Below, piece after piece: positions 1 through 64,000 of a DNA stretch of 64,000 nt. The position numbers and the translations under genes are program-made. Source of the DNA: Thalia democratica. Taxonomy: Eukaryota. The notes under the pieces were generated by a model. That model had not been told where the DNA came from, made no database searches, and was given only the letters and a program-made list of their open reading frames with translations. Numbering within the stretch: position 1 is the first letter of the stretch; the number at the start of each line of letters is the position of its first letter. The DNA lies in contig OZ241830.1 of assembly GCA_965202585.1 (NCBI GenBank), forward strand, positions 31,062,001 to 31,126,000, in the 5' to 3' direction.

Positions 1-2100
1 GAATTGCTTAAAAAATAAAAAAGATTAAAAAATTTATAGAAGTTCAAAAAGAATCAACAAAGTAACTTCTTAATGAAATACAATCGAGCAGTCTGGAAAA
101 TTATCAAATCTGGCAGAGATGAAAGACTACATAAAATAGTCACTTTTTTTTACTAAATCAGTTTAAAGATATATAAAAAGAGGATGAAAAGATCAGAAGG
201 AGGTAAAAGTTGTAAGGTTTGATAATAATGAATTAAACGTTTAATTGAAAGAAATAAAGAAGGAGATCAGTCGTTAAACTTTACAGCTAGACTACATTGA
301 AAGAAATTTAAAAAGATGAAATGTTGAAATCATTGGGGTGCCGTTTATGAAGAATGAATATGTAGTTTAAGTTGCAGTGGCAGTGATGATAAAATTTGAT
401 CTATAGTTCTTTGAGAAGGATATTGAGTCAGCAAGACAACTGGTCAAAAAAGACAATAAAAATGAAGTAATCAAAAGTTCCAAATTAGTAAAATTCAAAA
501 ATATTAACAATAAAAATTACATATAGACTAGTAAATAGAACCTTGCTGAAGCTAAATTTAATTCATATGATGATTGTACTAAAAGCGTGCACATTAATGA
601 AAATCTTACTTTAAAAAATAAACAATTTATTTTTAAGGCAAATTGTATAAATAAACTAACAACTGGAAGTTCGTATGGACTACAAAAAGAACAGTTTATC
701 TAATAGAAAAAAAAATCAGGTACTGCTAGTAAAAGAAGTGTTTCAGACTTAAAAAATCTAACTTTCTTATTCTGTTAAAAAAACATTTAGTAGTTTAATG
801 TCTGTTAATAAAAGTGTATATTTGTTTAATGTGTAAATGTGGTTTGAAAAATAATTGTATATATTGTGAAATTTGTGGTCAATGATCACATTTCAAATGT
901 AGTACAATTTATGTTTTTAATTTTGTTTTTAAGTAAATATGATGAACCTTTTTTGTTTTACTGTTTAGTACAGGAAATACCTTTAAGTTAAATAAATTAA
1001 AAAGAATTTGAAAAACTCAACTTAAATAATATTGTAATAACAGTTCAAAATTTGTAATAATTGTTATTGTAAAAGCATTTTTTAATATTATATTAGTCAA
1101 ACTAGTAACATTAAATTTTTTATGACAAATAATAGTATATAAAAAAAAATTAACTTAATATAAAGACTTGGCCTATTGTTACGGGGTCTAAGTATTTCTC
1201 TACAGGGGATAACTAGATAAAGGTTTTATGTGTAGTTTTAAATTTTAGTTGCAAATACAGGAAGAATAAAAATAATCTTAGCTTGAGAAATCAATATCCT
1301 CATATAAATTATATTTTATATAATAGGCATCAGTGAGACTAAAATTAATAAAAAAACAAAACAGTTTTTAACATTAACTTGCTAGAATTTTAATTTACAA
1401 TTAAACTCTATGTTAAACTCAGAAGAGGTTTGGGTGTTTGTTAAAGCCTAAATAATTTATTTAATCAGACAAGACTTAAATTTTACAAGTGGTAGTTATA
1501 AATCAACATGGTTAGAAATATCAGAAGGAATTAATGGTAAACATACTTATTGGGATTAATACAACGTCATCGTGGAACCTCAATTCCTAAATTCAGTAAA
1601 AAGTTCTCAGAATTATTGTTAGAAAAATTTGAATAATTATAAAGATGTTTGAATATGTAATATATTAATATAGACAATTTGAATGATAAAGTTGCTTCTG
1701 TGAAATATTACTTGAAACAAATTAATGGCCATGGTCTTACAAACACCATCAAAGTCCAAACTAGAATTAATAATTCTTGGGGTACGTTGACAGACTATTT
1801 TAATGCTTAACTACAGAAAAAAAAATTCAGTGCCTAGTATTTTTTTCAGATATATAAGATAACTTTCCCCTTTTTATAATTCTAAAGTTTGCAATCTAAT
1901 AAAATATAACTTCAATAAAAAATTTAATACTTTCAAGGCATTTTGAAAATTAAAACCAAAATAAGTTAAGCAGACGCTTCAATCATTTTAAGCATACATA
2001 AAAAAAAATTGATTTAACCTCGAAGTTCTATTTATACAAAGTTTAATAACTTGAAAACAATAGAATAAATAAAATAAATTTAAAATGTTCAAAAACCTTC
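1..2100 (+). mobile_element. Decayed CR1/L2-type LINE, 5' part (ORF1, PHD finger, start of APE endonuclease)
   Basis: Manual translation gives NVEIIGVP and VHINENLT...WKFVWT (LINE ORF1-like), CIYCEICGQ*SHFKC at 856-900 (PHD finger) and YIIGISETK at ~1317-1343 (APE). Many stops. Colinear with 35260-37370. Confidence 0.8.
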
Positions 2101-2127
2101 CAAATATAAAATAATGTTAATCTAAAT

Positions 2128-2475
2128 CAGGATTTCCCAAATTTTTTTGCAAATGGCCCCCTTTAAAGAATTTGAAAAAGCAATGGCCCCCTTCAACAAG
2201 ATTACTCATAAACTACAATAAAATACACATAAAACCTTTTTATTTTGCTCTTCATCTGCAACTCTGTATATCTAGTCTAAGTTTCTAAACTACCATAAAA
2301 TACACATAAGACCTTGTTTTTTGCTCTTTATTTGCAACTCAAGAATGTCTAATGTAAGTTTTAAAGTTATGGCCCCATGGCCCCCCTGTTGCACCCCCTG
2401 TTGCTTTACTGCTAATGCCCCCCCCTCTTCCCCCTTTGCTGCTCGTGGCCACTTGGCCCACTATGGGAAACCCTG
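2128..2475. mobile_element. hAT-like MITE
   Basis: Termini CAGGATTTCCC...GGGAAACCCTG. Flanks ATCTAAAT/ATCTAAAG form a 7/8 match to an 8-bp TSD. Confidence 0.8.
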
Positions 2476-2539
2476 ATCTAAAGCATAACTAAAGTTGAAA
2501 TCAAAAATTTGGATAACTAAAGCCATATTAAGGTCTATA

Positions 2540-5400
2540 AAACAAGTTTTAAGCACTGAAAATATCTTGTACAGGTGTAAGTTTGAGATATTTTCCTTTA
2601 TTGAAAGTAAGGAAATGCGCAGACATGCAACAGAGATTTCTCAGAATGTATCAGCAGTAACTTCGTTTTAACGATAGATAAAGCAATCTTTTAGTGTAAA
2701 GTCCCAATATGTACCTTGCAAGCGCTGTAAATGGATGAAATTGTTGTATCATTTTGAAGGGAATAGAACTCAGAATGTAAAACCTTTCAGATATTGTTTT
2801 TCTTGTTGGCGTAGCCAGTCAAAAAAGGTTAATACTGCCTACGATTATGGTTCCTGATTTATGCAAAATACACAAGTAATTTCATAAGACGCTAATAAAT
2901 GAACTTTGTTGATCAACATTATTTTGTCAAGAGAAATTCATGTAGAGCCAAAACATTAAACATTATCCGTGCATCAATTAAAATCACTAAATATAGCACA
3001 GACAATTTTTTTATGGTTAGTGTGTTAACTTATAATGATGCACAGTCAAATCTTTAGGATGGAAGTACTTTCAAGATGCTGGTTTTGGTGAGAATCACCT
3101 ACTTCCTGTATCAACCTAAATTCGGGCTGCTGAAAAATTTCAATAATTCTTTAGGCGTTTTAAGAGCTACTGTTAGTGGAATGTCTCCAAAGAATGAGAT
3201 AGTCAGCTGAAATAGTTGTATTTATGTTAGTGACTGGGTTTTTTTTCTCTATTATGAAAAAAAAGTTGAACTTCTAATCATTAGTAGAGATTTTCCCACT
3301 GTTGGTTCTCAGCTTCCTCATCAGCATTTTACAGTAGTTGCAAATTTAGATGATAAAGAAATGTCATTTAACAACGGCATACAAGTTTTTACTGCAGAGC
3401 AAAAGAACTTGACGTCAATTTTGTACGCGGGGTAATTTTGCACGAAGGGTAAACTTTGCATAAGTTAAATTGTTTGTTTTGTTTTATTTTTTCATTAATT
3501 TTTAACTTTGTTTTTCTAATGTCTTCTTTCTCTTAATTTCACTGTTAACCCTAACTCTTACCCTCTGTCAAAAAAATTGCAGTTCGTGTCATAAGAGCAG
3601 AACAGGTAAGGCAGAAACTTGTAATTTCACTACAGTTCGTGAGTGTGAATGTGGAAAGAAAATGTTACATGTTATATAGAACAAGTACTTAAAATCAAGA
3701 TACTTGCAGGTGTAGGTGACAAATGTATTAGAAGGGAGGTTATAAGCATTGAAGATATCTTGTCAGGGTCCTAGTTTGAGAAAATTTACTTTATTGAAAG
3801 TAAGGAAATGTGCAGACATGCAACAGAGATCTTTCGGAATGTTTCAGCAGTATCTTCGTTTTAAAGACATAAAAAGCAATCTTTTAATGTTAGGTAATCC
3901 AAATGTACCTTGCAAGCACTGTAAACAATTGTTGTATCCTTTAAAAGGGAAAGGAACTTAAAATGTAAAACTTTTCAGATATTCTTTTTCTTGTTGGCGC
4001 AGCCAGTCAAAGAAGATTAATACTGTTTAAACCTATGATGATAGTTCCTTTTTTATGCATCAGAATACACAAGTAATGTCATTAGAAGCTATTTAACCAA
4101 TTAGGTTGAGCAACATTATTTTGACATGAGAAATTTGCGTAGAAATAATACATTCGACTATCCACGTAATTCAATTAAAATCACTAAATTTAGCAAAATT
4201 AAGTTTGTTATGGTTAGTGTGTTAACTGATACTGGTGCACAGTCGAACCTTTGAAAATGAGAAAACTTTCAAGATGCTAGTTTTAGTGAGAATGACCTAC
4301 TTCCTGTTTCAATCGCAATTCGGGCTGCTGACAAAATTTCAATAAATTTTTTAGGCGCTTTCACAGCTACTGTTAGTGGAATGTCTCCAGAGAATAAGAT
4401 AGTCAGCTGAAATATTTTTATTTAAGTCAGTGACTGGATTTTTTTTATCTTGAGGATGCAATCTATAAGATAAACAAGCAGTCATTTTGTGGTGTGAGAA
4501 TCACTATTGAGCATGCCGAAGGAACTCCCCGGTCAAAAAACTCTTACAATGACAGGAAAGGGACATATACAGGGGCCGCAGAGGCGGTTATGGCGGCGTA
4601 AGAGGAGGCTATGGCCATGATGCCTTCGGCAGCTTCAATGACAGGAAAAAGTACAAATACAATCAAGCTTAAAGAACAGAGTATAGATTAATAGTTGAGA
4701 GTTTGTCGTTCAGGATAGACTTAAAGGACTTAAAAAATTTGCTTCGCTCCACTTTTAAAGTGGCGTATGGTAAAGCCCTTAAGGGCCTCAGTGGAGAAGG
4801 GATCTTGGAGGTCCATTCTCAACAAGATTTATACATGGCAATAGACAAGTTTTATTGAACTGAACACAAAGCTAGGAAGTTGCGACCTTTGTACGTTGAC
4901 AGTAGATGTCTACTGCAGAACTAGAGCGGCACCTTTCCACGTAAATGGTACAGGAGTAGAGTTGTTATGGAGGTGCTTCCATATGATCAATTTGTGGTAA
5001 AATTTGATGGTTCACGGAGATTTCCGCGAAGGAATAGAATGTTTTTGAGATTGTACAACCAAATCTCAACGAGTGTTATTGCAAGGGTATTTTAAGTTGG
5101 CGTCGAGATCAACATAGCTCAGAAGAGGATAAGTCATCAATCTTGTGGTTTGACTTCAATGTTTTCAGATGGTTCAAATGACCCCAGAACTAATGAAGCA
5201 AATTTAACTGATAGGAATCATAACAATGTTATGGGAGAGCACACTACTGTTCCTATGAAACAAAGAAATAAAGTACCACTTGCTTTACATTGGTTGAAAG
5301 ACTTAAATACCCCAGTTCCAAATTAGTGATATTAATAAAACCAGAAGAGATTCACGCTAAATTTCACGGTATGTTTAATTGTGTAGAGTTTAATTGCAAT
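2540..5400 (+). mobile_element. Decayed Ty3/Gypsy LTR retrotransposon: gag-protease segment present twice, plus integrase C-terminus
   Basis: AETCNF..CECG gag-like segment at ~3610. VLTDTGAQSNL aspartic protease motif at 4219-4251. KWYRSRVVMEVLPYDQFVVKFDGSRRFPRRNRMFLR at ~4945-5050 resembles a Gypsy integrase tail. 2560-3250 duplicates 3750-4450. LTRs not identified. Confidence 0.75.
4452..4905 (+). pseudogene. SRSF4/5/6-like: Intronless fragment of an SRSF4/5/6 (SRp55/B52-type) SR splicing factor: end of RRM1, Gly/Arg linker and RRM2
   Basis: EDAIYKINKQSFCGVRITIEHA, then a frameshift near 4560, RGRRGGYGGVRGGYG, and [25 protein letters not shown]...EGILEVHSQQDLYMAIDKFY*TE. This parallels the known family sequence DDAVYELNGKELCGERVIVEHA...[25 protein letters not shown]...[23 protein letters not shown]. 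Confidence 0.85.
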
Positions 5401-6228
5401 ATTATATTTTGTTGTATTACAGTTATTTTATTTATTTGTTTTAATTAAAAGCGTTTTCTATGTGAAAAAAAAAGAATTTCGATAGTAGATCCAAATTAAT
5501 TCAATTTTTAATAAATGCATTTTGTTACTTATCTAAATTCCCTTATTAGAGCTTTGTTTACCTTAGGTTCATTTTTACTTAAATAAGCGAAGTGACCCTT
5601 CGTAAACAGTATCGTTATGAAAAAATATCCCTTCGTGAAGAAATGTCATGCATATTTAACCAGTCCCTTGTTTATGTAGTGTTAAAAATTTCAAACAAAA
5701 AAAATTCAAAAGTATTTAAAACTTGAGTTGAAAATTCTGTTCTAAATTTTATATATAATGATCAGTTTAGATCTAAAACAAAATAAATTTTATCATTTCT
5801 AAACATGTATTACTTATACAAGAATTAAAGTTTGAGTAAAATCGTTTTAACTAGTATTTTTAGAAAAGTAAAAAAAAAAGTATAATAGTCACAAAACTCT
5901 TAAAACTTTTGAAAGTAACACACAGTTTAATTAATAGTTTGCTTAAGTACTGAAATAAGATTTTTTTTGGCGATCCTTAAAAATGGATGTTTTTTCTAAT
6001 TTTTAAACTGAAATACAAACCCCATTGTTATATATATACTTAGAATTAGAACAAAAAAAAACAATAAGTATAATAACGATTCGAAAAATGTACTTAACAA
6101 ATTTCATAACTTAAATAAGCTTATTTACAGGTGTTATGATTACAAAACAATGTTTGTTTCTTGTTAATCTAATTTAAAAAAGTTTTTAAATAGTTTACTA
6201 ACATTTACAGTTTACTAGAATATTCCAT

Positions 6229-6295
6229 TTCTCCTTAGTTGTTCAAACTCATACCGAATTCGCTTGATGACTTTGATCGTCTTGGCTGAAGCACC
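6229..6295 (-). other. Candidate spliced exon (non-coding or decayed), paralog of 29403-29476
   Basis: Minus strand ttttttaag|GTGCTTCAG...GAGAAATGGAATATTCTAG...|gtaaat. Shares an AGAAATGGAA...TTCTAG core with the 29.4 kb exon. Confidence 0.35.
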
Positions 6296-6877
6296 TTAAA
6301 AAAACAAACACGTCATATAAAGTTTATTCAATAAAATAAACTTGCAGTGAGCTTTACCTTTAAAATAATTACTGTTAATATAATTATAAAATTAAGAAAA
6401 AAAAGTATTAGTTTTGTTCGTCTTTATAGTTTAGTGTAATTCTTGTACTTAATTACAAGATAAAGTTATTTATTAAGGTAAGTCTGATAATCTTGAATAC
6501 TATTAAGGTAGATATTTAGAAATTTTTACCATGGTATAGTAATATTTTTATTAAGGAATGCATGTTTAGATAGATTCGATACTATATCTTTTATTTTTTA
6601 GGTTTTTATTGGTTTTGCATGAGTTTAATGTTGAGACTATTTACATTGCATTATTAGTTGTAAATTGTATAGACAAAAAAGCTGTATTTTAAAGTGCACT
6701 TATTTTTGTGTAAAAATATAAATATATGAACCATAAGTTTTCTAAATCTTAATAATCTTTTTAATACTTACTATAAAAACATTATATTAATGTGTACTCA
6801 AAAACAAACACTTCTTTTACCAATAAGTTGAGTATTAAATCAATCCTAATTGTCCTGGGCATGACGTTGAACTGTTC

Positions 6878-6966
6878 TGGTGTATGAATCGATAATTGAA
6901 AGGTTTTTTGTACACCAGGTCCTTGGACCAAACCTTTTGAGCGTATTTTTTTATTGTTCAATAAAC
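6878..6966 (+). repeat. Dispersed ~90-bp repeat (core ATAACCGAAAGG...GGTCCTTGGACC)
   Basis: Related copies at ~42272-42360 (+), 56329-56415 (+), 27505-27598 (-), 23190-23270 (-), 33240-33320 (-), 49440-49480 (-), 55340-55390 (-), 56490-56585 (-). Confidence 0.75.
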
Positions 6967-7606
6967 AATAATAATAAAAATGCAAAAAAAAATTTGCAGG
7001 TATTTCAATGCTTAAAAAACAGAAATGAAAATTTTGATCATAAAAACATTAACTTATTTCTTTTAAAATTTTACTTTTTGAATATTAGAAAATAACTTTT
7101 ATTTTATAAACTTTTTTTTGTTTTTTAAAATATATCTTGTCAAAATTGGTATCTTAACATCATAACACCTAAGCATATTGTTCATCTTAATTTTCATTTT
7201 TTTATTTTGAAAAATATAAGATAAATATACAAAATTCATTAAAAGATAGATGAAGTGTAAATTTATATTTTTATTTTTTTTTAAGTCTTGATATTTAATA
7301 AGAACTATTTAAAACAGTTATGAAACCTCAACAGTTATGAAAAAAAAACAGTTGCAGAGAGATTTAGTTTCATATTGTATTTAGTAGTGTTTATATAAAT
7401 TCTTTGCATATAAAAATAATCATTACTAAGTATTTTTATTGTGTTTAAGTTTAAATACAATAATGGCTGGTCTAGGTGAGAATAACAAAATATGTACTAA
7501 AAACCTTTTATGAAACCCAATATTAGTAAAGTATTTTGTAAAAGATTTTTTGTTTTGTAAAAGAAAATTTCGCAATTTTTATTATCACTTAGATTACAGT
7601 TTACTA

Positions 7607-8000
7607 CAGCGGTCCATCTTGGAAACTTAGTAGGCCATAAGCTGAAAAATGGGCCTAGGGGAACATTAAGCTATAAGTTCAAAATTACACGAGATATTCT
7701 CGAGTTGACGGTGAAAACCAATAAAAAAGTCTTAAGCGTATTTAAAAAAGTTTTTAAACTTATCCTAGATATTACGTGAAATTCGAAAAATTAGGGCACC
7801 ATAAGATATAAAAATGGAAGGGGCAAAGGTAATACTTTGAAACTTACTCTACATGTCTTAAAGTTGACGGAAAAGTGAAAAAACTTAAAAAAAAGTCTTA
7901 GAGGTACTAAACATAAGTATTTTGAGAAACTTGGTCGGTGAGGATTATAGCTTTTTAATTTTTTCTGAGAGGGCCTAATGAAAAAAATTGGGAAACCCTG
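7607..8000. mobile_element. MITE-like element
   Basis: Ends in GGGAAACCCTG. The interior resembles 22489-22715 and 54637-54863. Confidence 0.5.
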
Positions 8001-8896
8001 CTTTAAACAGTTTTAAACCATTGGTGTTCCAAAAATTGAACTAAATGTTTTAATTTCTTTATAAGTATATACAGTCATTAGTATCGATAGCTAACAATTT
8101 AATCTCTAATATCAAATAATTTTTTTTTTTTCAAAAATATAATAAGCTGAAAATATGCCTGCTTTTATACTTTGAGTAGAAATCTTAATATCTTACTGTC
8201 CAGATTAACTATGATTAACTTGTGTATGTTTTATTAAAAAAAAAACTACTCGAATTTTTAACTGTTTCTCAATTCAAAAAAGTTTTACTTTAAATAAAAT
8301 CTATTGACAAGTTAATGTACTAATATAAAACTAATGTTTCAAAAAAATTTTCTTTTTAATTTTAAATAAATTAACCTTAGTATAAAATCTAATATATTGA
8401 TTGGATTCAGTCGTTTAAAACTAGACTTAAAACAGAACTATTTAAAACTATACTTTTATAACATATATACACTTCAAATTATTTTTAATAAACTTTTTTT
8501 TTTTAATCGAATTTTATATTAAAGTTCTTTCTAAATAATACTTAACTATCAAAAGAAATCAAGGATAAGTCGGAACTTTGTACAAGTATATAAATTCAAC
8601 AACTAGTTCAATAATAGCAATGAATATCTTTTATATATTTGTTAAGTAATAATTAAGATAAATAATTTAGAGTCATAAATAGAACATGAAAAAAAAATAT
8701 TTAGTTTAATATACTGACATACTGAAGCCATAACTTTAAAATTCATTAAAAGATTTAAAGAATATTTTGAAATAGTATAATTTTTACAAATACATTTGCA
8801 TGTTTGCTGCCATAAAATAATTAAGAAGATTATAAATATGAGAATGACTTGAACTAAATTATTGATTAGGTTTTAAAAATAGATTAGACTTTATAT

Positions 8897-9155
8897 CAGG
8901 GTTCCTTATGTTTTTTTTTCAAATGGCCCCCTCTAAAAAAATAAAAAAAATATGGCGTACTTCTGTCAAAACTCTAAAACTACCATAAAAAACCTGATAC
9001 CTTGTTTTTTGCTTTGCATCAACAATCCAGAATATCTAGTGTAAGTTTCAAATTTTTACCTCATTGTCCCCTTGTGGCTCTTTTACTGCTAATGGCTCCT
9101 TGAGTATCTGTCATGGCCAAAAAAGTGGCAACTTTTTTGACTCAGGGAAAGCCTG
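8897..9155. mobile_element. hAT-like MITE, same family as 2128-2475
   Basis: Termini CAGGGTTCC...GGGAAAGCCTG. Internal CAAATGGCCCCC and TATCTAGTGTAAGTTT blocks are shared with the 2.1 kb copy. Confidence 0.7.
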
Positions 9156-10394
9156 GTTTAAATTATACTGAATAAATTATGCTAGTTAATAGGTAAAATT
9201 TCAACATTATTAATAAAATTGAAAAACATAGTTTGTTTTGTATATATGACGGATAAGATAAACATATTTATTTAATATCAACTACAATAAATAAAAATAA
9301 AATAAAAAGATAAAAATAACTAAGTTTTACAAGATCCAATAATTATTATAATTATGCTTCAAACTGTTGCTTAAACTTTTTATAAATTAAAATTATTAAG
9401 CATTATTCTTAATTACAAATGTCACACTTTAAAACAAACAGCAGGCTAAACATAAAATTAGCCTGAGTCAGCCATAATAATATCCCAAAACTAGATTAAA
9501 AAATAAAAACGATTCTAAAAACATATTAACGAAGTTAATTTGATATAGGAAAATATCAATATGAAGTAGAAACTGATATATACATTATACAGCAATAATC
9601 TAATAAGTAAATTAAAATAAATTAAAAACTACAACATATATTAGAAATAAAGTCCAAGCTAAATGAGTTTTTCAAAAAAATTCACAAAAATTTAAACTAG
9701 CTTGAGTCAACCCTAAATTTTTAAAAGGTATAAACCTAACTTTAATAGTTTTAGTGTATGTTGATTCTTTTGATCAAGGTCTATTTCAAACAAAAATTTG
9801 AAAAATCAAAACAAATAGATTATTGTATTAACAACATTTAAAACGCTTTTACAGTTTACAGATAGGCCAATACTTTACTTACATAAACTTGAAACAATTA
9901 ATTTTGTTTGTTCTGAAGTTTGAATAGATATAAGACAAAAGTCACAATGACCAATAACTAAAATTTTATACTTAAAGTTTACTAAAACTTTTTACATATA
10001 ATAATACTTTAATTAAATAATCTAAAGTATGTTTAGAAAAAATTAAGTTTACCAAAACATCTTTGTTTACAAACTTAAATATTAAAACTGTAGAAATCTA
10101 ACAAATGTAAACATAAAAAATATAACCTGCCAATTTAAAAAAAAGCTTTATGGATAATATTACAATTACACTTGAAACTTAAACAGTTATTTTAGATCTT
10201 ATGAAGTTCAATATACATATATTATTTTCATGAAGTAATCTAAGTTTATCTATAAGTATCAGAAATCACAAATTTGACCTCACAGTGGTATAGAGAGGTA
10301 AAGTAAAATGGATCGTAAATCTAGTGCACTGATTCCATAACTGTTTGAGTACTTTAATATCCAAATTTATTAAAATAAGCACAAGTATTTAAAA

Positions 10395-10739
10395 CAGGAT
10401 TTCCCAAACCATTTAATTTAAAGCCCTTTTAAAAGTTAATAAAAAAAACTACGACCCCTTCCGATAAAATTTCAAACATACCTTAAATAATACGTTTAAG
10501 ACCTAAAACTTTTTTGTTGTGTAATCAACATCTCCATGATATCTAGTGTAAATTTTAAGTTATGGTCTCGTTGCTCCCTCTTTTACAGCTTATGGCCCTG
10601 TAAACATCTAGACTTTTGTTTTAACCTCTTCAACATCACAAATGTAATATTTAGCAAATTATAGACCTAAGTCCCCCTTTGACCCTTTTACTGCTTATGA
10701 CAACCATAATTCTGTAATGGCCTACTTTTGAAAACCTTG
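10395..10739. mobile_element. hAT-like MITE, same family as 2128-2475
   Basis: Termini CAGGATTTCCC...GAAAACCTTG, with shared internal blocks. Confidence 0.65.
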
Positions 10740-11696
10740 ATCTTAGCTATGTAAAATAAGATAAAAAACAATAAAAGAAATTCTAAAAAAAATTGTCCTG
10801 TTTTAAAACCTTTTTTAATTACATTATTTAGCTGTTTGTATGGCTACTAAATGTATTATTTTCTTTAAATTTAAGTTTTAATTAAATTAAAAAATGTTAT
10901 CACTTTGTTTTATACTATTGTGTCTACAATTTAAAAAGCTTTAACTTTATTTGAAGTTTTAATAGATTTAGATTAAGCTTTTTATAATGTGCAGACAAAG
11001 ATGCTTTTTTTAAGATGAATTGTTTTTTAAGTATCTTTTCTAAAGCTTTTTTATAGTATCATTTTTTTGTAATTAAAAGTTTGTGTATATTGAGGGATAC
11101 AAATTAACTTGTAAAATAAAAACATAGATGAGTGATGTTTAATACTAAGTTTTTTTATCTTGTTAAAAGTTTTTATGCCTATAATTACAAAACTTTGACA
11201 TTATGATAAAAAACATTGAAAAAATTATATATAATACAATTATTTTAACAACTAAAAGCACAAATCTTTTTTTAAATAAAAAGGGTTTCATTTCTAGATA
11301 GTTAAACATTAAAAAACTGGAATTTGTATAAAGTAAAATATTGAAAATAAACATTAGTTTTATTAGATAATGGTTAGTCTTAAACTAAAAAATAATAATT
11401 TAGTTTGAATTCTTTTACTCACAAAAAAAAAACACATTTTACTCTATTGAATAGGAACAACTAAAAAAAAGCTAATGAATTCATTGTTACAAAATGTACT
11501 AATCGTTAACATTGGGATAAAAGTATTAAAACAATAAAAGTATAACCATTGATAATTTCGTTATATATATTTACCTAGGTATAAATACATAACCATCTTA
11601 CAAGATCTTTAGAAAAATTTTTGGTTTTAAAGTTTAAAATATGATCACCAGCTTGTTAGAGATGTAAGTTTTATACTGAAATATTTAAAAAACTTA

Positions 11697-11773
11697 ATAA
11701 ATAAAATAAATAAAATAAATAAAATAAATAAAATAAATAAAATAAATAAAATAAATAAAACAAATAAATAAAA
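11697..11773. repeat. (ATAAAATAA)n simple repeat
   Basis: About 8 tandem 9-mers, directly visible. Confidence 0.9.
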
Positions 11774-14700
11774 TGTATTATAATCTATAAAAGTATTTAC
11801 AGTTTTAACTATTTAGTAGATAACAATATAATTTCTTACATCAAAGATTTTCATCCTTTAAAAAAAGTATAACAAGTTAAACTTTGAGCCTTCTTTCATA
11901 TTTTAAGGTGGTATTTTAATATCTTACAGTCCTGATTAAATACGATTAAGTTGTACTAGAATTTTCATTTGTTAATTATATATATATACTTACACAGGTT
12001 AAACAGTTAAGTAAATTAGTGCTAAGAATCTCATTTACGAAAATATTTTTCTTTAAATGTATTTTATTGACCTCTTGGGTATCATTATAAAACAAACATT
12101 AAATAATACTTATTTTCATAAGTTTAATTAAACTAACCATATGATATTATTTGATATATTGATTAAACTAAGTTTATCGGTATTCCTAAAATATGAATTG
12201 TTGTTACAGTTCTTCTTGTTTACTAGTTCACACTTAAACTTGACCAGCGTATCTAAATTTGTTAAAATTTTATAAAAGAAAAAAAAAATTTGAAGTTTAA
12301 AAACTATTTTGAAGTAGATTTTAGTTTTCGCAAAACACTTAACACAAACTTAGTAGATAAGTACAATGCACAATAAAAGTTAAGATAAAAAAAAGTTTAA
12401 ACGTAGTCTATAATATATTATTCAATTCTATTTAATATTTTAAAACTAAAAACTCTGTCCTAATTATCAGTGCTTTATATTATAATATTTTAGATGTTTA
12501 TTTAGTAACATGTTTTTTTATTAATTTTACAGAAAAAATTCAAAATAAATTTATCTAAAAAGTATCTAAAACATAATAAGAATGTATTTAATTCTGTAAT
12601 GTTTTAATATATTTTAGTAAATAATTTGGGTGTTTAATATTACAAATATAACATTAAAAAATAGCTACTATGTTGAAAGCAGCTTTTTCTACAAAATAAT
12701 TATTTAAACCACAGCTCTAAAACCCAAAACATTTTTGTAATGATACTAAATACTAAGTATAATTTTTAGAACAAAAATATCATATAAAACTTATTAAACA
12801 TATTATAATATATCATTTTAATAGATTAACTAATCTTTTAAGTAAATTTATTTACTTTTTTATTAGTAAACTAGTACTAATTACAGATTTCGAAAAATTA
12901 CTTTTGAAATTGCTTTAATTTCCAACATTTGTTTTGGTAACACCTTTATATTTATTCAAACTACTAAATTATAAAAAAACCTTAGGGAAACTACTGTTTT
13001 AAAATAAATTTAGAAAAACATTATTATAAAACCATGGCTTTCATAAATACAACTCGTGGACTAAGTTTTACTGGTTTAAAATTAATTTAGCTTGACTTTA
13101 ATTTAAACTGCAGTAAACGAACATAATATTTAATATAAAATTAAGTTTTACGATATTATGCATGTTAAATTTGTATTACAACAAACTAATGCTTGTTAAA
13201 CGATAAAACTATAAAATATTAGTGGTATAGTAAATTAAAAACATCTTTCAAAATATAACATCAGTAATATAAAAAAGAGAAAATAATTAATACAAACAAC
13301 GATTAATAACATTAGTAGTTGTTCTAATAATTTGGTCAATTGTTTACGAAAACTGATACATCTAGTCCAACAACAAAATGATAGCAAGCAAAATTGCAAA
13401 AACATTTTGAAAAACAATTAAAAGTAATTTCTCGTTTCAAAAGCTATGTTTATTAAAATTTTGTTATGTGCAACTAACATGTATTTTATTAACTAAAATA
13501 AACCGTTATTTTACAGTAAAAAATTCATAAAGTAAGTTTATTTTTAGATTATCTATTATATTTTGAATACACTAATCCTTTGTTATTTTTATAGAATTTG
13601 ATGAATTAAAATATTGTATTAAATTTTATTTAAAATAATTGGTCTCCTATAAAATTAATAAATAAGTTTTTAAGTTTTTCTTAGCATAACGATTCTCCTT
13701 TTAGTGCCTTTCTGCATGAATTGTTGTTTGTAAATTTGACAAATGCACAACATTTTAAATAAATTCAAATTCCGACAATTCAAATGCTTAATAAAAAAAT
13801 TGAAAGAGCCAAAGCTATAAGAGTAATGTATATTTGTCAAATATGAAAAAAAACATATAGGTCTTATTAATATCTACAAGCTATTTTTATTTTTGAACAT
13901 TTTTTTTTTGAGAGATTACTTAAAAAATAGAACATAGTGATATTTAGTAATTTTGGAGTATCTTAAAACTTAAAAGTTTTTGCAAAAAAGAAAAAGTGAC
14001 TTGTAGTAAATAGTAAGATCTACATAAGTAATTTTTAAATCTTGAAACTTATATCACTGTTTGAGATATAGCTTTTTAAATATTTTTATAAAAATTTAAA
14101 TTTTCGGAACTTGAATTTTCATGTAACCGAATTTGGCAAGTAGTACTCAAAAATCAATTATGTTAAACATAAATTAACTCAGAACTGTTAAACATTCAAA
14201 CTTTCAACCCTTAAATGTTTAAAACCCAATATTTTAAATCTAAAGTATAATCCATAACACATTTAACAGAAAAATATAAATCACAGGACATTAAGAGGAC
14301 AAAAACAGAAAAATTCTTTTTACAAAAAAAGAACGTAAAATATAATTTTAGTAGTTTTTAGCTGATGATTAAATACGCTCTTGCAAAATTAATAATGATT
14401 AATGTGTTTTAAAAATAATAGTTCTATAGCCTTTAAAAACAAAATATCTTTTTAATTTATGTAGTATAATATATACTAACATATATGAGTCTTATATTTA
14501 TTTTGTGCTAGTTTTTGTAATTATATTTGAATAAATATACACAAAATAACACACTAAAACAAAAATATTTTAAAGTTAAAATGTTTTGTTAAAACAAAAA
14601 ATTTAAGTTACAGAAGAAAAAGCGTAAATTTAGACAAAAATACTAATTTTAAAGTCATAAAAAAGCCGTCAATTTATGGAAAAATTAAAGTAAGTCGTAG

Positions 14701-14837
14701 GTTTACAAAAAAAAACCTGCTAACAGCCTAATACATAAAAAAAAACTTTAGATATTATATTTAATTAAAGAAATAAGAAATCACCTTGGATGACTTTTAG
14801 CAACAGTGTGTGGCAACTCACACATATTAGTTTTTAG

Positions 14838-14972
14838 AGCAAAACTTAACAGTCAATTACTTACGTTTATGCCGCTTATTTTGATCATCAAACTGTTTCA
14901 AATGGAAAGCATTTTTTGAGTTGCAACTTGGTTGCTGCATCCGGGGGTCCTGAGCTTGTTCTTTGTTCTTGA
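14838..14972 (+). other. Candidate non-coding exon of the hairpin-cluster host transcript
   Basis: ttttag|AGCAAAAC...TGA|gtatt. The paralog at 46392-46464 has ttctcag|AGAAGCAAC...CAG|gtattt. Confidence 0.3.
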
Positions 14973-15505
14973 GTATTAATAAAGTTTAAAATCTAAAACT
15001 TTTATCTGTTAAATAAAACTACAATGGATCAGTTTGTTTTAACTTTGAGTTAAGTTTTTAGTTTAAAAAAATGTTTCTATAGCTATATAATTATCTTTCA
15101 GTTATGTAAAAATATTTTGAAATCTACTTTAGTGCCTTAGCAAAATAAGATAATAAACGTTTAGGATATTAATTTTGATTGCTGTTTCATAATAAAAAAG
15201 AAGACTTAAAGGAACTTTAATTGTAAATTTATTAGTTCTACTGTCTAAAGTTCTAAAATCAAATTTTTTTTATTTATTGAAGATTTTATTAATTTCAAAA
15301 ACTACATCTAAATCTCAGTTCAATTTTTTATAGTTAGCTAGTGGTAAATACATATAATAGGTATAATTATATTTACTGTAAAATAGTAATATCACTTTTT
15401 ATTAAGTTAAGTATCAAAAATACAAAATAAAAAGTTTACTAAAACCTATAACCTTAACTTAGTCATAAATTTTAAACTTTCATAAATTTTAAAGCAACTC
15501 TAATA

Positions 15506-15508
<3 letters not shown>

Positions 15509-15542
<34 letters not shown>
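15509..15542. repeat. (AT)n microsatellite
   Basis: Directly visible. Confidence 0.95.
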
Positions 15543-15545
<3 letters not shown>

Positions 15546-16117
15546 GTAAATCTAAAAATAACTTTTAGTTAAATAAGAACTAAACCTCTGTCAAACACTG
15601 TTTATTTTAGACTTGGATAATTTAATGTTCTGATAGTCAACTTTTTTACTAAGAGGGAAAACAACTTCAACTACAAAATAAAAAGAATCTTCAATTAGTA
15701 AAAAGCTAACATAAACATGTGTATAATTTATTTTAAACTATAATATAGGAAAATTACAGATTTGAATAATTCAGTATTATTTTACTTATGACTGCTCAAA
15801 ACTTTTTACAATGACTTTATTAAATGAGTAAAATATATTCACTTAAACTCAGTATGTTGCATAACTGGGTCATACAAGTAGTTTAAATTTAAAAAAAGTA
15901 TACAAAACAAAAACTCCAGTAAGTTTATACATTATTGCTCAATTAAATTAAAACATTGATATTTTGACATAAAAATAAATATCTTCACTTTATTAGTTTA
16001 GACCCTTGGTTAAATTAAGAAAATAGTTATAAGTTAGTTATAGTACAAAAATTTCAAAAAAAAAATATTTTGAAAACAAGCTTTGATTAGCAACATTCCT
16101 TTTCTTCTGCTTTAAAT

Positions 16118-16151
16118 AAAAACGAGATAACTAAATGTTGACAAGGTAAGC
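16118..16151 (+). other. Conserved micro-exon end and 5' splice donor (AAG|GTAAGC)
   Basis: AAAAACGAGATAACTAAATGTTGACAAG|GTAAGC. Paralogs are 47409-47439 (tttttag|...AAG|GTGAGC) and ...AACAAG|GTAAGC ending at 48001. Confidence 0.45.
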
Positions 16152-19100
16152 TCTAAATAAAGATAGCGTTACTCGTTTTTCTTTCTTCTATTATCATAAC
16201 CAACCGAAAAGTAATGCAAACCTTACATCGTTGTTAATTACAACGGAAGAGCAAACAAAAACTTTTAAACTATTTTTTTAACATTTGAAGTGTATTTTAA
16301 CTTAGTATTTGTTTTCGACTTAGTTGATTTGTAAATAACAAAATGCAAAATAACAAGAAATTTAATAATAAAAGTAAAATAATTAAATTTAATCTTTTTT
16401 TACAAAACGAATTGATCTTTGTATGATCGATTTAAACATTTTTAGTGTTTATGTAGATATAACGACATGTAAAATACTTTATATAGCATAATTGTCATAT
16501 TAAAGAAGACAAGTTATAACATTTTAATGAAAATTTATGTAATTCAGGTTAGCTAATACTTATTCTCTTAAATTTTGATGTTTTACAGCTTATTCTTATA
16601 AATAATAAATAAAGATTGTTAATATTTATCTTTTTATTAAAAAAAAAAATATGGTAATTTAAAAGTTAAAAACTCGAAGGGGATATCAGAATTGTGGTTT
16701 TATTTAGTCAAATCTATAATACAGTGTGTAGGCTATTCAACTAATTAAATAAAGTTTTTGTTAAATTTGTTTAACTAAACTTTTTTGTTTTTTTTTGTTA
16801 TAAAATTGTTTTTATGTTTTCTAGTAGACATCATCAGATATGGTAATAAATTTGACTAAAATTCGCTCAAAGCAACTAACTTGCTCTGTCATTTATCATT
16901 TTAAAAAGGCAAGACCTATTACACTTCCTTCGCTTTTTGTATTATGCAAAATAGTCGTTTCGTACTTTGGTTACAATCTAATGAAAACAACAAAACTAAA
17001 CATGAAACTATTATTGATGACGTATTGATTTCATTCCTTATATAGATCATATTTATTTATTAAATCCTAACTATTTTAATAAAATAAACTTCTATTTAAA
17101 AAGATATACCTAATCAAAGTTAAATTTAGACTTTTGATGTTATTTAAGTTTTGGATGTTAAAACAAAGCTTTAGTCTGTTTTTTTCGGACAAAAAAACTT
17201 AAAATTAAAATATAATTTTGCTCTAAAAACACTTTTGCTATCTAAGTACGAACTAATTGTAAATATGATTTTTCATACCGTTAAAAAAAATAATAAAAAT
17301 TACATAGTTATTTTCTAAATTTACTGTAAATGCAAAACAACTATCACTTCTACGACAAAATAAAACAGATTAGATAGAAACATCGTTGACACTGCGACAG
17401 TATCCGTTTATAAAATATACTCGAGCTTTAAATTTTTAAGTTAAAACTAACAAAAGTCTTTTAACTATTTAAATTTTTCAGTTCAGTTTTTTTTATATAC
17501 TTGACATATAATTATAATTGTATACAATTTTTTAAAGTACCTTCGTAAAGCTTAATGTTATAAACTGCTTAAAACTTTTGTTTTTGTTATTTATCGATAT
17601 AAAAAAACTTTCAACTAACTCAATAGCTAGTGTAGTAAGTTTAAATAATTTCAAATGAATTGTCTTTGATTTAGAATTTAAACAATTTGTGTAAGAATTA
17701 ATAACAGTTTAAATTAATGTTTTAAACATAAAGTTTATTTTGGCCATCTTGAGCTTTTTGTTTTGGTGTTATTGTAGTAAAGTTATAGTTTTTTTTTTTT
17801 TGCTTTAATAATAAAGATTTTCTGCTTATTTTAGTGGTAAGTGGAAATAATTTTTAATGCTGTGTGTAAGTTTTGTAAAATATTTTCTGAATTGAATAGT
17901 TTTTAAATAAAAAGACAATTTTTACAAAAACTTAATTTATACTTTCCTTTTGCTACTGACATTTTTTAAAAATAACAAACATTCTAAGTTACTTTAAAAG
18001 TTTTTACTCTTTTGATTATTGCTTAAAGTCAAAACAATAAAAAAAATGACGAAAGTATTCAAATATCTTGTTTTGTGCAATTTAGTCTCCTGTGTAATTT
18101 TATCTTCGTGCAATTTTGACGTGTTTTCCTTAAATGCACCCGACGAAAGTATTCAAATATCTTTTAGATGAAAGATTGCATAACATTTCTTATACAAACT
18201 GTAAATCTTAGAATGGATTTAAAAATAAACATACTAAATTATATGACAGATATATAAGTATTAAAAAAGTATTAAAATCTTGTAACTCATCATTTTAAAA
18301 GTCTATGTCAAAATAGTTACAGATTTTTATTGTAAATTTGCCACACAAATACTCATGCATGACATTATATTATTCAAACAAGTATTTCTTGTTCAGTATT
18401 CAGAAAACATTATTTTAGATTTTGGTCAGAGTTCCTGGCATAACCAGTAAGGTTCAGAAATAAGTATTAAAAAAAGATATAAATCTCATAAAATATGTTT
18501 ACGTTAAAAATACATGCCTTATTTTAGTATGAGAATTAAAAAAAAATTATCATTATTTAATTTGTTTCTAATTGTAAATGTTCATACACAAATATTAGTA
18601 GATTTATTTTTGGTTAAGCTAAAAAACTATATAATATTTTGTTGTTTGTTTTGGTTGAGTTGTGTTTTAAAAGTTAATGAACTTTAAATATTTTACTTAA
18701 TATATGCATCCTTGGTTATATTTAAAAACAAATATGGTTTTTTACTAAATTAGATTTTGACCATTTTCGTTAGCTGTAAGTAATTTTGAGCACTTTTACT
18801 GATGCAACTGTTTAATACTAATGAGTTATAGCAAGCAATATAATACTATAATAGTATTAAAAAAATTAGTATACTTAATTTGTTAGTATGTGAATTTAAA
18901 TAAATTTAATTTGTATTCTAAAACGGCGTTTGGGAAAATGTTAAATAATGTTCAATTGTAAAAACCTGTATTAACTTTTTATTAATTAAGTATTAGATTG
19001 AATTTTTAATTCGCATGGTTTCTTTACAGATAGTCAATTTCAGATTATTAGAAAAAACTTAAAAATTTATTTAAGGTTAATTTGATTTAAAGAACTTTGA

Positions 19101-19637
19101 TCCTTTTTAAGTGAGTCAATTTTTTAATTTTAAATATAATCAGTCACTGTTTTAAATCTTTATAAATTAGCCTTAACCAATTTGAAACTAAATTGTAATT
19201 AAATAGCCTTGAATATTATCTGTAATTTTTATAAGATTTAGGGCACCTAGTTATGCATATGTAAAAACTCTTTTTTAATTCTAATCTGAAAATTCTAATT
19301 TCTTTGTGTTTATAGATATGGTAAATTATAACGATGTATGCCATAACTCTCATTGTTCTCTGTTTCTTTTTGTTTGAATATATATTTGTATGTATATATT
19401 TTATACCGGAAGTTTCTCATGAAGTAATAATTAACTATTATTGTAGCAGCTGAAAATTTGTTAGTTAACATGATTGGTTAGATGATTATAATAACTTTTC
19501 AATATTATTAATGTGATCAGTAAAACTAATACTGAATTTGTTATGATACATAACAGTACTTAATGTTTTCTAGTTAATTTTTGGTCAAATTAATTGAATT
19601 AATTACTAAGTTATAGCTGAGCAAAGATATATTACTT

Positions 19638-19713
19638 TGTATGTAGTAAAATGAATGGCAATAATGGTTGTAATTATCAACAACCTATGTTATCATTCAT
19701 ACAATAACAAACA
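19638..19713 (+). ncRNA. pri-miRNA-like hairpin H1 (predicted mature arm 5p, UGAAUGGCAAUAAUGGUU...)
   Basis: 21-bp upper stem with G:U pairs. UG at -14/-13. The first 18 nt of the 5' arm are identical in paralog H1', while the 3' arm has diverged. Confidence 0.75.
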
Positions 19714-19762
19714 GTTTATTTTCAATAGTACCTAAAAAGAAGCTCTTGTAACCTTTGAATAG

Positions 19763-19840
19763 TGTTTAGAGCTGAATGATTGCTGTTGTTAGTTCTTTGT
19801 TTTCTGGAGAACTAATTCACTAATCATACAGTTACAAACA
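19763..19840 (+). ncRNA. pri-miRNA-like hairpin H2 (predicted mature arm 3p, GAGAACUAAUUCACUAAUCAUA)
   Basis: ~35-bp stem including the lower stem. Basal UG. CAAC ~15 nt past the predicted 3' cut. 3' arm is 21/22 identical to the paralog; 5' arm has 6 differences. Confidence 0.8.
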
Positions 19841-19881
19841 TTCAACCTACTACATATTACACTTTAATATGACAAAATCTG

Positions 19882-19959
19882 TGCTAGTAGCCAAATGATT
19901 TGAAATGGATACTTCTTTGTTTAAAGAGAAGTATCATTTCAGTCATACAGTTACAAACA
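19882..19959 (+). ncRNA. pri-miRNA-like hairpin H3
   Basis: UGAUUUGAAAUGGAUACUUCUU pairs with GAGAAGUAUCAUUUCAGUCA. Basal UG. Both arms are essentially identical in the paralog. Confidence 0.8.
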
Positions 19960-20010
19960 AACAATCTAAAAGCTCAAGAAAAGAAAAATTAGATAACAAT
20001 AATAAATCAT

Positions 20011-20101
20011 TGCATATTGCAGTAAGGCAATTCTATTAGTTCCCTGTTTAATGTTAATTTTATAACAGGAACTAATATGGTTGTCTTTCTGAATTAATGC
20101 A
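20011..20101 (+). ncRNA. pri-miRNA-like hairpin H4 (type B)
   Basis: AGGCAAUUCUAUUAGUUCCCUGUU pairs with AACAGGAACUAAUAUGGUUGUCU. TGCAT...ATGCA base with basal UG. Confidence 0.75.
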
Positions 20102-20214
20102 TAAATAATTGTTACTTAAGCTTAAATAGTGAAATTAAAGGTTAGTTATAAATTGTATGTTTGTTAAATTTTGATATAAACTAATTTATAGAAATTTTTA
20201 AGTATCTTTAAATG

Positions 20215-20296
20215 TGTTTTGAGCTAAATGATTGATGATAAATAGTTTTTTATATAATCAAAAAAACTATTTCCACCAGTCATACAGTTACAAATA
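20215..20296 (+). ncRNA. pri-miRNA-like hairpin H5 (predicted mature arm 3p, AAAACUAUUUCCACCAGUCAUA)
   Basis: Stem with the shared scaffold and basal UG. 3' arm has 1 difference and 5' arm 4 differences versus the paralog. Confidence 0.75.
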
Positions 20297-20366
20297 AACA
20301 ATCTAAAAACTAAAATGTTATTTAGCAATGAAACTCATGTTGAAAATTCAATGGACTGTCAGCCAC

Positions 20367-20452
20367 TGCTTATATCGACAAGGCATTCATGTTAGATTCT
20401 GTTAAATATTACTTAACAGGAGCTAACATGAATGCCCTACTGATTTATTGCA
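20367..20452 (+). ncRNA. pri-miRNA-like hairpin H6 (type B)
   Basis: GGCAUUCAUGUUAGAUUCUGUUAA pairs with UUAACAGGAGCUAACAUGAAUGCC in a near-perfect stem. Basal UG. Confidence 0.75.
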
Positions 20453-20466
20453 TAGAAAAATGACAT

Positions 20467-20522
20467 GAAGCTAAAATGTTTTAAGAGACTATTAACATTA
20501 GTCATATAGTTACAAGCAATCA
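20467..20522 (+). pseudogene. Internally deleted relic hairpin H7
   Basis: Keeps the scaffold (GAAGCTAAAATG...AGTCATATAGTTACAAG) but has only a short stem. Absent from the unit 2 cluster. Confidence 0.5.
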
Positions 20523-20595
20523 ACTAAAAACCTTAAGAGGTTTTAATGATTATTTTGAATGTGTAGAACTTCTCAAATAATTTTTACTTTTGTTA

Positions 20596-20966
20596 CAGGG
20601 TTGTCATAAAACTTAGAATGCTGGAAAAGTCTGGAATTACACAATTTAGGCTAAGAAAAGCTTGAAAAACCCCAAAATTAAAAAAAATTGTAAAAAAGGG
20701 AAAAATATGGGATTTTATATAAAATTCTCTAAAAATCATGGAATTTTAAACAATTTTTACAAGTTAAGTAGATAAATATATTTTGTCACCACCAACCTTT
20801 TTTATTTTTAAAAACCCTTTCAAACTTTAACAGTACATTTTCAGTGTTGCTTTGCTACTTAATTAAATTCCTGACCCTAAACTTAATTTCAAACTAAAAA
20901 TAGACCCAAAAATGTGTACTATGAAAATACCTGAAAGAAATTTTTCAAACACTAGAGGCAACCCTG
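20596..20966. mobile_element. hAT-like MITE (CAGGGTTG family)
   Basis: Termini CAGGGTTGTC...GGCAACCCTG. A truncated ortholog lies at ~53000-53310. Confidence 0.7.
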
Positions 20967-23409
20967 TAGTTAGCTTTGTAAGAATCATTTACACTAGTTA
21001 TACAATTAAATACAAAACAATGTACACAAACTATTAACTGGTCAATATACCATAACTATAATTAGAGCTAGAACAGTTGGGTTAAACAGCTTAAATCTTT
21101 GCAGAAAATATATTTACTTGAAAGAAGTTTAAAACATTTATATTCTAGTAATTAAGTAAAAAATTCATGCTTGTTATTACTGAAGATATGTGTTTGTATA
21201 ATGGCCACTAAACCTGGAATGCTAGAAAAAACTGAAAAAAATCTTGAAACTGACAACTTAAGCTAAAAAAAGCCTTGAATTTAAGAAAAAGTTTTAAAAA
21301 AAAGGAAAAACTTTGAACTTTAAATACTTTTTACACATAAGTTTTGTAAAATTTTGATTAGACTGCAAAATTCTAAAGTAAAGTTTTGTCACAAATATAG
21401 ACACTAAAAATTTTGTCATTACCAATTTTTTTTTACAATTTAAAACATATTTAAAGTAGTTTAAGAGTATCTTTTCAATAGTGTTATACTACTTAAAACA
21501 GTTTTTTTAACCTTATGCTTAACTTGAAATAAATATAGAAAACCTTGTAAAGGTTTCTCAAAAGTAGGTGGGCAACCTATGTATGTAATTTACTAACAGC
21601 TGATACCTGATTCATTTTAAATAGACAAAAATTTTATTTACACCAATTATTTAGTTAATTTATTTACCACATTGTACAAATAATTAAACAAAAAAAAAGA
21701 TTAAAATTAGTTAAGGTAATGTTTTTGAAATAGTTAATTTATTATGAAACTACCTAAGCTGTTTTTGGGTACAAATAAATCATTACTGATAAAAAAAAAG
21801 TTGTTAATCTTATTAATACCCACTTGCCTATGTTAAAAATTTTATTGTGTCCTTTTTCATGAAAGTTATGTTAGGAGATAATTCTTTAGTTTAACTTTAG
21901 CTAAAAATAGTAAATCATAGTTTTTAAAATTATTAAGCTAGCAAAACTATTTTCGTCCTGCAATTTGAAACAATAAATTTGTTGCTCCAATTTAGTTGCA
22001 ATGCAAGATAATTATTTTTAACAAAAAAAAAATCTGTATCTATTCATAGCTACAAAATTAAAGTAGTAAAAACTTTGATCGTAAAAATGTGAAAAAAAAA
22101 TTTTTAACAAACAAATGATTTAAAACTTTATTTCATCATTTTTTTAGTTGTTAATATGCCTGCAAACTTTAGGAAACATTTTTTGAGTTTTAGATTCTTA
22201 CTTTATGTACCAACTAGTGAATTTGGTTTGAAGTAATATTTAAAAAAAATTCGTTGAGTACAAAATTGGTAAAAATTATAATTTGTCTATAGCTTGAAGT
22301 GAAGGTTCTTATCAAAACTGTTAAGTTATTCTATATTAAGGTTTTCTACTGACGGTAAAGTTTTATTTAGTGCCAATTATAATAAAATTTAAAAAGATTT
22401 AAGTTTCAATTTACATTTGTAGTTAGAAGTGAAGAGAAAAAAGTTCTTAGACGTATTTAAAGTTAGTTTTAAAACTTCTAGTAGACCAGGCCAGAGATTT
22501 CCGTAAAAAAACTGTTTCAGAAACTTAGGGCGCATAAGCAATAATGGTAAGTGGGCACAAAGCCACAATTTGAAACTTATACTAGAAATTCTTGAGTTGA
22601 TGATATAGAGAAAAAACAGTTTTATGCTTATTTAACAGTTCTTTTTTAAGAGAGGGAGCCATTGCTTTTAAATTTTTATTAATAGTAGCCTTATGAAAAA
22701 ATCTTTTAAATACAGTGATCTACAGAATAGTTTTTTAGAATTAATTTTCATGATCGATTTATTTGGCAGAGATTTCAAAAGGATTGCTTTTCTACTAGTT
22801 ATTAACCTTTTACTTTAACGCCCTATAACTAGTTATTATTTCGTTAAATAGTTAATTTTAAGGATACCCTGTTTCAAATATAACATATATTTAATGTTTT
22901 TAAAACAACTCTAGAATTACTCAAAGATCTAAAAATTTTAGTTATATTAGAGCTCAGCTGACAATTTCAAAATTGCCACCTATTTTAATTGTGATCTCTC
23001 CCCTAACTTTTTAAAATCTCCCAAAAGGCGATATCGCCTTCTATGAGTAACCCACACCTGATCTTAGACAAGCTCAAAATTGCAACTTATTAGTTGATAA
23101 TAATAAACCTCCTTCATTATAGATCACTTTTTAAAGCATAGACCAAAAGTGCCTAATATTTGTTATCGAACGACAAAAAAAATTTGGATTAATTGGTCAT
23201 AGGAAATGGTTTACGATAGGACCTTTCGGTTAACGAGTCGTACAACACTTGGTTATTATTTGACATTTGATCTAAAACGAGTTCAAAAATGGACAGTTTG
23301 CAAAATTAAAAACAGTAATAAAAAGTTATTGTGAAACTTTAGAAAACAAAAATTATTATCTTATAAAAGTCTTATCGAGTAACATTTTTTTTATTTTTGG
23401 AAAAGAATA

Positions 23410-23620
23410 TAAGAGGCATGCTGTATTTTTAAAATATTTTATCAAATACCTTTAGCTAATTAAAAACTAAAACATCATGTTTGAATATTAACACAGAAAT
23501 CTTCGATTTAAATAAAGAACAAACTACACGTAAAATTTCAATGCATACAAGATTATTAATAACGGAGATTCCATATCTCTTTACTTCTATATCCTTTTAA
23601 ACAACGTATGCAATAAATCA
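23410..23620 (-). mobile_element. Possible decayed DNA-transposase fragment (Sola-like), paralog at ~55545-55790
   Basis: The unit 2 copy translates SAKGTGRNTQEITACLC, recalling the E-x-x-G-R-x-x-x-E-I-x-S-C-L motif of invertebrate DDE transposases. The family assignment is from memory only. Confidence 0.3.
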
Positions 23621-26600
23621 GGCTAAATTTTATAATAAGTAGATAAATTATAATAAATATTTTTTTTTGTTTTGATTCGAAATTTTCTTACTCTATGAAG
23701 AGGTTTTATAGAAATACGATTACTCTCAAACAATTTGAAAAAGTATTATTCATACTATCTGTACAAATTACTTGGTAGAAAAGCCATACATTCGCCCCTC
23801 AGGAATCAACGTTCTCCATTGGTTACGTTCTCTTTTTAGTAACGCACTTAGGAATTTTTAAGAAATATGGAATAAAAAATTTAATGCTCAATATTTTATG
23901 TTTTTTGTAACATAAAGTAGAAAAATTGAAATGAATTTTTAAAGAATTTTAAAATAAATATTAAAACAATAAATAAGAGGAGATATATTTTTAGTTATTT
24001 TTATATTGTTGCAGTTTTATTTTGTTATATCTATAAGGAGCCTATAGATAGAATCTAATCATTTTATTTTATACTTTAAGTGTTTTATCCATCTTTTAAA
24101 GTTTAAACTTTTAAATCATATACATTACAATGCTCAAATCCTCAAAAAGTTGTAGCATAATGTTACATTTAAACTTAACACATATCTTACTTTTAGCTAA
24201 TTCGTTCTTTGCCAACCTTCTTACAAATTCGTTCTTTGCCAACCTAAGATTAAACTTGTCTTGTATCGTACTACAGAAAAATTCAAGACAAGTATAACCT
24301 TTAACCTTAAGTTGGTAAGAAACAAAAAAAAAAAAAAATTTGTATTCACTAATAGAACTTTTATTTACAACATTTTACATGTATGTACATGTCAAAAAAA
24401 AAAAGTGTTTTCTTAACAAAAACTTGAAAAGTCTTCAATCATAAGGAAATAAACCAATAAAGTAGGTATGTATGTTTAATTGCGTTTAGTTACGCACTTT
24501 TGTGGTGGACACAATGTTTGAAGATTGGCGAGAGGTGACTGTACATAATAAGCATATACAAAAGTACCAAAATAAAAAGTATTTGTTTAAAATGAATTAA
24601 GTATGTTTATTTTCAAGCTAAAGATTATGAAAAGATAAGGCTTTGCTTATACTCAAAATCAGATGTTTGTATATTAGAAATTGTTTATTAATACAATATT
24701 TATCATTTAACGTCAACTAAAACTTAATAAACTTATTGTTGTCTAAAATTCAGATAGTTTTTCAAACATTTATTCTCTTTAAAAAAACTAGCTCAAAACT
24801 AGTTTGTTAAAGATTAAAACATTTAATCGATTAGCACAATTACATCTTAAATGATTCCTTTCAATTTGTATTTTTAAGATTCATTTAATAAAAGTTTACA
24901 AAATAATTAATATATATTGTTTTATGACCACTAAATTTACCTGTTTTTTAATTTTCATTACTTATAAAAGTTATCTTGTTCAAAATTAGCTTAATGGAGC
25001 TCACAATTGTTGTTCGATATAAACAAAAAATATCTTGAACGAATTCTTTTAAATTGTTTAAATCAATTGTTTATTTTGATTAAATAAAACAATTTAAAAA
25101 TATTCTTATAACCTTGAAATTCAATTAATCTTTTGTATGTTTTTTCTTCTTAAAGTAAGCACAGTATCAAATTAACTTAGTGAGCTTAAAATTCTTATTC
25201 AATTTTTCAATTTTTTTTCTCAAAATGGTTTTGAAAAGTCTGTATATTAATTTAATTAAAGTCGTAAAGGTTATTAAAACAAATTAAAAAATAAACTTGG
25301 TTCATATAAAGCTTTTTTTGTTTGGTATTAAAGGTAGTTTTTTATTATAAACTAGTTTTTGTTATAATTTGAAATTTTTTAAACAAGACCGAAAAGCATA
25401 AAACAAAAAATAACTAAAGAAGATACTCAGGCAATTTGTTTTTGGTAGTGCTGTATTAATGTTTACTACCAACCGACTATAATTATTTATAATCATTTTA
25501 TTTATGTAGTAGTTTATTTAGTTTTAACGTTTTTCGCTTTTGGTAAAAAAACAATAAATTGATATACCTGGCATTGTTTGATTTAAATTTGTTAAATACG
25601 TGATTACTTCTATATCATTCAGAGATGGACAACATACCATCAGTAAAAAATCTTTCTGACCAGAATTTCATTTTGTAATTTTGAAAACTACTACAGAACA
25701 AATAAATTAAAAAACATGAGTGAACAGAAAAATAGAGTGTGATTCAAAAATAAGTATGACTTTACAACCAGGTTTATTATTAAAACTTTGAATTATCAAT
25801 TACAAATATGATCTTGAACAAATTTTTAACTAACTTAGTATATGTTGACAAAATAAAACGGCCTGCATAAGTCCATGACTTATAATCCTTGCTAGATAAA
25901 ACAGACTGTAGCATCTGACTCACTGGCTAGAGAAATTATCTTAATCTGAAGGCAAATCTTTTTTGAAATTTATTTTTATAGTTTTTAGTTAACGTTTTCT
26001 TCAAACTTTAACGCAAACAATATTAGGATTAAAATAATTACTGTTCTGTAATGAATAAAACAAAATGTAAGATCCCTGTATTTTAAAGTCTAAATTTTGC
26101 TATGTCAAAAAGCTAATCAAAAACTGTTTTTTGCATATGAAAAATTTCATCTATAACTGTTGAAGCACATAAGTAGCTGTTATATGAAATACAATTGATA
26201 AGTTCAGCTAATGATGTGTGTAAAACATAAATTTTTAATGAGCTACTCATTGTTAATTCAGTACACACTCAGAAAGAAGTATAATTTTTACAATTCATCA
26301 TGTTTTGTGCAGTTTGATAGACACATAAATGTCTGCGTTTAGATATTTAAGTGCTTTTGTTGCTAGTAGTACTGATTTTTAAATCTTTGTGCCTGAGTGG
26401 AACTAACTGTATTTATATATTTTAGTGTGCTGTTTCTAAATAACATAAAACAAAATCTAACTGTACATTTGGTTCTAATTGATTGTTCTCATCCACATTT
26501 AATATATACTTTGAACAGTTTTTAACACTGAAACGAAAAAAGATCTTTTTATATATGTTTTTTTTTAAGACTATGTGTACATATTGTAACAAAGTATTTT

Positions 26601-28019
26601 TAAACTCACAGAAAGTTCTAAAAAATGAAACTTTCCTCTAAAAATAAACAAATTTAATTGTTTTTAGTGGTTCGAAAACATTACTGTACAAATTAATGAG
26701 GGAATCCTAACATAAAACGTAACTGAAAAATGAAAAATATACATTAAGCTGACAGGCAAACAGATTAAAAATAGAACTAATAGAGTAGAATTTATGGTAT
26801 CAATAAAAACACAAAGATAAAGATCTAACTTCGAGACATCAAAATTCAACAACATAGTCACAAAGTATCATAATAATATAATATTAATGGAATAAACTTC
26901 AACATTTAATTATTTGTGAAAAATTCGACGAAATGTTTTTTTTTAAATAAAAGTGTTTCTAACACATACAGTTGTTTTAATATAATAAAGATGAAATTAA
27001 AAGTTTCTGTACAACTTTTTAAAATCTAACTTTATTGACGAAGAACATGAAATATTTTTACTAACCTAACTTTTAATACTTATAATAAAATTACCATGCT
27101 GATTTTAAATACAAACAGTTTTTTAGTCTCGAAAACTTAATATTATAGACCAGTCTTTTATCAACCTGAATTTTTTAGAAGATTCCATTTGGATAATTAT
27201 TATTCACAAAAATTTTACGGGACCTTTGCAACATATAAACTAGAATTGGATACCTCGTTTTCTGTTTTTCATAAGGAAAAAAAAATTGATGGTGCTGCTC
27301 GTCTGTAACAATAAAAAATACCATATTTAAAAACAAACTGATTTTAACATGAAAAATCTTAACAAGAGCGATGAATTAAAATAATAATAACTAACTTATA
27401 AAAATAAAAAAAGCTATTTCTACCCATTGCATAAATTTTTTTGCGCAAGTTTATCTAACACTCTGAAACGCGTACTGTAATAAACTTAAAAGATGTGTTA
27501 ACATTGTTTATTGAACGATAATAGAATAAACGCTCAAAAAGTTTGGTCTAAGGACCTGGTGTACAAAGGAACCTTTCGGTTATCGAGTCGTACACCACGT
27601 TGTAAGCTAGTTGGAAGCTCAGGTTTTTCCCTAATCACGGGTATTTCCCTAAACTGAGCCTGTAGTTTTTGGTCTGCTCACCATATTTGTACTTTTTTGA
27701 ACTAGTGTAGCTATGTAAATAAGGCAGTAAAAAATAGTGAAAGGTTTCTATTTTAAGATTCATGGTATTTTTTTATTCACTTGATTGTTAACCGAATGTT
27801 GAGCAGTTTACATTCAATAATACTTGATCGTATTTTAATATAATGAGACCAGGATTATCATGTTAGTAGCTACTTTCTTCCTCAGAAAAGGAGTATTGCT
27901 ACAGTATCCCTATCCTTATCTATTTTTAAGGCTACACCATTAGAATTAGTTGCTAACAAGACTATTTTGAAACATGTTGTTAAATTTTTGTACAAAAAGT
28001 TTATTAAAACAATAAAAAT

Positions 28020-28186
28020 CATATTTGTTCTTCCCACGCTCCCTACTGTCCTTCTGTGCCTCTCCTCCAAGAAGAATTTTCGGCTTGAACCTTCAAGCCA
28101 CCCTTCTTCTTGCCCATCTTGTTCAGCTCATTTGGTCACACAACATCAAGTCAGTCTTCTAGGCTCAATTTTTTGTCCTTCGTCTG
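28020..28186 (-). other. Candidate purine-rich terminal exon (non-coding or decayed), paralog of 59040-59226
   Basis: ctacag|ACGAAGGACAA versus tcgcag|ACGGTGGACAA, with a shared GAAGGTTCAAGC/GAAGTTCAAGC block. No conserved open frame. Confidence 0.35.
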
Positions 28187-28295
28187 TAGTACAATACATA
28201 TCATAACTTACTTGAAATATAACAGAAAAACATAAGCAGTGGTCACACAAAAATCTTGTAGCTAATGATAACAAAGTAACTCATTTAGATAACTA

Positions 28296-28675
28296 CAGGG
28301 TTGCCACTCGTTGTTTCCAAATTTTTTCCAGGTTTTTAAAAGTAAACAAATTTTGGTATTTATTTTAGTTTTAAGTTAATTTCTATAAAAAAAAACTAAT
28401 AATGTTTTGAATAGTACAAAAATTCTAAAAATGCCGTAAAATTTTAAATGTGTTTTTTAATAAAAAAATTTTTGATGATGACAAAAAAATCTTACTTGTA
28501 TGATAGATTTTTTGTGTCAAATTGAAATTTTAGTACTGAAAATGTTAAAATTATTAAAAATTCCAGGTTTTACAGGATTTTTGATCAAAATTCTAGGTTT
28601 TTCCATGTTTTTTTTAATTCTCAAATTCCAGGTTTTTCAAGGTTTTTCCAGGTTTCCAGGTTAAGTGACAACCCT
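28296..28675. mobile_element. hAT-like MITE (CAGGGTTG family)
   Basis: Termini CAGGGTTGCCAC...GTGACAACCCT. ATAACTA is duplicated on both sides. Subterminal CCAGGTTTTT repeats. Confidence 0.8.
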
Positions 28676-29402
28676 ATAACTAATGAATCTAAATAAAAAC
28701 AATACAAAAATCAAAACAGAGTAATTTAAAAAAAGTAATCAATCAATACGTTGTATTATAATCCTCTTCGTTAATACAATTCTTTTTATAAACACTCACA
28801 TTTTCAGCAAATTGTTTAGCATAAAAATTATATAAACTGAATTGATTTATGCAGTGTTAAAAAACAGTTATAACAAAATAAATGTAAAATAATTAAAGCT
28901 TGAGTTAAAACTTATTATCAATTTATTTTAGTAAAGCTGATTTTAAAACTACAATACATAAAATCTAAAGGGTTTTCAAACATAGACTACTTTATTTAAT
29001 AACCAAAATTTGATTAAATTAATTTCATTATTAAATTAATGTAGCTTAACAATATGATAATCACAAAATTCTTATCATTTGAACATTTTTGTCTTAGTAA
29101 CACACATTTATAATTTTATAGTTGACTTAAATATTAACATAAGAATACAATATTTAAAAAAAAAAAAAATTTAAATTTAGGCATTTTTCAAATTCAACGT
29201 ATTTAATTACAAACCACAATTTTGTATAATCACTTGGTTTTTAAACAATTCAAACTATGATTTAGATCTAGTAAATATAAAGAAACAGTACTTTACAGAA
29301 TCGTAGATTTTTAATAGCTAATTTACAGAGTTTATAATTGAAAACATTATATATTTTATTTACTTTCTGGCTTGCTTAAATTTCAATGAAATTTAAATAA
29401 CG

Positions 29403-29476
29403 TACTTACGTTTTGTAATTCTCTAGAAATTTCCATTTCTTCTTTATTGAGGTTGATCAGGTTGGTTTTTGCACCT
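29403..29476 (-). other. Candidate internal exon
   Basis: tttttttaag|GTGCAAAAACC...TACAAAAC|gtaagt. Confidence 0.4.
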
Positions 29477-32165
29477 TAAAAAAAAGTAGTCAGAAATTCA
29501 GTTTATGTAAATTTTATTCAAAAAAGCATGCAGGGAACTCTACCACTAGGACAATTACTAGGAATCTTAAATTTAAGGAAAAACTGATAGTTTTGTTTAA
29601 TATCAGAATAATAATCTATAGCATTTTTTTGTATTGGATTTTCATTTAAAATCGAAAAATTTATATAAGAACAAGTTCTAATTGCACAGTTATAAATCAG
29701 ATGATTCAATAAAAATAATTATCACATGATGTACTACTATTTTTTTTAATAAGTGCACATTTGAAAAATATATTTTTAGTGTGAGCTTAAACTTTGAAGA
29801 GTGTTTTCAATGTATTCTTATTTATTTTTTAAGATTTAATGATTTTGTTTTGTGGTCATGTTAAGTACACTGACAAAAATTGTAGTTTGTTTAGAATATA
29901 GAAACTTAATTTGAATTGCACTTATTTTCTTTTTTTATTTGTTATGTAAAAATTAATTTATTGTGAGGTGTTTTACTCACCTCATTAAAATTAATAAAAG
30001 AATTTTACTTATGTGTTTTTTATTACTATCGGGTATATATTTTGCCCATTCATAAATTCGACAGAAAGCAAGCATTCAACCATCGTTTCCTTGCAACCTC
30101 CAAATTACCAACCATTCATGATGACAACAAAAAGAATATTAAGGTAGCAGATGAACTTAATTTAAGCTACTCTAGTAAGCCACACGTTCGCAAACAACTT
30201 TATAAGTTAAAATAACTACTTGAGAGGATATTCAAAGTGAAGAACTTATTACTTAATTAATTTTTCACAATTTTGGCACGAAAGCTACATCCTGACTGCC
30301 AAATCCTAATTTAAAATAATATAATAAAATAAATTAAGTTAAACGATATGCAGGAAATAGTTTAAGAATTATAGTTAACAGTTCTGGTTTGCAACAGAAT
30401 GATTGTTTAAGAATTGATCATTTTTTAAGTCTACTGTATCTACCTGCTTATTTTCAAGTAGATGATGTGTTATGGATCAGAGGTTTATTGATTTGATGTA
30501 CAATCTGAAGACAGATGAATATAATGACTATAAAGACAAATTAAAGTTTATAGGGAAATCATACGTAGAAAATGGAATTTTTGTATGAAAAAGATTTCGA
30601 CTGTGGTCTGACCTGTAAAATAAAATCAAAAAAGGAAACAAAAATTGCTAAGAACCTTCACAAGAATTCTAGTCTAAGAAAGATGGTCAGTTTGGCATAA
30701 AGTGTCGACTAAAACAAAAATTGTCAACTATTAGTTATCCTTGATTATTAAGGCAATAAAGTGGGGCGTATTTTTTAAAAGTTAATATTTAAAAAAAATT
30801 CCTATGTTTGTACCTTTTATCTAAAAGTATAAGGAACATAATGAAAGAAAATCTGTTTCTTAACGTTGACAGATTTTTAACTTGTTTTAAGAATATCTGT
30901 AATATGTGTAGCAAAAAATGAAAGCTGAAACAAAAAAGATCTAATACTAGGGAAGTCCAAAGATACAGTTTATAAATATTTTATTCAGAAGCTTCCTATG
31001 AATTAATAAAATAGCTCACACATGTAACTGATTTACTTTATGTCAAACTGCACCTTTTAGAGATCCATATAAGCCAAAACCGTTCCCTTGTCTTTAACAC
31101 AGTAAGAGGGGAAGAATATGGACATTATCCAACCACTCACAAGGATTTTTTAACTACATTTGTTAAATAAACACAATAAAAAACACTCGTTAAAATAACC
31201 TTATTTGATGTAGTTTTTCTAGCTATTTAATTCTGTCAGGGTAACAAAAGATTTTCTATACAGTTGAAAAGAAAACAATAAAAAACGAGTGGTCAACAAC
31301 AACACCTCAAAATAAAAGTAAAACATGACATTACTACTTAACCATTAAGATACTACTTAGTTAGTACTTAGTTTTTAGGAGTTCAATATTATGTATTCAA
31401 GTTTTTGGAGATTTATTTCGCACAACAGGTCTTTGTACTAAAGTTTTTGAGTATTTTTTTTTGCCATGCAACAAACAGTAATACCGTATAAGTTTTTAGT
31501 ACAAAAATTTATCAAATAACAGTTTGTAAATTTATTTTAATTTGGACTAATATAAATTTTGTTCTATTGTGAGTGCTGTGGATCATCAATGACCATATTC
31601 CATTAGTGTAATGGTAATTTAAAATGTATTTATAACTAAATTGTTATTCACTTTAAACACGGCCATTCTTAAGTTATATGTCATAAAAAATCATTAAAAG
31701 TTAATGGTGTATTTTAAGATAAAGGTCATGAAACTAGAGTGAGATATATTATAATTTCATTTGAAATTTTGGTAATTACAGTAAAATGGCTATACAAGTA
31801 AATCTTTCTTGCTAAGTACTGTAAATTTAATCATTGCAATTATCTAAAATGCTAGGAAGTTTATAGAAAAGAAAATGATTATAAGATAGTTTTACAGATC
31901 AACATAAAATCAAAAACACCATACACAATATTTAAAAGAATATGTGAATTAAAAAAAGTTCTTTACTAAATCTGCCTCATAATTTTAAAAAATTACTTAA
32001 GATCACACTTGTATAACAGTTTTATATTAGTTTATGTTACACTACTTTGCATTTAAAAACAAATTATTTTTTTTTTGCTTCAAAAACTATTAATTAAATG
32101 TAAAACTAATTTGTTATATATGGATTTTTTATTTTAAATTGTGTAAACCAAAAAAAAAACTTACG

Positions 32166-32258
32166 TTAAGTTCCTTCAACTTCCATACAAAGTTCATCTT
32201 GGTTGATGTATCCTTCGTCTTTAAGTTTCTTCTCGATTTTGAACTTTTGTTGTTTGTC
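32166..32258 (-). other. Candidate internal exon
   Basis: ctttttag|ACAAACAAC...GGAACTTAAC|gtaag, purine-rich. One frame gives KQQKFKIEKKLKDEGYINQDELCMEVEGT*. Confidence 0.4.
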
Positions 32259-34272
32259 TAAAAAGCAAAATGTTGTTTAATATTTTTCTACTTAAACTAA
32301 ACACTTTTTTGTTCAAGCAAAATTTTTTTATTTGTGTTCTTATTACATAACCTTTAATAAATCACTTTTATTTACCTAAAAAGATTAAGTACAACAAATA
32401 TACGAACCTATTACAATATAACTCCATTTATAGTAGAAATAAATTTACTATTTTACTGTAAAAACTACTATAAATTTTTGTTCATTTAAAATAGTAATAA
32501 ACTTAAATAATACTTTCAAAAAACTCTATAGTTAAACAAATACTTTAACAAAAATAATTGAGTTAAATAGTTTAAATAAACTCAAAAAATATTTAATTAA
32601 AAACAGAAATTAGTAAAAGCAAGCAGAAAAGTAAAAAATATTTAATTTTTAAATGCGTTAAAACATTCTATAAAATTTAATTAAGTTTTTTTATCAAATT
32701 TATTAATCATTACTTTTTTTTATTAATTACTTTTTTCAGTTAAAATACAGTTAAAACAGCATAAAAACATCCTATTGACCTTAAAAAGATTTAAGTGCAT
32801 TGTTAATTGAATATTGTTTTAGGTAGAAGTACATATAAAGCAGTATTACAACGTTCTAAACAATTTAAAAAGATTAAAAGTAATAAAACCTAAAAGTATA
32901 TTTAGTCAGAAGACACCTAAAACAGCATTAAAACGTTCCAAAGAATATTGAAAGGTTAATAAATAGATATAACTAAAAGAACTTGTAGCAATGAAGAACA
33001 ATAAAATTTTAAAAAAGAAATTAAATTTTGTTTACAAATTAAGATTATTTTAATTGTGGGAATTTCAGTCAAAACACTTAGCATATTAAGAAATATTAGC
33101 AGTTTTTCCTCAACACCGTTTTACAGGGCTGCCAATTTTTTTTTTGCAAAATTTTCTCCGGGGTTTGAAAACTTTACGTTTTTGGGTTTATTTTTAGTGA
33201 AAAGTTAAGTTTAAGGTAAAAAACTACTTTATTGAATGACAAAAAAAGCTTTCAAATTATTTGGTCCTGAGATTTGTTTCACGAAAAACCTTTCGGTCAA
33301 CGTGTCGCACACCTTTAGAATGCCGTTCAACGTCTTGTCCAGGACTTTGTCTTAAATTGTCAAGGACCTTCCTTATCCAGAATATTGTCCTAAATAGTAC
33401 AAAAACATTTAAAAGATACTGTAAAGCTACTTGTAATGTGTTTTTTTTTATTATTGATGATGACTACCAAGATTATTAATATTAAAAATCTAACAATCAA
33501 TAAATATAAACATTTTAGGTGATTAAACAATGATTTAATCAATGTTATCCTTATTTAATCCTATTTACATTCACAGCAAATAATAAACAATTTCTTTACT
33601 TTAAGTTTACTTTATGTATCTAAAGAATATCTAACTACTACTCGCATTTACAAAGTAACATTATATTTTATTATTTTCTGCATCTTCAAAATCTTTTTTT
33701 ATTCTTCAAATTTTATAATCAAAATTTTAACTCAATATAGTAATACAAATTAGAATAAATGTTCAAGATTGTTTGATTAGCTTTTGGTTTTTATGTTCTG
33801 TTTAATTTTTTTTTAATAACTGATGAATCCAGTTAATAAGACATATTATGATTTAAAACTTAATTTATCAAAATTGCACATTTCTATCATTAAATGATAT
33901 TTAATTATCAAAAACGAGGAAGTGGAAATGCTGTAAACATACAAAAAGTTCAAAAAATTGTCTAAATTGTCTTGCTTAAATCTGCACCAATTATGAGTTA
34001 CTATAATTAAAATAACTAATAGAAGTTGTTAAGAAAAGAAGTAAACATATTTTTATTTGTATCCAAGACCGAAAGTGATAGAATTCGGTAGAAAACTTCT
34101 ATAACTCATAAAAAACAATCTAAATTTGTGTAAGTTTAATTATTTTTTTTTATTACAAAATAACTATAAATAATAAAAATATGTAATAAAATTTTTTTTT
34201 AACAACCGTTTATCAATTACTTTAGTTATTTAAATTTAAATAATACTTTAAAATATACTGTAAGTAACCTGA

Positions 34273-34333
34273 CCTAGGTGTGCACTTTGATCACATCATA
34301 AAAGACGTACTCAACCGACAGTGCACACCTAGG
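34273..34333. other. 61-nt stem-loop with a perfect 14-bp inverted repeat
   Basis: CCTAGGTGTGCACT-N33-AGTGCACACCTAGG. Degenerate paralogs at ~60657-60718 and ~63753-63810. Confidence 0.7.
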
Positions 34334-35199
34334 ATTTTTGTCTTATTACCTACATTAAGCCTATTACAGACATAGTAGAAGCTACTAAAGTTTACAAATG
34401 ACTCTTAAAACAAAATGCCTTAAAACAAAAGCTTCCACCATAATAACAATACATATTTTTTAAAGTATATTAGAAGTCTTGAATATTTATTTAAGATATG
34501 TGTTTAAATAAAAGTATTTATCTTTGTATATTTGTATTTATATGAGCCCACAAAGATTTATAAAATCTGTCGTAATTTGTTATATTTTTAAAATTTACAT
34601 ACTACATACAATTAAATAGTTATTTTAAACAATTAAAGATATCAAAGGTAGAGTAAAACATACATATGAATAAAGGAGGATAAAATATTGAGGTGCTCAT
34701 AGTAGACTGAGGTTTCCATAGTGAATAAAAGCAGTGATGGTTTTAAGAAAAAGTGCTGAAAACTTTTGTTAATTTTAGAAGTATCTTACTTCGTTTACAT
34801 GCAACTATTATAGCTACCATAAATTCAAGTTAATTTATTTTAAATTGTAATTTTCATATTTTTTTTAAGGTAGATTTTGTTAAATTTTTTATTATTTTTG
34901 TTTCTATATTTATAATTAGGATAAACAAATTTAAGTTACACTATTTGTTAATTCTTTAAAGAAAAAAATATTGTTATTTTAAATAGTTTTTATACAGTTT
35001 TTATATTTATAACTTTTTTATGTTTACTTTATTTTTATTTTATAACTAGTACAGTACAATTTAATTTCAAATCTACATTTTTGTCTTATGACTTCTGAAT
35101 TTTTGTTACATAAGTACAAACAAGTTCATACCAAATCGGCAGATTGTGCTATTTGAATGAGACAGAAGATAGTTAAACAATAAAAAACAATATTTAGAA

Positions 35200-38100
35200 T
35201 GGTTGAGAAAGTGAACTGCTTGACTTTAAAGAAAACCGTATAATTTGGTTAAGAAAATTAATTGCTCAATAAAAAAAAAGGATTAAAAAATTGGTAGAAG
35301 TCCAAAAGAAATCAACTAAATAACTTCTTAATCACTAACAACCAAGCAGTCTGGATAATTAGCAAGTCAGGCAGAGGTTAGTCACTTTTTTTACAAAATC
35401 AGTTTAAAGATATATAAAAAGAGGATGAAAAGATCAGAAGGAGGTAAACGTTGTAAGGTTTGATAATGATAAATTAAATGTTCAATTGGAAGAAATTAAG
35501 CAGGATATTATTAGTTAAAGTTTACAGCTAGACTACATTAAAAGAAAAATTAAAATGAACGAATGTTGAAATCATTGGGCTACTGTTGAAATCATTGGGT
35601 ACTGTTTATGAAGAATGGATATGTAGTTGATGATTCAGTGGAGGTGATGATAGTTGATCCTAAATTGTTTGAGGAGGATATTGAGACAACTTGTTTAAAA
35701 AGACAATAAAAAAAAGAAACCAAAAGTTCGATATTAGCAAAGTTAATAATGATTAATAATAAAAATAACATATATAAAAATAAATAGAATCTTGCTAAAG
35801 CTAAATATAATTCATTAGATCATAGTATTAAAAACGTGTACATAAATGAAAATCTTACTCTAAAAAGTATACAATTATTTATTAAGGCAAGTTAATATAG
35901 AAAAACTAAAAACGGGAAATTCTTACGCACTACAAAATCAAAAAGTTTATCTTTTAGTGAAAAGAAATTAAATACGGCTACTAAGAGAAATATATTAGAC
36001 TTAAAAAACCTAACTTCTTAATTCTTAATACTTTCTTATTTTGTAAAAAACAGTTAGTAGTGTAATGTCTGTTAATAAAAGTGCATATTTGTTTGATTTG
36101 TAAATACGGTTAGAAAAGTAAGTGTATATATTGTGAAATATGTGGCCAATGAACACATTTAAAATGTAGTACAATATATGTTTTCCAATTTAGTTTTTCA
36201 AGTAAATCTGATAAACCTTTTTTGTTTTACAGTTTAGTACAGGAAATAACTTTAAGTTAAATAAGTTATACAGCATTTGAAAACCTCAACTTAAATAATA
36301 TTGTAATAATAGTTGTAAAACTTGTAATAATTGTTATTGTAAAAGCATTTTTCAATACTTTATTAGCCAAACTAGTAACATAATTTTTTTTTGATAAATA
36401 ATAGTATTTCAAAAAAAAACCTAAACTTAATACAAAGACTTGGCCTATTATTAAGGGGTCTCAGTATTTCTCTAAAGAGTATTACTAGATAAAGGTTTTA
36501 TGTGTAGTTTTAAATTTTAAATGCAAATATAGGAAGAATAAAAAAAAATTCAGCTTAGGGAATCAATGTCCTCATATAAATTATAACTTATATAATAGGC
36601 ATTAGTGAGAATTAACAAAAAAATATACAAAATATTTCAACATTGACTGGCAAGAATTATAGTTAACAATTAAACTTGATATTAAACTTAGAATGGGTCC
36701 GGGTGTATGTTTAAGACTCAATAAAGTATTCAATCAGACAAGACTTAAATTTTACAAGTGTTAGTTATAAATCAATATGGTTAGAAATATCAGTAAATTA
36801 AAAGTAAAAACAATTAGTACGATCAATACAACGTCATCCTGGAAACTAAATTCCTGAATTCAGTGAGAAGTTCTCAGATTTTTAGTTAAAAAAAATTCAT
36901 AAATATGTTTGACTATATATGATATTAATATAGAAAATTTGAATAATAAAGTCGCTTCTGTTAAAAATTACTTGAAACAAATTAATGGTCATGGTCTTAC
37001 AAATATCATCAGTGCAAACTAGAATTAATAATTCTTTGGGTACATTGACAGACCTTTTTCATTGCTCAACACCAGAAAAAACTATTCATTGCCAAGTACT
37101 TTTTTGAGTTATATAAGATAACTTTTCTCTTTCATAATTCAAAGTTTCGTAATCTAAAGAAACATAACTTTAATATGAAAATTAATACTTTCAAGGCATT
37201 TTGAAAATTACAACCAAAATACGTTTAGCAGACGCTTCAATCATTTTTAGCATACATGAAAAAAAACAAATTGATTCAATCTTGAAGCTCTATTTATACA
37301 AAGTTTAATAACTTTATAGCAATATAATAAAGAGAATAACTTTAAAATCTTCCAATAATTTTTCAAATATAAAATAATCTAAAGCTTACCTAAAATTAAA
37401 ATCAAAACCTTGAATAGCTATAGCCATTTAAAATCCATAAAACAAAAAAAAACAAATTTTACAAAAACATCTGCGAAAATAATTTTAATAATCCGGTTAT
37501 AGTTCGAAAAAAAACGATTGATGTATTAACAATTTACAAAAAAATTAAAATATTAAAAATTATACCATGGAAACATACTTGAAAGCTCTAATAAAAACAC
37601 ACCCAAAACTTGAACAATAGTGAATAAAGAATACAAAACCAATATAACCAATAGAAAAAAAAGGTAACCAATTGAAATAGTTACTGAACTATTTATTCAC
37701 TTCGCTAATATTGGGTTACAGACCTATTCAAAAAATAAAGTGATCTTCTGAACTAAGCTAATAAAATAAAAAAGATAGTATTTGTTTTTGTTAAATGTAA
37801 CAGAAGTAGAAATAGTTAACATTACATAAAAGCTAGATTCAAACAAAGCGAATGGATATGATAACATTTCATTTAAAATTTAATGAAAAATTTATAGTCC
37901 TGTCTCCAGTTGTTGTCCAGTTTTATGTGTAAATAGATTAATCGAGCATATAATAAAAGTTAATATCCAAATAGTTCAAAGCTAACATAAGATATTCCAA
38001 TATTTAATTTAGGAAATAAAAATTAATTTAGACGGTAATTGTAGACCAATCTCAATATTATCTAACATAAATAAAACTATTCATAAAGTAATGTACATCC

Positions 38101-39250
38101 GTTTATATAGTAAATTACAAAAATAAATTTTAATTAAACTACAATTTGGTTTTTAAGATAACCACTCTGTATAATACTGTACTACTATAGCCCTGTCAGA
38201 GTTTGTAAGTTTGTAAAATGAGTTCTGAACAAGTTTGATAAGGAAGAATCATTATGTGTGTAAAGCAATTGACCGTGTTGGTACAATAATTTTGCTAAAT
38301 AAGTTAGAAAGTTATGGTGAAAGTGGAAAAATCCAATTGTTAATTAATTCTTACTTAGATGAATTGTAACAGTATGTTTATTTTTTTGGGTATGAATAAC
38401 TACATGAACAAAATGACGTAAGAACATCACAAGGTTCAGTCCTAAGACCTCTTTAAATTCATACAAACATAAATAATCTAGTAAACAATACTACCTCAAA
38501 GGTCTAAGTTTTGCAAATGATACCTTATTGTAAGAACATTTGTTCCAAACAAATATTTACAAGACTGTGACAACGTTAATTTTAAACTTTAAAAAGTCTC
38601 AAATCGGCTTTTATTTTACTCATTCAAAGCAACTTTTTTGAAAATTTAAATTTTGAAGTTAAATAAATAGTAATAATTAATTAAGTAAAACAATTGTATA
38701 AATGGTAAAAAGTTACAATTACTCAAAATTAATAGTATATAATAATTTAGGTTGGGCAGAACACATTGAAATGGTAAAAATTAACATATTAAAGGTAATT
38801 ATTGTTCTTTTTAAAACAAGATACTTTTTTATTCAAAAAATTTATACTTAATTTGTAATTTACTTTTTATGATCCACATAAGGTATGGTCTGTTATGCTA
38901 AAGCAGTTTATTTACGATAATATTACAACTGTTTTATTATGAAAAATAGAACAATTTATTCACAAAACTGTTTTAACATTACTACCTAAATTGATTATGA
39001 GAATGAGCTAGTTTATAATAGCATAAAATAAAAATTTGAAACTGGTAAGCAATGTGCATTGAGGATTTAAAGGGAATTAAAGTTCTAAAATTCGAACATT
39101 CTTATCAAGTGTCCCTATAAAACCTTAATGCCATGAATAAAAAAAAAACATGCAAGAAAATTTCATCAAATAATGTTTTTTAATTTAAAATAAAAGTTAC
39201 AAGTGTGTACAATTAAAATTCATATGAGTTTAAAAATATTATTTACCTAT
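35200..39250 (+). mobile_element. Near full-length decayed CR1/L2-type LINE (ORF1, PHD, APE, RT)
   Basis: PHD CIYCEICGQ*THFKC at ~36123. IIGISE at ~36590. RT motifs KLDSNKANGYDNIS (~37830), CRPISILSNI (~38040), LQFGF, KAIDRV, QGSVL (~38428) and FANDT, i.e. FADDT (~38510). Confidence 0.85.
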
Positions 39251-42200
39251 TATAAAAATAAGATCTATAGATATTTCAATTAAAGGTTTAGATGTATTTG
39301 TTATTACTTGTATATAATAAAGTGCTTACTATATAAAAAAAAAAACTTGCTAGTTTACTTTTATTAAAACTGTATGAAGTAGCTTACTTTTTTTAATAAA
39401 ACTATGAAAATATAAAAATTTAAATTGAGTTGTGTAAGGATGTGTTTCATTGTGAGTGGATTTTACATCCTAAATAAGTAAATGTTTTTATGTCACTAAA
39501 ACTATTTCTGTAATTGATTAAAAAAACAATTTAGTACATAAAATTAATTATTTTTTTGTTCTTTGTCTACTAAATGTTTATACATTTGTTTTTAAAATTT
39601 TTGGCGACCTTATAAAAGGTGCAGTATTTTATTTGTGCGGTTACGAGTTATATCAAAACTTTTTAAGTATTTTAGACAGTTTATAGTATTTTAGTTGATC
39701 CTTTTAAATAAACTTTTGTTTAAAAGATGGTTTTCATTTTATTCAAGCTAGTAACACTCAACTTTTTACGTTAGATTAAAATGTTTAAGATAGAATCTTT
39801 AGTTTTAATAGATTTACCATTCTCTAAGTACAATAAATTTCCTTAATAGACCTTAAACTATCCTTATTAATCTTGATTTTTTTAATCCATTAGCATCAGT
39901 TTTATATTTACAACTATAATAATACAATTTTGTTTCAAAGATTTTATAAAAGTTAACTAAAAGGCTAAAAATAGTTATTTAAATAAGATTTTAAAATCGA
40001 TAAAAATAAAGTTCTTCAATAAAACTGGTTTGTTATTTAAAATAAAAAATTATTAATCTGGATCAACTAAATCTCATATACGATTTAGTAATAAACAGGC
40101 TCATGTTTTATTCTATTATGAAACCTATCCTTAGTTTTATTTAGAAACAAACCCATCCAGATTTAGCCTGAGTTCAAAAATAAGTAACAATAACAGTAAA
40201 AATAAACAAGTTGAATTGAGTCATTATGAGATTAAAAAAAAAATTAGCCCGAGTTTTATTCAGTATCCTTAGTGTAGAGCATTTCTGTTAAAATATTTAT
40301 AATGGATTAATTGTAATTACTTTTACAGAGATAATTAAGTTTACATAGGTTTGGAGGATAAACTAAGGTTATTTAGATACTAGAAGCTTCTACAAAAACA
40401 ATCAATATCACTCAAAGAACTTATGTACGGAATTTTGCCTGATAAATTAGATTTTTTGTCAAATCAAACTTAAAAACAATAACTCAAAAGATTACAATAT
40501 TTTCAATATACAAGTTAAGTGCATAGGGAATTAGATAAGTTTATGAATCAAACTAAAATTTCAGAAAAATAACACACGGATGGTCAGAAAACTAAATTTC
40601 AGGCAAAGTAAAATAAAATAAATTCATTATTTGATCAAGACCTTACTTGCTAAACTTATATTTCACGCATACATATTTACTTTTAAACTTTTTAAGTTGT
40701 TATGTATAACTATTATTCAATTATTATACTTTTAAAATCAGAAAAAGATAAAGTTCTACAAAAATAAAGACATCAAGCAACGGAAAATTAATATCTCAAT
40801 AATTTACAATTGTTCAAACCTTTAACCAATTTAAATTAAGTCTCAATTTAAGTTTACTCAAATTTATAGCATACTTTTTCATATAAACCAGTCAATACTA
40901 CCGAAGTAACTAGTTGTAGTTAAAAACAAAACTTTAAAGTAATATTACATAACATAGTTTATTTACATTCTTTTTTATTACTTCCTTTAAATATTGGAAA
41001 CTACTAAAATTATTAAGAAACAGATTAAGTGTAAAAAGTTTTTTTTTTTAATATTATTTTAATTTCGTGTTCATGATAACAATTTTATAACTGTTGAGCC
41101 CTTCCAATGAAATTTAGTATTTATTAACTTTCAAAATATTTATAGTCCTCTACATTACGTCCCTTTAGTATTGTTGTGTTTGTATATGTAATTGTTTTTT
41201 TATTCTTACTGTATTTTTGATAATATGAAAATACAAAGTATAAAAACAAAATAAAAATATAATATCAGAAATTAAACGTTGTCGTAACTTAAGTTGGTAA
41301 GTACTATTTAAAATAAATAAACCAAAATAAATTCAATGTTTTCAATATATACTTTATTTTTTACTGCTAAAACTAAGTTCTATCTTGTATGATTCTCAAA
41401 TAAAATTTTAAAGTAAATTGAAATCTTAAATTTATTATTTAAAATCAATAATTTATTAGAATAGAGATTTGTTGAGGACCACCAACCCAATTTAAGGATC
41501 TTTATGTTAATAACTATCACTAAAAAGCAACATATTTTAGTGAGTAATACATAATTTCATCATGCAGCCAGAATACCAGAAAAAAACTTTTAGAACTATT
41601 TTTAAAAAATATTAAAACTTTTTTAAAGGTCAGTTGTATATTTTTGACAGTAGTACAAGCAATCAAATAAAAAAACTATTCATGTGAAAAATAAGAGAAA
41701 TTAGATTAATGACTTTTGCTTTCTAATAAAATTAGTGTTCAAGTAAAAAAAAATAAATGTTAATGAACGGTAATGATTACTTTTAATGTGTAAATCTAGA
41801 GACTACTGTTAAGTTTTTATAATTTTTTTAGATGTAAATGACCATTTTCAATCAGATTTAAATTTAAAAATTACAATGGTAAGAAAAGTGGTAAAAATAA
41901 CTAATACTTATAAGACTTTTTAAAATAAACAACTTTCTTTAGACAGGTAGTTGAGCATATCTTTTTAAATAAGTTTTGTAAATAAGTTTCTATTTTAAAT
42001 CAGACTGATCTTTTTTTGAAGCAAAGTAGTCTAAAATAAAAACCTAAAACAATCCGAAATAATCTCGGGTATGTATAAAACTAATAGTAGGAGCAATAAA
42101 AAATTATATTCTACTCTTTAAAATTTTTGAATAATTTAATTATATTAAAAGGTTTTAAACATTATAATTATTTTTGAAATATTGTATAATTAAACGGTTA

Positions 42201-43431
42201 AATAATTAGTTTTATTTTTGTTTTATAACAGTCATTTTACTATAGTAATTTTGATTTTATATAGCTGTATCCTGGGTATGACTTGATAACCGAAAGGTTT
42301 TGTGTACACAAGGTCCTTGGACCAAACTTTTTGAGCATTTTTCTTTTTGTTCAGTAAACAATATATATATAAGTTTATCATTCATCCATTATCATTGTAA
42401 GACCATTACTAACACAAACTAAAACACTTAAAAGTTTAAGTTTTAAAACTGATAATGCATAACTTATTATTCTTAAAGAAGTTGTTGGGAAAAATATAAA
42501 AAAATAGTTATCTGAAACTTTATACTAGGTTATTATAGAACTTTTGATAACTTAGTAATATATTAGCTTACACTAGATTACTTATCAACTAAAACCAAAA
42601 AAATAAAAAAGTGTAAAACTAAACTACACAACTCAAAAGTAATCAAACATGTTTACTTATATTATTTATTAATAATAAAATTAGTTATAAAATTGATGTT
42701 TAAAATTAAAAGAACAGTAAACGTTTTCAAACTAATTTTATCCTTTTAAATATTATATAACATACCTTTAAAACAAAAAAGATTTTAAATTAATCTAAAA
42801 ATATTGGCAGAATCTATCAGTTAATATATTTAGAAAAATGAGTTTTTTTAGTTTAAAAAAAAAGTGGTTACAAAAAAGAATGGTCAGAATATAATGGTAA
42901 TTTAGTTTACCAAACATCACTTGGATACAGTTAAACGTCATGTTCTTGTCAGTTTTATCGATAAAATAAATCTTTTGAAAATGGTGATTTTAGCATAAGT
43001 TCACATTATCAGTATAAAACTGAGATTAAATTTCTCTTTTATGATAAAAACCTTTAAACTAACTACAGTATACGGCACACAATAGTTCAGCACTGAACGA
43101 AATATGCGCAGTTGTTACAGGTCCATCAGCAGTTATTGATTTGTTACATGAAGAAATTCTCCAGCAGATCTGAATCAATAAAAAATTATAAAACATCAAA
43201 ACAAACTTTGTAGTATAGAAATCGCTTCTATGTTCAATCAACAGACTTCTACATATTTTTTTATGAAGTACAATAAAACTATAGTAAGACAGTTGAAATA
43301 AAAAACAAAAAAATAGTGATATTAGCTTTCATGATACATAGAGACCCAAATTCTTAGCTAGGTATAATACACCATAAGCGTTTTAATATCAATTTTTAAT
43401 AGCAAAATTTAAAAATAGGCTATAAATAGAC

Positions 43432-43640
43432 CGGTATACTTACTATTCCCACCCCCGATCATTACCCACCCGCTATATTCCCACACATTTTTATTTTATT
43501 TATTGTTTTTTTTTTTTACTTTCACTATCACTGTAACCCTAATCATTACCCTTAGTCGATAAGGGTTTCTCATATTTGAAATATTCGGAATTTTGCAGGT
43601 CGGAAATGATCGCAAATTGGAACTAAGCGGTTCGCAAAAA
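43432..43640. repeat. GC-richer interspersed repeat with a TAACCCTAA motif
   Basis: Compositional island ATTCCCACC...TAACCCTAATCATTACCC. Similar in style to 3420-3570. Confidence 0.4.
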
Positions 43641-44424
43641 CAATATAAAATAGGTAAAATACAAATACTACATCCTAAACATTAGCTTTTTAAAATTCTA
43701 TAACTAAATTTGCATCAAATATGTGCTACCTTTTTTTATTATAAATATAGTTTAAAATAAGCATAAATAAAACAGTAACCTTTTTTGGTTTTGAAGTATG
43801 CATTTAAGTTCTAAAGCATTTTAGTATATCTTATGCATAAACAGGTTCGTATAGTGGTGTTAAAAATAAGATATCAATTAAAACTTATCAAAACTAAGCT
43901 TACAAAGTGAATATAAAACTATAAGCTATTTTTTTATCTAAAAACAATTTAAACCTGAGTTTTAAAAACCCGAAAAATTCTGGTAATTATACTTAAGTTG
44001 AAGTATATTTTGAGTGGGAAAATGTTACATGAAAAACCTTTACTTAAAAAAAAAAATAATGAATTTTATTACAATTAGTATAGTAGTACAAATTAGGGAT
44101 TTTTATAAATTACTTTTGAAATTGTGTTAATTTTCCACATATACTTTGGAAACACTTTATTGTTTATCTAAATTGGAAGACACAGTAAATATTTTTTTTG
44201 AAATACAAATGTTCAAAAATAATTTTTTATAAACATTGATATAGAAGTAGAAATTTTGAACATACGTTGGTTAAGTATTCCCCCTTTTAAAAAAATTCTT
44301 ATTCTAAAACTTATTTTTTAAATACAGAACAGTAGTAAACGAAAATAAAAATTTAAAAATTTAATTTCATAAAAATTTACTGTATGATACGGTTAAATTC
44401 AAATCGTAACAAACGATACGAGTG

Positions 44425-44905
44425 TGAACTTAGCTTGAAAGCGTATTTTAGGAATTTTTTAAAAACGTCCACTTTTAATTTTTTTTTCAATTTTTTTTTT
44501 TGCATAAAAGGTTGTATATCTGAAAAACAAAAATCGTGCAAAATTTGAATTTTCCTGAAAAGTTTATTCAGGCTTATGGTATAAAAATATAAATAGAAAA
44601 AAAAAATTCAGAACATCATTAAACTTATTTTTATAAGAATTTTTTTTTTTAATTTTAAAACCAAAAAATTTTTTTGGATAAAAGGTTGTATAAATAAAAA
44701 AACAAACAAAAAACACAAAATTTTTAAATGGGCCACACTTAAAAAGTCAAAACCCAATTCAATGGATTTTTTTTAAATTAAAGACAAAGGACCGTTCTCT
44801 AGAAAAAAAAAGGTTTTTAATAAGCTATTAAGATAAGGAAAATAATTGGGTCTTAAGTTGGACATTTTTATAACATTCCTATAATACGCTCTCAAGCTAA
44901 GTTCA
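44425..44905. mobile_element. MITE bounded by ~31-bp inverted repeats
   Basis: TGAACTTAGCTTGAAAGCGTATTTTAGGAAT and ATTCCTATAATACGCTCTCAAGCTAAGTTCA are reverse complements with 2 mismatches. Confidence 0.75.
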
Positions 44906-46391
44906 TGTTTGTACAAACGATGATGTCTTTTTTAGTGGCTTGTTCTAAAAACTTAGTTTTGAAACAATGTCTGTACTTCATTTTTAAAGAAAGATTACAA
45001 AAGTTATCAAGAAAAAAAATACATCTGAAAAAGATAATAAACATAATAGTTATGACAGCTGTTTACGCAAACTTATTCATCTTACCTCACAACAAAACAA
45101 CAAAAATGATTAATTGCTAAGCTTAAACATAAAAAAAAATACAAACAGCAGTAGCTTTATATTTTATTTGTAGTTATGTTTATTAAAACCTTTCTTAACT
45201 GATTTAATCAAAAAACAAAAAAAAAGGTACAATCAGTAAGATTTAGATGATTTATTAATTTTCTTAAACTCTAATTAAAACAAAAAAATATCTAAATATA
45301 GATATTTTACAAAACTGACAACCAAAATTAATTCAAGAAGGTTTTTTGTATCTGTTAATAAAGTATTTTTTATTGCTTTTTTTCTATAAAAATATAATGT
45401 TTTTTGTGAAGTTGAAAATATGTAACACCAAGAATAAAGTACTAAGAATACTTAGAATAGATATAAAAAAGTACTAGAAACAAGCTTTAGAAATAAATAT
45501 AACATAAAACGTTTAAACTTATAATCAAAAAAAATTTTATCCAAGATTTTTTATTTAAACCGCAACCCATGTAACAAAAACATACAAATCCCAATACTTT
45601 TTATTATATAAAACATTGAAAAGATAATTTGTAAGAGTTAATTAATCTTAGTTATAAACTTAGTAGCTTTTAAATAATGAGTAATATTGAATAAAGCTTA
45701 GCAAAAATAATAATAAATAGTGTAATAAAAAATTTTAGTAAATGTACAAAACCGTTTTTTGAAAAAGCTTAGATAAGAAATTGCTGATTTTTCAAATTTA
45801 AGTTTTTTGATAACATATACGGGTTTTATGTATAAAGTTGTTTTAATGTAGCAAATAAACTAGAACTTTCAACAAAAGTTATAATATTTGTTTTTTTAAC
45901 AACATGCTTTAAACATCTACACATTTAATACATTTGATTATTTTCAAAGTAACCACCTGTTAAGGTTGTAAACCAGCCTGAATAACCAACAAGTGTCTAA
46001 ACAATATTTTATTAGCATGATTCAGACTTTGTAAAATAATTGAAAGTTATTGTAACAGTTAAAAATTTAACAGTGTTACTAAGAATCTAGCTTAAACACT
46101 TTACCTTTCATTTTAATAACAAAAATATTTAAAAAGAACATAAAAAAAGTTATTTTGAATTTAAATACGGATGTTAAAGTCATAGAAACAAACCTTAGCT
46201 TTACAAATATACAAAAACATTCCTTAATTTTTAAAAAGCCAGTAATCAAACCTTAGTCATTCAGAGATTTGCTTAAGTTTTTCATCGAAAAAATATTTAA
46301 ACTATCATGATAAGGTTTGAGTCAGCTTTAAAGGATTAAGGTGGCTTAGAAAACTACAGTGCATTGTGAATATGTTACTTTTTTTTCTCAG

Positions 46392-46464
46392 AGAAGCAAC
46401 GAACGAACACTTACTCACCTTGTTTTGATCACATTCATGGAACTTGTCAGCTCATCGATGACAG
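46392..46464 (+). other. Candidate non-coding exon, paralog of 14838-14972
   Basis: Strong polypyrimidine tract with ctcag acceptor, and a CAG|gtattt donor. Confidence 0.4.
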
Positions 46465-47408
46465 GTATTTTAGATTTTCTCGAATTTTGATTTGTCTACA
46501 ATTTAAATTATTAGATTAAACTTTGAATACAATTTTTAATATTAAAATTAGACTTTTTTCAGTATCATTTATAATAATCATTTATATATTTAACAACATA
46601 TTTAACTATTTTTAAGTACTTTAACAAAACAAAACACAAAAAGATTCAAGATATTAAGTTAAACTGCTCTTTTTTTACAAAAAAAAATTAATCACTTAAT
46701 AAATTGTACATCGAAAGTTTTATAAGTTTTTTATCTAGTTTTTATCTAGTTTTTAAATATCAAAATCTTTATTTTCAATGTATACTTTTATCAATTTCAT
46801 AAATTAAAGTCTAATCAGCATTTTTATGTTCACAAAAAGCCAGTGGTAAATTTTTTAAAAGTTGTTTGTTATTCCTCAAGTTTTGTTATTATATTTTTAA
46901 AAATTTAAACAGTCTTGGATTTTTTCAAAATAAAATAAACTTTGCTAATAAATTATAGAGATACATTTAAAGATAAGTTGTGATCTTTTATACAAATGTA
47001 AACTAACTTCAATACAAGTAGAAAAACTTTGTCAAAATTTAATGAAATATACTACAACTCTATTAAATATTATTTTTGTAATTATATATGTTTCAACCTA
47101 TAGTCAACTGCTTTAAATAAGGGGAAATAACCCTTGATATAAAATATCTCTTTTTAGTATAAAATGAAAAAATTCAACAAAAAATTAACTTAATTAAACA
47201 AAATAATAAATTTCAGTACACTTTTAACATACATTTGCTAACTTAATACAAAACTACATGTTTTTCCTTATAAAAAATATGTTACATGTTCAATCATTTG
47301 GTCAAATTATGATTTTTTCAACTCAGTTAGCAAAAACACATCAGCTTAAAGAAAAACTTGTTAATGCAGGTTTTGATTAGCTAATTTCTTTTAATTTCTC
47401 CTTTTTAG

Positions 47409-47439
47409 AAAAAAAACGAGATCACTATGTGTTATAAAG
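47409..47439 (+). other. Candidate 31-nt micro-exon
   Basis: ttctcctttttag|AAAAAAAACGAGATCACTATGTGTTATAAAG|gtgagc. Confidence 0.4.
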
Positions 47440-50400
47440 GTGAGCTATTGAAATATCCATACTCTTTTATCTTTCTTTTATTATCGCAAACAAAGCAATG
47501 CAATGCTAATGCTTCTGCTCACCAGTGTTGATTACATGCATATTACAACGGCAGAAAAACTAAAATCTTTACTACATTTTAGATTTATATTTAATACGAA
47601 AATTCTAAATTTTCTCAATTAGTTGGTTGTGTTTCGTTTTTAAGTTTTAATAAAAGTTTAATAAAACAGAACACTGTTTTTTTTTACTACTGTTTGATGC
47701 TATTTCAATTCTGAAAGACAATTATTTTAAAATAAGGGAAAACAACCTAGAATACAAAACAGGATAAATTTATATACAAAAATAATTTAACATAACAATT
47801 AGTTGATTTAAAAATAAAATAATCACAGAACTCAAAAAATTTAGTACATTTTTTACCTGCAATTGATAAAAAAAAGTGTAAATTTTTGCCTTATATATAA
47901 ATATTTCTACTTTTATTACTTGATTTACTTAGAAAAAATTAAAATGAATTAGTTATAACACTTAAACTTCAATAAAAACAAGAAGGCCAAGTGTTAACAA
48001 GGTAAGCTCTAAATATAGTCTTACGCATTTAACTTTCTCATTATCGAAACTTAACTGAAATGCAACCCTAGCCTAAACTTACTGTTCATTACGTGTCTAT
48101 AAAATCTCTGTATATAATACTATTTATTTTAAAGACAGTAATAAGTTAATAATTTTTGGCTATTTTAAAAAATACCTTTTTTCGATTCACAATAAGTGTA
48201 TGTAACAATATGTATAACAATAAGTAACTGAAGTAGAAAAATGAAACACTGTAGTTATAATATTTTTGATACAATAAATTATAGTGCTTGAAAAAAATTA
48301 AAAAAAAATTTGCGTTTAGATGCTTAAATCTTCTCTTTCATTTCTTTATATGTTACAGCTAATTTAATAGTTTTAAAATAGTTAACAGAAAAAGAAACGT
48401 CTATTTTAATTAAACCATTAAAGAATTAATATTTTAAGTTAAAAATTTATATTACGATTAAAAAGGACATCAGAATAAATCGTTAATTTTTTTTAAGATT
48501 TGTAATGTAATTGAATTACTAAAAACAGTTAAAAACTTGAAATTAAATTGAATTAAATAATTTTAGTTTTTTTTTCGACTAAGCAGCTTAAATATTTTTT
48601 TATTTGCTAGGAGATATCATTAGATTTCGCAAAAAACGTTGATATAATTTCTTGCGGCTAATAACTTCCTCAGTCATCTATCTTTTTTTTTCAACCAGCA
48701 AATACTTACTACCATTCCCTCTCTTTTCATTTTATGTAAAACAACCATTATGTAGTTATGTTACAATCCATTAAAATCAACAAAACTAAAGATGAAATTA
48801 GTCAGACGGGTTGAATTCATTCTATCTAAATTCCTATGTTATTTATTAAATCTTAATAATTTTCATGTAAAAAACTTCTATTTAAATAAAATAAGCTTAA
48901 CCAAAGTTTAGACATCACAGTTTTGTTTAAATTTGTAACTTAAAAAACGCTTTTTTAGTATAAAAAAACTTAGTTAATTTTAACCTCAACTTAATCTAAA
49001 AATATTTTGCTATCTAAGTACGAATTATTATTAATATGACTTGTCATTAAAATTATGTAGTTTTTGTATAACTCATTATAAAAATAAATAAATTATTGCT
49101 ATTTAAAAATAAGAAAACAGATTAAATAGAAACATTGATAAGCGTAAAGCAAAATATTTACTCGAGTTAGATATTTTTTAATCAATACAAAATTCTTTTT
49201 ATTAATTTGATTTTCAATTCAGCAATTTTGAAGTTATTTCTCAGAATTATAACTAAGTAAAACAATTTTTAAATACAGTAGTAAATCTTATCATACAGTG
49301 ATTAAGTACTTAAAGTGTTCCTTTTTGTAATTATTTAATGATAAAATTAAAACCTTAATCAAAATCAAGAACCGTTGTAGTATGTTTTTATAATTTTAAT
49401 ATATTGTTTATTTACGTTATAAAAGCACTTAAAATATACAGTCCTAGGACCTGATGCACATAAAACCTTTCAGTCAATGTTTTTATCGTTGATTTAGAAC
49501 ATTAAGAATTATTTCAGAACTTATAACAATTTAGAATAATTTTTTAAACATAATTTTCTTAATATTTTTTATGTTGTTGTCCGAGAGTTGGAGTTACAAA
49601 CGTTTCCTTGTTTTAATTAAAAAGTATTTCAGCTAATTTAAGTCGTAAGTAAAAAATAATTGATGTTGTGTGTCAGTTTAGTTAAGTAAAATTAGTTTTA
49701 AATCAAATTATATATAAATTGATATAACTAGTTTTTGAAGTTTTTAGCTAATAACTTGTTTACTTTTTTATTAAATATTTTTTTTTTCCCTAAAGACTTG
49801 AAAAATATTATTATCTACTCTTAAAGTTTTAGTCGAAAACAAAAGCTTAAAAAAAATAAGATAATTAAATGCACCTTGCGTAAATATTTAAGTATGTTTG
49901 AGATGAAGTATTGCATAAGTAACTTTTACAAACTTCTAATCAAATATATTAATTTTATTAACAAATACATAATAGATATTTTGTCAAAATTTTAGAAGTG
50001 ATGAAAAATTTTTCATACTAAATTATATTACAGATATATTAATTCAAAATAAATAAAAGCTACTAAAATCTTGTAATTTATAACTTTAAAAGTCTTAGTC
50101 AATTTTGTTACAAATTTCTCAAATAAAGTCCGACAAGATTTCTAAAGCATGACATTTTGTATAAAACACTTACGCATTTTCAGTATTCAGAAAGATTTTT
50201 TTTTTGGTCAAAGCTGTTAGCATTGTCAGAATGTTTCAGAAAGAAATTTGAAACATTTTCAAGATATTCTTACGTGAAAAATAAATATTTATTCTAGTAG
50301 TTGAGTTTTTTAACTTATTTATTTTATTAGTAGTTAGTTTACTTGAAATCTAAAAAAAGTTAAATAAAATCTAACTGTTTATACACTAACATTAATGAAA

Positions 50401-51018
50401 AATTATTTTAATTTAGTATAAAAGTATATACAACTTTTTGATTGCTTTGTTTTGCGTGAATTAAGTGTTAGGCCAGTGAATGATCTATATTTTTTAATAA
50501 AATTTATATCATCCCTGGTTTCGTTAAGAACAATTATGGCTTTTCGTAATTACAATTTTGACCATTTTTGTTAGCTGCATGTAATTTTTAGATCATTTAC
50601 TGACACAACATTTTGATACAGCAGTTCCATAATATAAAAGTAAGCAAGAGAGTTTGTTTTAAATATAGGTATAGTAGATATTATTCTGATTCAGAGTTTG
50701 TAAATATGTTAAAACATATGCACATCTGAATAATGATTTATGTAACTTAAATAGTTATTATTAATTTATGTGATGTAAATATTGAATAAAGTTTACAACT
50801 TCTTTGGTTGCTATACAGTGTGGTCATTTCAGGCTAGTTGAAGAATTAGAAAAAAAAACTTAGTTTCGGCTAATTATAACTCATTAAATTTAATTTAAAG
50901 TGAGGCTTACTGGGGCTATTTATAAAATTTAATTCTGGTTTTCTAGCTTTTTTAAGTTTTATCAGGTTACCATAAATTATTACAGATTGAATTATGCTTA
51001 TTCTATTTATGGTTAACT

Positions 51019-51359
51019 CAGGCTTGTCACTTACCTGGAAAAACCTGGAATTTGACAACTTAGTCATAAAAAACCTGGAACTTAACAATTTTAACATGCT
51101 CATTAGTAAAATTTCGAATTGACTAAAAAAATCATAAAAATAAAAATAATTTCAATCATCAAAAAATTTTTTCATTGAATAACAAATTTGAAGTAGCTTT
51201 ACAATATCTTTTCAATGTTTTTATACTATTTAACACATTTTCTTATCTTAAACTTAAGTTTAAACTAAAAATAGACCAAAACATGTGTACTTTTAAAAAT
51301 CTACAACAAATTTGGAAAACCTGGAAAATTTAAAAAAAAAAAAACGAGTGGCAATCCTG
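51019..51359. mobile_element. hAT-like MITE (CAGGGTTG family), not seen at the homologous unit 1 site
   Basis: Termini CAGGCTTGTCAC...GTGGCAATCCTG. Inverted orientation relative to 28296-28675. Confidence 0.75.
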
Positions 51360-52172
51360 GTAACTTTATTTTAGTTATGTATAGTAATAATGTTATTTTA
51401 AAAATTTTTACCTCTTGAATGTTTATTTACATTCAAAAATTGTTTATTATTAAAAAGCAATGTCATTTAAGATAAGAAATCGAAATATTTTTGAATAAGA
51501 TCTTATTTATATAAGTGTTTAAGTTATGCTGTTTAACTGAATTTTCAAAGACCAAATTCTAAACAGATTATATTCACAAAATATGCTAAATTTAAAAAGA
51601 TAATTGACATAACTCTAATTGTTCTCTATTTCTTTGGTTTTGTTTAAGTTTGTACCGAAAACTGTTTAAACTGTAATAGATTTTTAGTGTGGAGCAATCA
51701 TTTGGTTATAACAGCTGCACATAGTTTTTCTATTGTATTTAGTTAACTGAAAAAATAAAGTCGCCCCTGAACTTTACATCTTAATAGATATGCAGACATA
51801 TAAACTTAGTGTTAGTTTAAAAGTTTTAATTCTATTTAAATAGATTCACTTTATTGAACTTCATAAAAAATGGTGTAGTTGTTTTAAATTTTAGGCTAAA
51901 TTTTTTAAACTTTTTCAAAATGTTTTAATTAATTTTTTTTTTAAAGAAGTAGTATGTTTTACAGTTTTATGTATGGCTTGACTACTTAAGTGGTTTATAA
52001 TAAAAGTAAATTTCAAACAATTTAAAGTGTCTAGCAAAATATTATAATAAAACTGTGTTAATATATAATCAATGGTTTCTAATAAATTTTTAGTAAAATT
52101 AATTAATTGTTTAGAAAATGTTTATTAGTTATTTAATAAACATTTTTTTAAATTTAATTAGTTATCTTACTT

Positions 52173-52249
52173 TGTATGTAGTAAAATGAATGGCAATAAT
52201 GGTTCTCATAATAAAAAAAACATTTTTTCCATTCATACAATTACAAACA
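52173..52249 (+). ncRNA. pri-miRNA-like hairpin H1'
   Basis: 5' arm matches H1. The 3' arm has changed but still pairs. Basal UG. Confidence 0.7.
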
Positions 52250-52298
52250 AACTTTCTTCAAAAGTACCAATCAAGAAGTTCTTTTGACCATGGAATAG

Positions 52299-52376
52299 TG
52301 TTTAGAACTGAATGATTAGCGCTATTAGTTCTTGGTTTTCTGAAGAACTAATTCACTAATCATACAGTTACAAACA
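52299..52376 (+). ncRNA. pri-miRNA-like hairpin H2'
   Basis: 3' arm AAGAACUAAUUCACUAAUCAUA. Basal UG and downstream CAAC. Confidence 0.8.
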
Positions 52377-52411
52377 TACAACCTATTACTGATGCGATGT
52401 GATGATTACTG

Positions 52412-52489
52412 TGTTTGCAGCTAAATGATTTGAAATGGATACTTCTTTGCTTAAAAAGAAGTATCATTTCAGTCATACAGTTACAAACA
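52412..52489 (+). ncRNA. pri-miRNA-like hairpin H3'
   Basis: Near-identical to H3 in both arms. Basal UG. Confidence 0.8.
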
Positions 52490-52537
52490 AACAATCTTCA
52501 AACTGAAAAAAAGGACTATACAACAACAATTAAATCA

Positions 52538-52627
52538 TGCATATCTCAATAAGGCAGTTCTCTTAGTTCCCTGTTTAATTTAATTCAAACACAGGAACTA
52601 ATATAATTGCCTTGCTGATTTAGTGCA
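52538..52627 (+). ncRNA. pri-miRNA-like hairpin H4'
   Basis: Most substitutions versus H4 interchange G:U and Watson-Crick pairs, so the stem is retained. Basal UG. Confidence 0.75.
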
Positions 52628-52739
52628 TAAATAATTGTTATGAAAGCACCAAGTGTGAACAAATTGGTTGGTGATAATCTTAATATGTCTGTTCATCTTT
52701 TGTAAAATACTAACAAAAATATTTGGTGTTCATTAAGTG

Positions 52740-52821
52740 TGTTTTGAGCTAAATGATTGGTGGTATGTAGTTTTTTATCTAATCAAAAAAACTATTTTCA
52801 CCAGTCATACAGTTAAAAACA
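52740..52821 (+). ncRNA. pri-miRNA-like hairpin H5'
   Basis: 3' arm AAAACUAUUUUCACCAGUCAUA. Basal UG. Confidence 0.75.
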
Positions 52822-52888
52822 AATAACCTACAAGGTACCTTCATTCAGCAAAGAAATTCAAAATTGAAATTTGGTGGCAATTAGTTAC

Positions 52889-52980
52889 TGCTTAATTCGA
52901 CAAGGAATTCATTTTGGTTTCCTAGTTAATATTGGCTTAATAAACAGGAGTTAACGTGATTACCCTACTGAGTTATTGCA
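52889..52980 (+). ncRNA. pri-miRNA-like hairpin H6' (weakened stem)
   Basis: Homologous to H6 but with several mismatches and bulges. Confidence 0.5.
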
Positions 52981-55900
52981 TAAGCATCTGTTATTCTTTA
53001 ATCCTGGAAAAACCTTAAATTTGACAACTTAGGCTAAAGCAACTTTAAAAAAAGTCACATTATTACCAGAAATAACCAAGAACTTAAACACAAAAGCCTT
53101 ATACATAGATTATATTTTTTGTCAAATTTATTTTTAAGTACATTTAAAGTAGCTTAAGAGAATTATTTTAATGTTATTATACTCTTTAACACAGTTTTTT
53201 TCACATTATTTAATTTTTAACTAAAAATAGACCAAGAAGGTGTTTTTTTAAAATTTAAAAGAAATTCAAAAAACCTAGAAAATGTTTCTCAAAAACCAGT
53301 GGCAACCCAGAAATATATTTTTAGAACTACTTCGTTACTATAAAAGAACTTAAAATCATGTAATTTCTAGTTTATAAGTAGAAAAAGTAATATATACTTT
53401 TATTGGAGGGTGGCCACTAAAAAAAACTAGAAAATTCTTGAATTTTACAATTTAAGCTTAAAATACTAGGATTTTGAGATATTTAAAAAAAGCAACTGGA
53501 AAACCTTGAATTTTTTATAATTTTTACAAATTTTGTAAAATTTTTATTAAACATTAAAAATTTATCATAAAAATTTAAAATAAAGTCATTATTAATTTTT
53601 TTCTTATAAAACCTTATAAAGTTGCTTAACAGTATTTTTTCAGTACTATTATAATACTTAATCCTCTTTTTACTTTAAACTTAACTTCAAATTAAATATA
53701 GATCCAAAAGTGTACTTTCAACAACCTTAAAAAAATCCAAACAACCAAGAAGAAATTTCTTAAAAACCAATGGCCAACCTGTGTTTGTAATTTACTTATT
53801 GATGATAAATGATTCTTTTAATAAAGCTAAAAGAATATTTTACATCAACTTTATAATTGCAAACAAGCATTTTACATACAATTATACAAAAAAAAAGAGA
53901 AAAATTAGCAAAGGGAATGTTTTCGAATCAAAACTATACTATGATAGTAGCTAAGCTATTTGTAGTACAATTAAACCCTTTATTGATGAAAAAACTTGTT
54001 ATTTCTATTAATGGCCACTTGCCTATGTTTAGAATTTTCATTTGTCCTTTTTAATGAAAATTGTGTTAGAGGTTATTTTATTTTAATTATAGATAATAAT
54101 AGTAAATGATAGTTTTAAAATTTATTAAGCTAGCAAAATTATTTTTGTCCTGCAATTTGAAAAATAAGTTTGTGGCTTCTTTTTAGTTGAAAGGGAATCA
54201 CTTCTAACCAAAATAAAATTCTGTATTTATACATAGCTACAAAATTAAAATAGTAACAAACGACTTTAATTGTAAAAAAATCTAAAAACAATTTCTTCTC
54301 AAATAAATGGTTTAAAATTTTATTTCATCAGTTGATAATATGCCTGAAAAATTTTGTAAAATTTTTTGAATTTCAGAATCTTACTCATGTACCAACTAGT
54401 GACTTTGAATTGTTTTTAGTACAAAATTGGTAAATATTATAATTTATGTATAGTTTGAAGAGATGGTTCTTATCAAAGTTGTTTTGTAAATCTATTTTAA
54501 GTGGTTTCTACTGCTGATGAAGGATTATTGAGTGTCAATTAAAAAATGGAAAATGTCAATTTACATTTGTAGTTAGAGGTGAAGAGAAAAAAGTTCTTAG
54601 ACTTACTTAAAAGTAGTTTTAAAACTCATAGTAGACCAGAGCTTCCCGTAATCAACTATTTCAGAAATTTAGGGGCCATAAGCTAAAAATGTAGAGGTAG
54701 GGGGGCTCAATGCCACAATTTCAAAATTAGATTGGATTTTATTGAAGTGATAATAAAGATAAAAAAAGGTCTTAAGCAATTTTAACATTGGTTATTGAAA
54801 GAGTGGTCATATTTTTTTAATGTTTTCAATGGTGGCCCTATGAAAGTTTTGTTGGAAAATTCTGATCTACAGCATATTTTTTTGAGTTTATCTTCGTTAT
54901 CAATTTTTTTTCAGAAAATTTAAAGGGATTACTCATTTACTAGTTATTACCTTTTTCATTTTTTGCACTATCGCTACTTATTATTTCCAGATATCATTAA
55001 TTTAAAATAACTGTGTTTTATATCTCATCTATATTTAATGTATTCGAACAACGTAAAAATTAATCAAAGATTTAAAAACTTTAGTTATATAGCTCAACTC
55101 ACAACTCCAAATAGCACCTTTTTCTTACTTTTTGCTGGTTTCTACCTCTCCCTAAACTTACTAAAATCGCCCCAAAAGGCGATATCACCTCCAATGGGAA
55201 ACCTTCATGGGATCTTAGACAAGCTCAAAATTGCAATTTATTAGTTGATAATAATGTAGCTCCTTAATTATAGATAACTTTCATAAAGCATAGGCTAAAA
55301 GTGCTTAGTATTTGGTAATGAACAACAAAAAAAAAAACTCAGACTAATTGAGCAGAAAATAGAACATTTCGGTTAATGAGTCGTACACCACTCCTTAAAC
55401 TGGGTCTAAAACAGATAGTTTGCAAAAATAAAAACATTAATTATACGTTATTCGAAATTTTAACTAACAAAACAAAAAGCTATTTACTATAAATGTTCTT
55501 CTTTCCGGATTAATATTTGTAATCATTTTTCTTATGAAAATACCAACAGAGGCACGCTGTGATTTCTTGAGTATTTCGGCCAGTTCCTTTAGCTGATAAA
55601 AAAAATTAAAGCATCATATTCGACTATAATCATATATAATCTTTCATTTTAATAAAGAACAGATAAATTTCGATTGGAATTAAGAATGCAATAAAGTTCA
55701 TACATACCATACTTTTTTACCTTGAAATCATTTAAAATGACGTTTCCAATGAAAACCGGGCAAAATTTTATGGTAAGCTTGTGTTTTTGTTAAGCTTCTA
55801 AATTTATATCCTTTATTAATGAGTAAAATGGATATATGAGTAGTCTTCGAATGTTTTTTAAATAAAAAGAAATGTTTTGCTACCTAAAGAAATTAACTAC

Positions 55901-56906
55901 TAAAACAGGCTATCATAATGAATATTAACAAAAAATACCATAAACAAAGTTATATCTGTAACAAAACTTAAGAAGTTTGAATTTAAACCAGAAGTTTATA
56001 GGGAAGAAAAAGTCTTTGCTAATCCTAAAGATCAGATTTTTGAAAATACACTTTTGCAAATTTTTGACTAAGTTAATTAGGCTGATACCAATATAATGAT
56101 GACTTTAAATTTGATTTAAAAATTTAACTCGTTTCAAGTTAATAAAATGTAGTTGTTAACTTTTGTTCGATTTAATAAAAAAACAATTTTGACCTTAAAT
56201 CTCAGATATATTTTTTACATCTTAATGTTTAAAATTTTCAATTTTTTCTAAACTAGTCTAAAAAGCCTATAATTATTGTCAAACGATTAGCATTAGTCCT
56301 AGACAAGACATTAAAAGGTATCCAATTGGTGTACGTCTCGATAACCGAAAGGTTATTCCAGCATCAGGTCCTAGGACCGACAAATTTAAGCATTTTTATT
56401 GTCGTTCAATAAACTTATAAGAAATAGCTTTATAATAAACAAGAAATTTAGTTTCTTGGTATTTGCGATATTATATTAAATAAAATAATACTTTTTTATT
56501 GAATGACATAAAAAGCGCTTAAATAATTGGTCCAAGGACCTAATGCATAAAAAAAAACTTCTTTTGGCTATTGAGTAGCACAACATTTATATACCTTTTA
56601 ATATCTTATCTAGAACAAATGCTAAACATTTGTAGTAATACAAAATAAGTCTTTACTTTAGAATAAAATCCAAAGTCCTTATGAATAAAAAAGTTAAGTC
56701 ATTTTTAATTTTTAACTTTAAACTTAAAGGATACATTTATTTTTAATAATCAAACTATTTGCAAGTAGAAATTTTGAAAATAGTAATGTCGTTTAATACA
56801 AAAAATAAGAAATTGCAAGTAAGTTTAAATAACAAAAGAATATTAAAAAAATTGATTCAGTAAATGATACTAAATTTTATTATATTAAAAAATATTTAGT
56901 CTAGCT

Positions 56907-57256
56907 CAGGGGTCGGCAGTCTTTAGTGACTCGTCGGCCAATTTTCACAAAAAAAATTGCTCGCAGGCATCACTATTTATAAAACAGTCTTCAAAGGCCA
57001 AAGTTATTTTGAAATAAATGTAATAATCACTATAAAAATACTGTTTTAAACTAACAACTATATAAAACAAGCAAAAATAGAGCATTAGTAAAGAGTATTA
57101 ATTTGAACTAAGAGCCTAATTCTAACTTATAAATACAAAACCCTTTATTTCAATTGTTTTGAATAAGTATATTTTTAGCTAAAAAGTATCTCGCGGGCAG
57201 CATATTTTTGTTTTGAGGGCCGCATTTGGCCCGCAGTCCGAAGTTTGCCGACCCTG
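56907..57256. mobile_element. hAT (Charlie-like) MITE
   Basis: Termini CAGGGGTCGGCA...TGCCGACCCTG. TSD GTCTAGCT/GTGTAGCT matches at 7 of 8 positions. Confidence 0.85.
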
Positions 57257-59039
57257 GTGTAGCTAATTTTATAAATAAAGTTTAATTAAGTACATACTTC
57301 TTAATTAGCGATTCTGAAAACAATATAGCTATTAAATAGTTATATTTTACATACTATATTTTTTTTGCAAATTCGGGTACACAATTGAATTTGATAGAAA
57401 AATAAAGCTCTTAGATATTGTCCTTTTGATTATAATTATAACAAGTCCGGCTAAAATTAAACTTAAAACGCAGTTGTATTGTTCTACAATAATTTATTTT
57501 TTTAAGTTTTTTATTATGATAATCTATTATGAAATATGTAAGGTTAGTTGAAAAAACATACAAAACTTTAAAGCATAATAATAAAATTATATAAACCTTT
57601 AAATTAACATTAAAAAAACATAAGTTCGCAAACTTAAACAATGTCTATTATTTCTATAAAAATAATCGATATAATACCCTTAAAAAACCTTTATAAAGTT
57701 AATGATGTTCAATCTACGAAAATGACAATTGCTGTTAGAAATTTTAAAAACTCAATACACACCTGTTTTTATAACACCTCGAATTGCAGCTGGGCAATAA
57801 AATTCTGCATTAAAAAAAAGGTCCGACGTAACTGCAAACATAAAGTCATTAAACTTACGTTTAACTAACAAACATATTGATTAAACAAACAAAAAAAATT
57901 TTATGAACATAAATAGTTATTAAAAATGAACGAAATTATTAAAATTCATGCCGGACATTTAGAATTGAAAATTTAAAGTCTCGTATTATCATAGGAAATA
58001 CTTATCAGAAAACATTCAACATAAAAGTTAGTTTATTTTCCAATTAAGTCACTAAAATGTAAACCTAGAATCAAAATCTTAATGATACAAAGAAGATAAA
58101 GCGAAATCTTCTTAACACACAATACTTTCTTTAGAACTATAAAAGAATGAAGCTTTGAAATTTTGATTAAAACATTGAAAAATATATTTCTAATTTCTTT
58201 ATATAAAATTTAAACCAAAAAATTTGAACAGTAGTGATGTATAGCTAATATTGATTTTTAATGAATAACGATTTTTAGTATGGAAAAAGTTTGTACTAGT
58301 GACAAAACTTGGTTCTAAACAAATATTTTGGAGCTTTTCATGTTTAATTGTAAAATTATGATACTCAGATAGGGTTCGGTATTCTTTATAAAGTAACAGG
58401 ATGAATTTTATAACAAATTCCTCTAACATCACTACTCGTCAACACCAAGTCATACTAATGAACAAACTTTATTATGACTTATGATTATTCAACACACCAA
58501 TAAGTAGCTTGTTTACGAATGAACTAAGATATTTGTACGTTTTGGTTTGCACTACAACACATTTTCATTATTTTCGCGCTAACTTATCTAATTTTCTGAG
58601 ACACATTCTGATTTAAACAACAATAGATGGTAGGAAATTCCCTAAACTGAGTTTGCGGTTTTAAGGTCTCCGACTACTACTCGAACACTTTTGGGACTAA
58701 TTTAACTGTTTAATTTATTTTTTTAAAAACTATAAAAGTTTTTTCATTACTAGAGTAGGGAGATCAATTTAAGCACTTTACTTAACAGTATTTCAACCTA
58801 ACTGGATCCATATGATCACAAAGACATACAATGAGAAAGTTTCAACATGAAACAATTCTATATTGTATGAATATCAAGCTTAGTTAGTTTATTACAACCA
58901 ATACATTGTTATTGCATGCCTATCGTTATTTAAATCGATATTTAAATAATACCTCAACAATATAACCCTTTGCTAAGAAGCCTACATTATATGTATTGTT
59001 TTTTTTAACAGTTTATTACAACAAAAAATTAAAGTTTCA

Positions 59040-59226
59040 TGAAGTTAGCATTGCTACTTGCCGGTCCTCTGCTGTTTTTCGTTACCCTCCTCCGCTTGAA
59101 CTTCCTTCTGGTTGTTGTCCTTTTGTCCTTCTCCTCAGCGGAAAATCCTCCGTATGAACTCAGCTTCTTTGTCATCCGGTTCTTACGCCACTCGCTAACC
59201 AGTGCCCCGTTTTTGTTGTCCACCGT
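59040..59226 (-). other. Candidate purine-rich terminal exon, paralog of 28020-28186
   Basis: cgcag acceptor and GC-rich island at the homologous position. The ORF-track frames are not conserved with the paralog. Confidence 0.35.
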
Positions 59227-59659
59227 CTGCGATTTTTAAGTAAAATAAAAAATCAAAACCTTAAGTTTATTAGTAATCAGAAACGTTAGTACACTATGTA
59301 TAAAAGTTTTTAAAAGGTTCTTTTGTATTCCTGGTCTTTATACTAAACTCATTTATTATTTTTTATCGTTTAATAATCAGTAACACCGTACAAGTTTAAT
59401 GTATAAAATATATTAAGCTTTATGGATTTTATTATTATCGGTTAATGAGTTATTTTAGTTTCGGATTATATTATAAATGTTAGAGTATGTATTGTGAGCG
59501 CTGTGGATCATCAATGATCATTTTCCAATAATGTACTTGAGGTAATTTAATTAAATATTGTAGCTAAATTCTTATTGGCTTTAAACACGGCCAAATTTAA
59601 GTTAAATGTCAAAGAAAAGTTTTTAAAAATTAACGATTGTTTTTAAACATAGATCATGT

Positions 59660-62600
59660 TACTAGAGTGAGATCTACTATAATTGCAAAACAAGAAAAAT
59701 CAATTTTGGTGAACAATGAAAGTTATATTGAAAAATGCACTTTTAGTCAAAACGCTGAGCATTTTAGAAAGTTTAAACAACTTTTAGTAAACAACTTTTT
59801 AATAACATTCTTAATATTAAAACTTTAACAATCTTTAGAAAATATAGTGATTAATAAATGATATATTAATTTTATATTATTTAAATTTTCAACAAATAAT
59901 AATAATAACTTCTACATCTTAAGTTTACTTTATGCACCTAAACAATGTCTAATTACATTTCGTAGTTACAATACAACATTATATTTACTATTTTCAACAT
60001 ATTGAATATTGATTTTATTTTTAGTTTCTTCAAATATTGTAAGACAAAATTATAACCTTAAAAAGTTATACAAAATAGAATAATGCTTAAGATTGTTTGA
60101 TTAACTTTTAATTTTTATGTTCTAATTTAGTTTTTACTTTTAAAACTGATGAGTCCTGTTAGTCAGACATAATATGAATTTTAATTTTTTTTATTAAAAT
60201 GCCTCCTTAAAATTTCTTTAAAAGATATTTAAATATCAGAGAAGGGTAGGTGGAAACATGCAAAAAAAGGTAAGTGGGTAAGTGTAAATATACAAAAAGC
60301 TAAATAATTTGTTCAAATTTTCTTGTTTAAATCTCCACCAATTATGAATTACTATGGTTAGAATTACTAACAGAATTTGCCAAAAAAAGATGAAAAAATA
60401 TTTTTAACTTGATTCAGGAGCAAAAATACTAGAATTGAGTGACAAATTTACAATGTTATTAGAAAACAATCTAAATTGATATAAGGGTAGCTTAAATTAC
60501 AAAACGATTACAAATAACAAATTTGTTTAGCTAAAAATATACTTGAACTAAGTTAATGTTTTAACTATACTAAATAATTTTTAACAATAACTGATTAATT
60601 ATTTTAATTGTTTAATTTAAAAATATACTTTATAATATATTGTATAGTAACCTTATACCTAAGTAAGCACTTTGATCACATCATAAAAGACATACCCAAC
60701 TTGCAGTGCATACCTTGGAATAAATACCTTGTCATTAAATACCTACATGAAGCCAAATACAGACATACTGAAAGCAACTAAAGTTTATAAATTACTCTTA
60801 AAGCAAAATGCACTAAAACAAAAACTTTAACCATGAAAAAAGAACGACCAAAAAACAAAACATACTTTATAAAACTTTTTTAGAAGTCTTGAGTATTTAT
60901 TTAAGGTATGTATTTATATTCGTATATGTATATTACATTTAATTCCTAATTTAAAATAAATACAGGTGTAAAGGATAAAATAAAACATAAGTATAAATAA
61001 AGAAAGATAAAATAATTAGATGCTCATATGAGACTAGGGTCCATATTCAATATTAGTAGTAATCCATTCAAGAAAAAGTAGATAACAATTTTGCTAATTT
61101 TTAAAGTGTCTTATTTCGATTTCATGTAATTAATATAACTGCCACAATTTCAAATTAACTTACAAATTATAAGCACTGTTCATAATTTTTGTTAATATAA
61201 ATTTTGTAAAACTTTTTTATAATTTCTTTATCTAGGTTAAAGCAAAGGGTGTAAAAATTAAATTGCATTGTTCGTTATTTGTTTTATAAACAAATTTTAA
61301 TATGTTTATTCGGAAAATTTTACATACAATTTTTAAGTTTATAACTTTTTTATAGACACTTTAATTTTGTTTTACTTACAAAGTACAGTGCAATTTTTTC
61401 TATAATATACTTTTTTTTCTGTTTTTTAATTAATTTTATAGTACAAGCAAATTGCATATTAAAATTAAGTTCATACCAAATCGGTAGTTTTTTTCTATTT
61501 GAATGAGATAGGAGATAATTAAACAATAAAAAAAAATTCCATTCTGAGAAAGTTAATTGCTCTACATTAAAGAAAATGATAAAAAAATTGACAGAAGTCT
61601 TGAAAAATCAACTAATGCACTTCTTAATAAAAAACAGGAAATTAATGGAAAGTTAGCAAATCAGACAGAGCTGCTAGAATCCAGAAAAAAATTACTTGTT
61701 TTACTATATAATTAGTTAAAAGGTATTAAAAATGGGTATAAAATTGTTTTTAATTACTAATAAGGTAATAAGATACACAATAATAAAAAGAAACACCAGA
61801 TGATAGTTTTAAAAATATGTACAGAAATAAAAATATTACTCAAAAAAAAATAATTATTTTTTAAGGCAAATTGTTACAAAAAATTAACAACTGTAAGTTT
61901 GTATGGATTACAAAGAAACAGTTTATCTAATACAAAAATGGGATAGAACACGATTACTAAAAACTTATTTCAGACTTAAGGAATCTAGTTTCTTAACTTA
62001 GAATTTTATTCTTTTGTTAAGAAGCAATTAATAGTTTAATGTCTGTATAAAACGTGAATATGCTTTTTTAGTGTGTAAAAAAAGTGTGAAAAATAATTGT
62101 ATGTATTATTAAATATACAGCAAATGGTCACATTTTAAATTTAGAAAAATTATAGTTCCCAATTTGTTTCTTCAAGTAAATCTAATGAACATTTTTTGCC
62201 ATTAACTGTTTAGTCCAGTAAGTATTTTTTAGTATATTTAGCAATAAAAAATTTGAAAACGTTAAATATACGAACCAATATTAATATGACTGCAATTTTA
62301 GACAGAAACTATGTATTGTTTTACAATAAAATTATTATAAGCTTCTGTTCACTTTAAATAATGTTAAACTTTAATAGTATTTAAAAAAAGATCATTATAA
62401 ATATAAAAAAATTTTAACAAAAATAAATGAGTTAGATAGTTTGAAACACCTTAAAAGACATTAAACTCAAAACAGAAATCAGCAAAACAAAGCAGAGAAG
62501 TAAAAAAAAAATTAATTCAAAAAAAAGTGTAAATAAGTTCTCTAAAATTATAAAAGGTTAAAAAGTAGATTTGCTTGATTTTTTTAGTTGAAATCTACTT

Positions 62601-64000
62601 AAAACAGCATAAAAACGTCATATAGACTTTTAAAAGGTTTTAGTGCACTGTTGATGGAATATATTATAGTTAGAATACACCTAGAACAGCCTTAAAGCGT
62701 TCCAAAGAACTTTAAAAGGTTAAAAAGTAGAAATTGATGGCAATGAAGAACAATAAGAATTATGACAAAGAAAATTCAATTTTGCGGAGCGATGAAAGTT
62801 ATATTGAAAAATACACTTTTGGTCAAAACACTGAGTAAAATAGTAAGTTTAAACAACTTTTTAATAACATTTTTAATATTAAGACTTTAACAATCTATAA
62901 CTTTCAGAAATTATGATGATTAAAAAGTTATTTAGTTAATTTTGTCACTACAAATTCTTATTTTAATTTTCTACAAATGGTTAATAATAATTTCTTCACT
63001 TTTAGTTTACTTCATATATGTAAAGAATATCTAATTACTACTCCTAGTTACAATGTAACATTATATTTACTATTTTCAGCATCTTGAATATTGATTTAGT
63101 TTTTGTTTTCTTCAAATGTTATAAGACAAAATTATAACTTAAAGTAGCAATACAAAATGGAATGAATGTTCATGATTGTTTGATTAACTTTTAATTTTTA
63201 TGTTGTGTTACATTTTTGTCTTTATAACTGATGAGTCCTGTTAATTAGACACATTATGAAATTGGATTTTTTTTTTTTTCAAAATGCCTCATTAAAGTTT
63301 CATTATAAGATATTAAACTATCCAAGAAGGGTAAGTGGGAACATGCAAAAGGTAGGTAAGTGGGTAAGTGTAAATATGCAAAAAGCTAAATATTTTGTTC
63401 AAATTGTCTTGTTTAAATCTGCCTAAATTATGTATTATTATAGTAAGAATTACTAGTAGAAATTGTTGAGAAAAGAAGAAAAAGTATTTTTAACTTGTAT
63501 CCAGGAGCAAAAATACTAGAATTCAGTAAACAATTTACAGAACTGTTATAAAACAATCTAAATTTGTGTAAGGGTAATTCTTTTTTTTTGTCACTACAAA
63601 ACATTATAAATAAAAAATATGTTTAGCTAAAATCTACTTGAACTAAGTTAATGTTTTAACTATACTAATTAATTTTCAACAACAATTGATTAATTAATTT
63701 AATTATGTACTTTAAAAATATACTAAAATATATATTATGTAGTAACCTGCAACCTAAGTCCCCACTTTGACCACATCATAACGTACCCAACTGGCGGTGC
63801 ATACCTACGAATTTTGGTCATTAATTTCCTATATTAAGCCTAATACAGATATACTAAAAGCCACTAAAGTTTACAAATTCCTTTTAAAACTAAATTTTTT
63901 TAAACAAAAACTTTAACCATGAAAAAGAACGACCAAAAAATTATACATAGTTTATAAAAATATACTAGAAGTCTTAAATATTTATCCAAGATATTTATTT
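59660..64000 (+). repeat. ~3.1-kb local tandem duplication
   Basis: GATGAAAGTTATATTGAAAAAT.CACTTTT at ~59720 and ~62790; CTGATGAGTCCTGTT at ~60147 and ~63228; the stem-loop at 60657 and 63753. Confidence 0.8.
61500..62300 (+). mobile_element. Third, truncated copy of the LINE 5' region
   Basis: Homologous to 35150-36300 and 1-1000 (TTTAAGGCAAATTG..., TTTCAGACTTAA, decayed PHD at ~62090). Confidence 0.65.

What the first reader, a model, noticed from the sequence alone, without database searches (positions are those of the whole stretch)
19638..20452. Polycistronic cluster of six Microprocessor-shaped miRNA hairpins
Seen in sequence: six hairpins within 815 bp, each with a ~22-bp upper stem plus a 12-14-bp lower stem. 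In all 12 hairpins (this cluster and its paralog) a UG sits exactly at -14/-13 relative to an aligned arm start (UGA... in type A, AGG... in type B). G:U pairs favour the + strand. Established knowledge: a ~35-bp stem and basal UG(-14/-13) are Drosha/Pasha substrate hallmarks. The downstream CNNC motif is present only in some (CAAC in H2 and H2'). Inference: a lineage-specific miRNA polycistron. I recognise no match to miR-100, miR-2022 or miR-2030 and cannot tell whether it is already catalogued.
Basis: partly seen in the sequence, partly recalled or inferred. Interest (0 to 1): 0.9.

Follow-up and report, generated by a model that had tools for sequence, protein, structure and literature searches.

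The report
Six-hairpin microRNA-like gene cluster, duplicated
Six closely spaced RNA hairpins of microRNA-precursor shape, kept under selection in two old duplicate copies, are most likely an ordinary lineage-specific microRNA gene cluster, but no small-RNA data could be obtained to prove it.

Summary
Window 19632-20460 carries six hairpins with 34-42-nt stems that fold far better than shuffles. A 77%-identical copy lies at 52160-52982.

Both copies sit in an old tandem duplication of about 31-32 kb.
- Flanks are 61-70% identical and spacers between hairpins 62%.
- Loops are 76%, the arms 84-87%, and the 14-nt basal flanks 88-89% (stems vs spacers plus loops, p=1e-14).
- Compensatory changes keep the pairing.
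- UG at -14/-13 is present in 12/12 hairpins, and CNNC only in H2.
- DNA-run depth shows the hairpins are not a high-copy repeat.

I found no match to any Rfam family and none of 18 arm strings in the papers searched.

- The G:U strand bias is not significant (39 vs 26, p=0.14).
- The cnidarian framing is probably wrong. Eight follow-up notes on this genome call it a tunicate; I did not verify this.

The only runs available behaved as DNA, so expression, exact ends and the transcribed strand remain untested.

Best reading (about 0.65): a lineage-specific polycistronic miRNA cluster of one diverged hairpin family. It is a new member of a known kind, of modest interest. The scan noted this same stretch twice before, and its paralogue at 52173-52980 once.

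The parts
19632..19716 (+). H1A, type A hairpin. Proposed pre-miRNA about 19652-19701. It has the weakest lower stem of the six.
   Evidence: MFE -20, 17/22 of 5p paired. The 5p arm is 20/22 identical to the paralogue and the 3p arm 16/22.
19757..19843 (+). H2A, type A hairpin. Proposed pre-miRNA about 19777-19828. CAAC follows 15-18 nt after the proposed 3' cut.
   Evidence: MFE -28.4; + strand 10 kcal/mol better than -. 3p is 21/22 conserved and 5p 16/22, with pair-keeping changes.
19877..19962 (+). H3A, type A hairpin. Proposed pre-miRNA about 19896-19947.
   Evidence: 5p is 22/22 and 3p 21/22 identical to the paralogue.
20005..20105 (+). H4A, type B hairpin. Proposed pre-miRNA about 20025-20088.
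   Evidence: MFE -33. Four pair-keeping changes against H4B: G:U to G-C, A-U to G:U, and U:G to U-A twice. 3p positions 2-8 are unchanged.
20210..20299 (+). H5A, type A hairpin. Proposed pre-miRNA about 20229-20284.
   Evidence: 3p is 21/22 conserved and 5p 18/22.
20360..20460 (+). H6A, type B hairpin with a nearly perfect stem. Proposed pre-miRNA about 20381-20439.
   Evidence: 38-nt arms; MFE -35.9 on +, -36.8 on -.
20443..20521 (+). Degenerate seventh type A unit. It keeps the 3' scaffold but has no good hairpin.
   Evidence: family D1, (22 bits, E 0.07; z -1.6).
19560..19597 (+). Conserved block of about 40 nt upstream of H1, containing TTTTCTAG. It may be a splice or trans-splice acceptor or a promoter element of the primary transcript (inference only).
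   Evidence: 85% identical to 52071-52104, while neighbouring spacer has diverged.
52167..52252 (+). H1B. The upper stem is partly lost.
   Evidence: 13/22 paired, 19-nt loop.
52293..52379 (+). H2B, intact.
   Evidence: (92 bits).
52407..52492 (+). H3B, intact.
52532..52631 (+). H4B, intact.
52735..52824 (+). H5B, intact and better paired than H5A.
52883..52988 (+). H6B, weakened (MFE -19 against -36 for H6A).
53782..53866 (+). H7B, an extra family member about 800 nt downstream of cluster B. Its upper stem resembles H5 (18/22 to the H5A 5p arm).
   Evidence: 26 bits, E 0.01; MFE -27.2, z -4.9.
21581..21665 (+). Decayed homologue of H7 in copy A. It no longer forms a hairpin.
   Evidence: 70% identity, z +1.05.

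Best explanation
This is a lineage-specific polycistronic microRNA cluster.

Shown:
- There are six pre-miRNA-sized hairpins of one diverged family. I call H1, H2, H3 and H5 type A, and H4 and H6 type B. H2 and H4 still share the upper-stem core UUAGUUC/GAACUAAU.
- The hairpins lie 119-204 nt apart.
- The whole cluster was copied with a unit of about 31-32 kb.
- Since that duplication the stems have been held under selection while loops, spacers and flanks drifted.

Inferred:
- One RNA polymerase II primary transcript, probably of the + strand, carries all the hairpins.
- Drosha-DGCR8 (Pasha) measures each ~35-bp stem from its basal junction, where an invariant UG sits, and releases pre-miRNAs of about 50-64 nt.
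- Dicer then makes ~22-nt duplexes, and one arm is loaded into Argonaute.
- From arm-specific conservation, the likely guides are the 3p arms of H2, H4 and H5, the 5p arm of H1, and either arm of H3.
- Depending on the exact 3p start, H2-3p and H4-3p may share the seed GAACUAA.
For: Folding: z -12.5 for the cluster and z -4.2 to -7.0 per hairpin. The hairpins are 3-6 sd outliers of the window's 100-nt folding background.

Geometry: stems span 34-42 nt, and 17-20 of 22 arm nucleotides are paired in 10 of 12 hairpins.

Selection: the duplicates' flanks are 61-70% identical. Within the cluster, spacers are 62%, loops 76%, 5p arms 84%, 3p arms 86.5% and 14-nt basal flanks 88-89%. Fisher p=1e-14 for stems against spacers plus loops, and p=6e-15 against the downstream flank. 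Seven of the 12 islands of at least 90% identity over 40 columns in the whole duplicated unit lie in the cluster.

Covariation among the eight type A copies: 89% of cells are paired against 34-55% with slid partners. Seven pairs changed on both sides, and 0/500 shuffles reached the observed score.

Arm asymmetry: 3p positions 2-8 show 0 changes in H2-H5, while 5p positions 2-8 changed in H2, H4, H5 and H6. H1 is the reverse.

UG at -14/-13 is invariant in 12/12 hairpins, within an otherwise variable lower stem.

Variants in three DNA runs that fall in stems either turn G:U into A-U (19788, 19926) or lie in an internal loop (19686/7). The others lie in loops or spacers.

The hairpins are not high-copy. 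Summed contig depth over them is 157-416 (up to about 1000 over H6), against about 82-340 in most non-repeat flanking bins and 1e5 for true repeats nearby.
Against: There is no expression or processing evidence at all. No miRNA-Seq run was listed, and the three runs found cover the whole 5.9 kb evenly at haplotype depth, so they behave as DNA.

Strand asymmetry of G:U pairs is not significant. H6A and H4B fold as well or better on the minus strand.

Predicted apical loops are 6-9 nt in cluster A. Both are at the short end for Microprocessor and Dicer substrates.

CNNC is absent from most hairpins.

No match to any Rfam miRNA family reaches half of its gathering score, apart from mir-7 at 27/52.
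Confidence: 0.65

Rival explanations
1. The same miRNA cluster is transcribed from the minus strand, or from both strands as at some insect Hox miRNA loci.
For: Hairpins are nearly self-complementary, so both strands fold. H6A (-36.8 vs -35.9) and H4B (-36.1 vs -31.3) fold better on the minus strand. The G:U count of 39 vs 26 is not significant. By my reading of the sequence, the minus strand of type A also puts a UG near -14, because the lower stem reads GUUUGU there.
Against: Summed MFE favours + by 33 kcal/mol, and five hairpins favour + by more than 5 kcal/mol. A G:U pair in the type A lower stem is kept in 7 of 8 copies, and a U:G in the next helix in 4 of 8. Both would be A-C mismatches on the minus strand.
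Confidence: 0.12
2. It is a selected array of structured hairpins that is not a canonical miRNA source. For example, it could be a hairpin-RNA (endo-siRNA) locus, a source of miRNA-offset RNAs, or a structured part of a long non-coding RNA or intron that binds proteins.
For: Selection acts on pairing and on the basal 14 nt as strongly as on the putative mature arms. Among within-cluster paralogues the scaffold is 65-89% identical, but the upper stem only 46-50%. There is no read evidence for 22-mers.
Against: Stem length, spacing, arm-specific conservation of positions 2-8 and the invariant basal UG are what Microprocessor substrates show. Endo-siRNA hairpins are usually far longer (established knowledge).
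Confidence: 0.13
3. These are inert palindromic tandem repeats or relics of a foldback or MITE-like element. Their similarity between the two copies would then reflect gene conversion or chance, not function.
For: The six units descend from one hairpin by tandem duplication. High-copy repeats lie immediately downstream at 20652-21045 and 21440-21636. H1B, H6B and H7A have decayed.
Against: Depth shows no high copy number at 90% likeness or above. Conservation tracks the stems six times in register and drops in every loop and spacer, which conversion tracts would not do. Changes are pair-preserving. An 18-mer of the scaffold found only chance hits in metagenome contigs.
Confidence: 0.07

Closest known systems
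Polycistronic animal miRNA clusters made of paralogous hairpins (for example mir-17~92 and the insect mir-2 cluster)
   Same: Several ~35-bp hairpins lie 120-200 nt apart on one strand. They arose by tandem duplication. Arms and basal stems are conserved while loops and spacers are free to vary. The whole cluster has been duplicated.
   Different: There is no sequence or seed match to any family I could test, since all Rfam hits are far below threshold. Expression has not been shown. Among paralogues the lower stem and the first helical turn are better kept than most of the mature region.
Lineage-specific tunicate miRNAs (Ciona, Oikopleura, Salpa thompsoni novel miRNAs; PMC5174732, PMC5006418)
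   Same: If the genome is a tunicate, as other notes say, it belongs to a group reported to have both lost and gained miRNA families (PMC5174732). A private cluster fits that pattern.
   Different: None of the 18 arm strings occurs in any searchable paper. miRBase and MirGeneDB could not be queried, so I cannot tell whether these hairpins are catalogued.
Cnidarian miRNAs
   Same: AT-rich genome and pre-miRNA-like hairpins.
   Different: Eight follow-up notes on this genome identify tunicate proteins. Krishna et al. 2012 (PMC3592418) found only one two-locus cluster in Hydra, so a six-hairpin cluster would have been notable there. In a tunicate it is not.
MITEs and foldback elements
   Same: Short palindromic units in an AT-rich, repeat-rich region.
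   Different: Low copy number by depth. No terminal-repeat or target-site-duplication signature was examined or seen. Selection is on pairing.

Membership tests
Canonical animal miRNA gene (Ambros 2003 / MirGeneDB criteria) | Hairpin in which at least 16 of about 22 nucleotides of the two arms pair, without large bulges | tested here: met
   17-20 of 22 are paired in 10 of 12 hairpins. H1B has 13 and H6B 15.
Canonical animal miRNA gene (Ambros 2003 / MirGeneDB criteria) | Discrete 20-26-nt reads from both arms with homogeneous 5' ends | not testable with these tools
   No miRNA-Seq run was listed. The runs found are DNA-like contigs.
Canonical animal miRNA gene (Ambros 2003 / MirGeneDB criteria) | 2-nt 3' overhangs of the Drosha and Dicer cuts | not testable with these tools
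   This needs small-RNA reads.
Canonical animal miRNA gene (Ambros 2003 / MirGeneDB criteria) | Stem of about 35 bp flanked by single strands (Microprocessor substrate) | tested here: met
   34-42 nt from the outermost pair to the loop in 10 of 12 hairpins.
Canonical animal miRNA gene (Ambros 2003 / MirGeneDB criteria) | Terminal loop of at least about 8 nt | tested here: inconclusive
   MFE loops are 6-9 nt in cluster A. With 22-nt arms, 6-20 nt remain between them.
Canonical animal miRNA gene (Ambros 2003 / MirGeneDB criteria) | Conservation of arms above loops and flanks | tested here: met
   Arms are 84-87% and basal flanks 88-89% identical, against loops 76% and spacers 62% between the paralogous clusters (p=1e-14). 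Only presence at about 95% identity could be seen in a second organism's DNA run.
Bilaterian pri-miRNA sequence motifs (Auyeung 2013; Fang and Bartel 2015; recalled from memory) | Basal UG at -14/-13 | tested here: met
   12/12. However, the copies are paralogues and the UG lies 1-2 bp inside the predicted stem.
Bilaterian pri-miRNA sequence motifs (Auyeung 2013; Fang and Bartel 2015; recalled from memory) | CNNC 16-18 nt downstream of the 3' cut | tested here: not met
   Only H2A, H2B and the remnant carry CAAC. H3 and H5 have CAAUC (read).
Any described miRNA family in Rfam 15 | Score at or above the family's gathering threshold | tested here: not met
   There were 0 hits at gathering thresholds in the whole window. 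The best sub-threshold hits were mir-7 at 27/52 bits, mir-3047 at 26/53 and mir-1490 at 25/75.
MITE or other high-copy foldback repeat | Many dispersed copies in the genome | tested here: not met
   Summed contig depth is 157-416 over H1-H5 and up to about 1000 over H6, against about 1e5 for true repeats 200 nt away. The likeness threshold was 90%.
Box C/D snoRNA | C box RUGAUGA near the 5' end and D box CUGA near the 3' end, closed by a short terminal stem | tested here: not met
   Type B has CUGA and a terminal UGCAU stem but no C box. Only H5 has UGAUGA. The Rfam hit to SNORD79 has E 9.3.

The most novel reading that the evidence does not exclude
The array may be a natural 'constant backbone, variable guide' system. 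The Microprocessor-facing part (UG, lower stem, first helical turn) is held fixed through repeated duplication. The upper stem is free to change by paired substitutions, which lets the lineage mint new guides quickly. Other notes on this genome report larger hairpin arrays (about 39 and about 25 units, not examined here). Together these could mean an unusually expanded, fast-evolving hairpin small-RNA repertoire in this lineage.
Probability: 0.15. Interest if true: 0.6.

Novelty: new member of a known kind. Interest (0 to 1): 0.3.

Why it matters
If confirmed by small-RNA reads, this adds up to a dozen miRNA genes to a poorly annotated, fast-evolving genome. These would be two clusters of one family, plus an extra member.

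It also gives a clean natural experiment. Two old duplicates show which arm, which seed and which basal elements are constrained, and hairpins at different stages of decay (H1B, H6B, H7A) show how cluster members are lost.

It does not open a new kind of biology.

Tried and rejected
Expression:
- The second run search, restricted to miRNA libraries, listed nothing.
- The single read-laying run showed that X1-X3 cover the cluster and its flanks evenly at about 40x per haplotype. They are DNA-like, so they give no RNA evidence.

Known families:
- Rfam at gathering thresholds gave 0 hits, and E-value scans gave only generic hairpin resemblance.

Literature:
- Eighteen 15-19-nt arm strings, in U and T forms, were absent from all searchable main texts.
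- Supplements of the Hydra, cnidarian and salp papers were either not held or carried no sequences.

Relatives elsewhere:
- An 18-mer of the scaffold in metagenome contigs gave 10 chance hits with no hairpin.

Organism:
- The window has no ORF of 120 aa or more and no tRNA.
- The gypsy and SRSF pseudogene fragments and one Atlas look-up did not identify the lineage.

Targets:
- There are no near-complementary sites in the window outside the clusters.

Rejected readings:
- snoRNA: no C box.
- Pol III units: T-runs lie inside the H2 loop and the H5 arm.
- High-copy MITE: contradicted by depth.
- The conserved islands at 21902-23114 are not significant hairpins.

Full report
OBSERVATION

The stretch 19620-20470 folds into six separate stem-loops. 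Its MFE is -218 kcal/mol against -152 +/- 5 for dinucleotide shuffles (z -12.5). Each hairpin alone has z -4.2 to -7.0 on the + strand.

A 100-nt sliding fold of the whole 64-kb window has a mean of -10.5 +/- 4.5 kcal/mol. Five of the six hairpins reach -24 to -36 (H5A, at about -21, fell below that scan's cut-off), and the corresponding hairpins of the second cluster are the other dense group of outliers. The 5' side of each stem spans 34-42 nt in 10 of 12 hairpins, and 17-20 of the 22 proposed 5p nucleotides are paired.

The paralogue is real. 19625-20454 aligns to 52160-52982 at 77% identity (alignment A1).

CONTEXT

The window is 24% G+C. It has no ORF of 120 aa or more and no tRNA.

Colinear weak matches with an offset of 30.7-33.2 kb run through most of the window. 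The two clusters therefore lie in two units of an old tandem duplication of about 31-32 kb. The flanks of those units are 61-70% identical, which gives a neutral baseline.

SELECTION

Identity between the two clusters, by region:
- spacers between hairpins: 62%
- loops: 76%
- 5p arms: 84%
- 3p arms: 86.5%
- 14 nt below each arm: 88-89%

Stems against spacers plus loops give Fisher p=1e-14. Stems against the better-conserved downstream flank give p=6e-15. Seven of the twelve islands of at least 90% identity over 40 columns in the whole duplicated unit lie inside the cluster.

Changes in stems are often pair-keeping. One example is H4, with G:U to G-C, A-U to G:U, and U:G to U-A twice.

Among the eight type A copies, 89% of cells pair, against 34-55% when partners are slid. 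Seven pairs changed on both sides, and no shuffle in 500 reached the observed covariation score.

Variants seen in three DNA runs point the same way. 19788 and 19926 turn G:U into A-U, 19686/7 lie in an internal loop, and the other listed variants lie in loops or spacers.

FAMILY STRUCTURE

H1, H2, H3 and H5 (type A) share a lower stem and first helical turn: 5' UGUGUUU.GAGCUAAAUGAUUG and 3' CAGUCAUACAGUUACAAAC. H4 and H6 (type B) share another.

H2 and H4 still share UUAGUUC/GAACUAAU in the upper stem, so all six probably descend from one hairpin. This is read directly.

Among within-cluster paralogues the scaffold is 65-89% identical, while the upper stem plus loop is only 46-50%.

A covariance model of type A found three further things:
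- a degenerate unit at 20443-20521;
- an extra member, H7B, at 53782-53866 (z -4.9);
- the copy A homologue of H7B at about 21581-21665, which has decayed.

H1B and H6B are weakened.

ARM ASYMMETRY

Between the two clusters, positions 2-8 of the proposed 3p arms are unchanged in H2, H3, H4 and H5. Positions 2-8 of the 5p arms changed in H2 (three changes), H4, H5 and H6. In H1 the 5p arm is kept and the 3p arm has decayed.

This is the pattern expected of guide and passenger strands. It suggests 3p guides for H2, H4 and H5, and a 5p guide for H1.

UG at -14/-13 is present in all 12 hairpins and is the only invariant dinucleotide in the 16 nt upstream. TG frequency in the window is 4.7%, and other offsets reach at most 4/12.

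The weight of this is limited for four reasons:
- the copies are paralogues;
- the anchor was chosen afterwards;
- the UG lies 1-2 bp inside the predicted stem;
- by my reading of the sequence (not computed), type A also gives a UG near -14 on the minus strand.

CNNC is present only after H2 and H2', and in the remnant.

STRAND

Three other observations favour the + strand:
- summed MFE is -326 on + against -293 on -;
- five hairpins are more than 5 kcal/mol better on +;
- a G:U pair in the type A lower stem is kept in 7 of 8 copies.

I put the + strand at about 75-80%, given that this is a miRNA locus.

NOT A REPEAT

In three runs that behave as whole-genome DNA, coverage is even at about 40x per haplotype with two haplotype contigs. 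The hairpins have summed depth of 157-416, and up to about 1000 over H6. That is like the non-repeat flanks, whereas 20652-21045 and 21440-21636 reach about 1e5.

WHAT COULD NOT BE SHOWN

I could not show expression, read ends, overhangs or the transcribed strand. No miRNA-Seq run was listed, and the listed runs gave no RNA signal.

The real cuts may lie 2-4 nt lower in the conserved AAUGAUUG region.

KNOWN OR NOT

Rfam has no match in the window at gathering thresholds. Sub-threshold hits (mir-7 at 27/52 bits, mir-3047 at 26/53, mir-1490 at 25/75) are generic hairpin resemblance.

Eighteen arm strings occur in no searchable paper. miRBase and MirGeneDB could not be queried.

ORGANISM

First readers guessed a cnidarian. 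Eight follow-up notes on other windows of this genome identify tunicate proteins, and one says 'probably a pelagic tunicate'. I could not verify this from this gene-free window.

The point matters for interest. Krishna et al. 2012 (PMC3592418) found only one two-locus miRNA cluster in Hydra, so six hairpins would be notable there. Tunicates are reported to have both lost and gained miRNA families (PMC5174732), so there it is expected.

VERDICT

This is a real, selected, duplicated array of Microprocessor-shaped hairpins. It is most likely a lineage-specific miRNA polycistron (0.65). That makes it a new member of a known kind, of modest interest, with small-RNA reads as the missing proof.

Noticed in passing
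window 5600-31700 vs 36500-62400: Most of the window consists of two units of an old tandem duplication of about 31-32 kb. The matches are colinear with an offset of 30.7-33.2 kb and 58-74% identity.
   Followed up: partly
window 20652-21045, 21440-21636, 18091-18287, 22425-22621: Very high-copy repeats lie just downstream of the cluster. Summed contig depth is up to 3-4e5 in three DNA runs, with many loose ends and joints at 20761-20927. The family was not identified.
   Followed up: no
window 21902-21953, 22024-22062, 22257-22299, 22403-22462, 23055-23114: Five further islands are at least 90% identical between the two duplicated units, and four of the five lie wholly in bins of ordinary read depth. 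They are not significant hairpins. A 16-nt perfect palindrome, AAGGCGATATCGCCTT, lies at about 23025. They may be exons or regulatory elements of the same transcript, or a shared old element.
   Followed up: partly
window 34250-34345: A strong lone hairpin has a 14-bp perfect core (CCUAGGUGUGCACU/AGUGCACACCUAGG). It is more stable on the minus strand (-46.9 kcal/mol, z -5.4). It could be another small-RNA hairpin or an inverted repeat.
   Followed up: partly
window 24222-24340: A long hairpin (z -5.3 on the minus strand) abuts an A15 run, which suggests a retroposed or foldback element.
   Followed up: no
window 27503-27597, 42276-42362, 56327-56414: A short repeat is present in direct and inverted orientation at three places, at 76-85% identity. 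It overlaps a strongly folding segment at 27501-27690.
   Followed up: no
window 4434-5092: Broken reading-frame fragments resemble SR-protein RRM domains. The Atlas look-up matched clusters with retroelement integrase C-terminal/SH3 domains.
   Followed up: no
window 19560-19597 and 52071-52104: A block of about 40 nt upstream of H1, containing TTTTCTAG, is conserved at 85% in both clusters. It may be a splice or trans-splice acceptor or a promoter element of the primary transcript.
   Followed up: no

Follow-up and report, generated by a model that had tools for sequence, protein, structure and literature searches.

A duplicated cluster of six microRNA-like hairpins with a conserved stem base in Thalia democratica

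Hairpin cluster and genomic setting

The window, which is the whole 64-kb stretch (64,000 nt) of Thalia democratica DNA that was analyzed, carries six hairpins on the + strand between positions 19636 and 20452 (cluster A, Table 1). These hairpins, H1 to H6, are ~80-95 nt each, and every one folds as a single stem-loop. An earlier note on this DNA had described an array of small-RNA hairpins, and same-strand, Microprocessor-shaped hairpins are borne out by six folds that score well above those of 200 dinucleotide shuffles. Four of the hairpins are of type A (H1, H2, H3 and H5) and two are of type B (H4 and H6). A further type A element, H7, has kept the 3' motif only; because it is without a fold, its earlier label 'relic' is fair. 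The gaps between successive predicted 5p starts (125, 119, 129, 204, 154 and 78 nt) are close to the unit spacing of ~120-210 bp that had been described.

Folding energies differ between the two strands for three of the hairpins. H2, H3 and H4 fold 5-9 kcal/mol better on the + strand than on the - strand, where the sequence of H2 reaches only -18.4 kcal/mol. This bias is caused by G-U pairs and points to transcription of the + strand. The fold energies of H5 and H6 show no strand preference. When the window was scanned with a sliding fold, 9 of the 18 strongest single + strand hairpins were located within cluster A and its paralogue, cluster B, each of which spans <1 kb. The G+C content of the window is 22-33%, with only the part at 2-6 kb richer in G+C, and no open reading frame of at least 90 aa was found on any strand of the 64 kb.

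Table 1. Hairpins and duplicated segments in the window (fold z of H1-H6 relative to 200 dinucleotide shuffles; R1, covariance model of type A).
Feature	Position	Strand	Properties
H1, type A	19636-19716	+	fold z -3.05; R1 64.6 bits
H2, type A	19761-19843	+	-27.4 kcal/mol, z -4.52; R1 87.1 bits
H3, type A	19880-19962	+	z -5.62; R1 78.3 bits
H4, type B	20011-20101	+	-33.1 kcal/mol, z -5.71; basal frame TGCATA...TGCATA
H5, type A	20213-20299	+	z -4.20; R1 96.4 bits
H6, type B, stablest of the cluster	20367-20452	+	-35.9 kcal/mol, z -7.44
H7, type A relic	20447-20521	+	z -0.72; R1 23 bits; 3' frame TCATATAGTTACAAG retained
Cluster B, whole-cluster paralogue, order unchanged	52171-52982	+	BLAST 19625-20454 vs 52160-52982; folds; R1
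H1'	52171-52252	+	upper stem lost
H2'	52297-52379	+	folds as well as or better than H2
H3'	52410-52492	+	folds as well as or better than H3
H4'	~52537-52628	+	folds as well as or better than H4
H5'	52738-52824	+	folds as well as or better than H5
H6'	~52889-52980	+	decayed, z -0.79
Extra weak family member, 3' of cluster B	53780-53868	+	R1 29.9 bits, E 3.8e-4; z -5.82
Old collinear segmental duplication with cluster A	12862-23521, partner ~44074-55661		BLAST patches, 73-85% identity

The DNA contigs that match the locus come from two organisms and show two haplotypes that differ by several percent. In most hairpin bins, contig depth is ~3-10x the background of ~40-130, a level that can be accounted for by cross-matching paralogues together with the two clusters and two haplotypes. 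A higher depth, beyond what this accounts for, is seen in one bin over the 3' half of H5 (20258-20331). The contigs are short unitigs, and copies of cluster B and of the second haplotype also align to cluster A; among the differences listed, most fall in spacers, loops and the 3p arm of H1.

Directly downstream of cluster A, at 20628-20997, there is a very high-copy repeat with a summed contig depth of 1e4-1e6, compared to ~40-130 for the background. It has many variant joints and loose ends, and related pieces are present at ~21222-21540, 51167-51313, 53142-53231 and 53417-53562. This repeat is probably a short interspersed element or a satellite-like family.

Copies in the window and beyond

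Clusters A and B belong to an old segmental duplication of ~10 kb, of which only patches are still alignable outside the cluster. The longest alignable non-coding block of the duplication (21569-23182 vs 53771-55334) has 75% identity over ~1.65 kb and no ORF, and its copy B starts at the extra hairpin 3' of cluster B. The outer stem of this extra hairpin is TGTGTTTG/CAAACA, and a 13-nt stretch is common to it and the 5p arm of H5. Its counterpart on the cluster A side, at 21570-21680, is without a fold (z +1.26).

A covariance-model search for further loci had been suggested in the earlier note. The type A model R1, run unfiltered over the 64-kb window, recovered the eight type A hairpins of the two clusters (59-96 bits), the relic H7 and the weak member at 53780-53868, and no further copies in the window, where the type A family is confined to two loci and two relics. 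Exact matches to the 15-mer TCATACAGTTACAAA number five in the window, three of them in cluster A and two in cluster B. With up to three mismatches there are 18 matches in the 64 kb, compared to 9.2 +/- 3.1 in shuffles. A search of metagenome contigs with the motif AATGA-N40-56-TCATACAGTTACAAA gave 39 single matches, which is about the estimated chance number; by covariance model none of these is a real homologue, the best score of 25 bits being supplied by the motif itself.

Common frames of the two hairpin types

For alignment, the type A hairpins (H1, H2, H3, H5, H7 and copies) were anchored on AATGA and TCATA. The 5' frame TGTGTTT-NN-AGCT-R-AATGA is common to H1, H2, H3 and H5 and to the relic H7, and the 3' frame consists of TCATACAGTTACAAAC followed by ~10 further semi-conserved bases. 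Across nine aligned copies AATGA is invariant and TCATACAGTTACAAAC is near-invariant, which confirms that type A hairpins reuse one lower stem. Counted from the foot, the basal stem takes up positions 1-13 of the 5' arm, with TGTGTTT opposite AAACA and, beyond a small loop, AGCT opposite AGTT. Between this basal stem and the duplex that begins at AATGA lies a 2x2 internal loop, which is conserved. H1 carries the variant AGTA/AATA in its basal stem, and a compensatory C-G to U-A change is found at columns 12/75.

The type B hairpins were also said to have a frame of their own, and this holds for H4 and H6, both of which contain the three blocks TGC.TA..C..AAGG.A, ACAGGA..TAA and CTGA.TTA.TGCATA. 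In the lower stem of H4, pairing is kept at every difference between clusters A and B, as read by eye from the aligned sequences. The origin of the units by tandem duplication, another part of the earlier description, agrees with the 3' flanks of H3 and H5, which are 92% identical over 38 nt.

Upper stems of the paralogues

The degree to which the upper stems differ was analyzed by zone. The four type A paralogues of cluster A (H1, H2, H3 and H5) were cut by coordinates, and all pairs were compared, with 500 shuffles as reference (Table 2). Only the middle 7-10 nt of each arm is at chance level among the paralogues. The statement that one scaffold surrounds different upper stems thus holds for the arm middles and is overstated for the apical 9 nt, which are still 65-69% identical, a level reached by at most one of the 500 shuffles.

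Table 2. Sequence identity by hairpin zone among the cluster A paralogues and between clusters A and B (A vs B counts are sums over H2, H3 and H5).
Zone	Paralogue identity	Shuffles reaching it	Identical, A vs B
5p positions 1-7	93%	0/500	21/21
5p middle	44% (shuffles 40%)	94/500	19/27
5p apical 9 nt	69%	0/500	26/27
Loop	44%	77/500	
3p apical 9 nt	65%	1/500	25/27
3p middle	52% (shuffles 45%)	39/500	26/27
3p last 7 nt	100%	0/500	21/21

The apical part of the stem behaves as a module that reads TAGTTCTTT/AGAACTA in H2, TACTTCTTT/AGAAGTA in H3, TAGTTTTTT/AAAACTA in H5 and TGGTTG/CAACC in H1. These modules differ by single substitutions, each of which is compensated on the opposite arm. The type B hairpin H4 has the apical module TTAGTTCCCTGTTT, which is 12/14 identical to that of H2. 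Wholesale swapping of upper stems is contradicted by this retention of the module, with compensatory changes, even in a type B hairpin. Since the module is common to type A and type B, all hairpins of the cluster are best seen as descendants of one ancestor. Type A and type B differ in the stem base, and H1, H2, H3 and H5 mainly in the middle 7-10 nt of each arm.

The homology of the apical modules rests on the position-anchored zone analysis, not on local alignments. Pairwise local alignments of the upper stems were mostly non-significant, the exceptions being H4-H6 (score reached by 0/1000 shuffles), H2-H3 (7/1000) and H3-H7 (10/1000); the score of H2-H4 was reached by 60/1000 shuffles and is only suggestive when taken alone. 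When the eight type A hairpins are aligned by fitting to the model, 87% of the alignment cells are paired, compared to 33-51% when the partners are slid. Five pairs changed on both sides, and the covariation score was reached by 0/500 shuffles in this alignment of paralogues of one genome, which is itself fitted to structure.

Conservation since the cluster duplication

The hairpins of clusters A and B are 86% identical (H2, H3 and H5, 90-92%), whereas the spacers are 62% identical. The duplication is old enough for the spacers to be near saturation. The duplex ends are 100% identical between the clusters and the basal stem is 84-88% identical, as against 62% in the spacers, which supports selection on the common stem base. 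In this respect the earlier proposal of a constant scaffold agrees with the data.

Within the duplex, the two arms have not changed to the same extent. H3 shows no change in either arm between A and B. In H2 the predicted 3p arm is unchanged and the middle of the 5p arm has five changes, and H5 has one change in the 3p arm and four in the 5p arm. Summed over the three hairpins, the identity of the 5p middle is close to that of the spacers. For H1 and H4, the 5p strand is the better-conserved arm, and the 5p half of H1 has no difference from its cluster B copy.

The combination of conserved hairpins, diverged spacers and an almost unchanged 3p middle suggests that the candidate guides have been held constant since the duplication. 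This does not fit the proposed rapid change of the upper stem, given that H3, the 3p arm of H2 and the 3p arm of H5 have accumulated 0, 0 and 1 changes, respectively, since an old duplication. Nor does it fit a fast-evolving repertoire: the differences among the paralogous arms appear to be old, each having been fixed since the duplication, which is the opposite of what that term implies.

The best-conserved piece between A and B runs from the 5' flank through the 5p half of H1 (19625-19672 vs 52160-52207), with 39 consecutive identical bases. The 3p arm of H1 has diverged between the clusters despite the conserved 5p half. In the H1 region, the selected unit may not necessarily be the hairpin as such.

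Assignment to a class of RNA

The hairpins agree with the canonical geometry of animal microRNA precursors, an imperfect stem of ~35 bp (~11-13 bp basal stem and ~22 bp duplex) between single-stranded flanks. The predicted 5' arms are 37 (H2) and 41 (H4) positions long, internal loops are small, and apical loops are 6-9 nt. The arms are conserved above the spacers and substitutions preserve pairing, as seen with paralogues of one genome in a model-fitted alignment. By eye, each stem has a UG at its foot, 12-14 nt upstream of where the 5p strand is predicted to begin, and five of the six hairpins carry a UGU 5' of the apical loop; a CNNC 16-18 nt downstream was seen in only ~4/9 type A copies. 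Both the basal UG and the apical UGU are reportedly favored by Microprocessor.

No known family was recognized. With Rfam 15, there were no matches at the gathering threshold over the whole window, and the best sub-threshold scores were obtained with mir-7 (27.3 bits, threshold 51.8) and mir-1490 (24.8 bits, threshold 75). Allowing E values up to 10 in Rfam also gave no credible family. Conserved and novel microRNAs have been reported from small-RNA libraries of Salpa thompsoni (PMC5174732, PMC10686999). The candidate mature sequences were not found in the text and few supplementary files covered for the Salpa thompsoni small-RNA papers, and the species may differ.

Other classes were considered. 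A mirtron, in which the hairpin ends coincide with the GU and AG splice sites of a short intron, was rejected: the 3p arms of type A all end in CAG, but the 5' ends are without GU, and conserved pairing runs ~13 bp below the duplex, like in a Drosha substrate. A box C/D snoRNA was rejected as well, the only Rfam snoRNA match being SNORD79 with 18 bits (E 9.3); UGAUGA is present in H5 only and CUGA in type B only.

We consider a polycistronic set of microRNA-like genes, made by tandem duplication and encoded on the + strand of an animal genome with very high A+T content, a fairly likely identity of the locus. The cluster would most likely be a previously undescribed, lineage-specific family of six hairpins that is present twice, and it is probably functional and microRNA-like.

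Proposed origin and processing

The relationships among the hairpins suggest how the cluster could have formed. A single ancestral hairpin would have been multiplied by tandem duplication, with at least one duplication step copying a two-hairpin A+B unit, and the two subfamilies, distinguished by their basal stems, would be the result. The completed six-hairpin cluster would later have been copied within the ~10 kb segment.

The proposed scaffold has two parts. One is the basal stem, ~13 bp long and with UG at the bottom, and the other is the ~7 bp with which the miRNA duplex starts. We propose that this frame has been preserved for fixing the cut site of Drosha/DGCR8 and the geometry of the duplex end, and with it which duplex end is presented. 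Each hairpin would release a duplex of ~22 nt. A Microprocessor cut ~13 bp above the basal junction would put the first nucleotide of the 5p strand at AAUGA or right beside it, with the 3p strand ending in UCAUACA(G). The predicted 3p strands are GAACUAAUUCACUAAUCAUACA for H2, GAAGUAUCAUUUCAGUCAUACA for H3 and AACUAUUUCCACCAGUCAUACA for H5. Their 5' regions (GAACUAA, GAAGUAU and AACUAUU, respectively) are related without being identical, their middles differ, and they have the 3' end UCAUACA in common. They would be diverged paralogues with different seeds, each under purifying selection since the cluster was copied.

Conservation suggests the 3p strand as the better guide candidate in H2, H3 and H5. 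Between the clusters, the 3p middle (26/27 identical) has changed less than the 5p middle (19/27), an asymmetry with p ~0.02 by our own estimate, which suggests that selection in H2 and H5 acted on the 3p strand. The strand with the less stably paired 5' end is preferred for loading. In the predicted structures, the 5' end of the 5p strand lies in the 2x2 internal loop and starts with A, so thermodynamic asymmetry favors 5p and conflicts with the choice of 3p that is based on conservation.

Alternative interpretations

The position of the constant part allows a different reading of what is conserved. AATGATT occupies predicted 5p positions 1-7, so that part of what was called scaffold could equally be a shared seed. 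The 5p guides would then form one seed family with the same targets, type A positions 2-7 being AUGAUU (AUGAAU in H1), and the 3' partner would be conserved only as its complement. No pattern of microRNA family evolution would be more ordinary. It agrees with the 93% identity of the segment among paralogues and 100% between clusters, with the 5' end of the 5p strand in an internal loop and beginning with A, which would favor its loading, and with the better-conserved 5p arm of H1 and H4. On the other hand, conserved sequence takes in ~19 nt of the 3' flank and, on either side of the stem, the ~13 nt beneath the predicted cut, for which a seed alone is insufficient, and in H2 and H5 it is the 5p middle that has four to five changes while the 3p middle (with H3 included) is almost unchanged. 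That the constant part is mainly a shared seed instead of a processing scaffold is therefore rather unlikely in our judgment, but the two readings are compatible and not mutually exclusive.

A stronger version of the scaffold idea would take the stem-base module, which comprises the basal stem with the adjoining 7 bp of duplex and ~19 nt of flanking sequence on the 3' side, as a sequence-specific and lineage-specific signal for processing or sorting that stays unchanged while the inner duplex is free to acquire new specificities. A cofactor could bind to the module, or conserved offset RNAs (moRs) could be derived from it. We regard such a dedicated signal as doubtful. If it did exist, it would provide a natural modular backbone for new microRNAs in salps.

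The earlier note went further and envisaged natural guide cassettes, in which a fixed backbone carries rapidly changing upper stems, possibly directed against transposons or young genes. Arm middles that are at chance level among paralogues inside a frame of 93-100% identity, together with predicted 3p seeds that differ from hairpin to hairpin, would be expected from such a system. However, H3 and the 3p arm of H2 have not changed and that of H5 has changed once since the A/B duplication, whereas spacers have fallen to 62% identity, and the apical stem module has been kept across paralogues and across both frames. Furthermore, the window holds two loci and two relics only, and no homologues were found in the metagenome contigs. 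A role of the guides against transposons also found no support in the window, where the predicted arms have no match with up to four mismatches elsewhere, the adjacent high-copy repeat included. Guide cassettes are thus very improbable, and an ordinary microRNA-like family is the most likely identity of the cluster.

Remnants of a MITE-like transposon, with the frames as terminal inverted repeats and hairpins that are not processed into small RNAs, are an explanation to which we give hardly any credence: the 5' and 3' frames are indeed imperfect inverted repeats of ~19 nt and a very high-copy repeat lies directly downstream, but the copies found by the model are in tandem, all on the + strand and restricted to two syntenic clusters with none dispersed in the 64-kb window, most hairpin bins are at ~3-10x background as against 1e4-1e6 for the neighboring true repeat, and the hairpins are conserved well above the spacers, with changes that preserve pairing.

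Comparison with known systems

Paralogous microRNA clusters that arose by local duplication include mir-17~92, zebrafish miR-430, C. elegans mir-35-41, primate C19MC and Drosophila testis clusters. A general account of animal microRNA clusters from local duplication is given by Mohammed et al. (2014; PMC4238352). The cluster described here resembles animal polycistronic microRNA clusters in having same-strand hairpins of ~80 nt, 80-200 nt apart and related by tandem duplication. It also has signs of birth and death, with relic H7 and the decayed H6' and H1', and arms that are conserved above the spacers. Among the paralogues of a textbook family, conservation is highest in the mature strand, particularly in its seed. 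Here, in contrast, it is highest in the stem base and the duplex end, with predicted 3p seeds that differ by 1-2 nt and arm middles at chance level.

A conserved stem base is also a feature of engineered constructs in which the fixed basal stem and flanks of a microRNA frame a ~22-bp duplex with a unit-specific inner part, such as the shRNA-mir backbones miR-30 and miR-E. The natural hairpins differ from these in that the apical stem and loop are partly conserved and only ~7-10 nt per arm differ. Moreover, the units are diverged paralogues under purifying selection, and not exchangeable inserts.

Tunicate microRNA loci, in Ciona, are said to give moRs in addition, derived from the stem proximal to the pre-miRNA. 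Like at those loci, conserved sequence in the present cluster reaches ~13-19 nt past the predicted duplex on both sides. The basal-stem requirement of Microprocessor, however, explains most of this flank conservation, and production of moRs from the cluster would be pure speculation.

If expressed, the cluster would give the poorly annotated pelagic tunicates an additional microRNA family that is lineage-specific, has six genes and exists in two copies. It would be a clean natural case of paralogues with more conservation in the stem base than in the guide, a modest unusual trait that bears on how the context of the primary transcript constrains microRNA evolution. The understanding of small-RNA systems would be unchanged by it, as tandem duplication, divergence and purifying selection suffice.

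Other hairpins in the window

On the - strand, a very stable, G+C-richer hairpin at 34255-34356 has a near-perfect stem of ~14 bp around GGUGUGCACU and folds with an MFE of -43.5 kcal/mol (z -7.7). It is unrelated to the cluster; a further small-RNA gene and an inverted repeat are both possible identities. A long near-perfect hairpin, also on the - strand, is located at 24226-24326, just outside the duplicated block (MFE -33.5 kcal/mol, z -6.7).

Follow-up and report, generated by a model that had tools for sequence, protein, structure and literature searches.

Large paralogous microRNA (miRNA) arrays are known from vertebrates (miR-430) and primates (C19MC), and in miR-430 the part common to its members is the seed of the known guide. 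Arm-specific conservation is a standard readout of which strand of a hairpin serves as the guide. In the ascidian Ciona intestinalis, species-specific tandem clusters hold 25 and 11 paralogous miRNAs (PMC2884542), the larger of which packs mir-2200/2201/2203 into ~4 kb (Hendrix et al. 2010, PMC2884542). Ciona hairpins also yield abundant offset RNAs (moRs) from their basal stems, and antisense miRNAs are common (PMC2884542).

The locus at 52160-52982 of the window studied here (the whole 64-kb stretch of DNA analysed) resembles the Ciona clusters in layout, with dense same-strand arrays of paralogues, tandem duplication, lineage restriction, little spacer, and a hairpin density similar to the ~130-160 nt per hairpin in Ciona. 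However, small-RNA reads, including moRs, support the Ciona loci, whereas the present hairpins are predicted from genome sequence, and, unlike in Ciona, the whole cluster is found in two old, diverged copies that sit 32 kb apart. Like miR-430 and C19MC, the family reaches tens of copies and has one part of the stem in common while the remainder is variable. In contrast to miR-430, where the common part is the seed, the most conserved block here is the 3' basal strand, TCATACAGTTACAAACA, and we know of no homology of these hairpins to miR-430 or C19MC. We propose, with a probability of about 0.65, that this locus is an ordinary polycistronic microRNA-like cluster, specific to its lineage and present here in its second copy. 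Its hairpins would then be carried by a single Pol II primary transcript, which Drosha/DGCR8 would cut roughly a helical turn above each basal junction; Dicer would cut next to release ~22-nt duplexes.

Searching 52100-53100 against the window by BLAST, we found that 52160-52982 aligns with 19625-20454 at 77.4% identity over 839 nt, as expected from the paralogous cluster claimed in a preliminary description of this DNA. Outside the cluster, self-comparison of the window gave collinear blocks with 66-71% identity. The two copies, hereafter unit 1 and unit 2, and the blocks around them are as follows.

19625-20454, + strand: unit 1, the cluster paralogue found by BLAST, with folds at z -2.9 to -6.7
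47348-55777, no strand: unit-2 side of an old segmental duplication with the cluster inside; partner 16058-23639, collinear BLAST blocks at 66-77% identity
16058-16203 and 47348-47493: duplication block pair from self-comparison
16761-17654 and 48543-49399: duplication block pair from self-comparison
18203-18818 and 49987-50619: duplication block pair from self-comparison
21222-23639 and 53417-55777: duplication block pair from self-comparison

Together, the collinear blocks make up an old segmental duplication of ~8 kb, which probably gave rise to the two-unit state of the cluster. The duplication flanks are 54-67% identical between the copies. In a global alignment viewed in 100-column sliding windows, identity is 70-88% over the cluster and mostly 45-70% over the upstream flank, falling to near zero just upstream of the cluster because unit 2 holds inserted sequence there. 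The cluster is thus more conserved than its flanks in a formal alignment, and the conservation first noticed by eye is upheld. The window is AT-rich (22-33% GC), and a search of it for coding sequence gave no convincing exon near either cluster.

Folding gives six + strand hairpins per unit, spaced ~110-130 nt apart within ~0.8 kb, rather than the five counted earlier (H1 to H5, here A to E). They fall into two families, family 1 with A, B, C, and E, and family 2 with D and F.

52171-52251, + strand: hairpin A (earlier H1), family 1; MFE -19.2, z -5.18, 0/200 shuffles as good; 5p arm 52171-52201 identical to unit 1, 3p arm 52221-52251 changed in its upper part
52298-52377, + strand: hairpin B (earlier H2), family 1; MFE -30.7, z -7.34
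52412-52489, + strand: hairpin C (earlier H3), family 1; MFE -31.6, z -6.95
52537-52628, + strand: hairpin D (earlier H4), family 2, paralogue of F; MFE -31.2, z -6.85
52740-52821, + strand: hairpin E (earlier H5), family 1, closest to C; MFE -28.8, z -5.58
~52889-52980, + strand: remnant of hairpin F, the additional sixth, family 2; 115-nt fold with z -0.65, 54/200 shuffles as good
19636-19715, + strand: unit-1 hairpin A
19762-19841, + strand: unit-1 hairpin B
19882-19959, + strand: unit-1 hairpin C
20010-20102, + strand: unit-1 hairpin D
20215-20296, + strand: unit-1 hairpin E
20367-20452, + strand: unit-1 hairpin F

Hairpins A-E of unit 2 fold at z -5.2 to -7.3 relative to dinucleotide shuffles, with none of 200 shuffles equal, and A-F of unit 1 at z -2.9 to -6.7. 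Such hairpins are rare here: counting either strand, only 17 places in the window reach a folding energy of -27 kcal per 100 nt, and eight of these are in the two clusters. The arms comprise 31-45 alignment columns each, and unit-2 A-E have the dimensions of miRNA-type hairpins (a ~22-nt duplex with 16 or more paired nt, on a stem some three helical turns long), with 31-44 columns per arm, 24-33 Watson-Crick pairs, and 1-3 G:U pairs in bulged, pri-miRNA-sized stems. The short apical loops of B and C (4-6 nt) count against a miRNA reading. In unit 2, F does not form the imperfect hairpin of a canonical animal miRNA. Since its fold is indistinguishable from shuffles, whereas unit-1 F is well folded (z -6.62), F has decayed in unit 2, where it differs from unit-1 F at 21 of 85 arm columns and carries a 5-nt insertion (52938-52942) inside the 3p arm as delimited. 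Thus, five of the six hairpins survive in unit 2. Other stems are weakened in one copy or the other, namely the base of C and E in unit 1 and upper A in unit 2, and unit 2 is the slightly more decayed copy.

With the boundaries of arms, loops, and spacers set by the unit-2 folds (by the unit-1 fold for F), identity between the units is 85.9% in arms (390/454), 76.9% in loops, and 62.5% in spacers (200/320). The difference between arms and spacers is highly significant (Fisher p = 8e-14), in agreement with the preliminary description, which had noted heavily diverged spacers and one nearly frozen arm per hairpin. Moreover, the changes respect pairing: at consensus-paired positions there are 18 changes, 17 of which exchange G:U and Watson-Crick pairs, the other being a two-sided change in the decayed F. 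The G:U to Watson-Crick swaps described earlier for D are borne out at five of five changed paired positions. Because a two-copy consensus fold retains only compatible pairs by construction, the reverse strand was folded as a control; pairs numbered 132 there and 155 on the + strand, kept changes 8 and 18, and the energies were -87 and -112 kcal, respectively. In an alignment of eight family-1 hairpins, 7 of the 25 consensus pairs have undergone compensatory double changes, and most of the eight copies retain the G:U pairs. These results are good evidence that purifying selection for RNA pairing acts on the stems and not on the spacers, and moderate evidence that the + strand is the functional one. 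The preliminary description had concluded that both clusters stayed functional after duplication. Pair-preserving conservation of the stems fits retention of functional hairpin RNAs by both copies for most members; the claim does not extend to unit-2 F, which has decayed, and several other stems are weakened.

Transcription of the cluster could instead use the - strand, or both strands as at many Ciona loci, in which case the 5p/3p labels would change and the guides would be the complements of those considered here. Several hairpins fold equally well or better on the - strand (-36.1 vs -31.3 for unit-2 D; also unit-1 E and F), raw appositions of G:U type do not significantly outnumber those of A:C type (35 vs 23, p = 0.15), and Ciona shows that antisense miRNAs can be common (PMC2884542). 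Nevertheless, we regard this reading as unlikely, given that the control above favours the + strand in pairs, kept changes, and energy alike, and that the G:U pairs of most family-1 copies become A:C mismatches on the - strand.

Searches of public sequencing runs, restricted to RNA or of any kind, returned three contig sets with 31-61% of the sampled words (two from organism A, one from organism B), and marine metagenomes contained 5-8%, which points to a marine organism and no further. Only DNA-like contig sets, and no small-RNA or other RNA run, matched the locus in these searches: depth is even across the flanks and rises with repeat copy number (51300-54000), which indicates DNA rather than expression. 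Metagenome matches to a two-arm pattern of hairpin D came from three unrelated contigs of 34-44% GC lacking BLAST similarity and were attributed to chance.

All family-1 hairpins share two sequence blocks, AATGA.T on the 5p arm and TCATACA on the 3p arm, and have TG without exception at the stem base. The motif TCATACAGTTACAAACA, allowing up to three mismatches, occurs 11 times in the 64-kb window compared to 0.9 expected; nine of these matches lie on the + strand inside the clusters, and another corresponds to the 5p arm of B itself, read on the - strand. A solitary relic of a family-1 3p arm also matches the motif in unit 1.

20502-20518: solo family-1 3p-arm relic, unit 1 (motif match)

A seventh hairpin at this relic was considered and rejected, as the sequence there does not fold (z -0.74). 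The four D/F sequences align with 80% mean column identity. The hairpin order by family, 1-1-1-2-1-2, together with the similarity of C to E and of D to F, suggests that a C-D pair was tandem-duplicated earlier. Amplification appears to go well beyond the window: at 52816, within the multi-copy bin 52756-52846 that surrounds the 3p arm of E, depth in public contigs is ~7,600 compared to ~100-170 in single-copy contigs, most reads carrying the family consensus C, and tens of additional family-1 copies are therefore present genome-wide.

Such copy numbers could also fit a locus that holds no miRNA genes at all but a foldback or MITE-like repeat amplified in tandem, or one that makes endo-siRNAs from long hairpins, with stems kept for DNA-level or non-Microprocessor reasons. 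A very high-copy repeat adjoins the cluster at ~53000, and the restriction of run matches to DNA-like contigs points the same way. However, copies in the window form same-strand tandem arrays on the + strand instead of being dispersed, and inspection by eye found neither target-site duplications nor other direct repeats at the stem ends. Moreover, selection on an RNA fold is indicated by the compensatory changes and by those that preserve G:U pairing, spacers decayed while stems persisted across an old duplication, and the stems are bulged and pri-miRNA-sized rather than long perfect duplexes. We therefore rate this explanation as improbable and retain the microRNA-like reading.

No known miRNA family accounts for these hairpins at standard thresholds: the 64-kb window has no Rfam match at gathering score, and permissive scans of both clusters and of single hairpins gave only sub-threshold matches of 21-27.5 bits, scattered over unrelated families. 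A full-text literature search with six arm sequences found no match. The highest-scoring lead is mir-34 (mir-34/mir-449, CL00087), which agrees with the 5p arm of unit-2 D at 13 of 22 mature positions by hand count, including GGCAGU at 2-7 and UUAG at 12-15, and scores 27.5 bits where the gathering score is 53.4. The best match of unit-1 F is mir-1490 (RF04237), whose consensus starts AGGCAGU, at 24.8 bits against 75. Comparable sub-threshold scores came from mir-7 on unit-1 D (27.3 bits) and from plant MIR9408 on C (27.0 bits), and the putative D/F seed differs in all four copies (GGCAGU, GGCAAU, GGCAUU, GGAAUU). Membership of D in mir-34 was thus rejected as unproven and is kept as a lead only.

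The preliminary description went further and read guide strands from the arms, assigning A-5p, B-3p, and E-3p on the basis that one arm per hairpin seemed nearly frozen. Differences between unit 2 and unit 1 were counted over whole arms, as listed here.

Hairpin A: 5p 0/31, 3p 7/31, Fisher p 0.011
Hairpin B: 5p 7/38, 3p 1/38, Fisher p 0.056
Hairpin C: 5p 4/37, 3p 1/35, Fisher p 0.36
Hairpin D: 5p 6/42, 3p 10/44, Fisher p 0.41
Hairpin E: 5p 4/37, 3p 3/36, Fisher p 1.0
Hairpin F: 5p 10/40, 3p 11/45, Fisher p 1.0

Only A is nominally significant (Bonferroni ~0.07). Its 5p arm lies within a 38-nt identical run (52167-52204) opposite a rewired upper 3p arm, much as had been described. For B, the single 3p difference was confirmed, and the 5p count is 7 instead of the 6 given earlier. 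The contrast of 4 to 1 reported for E holds for the upper stem and disappears over whole arms. Both arms of C are conserved, as stated before, with identical upper arms and differences confined to the 5' basal stem except for the one in 3p. A permutation test pooling A-E gave p = 0.024 with every difference taken as independent. However, five of the seven B 5p differences fall in one internal-loop patch (52318-52324), where public contigs are nearer the unit-1 state, with one base lost at 52318 and a T gained after 52320. An indel pair with two substitutions describes this patch better than five separate changes, so its differences are not independent events. When it and a similar patch in the upper 3p arm of A are collapsed, the pooled p rises to 0.09 and 0.2. 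Furthermore, 52307 is G, the unit-1 state, in every contig of the three runs that cover it (X1, X3, X4), which removes one more B-5p difference. A and B thus show a suggestive arm asymmetry, which would point to constraint mainly on the 5p strand and on the 3p strand, respectively; C, D, E, and F show none. A comparison of two copies lacks the power for guide-strand reading here.

These counts give some weight to a reading that accepts real, selected hairpins but treats the arm asymmetry as noise: selection would maintain pairing as well as processing determinants located on both strands, one-sided differences would reflect chance and clustered mutational events such as small indels in internal loops, and guides could therefore not be read from two copies. 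One of six hairpins at nominal significance, the near equality of E (4 vs 3), the symmetry of C, D, and F, the loss of pooled significance once patches count as single events, and the indel variant in public reads would all follow from it. On the other hand, 0/31 vs 7/31 in A and the 34-nt frozen 3p run of B are striking against a mean arm divergence of 14%, and contigs with loose ends at 52783 suggest paralogues that have an E-like 3p arm but differ in the loop and 5p arm. Overall, we place this reading somewhat short of even odds.

The identical runs between units bear on the same question.

52167-52204, 38 nt: flank of A, its entire 5p arm, and the loop start
52344-52377, 34 nt: 3p arm of B with its basal strand
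52423-52449, 27 nt: 5p arm of C
52457-52497, 41 nt: 3p arm of C and 8 nt of flank
52738-52759, 22 nt: lower 5p arm of E
Two runs of 18 and 17 nt: loop and 3p side of E

Runs of 34-41 nt exceed any 22-nt guide and reach into the basal stem or flank, and more than a guide is therefore conserved; the 22-nt run of E lies opposite the 3p guide called earlier. Both features agree better with asymmetry as noise than with frozen guides. Cnidarian miRNAs pair with their targets over nearly the full length and slice them, and the preliminary description took conservation along the whole guide as a fit to this mode. The long one-arm conservation past the seed is similar to that of cnidarian miRNAs, but the length of the conserved runs is not. 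Since full-length conservation of the mature arm is normal in bilaterian miRNAs and conservation here extends past the guide, cnidarian-style pairing finds no support in these data, and the window gives no sign of a cnidarian host.

In human pri-miRNAs, Microprocessor cleaves ~13 nt above a basal UG motif. The basal TG is invariant in all eight family-1 copies; CNNC-like tetramers occur inconsistently downstream of some hairpins, and no clear apical UGU was seen by eye. The frozen runs of B and C contain the 17-nt block common to the family, TCATACAGTTACAAACA, which is the most conserved block of family 1 and lies mostly outside the predicted 22-nt duplex. If the basal TG acts as the UG motif, this block would be mostly below the predicted cut, and the predicted 5p products would all start with UGA(U/A)U. 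In the same register, the predicted seeds of B-5p and E-5p would differ between units and those of B-3p and E-3p would be the same, in agreement with B-3p and E-3p as guides. A register 2-4 nt lower, however, would give B, C, and E the same AAUGAU-type 5p seed in both units and would favour a shared-seed 5p guide. Overall, A-5p and B-3p are plausible as guides and E-3p is unsupported, and a frozen arm would be a weakly supported marker of the active strand. The constrained runs probably consist of a mature strand together with sequence common to the family that belongs to the basal stem or serves processing.

One way in which family 1 might be organized, which we put forward tentatively and consider doubtful, is as a small-RNA cassette of "constant scaffold, variable insert" type with ~50 copies. 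The lower stem, above all its 3' strand TCATACAGTTACAAACA, would be kept constant across paralogues and duplicates while the upper stem diversifies with compensatory changes, and the frozen 34-41-nt runs would represent a miRNA plus an offset RNA (moR), or a lineage-specific processing signal. If small RNAs confirm the cluster, an animal group that has been little sampled would gain a lineage-specific miRNA family, present in two clusters from an old duplication. The pair would also provide a natural experiment in hairpin-by-hairpin decay, with F lost in one copy and stems weakened reciprocally.

Variation in the public contigs can be compared with the hairpin boundaries. Among the 41 of 299 differences listed, those within A-E lie in basal stems (52307, 52416, 52816), in the loop of D (52584, and an A added after 52590), and in the B patch, and none falls in an upper-stem duplex of A-E, which favours the microRNA-like reading. 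Likewise among the differences listed, organism B is 3.3% diverged over 52787-52999 (one long contig) compared to ~8-10% in the upstream flank (three contigs).

Public DNA-like contig sets from organism A, aligned to the region of unit 2 (the microRNA-like hairpin cluster at 52160-52982), carry, among the differences listed, a G at 52307 and an A at 52416, and some of them have an indel variant at 52318/52320. At each of these sites (52307, 52416 and 52318-52320), the variant either matches unit 1, the paralogous cluster at 19625-20454, or is nearer to it. Such variants could represent ancestral polymorphism or gene conversion between units 1 and 2, or the assembly could carry rare alleles at these positions.

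Directly downstream of hairpin F, the decayed last hairpin of unit 2, a very high-copy repeat begins (stretch 52938-53300), where public contigs reach depths of 26,000-106,000, compared with ~100-170 for single-copy sequence, and many loose contig ends fall at fixed positions. Its sharp edges are:

Repeat edges: near 53000, 53038, 53166, 53199 and 53308

Unit 1 has no equivalent of this repeat, so unit 2 seems to have gained it by insertion, in one or more events. Downstream of its own hairpin F, unit 1 holds a solo 3p-arm relic of family 1 (hairpins A, B, C and E):

20502-20518: relic in unit 1 only, TCATATAGTTACAAGCA, with 2 mismatches

The 86-nt context of this relic does not fold as a hairpin (z of -0.74 against shuffled sequences), and no counterpart was found in unit 2; it may be the leftover of a seventh hairpin.

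Hairpins D and F, the members of family 2, are paralogous (52545-52619 and 20375-20444). Both have a 5p-arm pattern, AAGGCA..U....UUAG.U, that is similar to the consensus of mir-34 / mir-1490, with its GGCAGU start and UUAG at positions 12-15. Their Rfam scores for these families, 27.5 and 24.8 bits, are far under threshold and not above those of unrelated families.

Within the old ~8-kb duplication that bears both clusters, a ~55-nt block (GATCTTAGACAAGCTCAAAATTGCAA...) is nearly identical in the two copies (55210-55262 and ~23060-23110), in surroundings of 70-84% identity, higher than the upstream flank. The block may be a fragment of some repeat, or it may serve as a regulatory element. Three other intra-window duplications, with 79-82% identity across the three pairs, are younger than the cluster-bearing one:

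2-2123 and 35260-37386
2546-3250 and 3739-4450
59692-60915 and 62768-64000

Strong 100-nt folds also occur elsewhere in the window:

34231-34370, - strand, fold energy -38.6
24221-24330, - strand, fold energy -31.1
4531-4840, + strand, fold energy -32

The first of these lies within a repeat that has further copies at 59804-60919 and 62866-64000.
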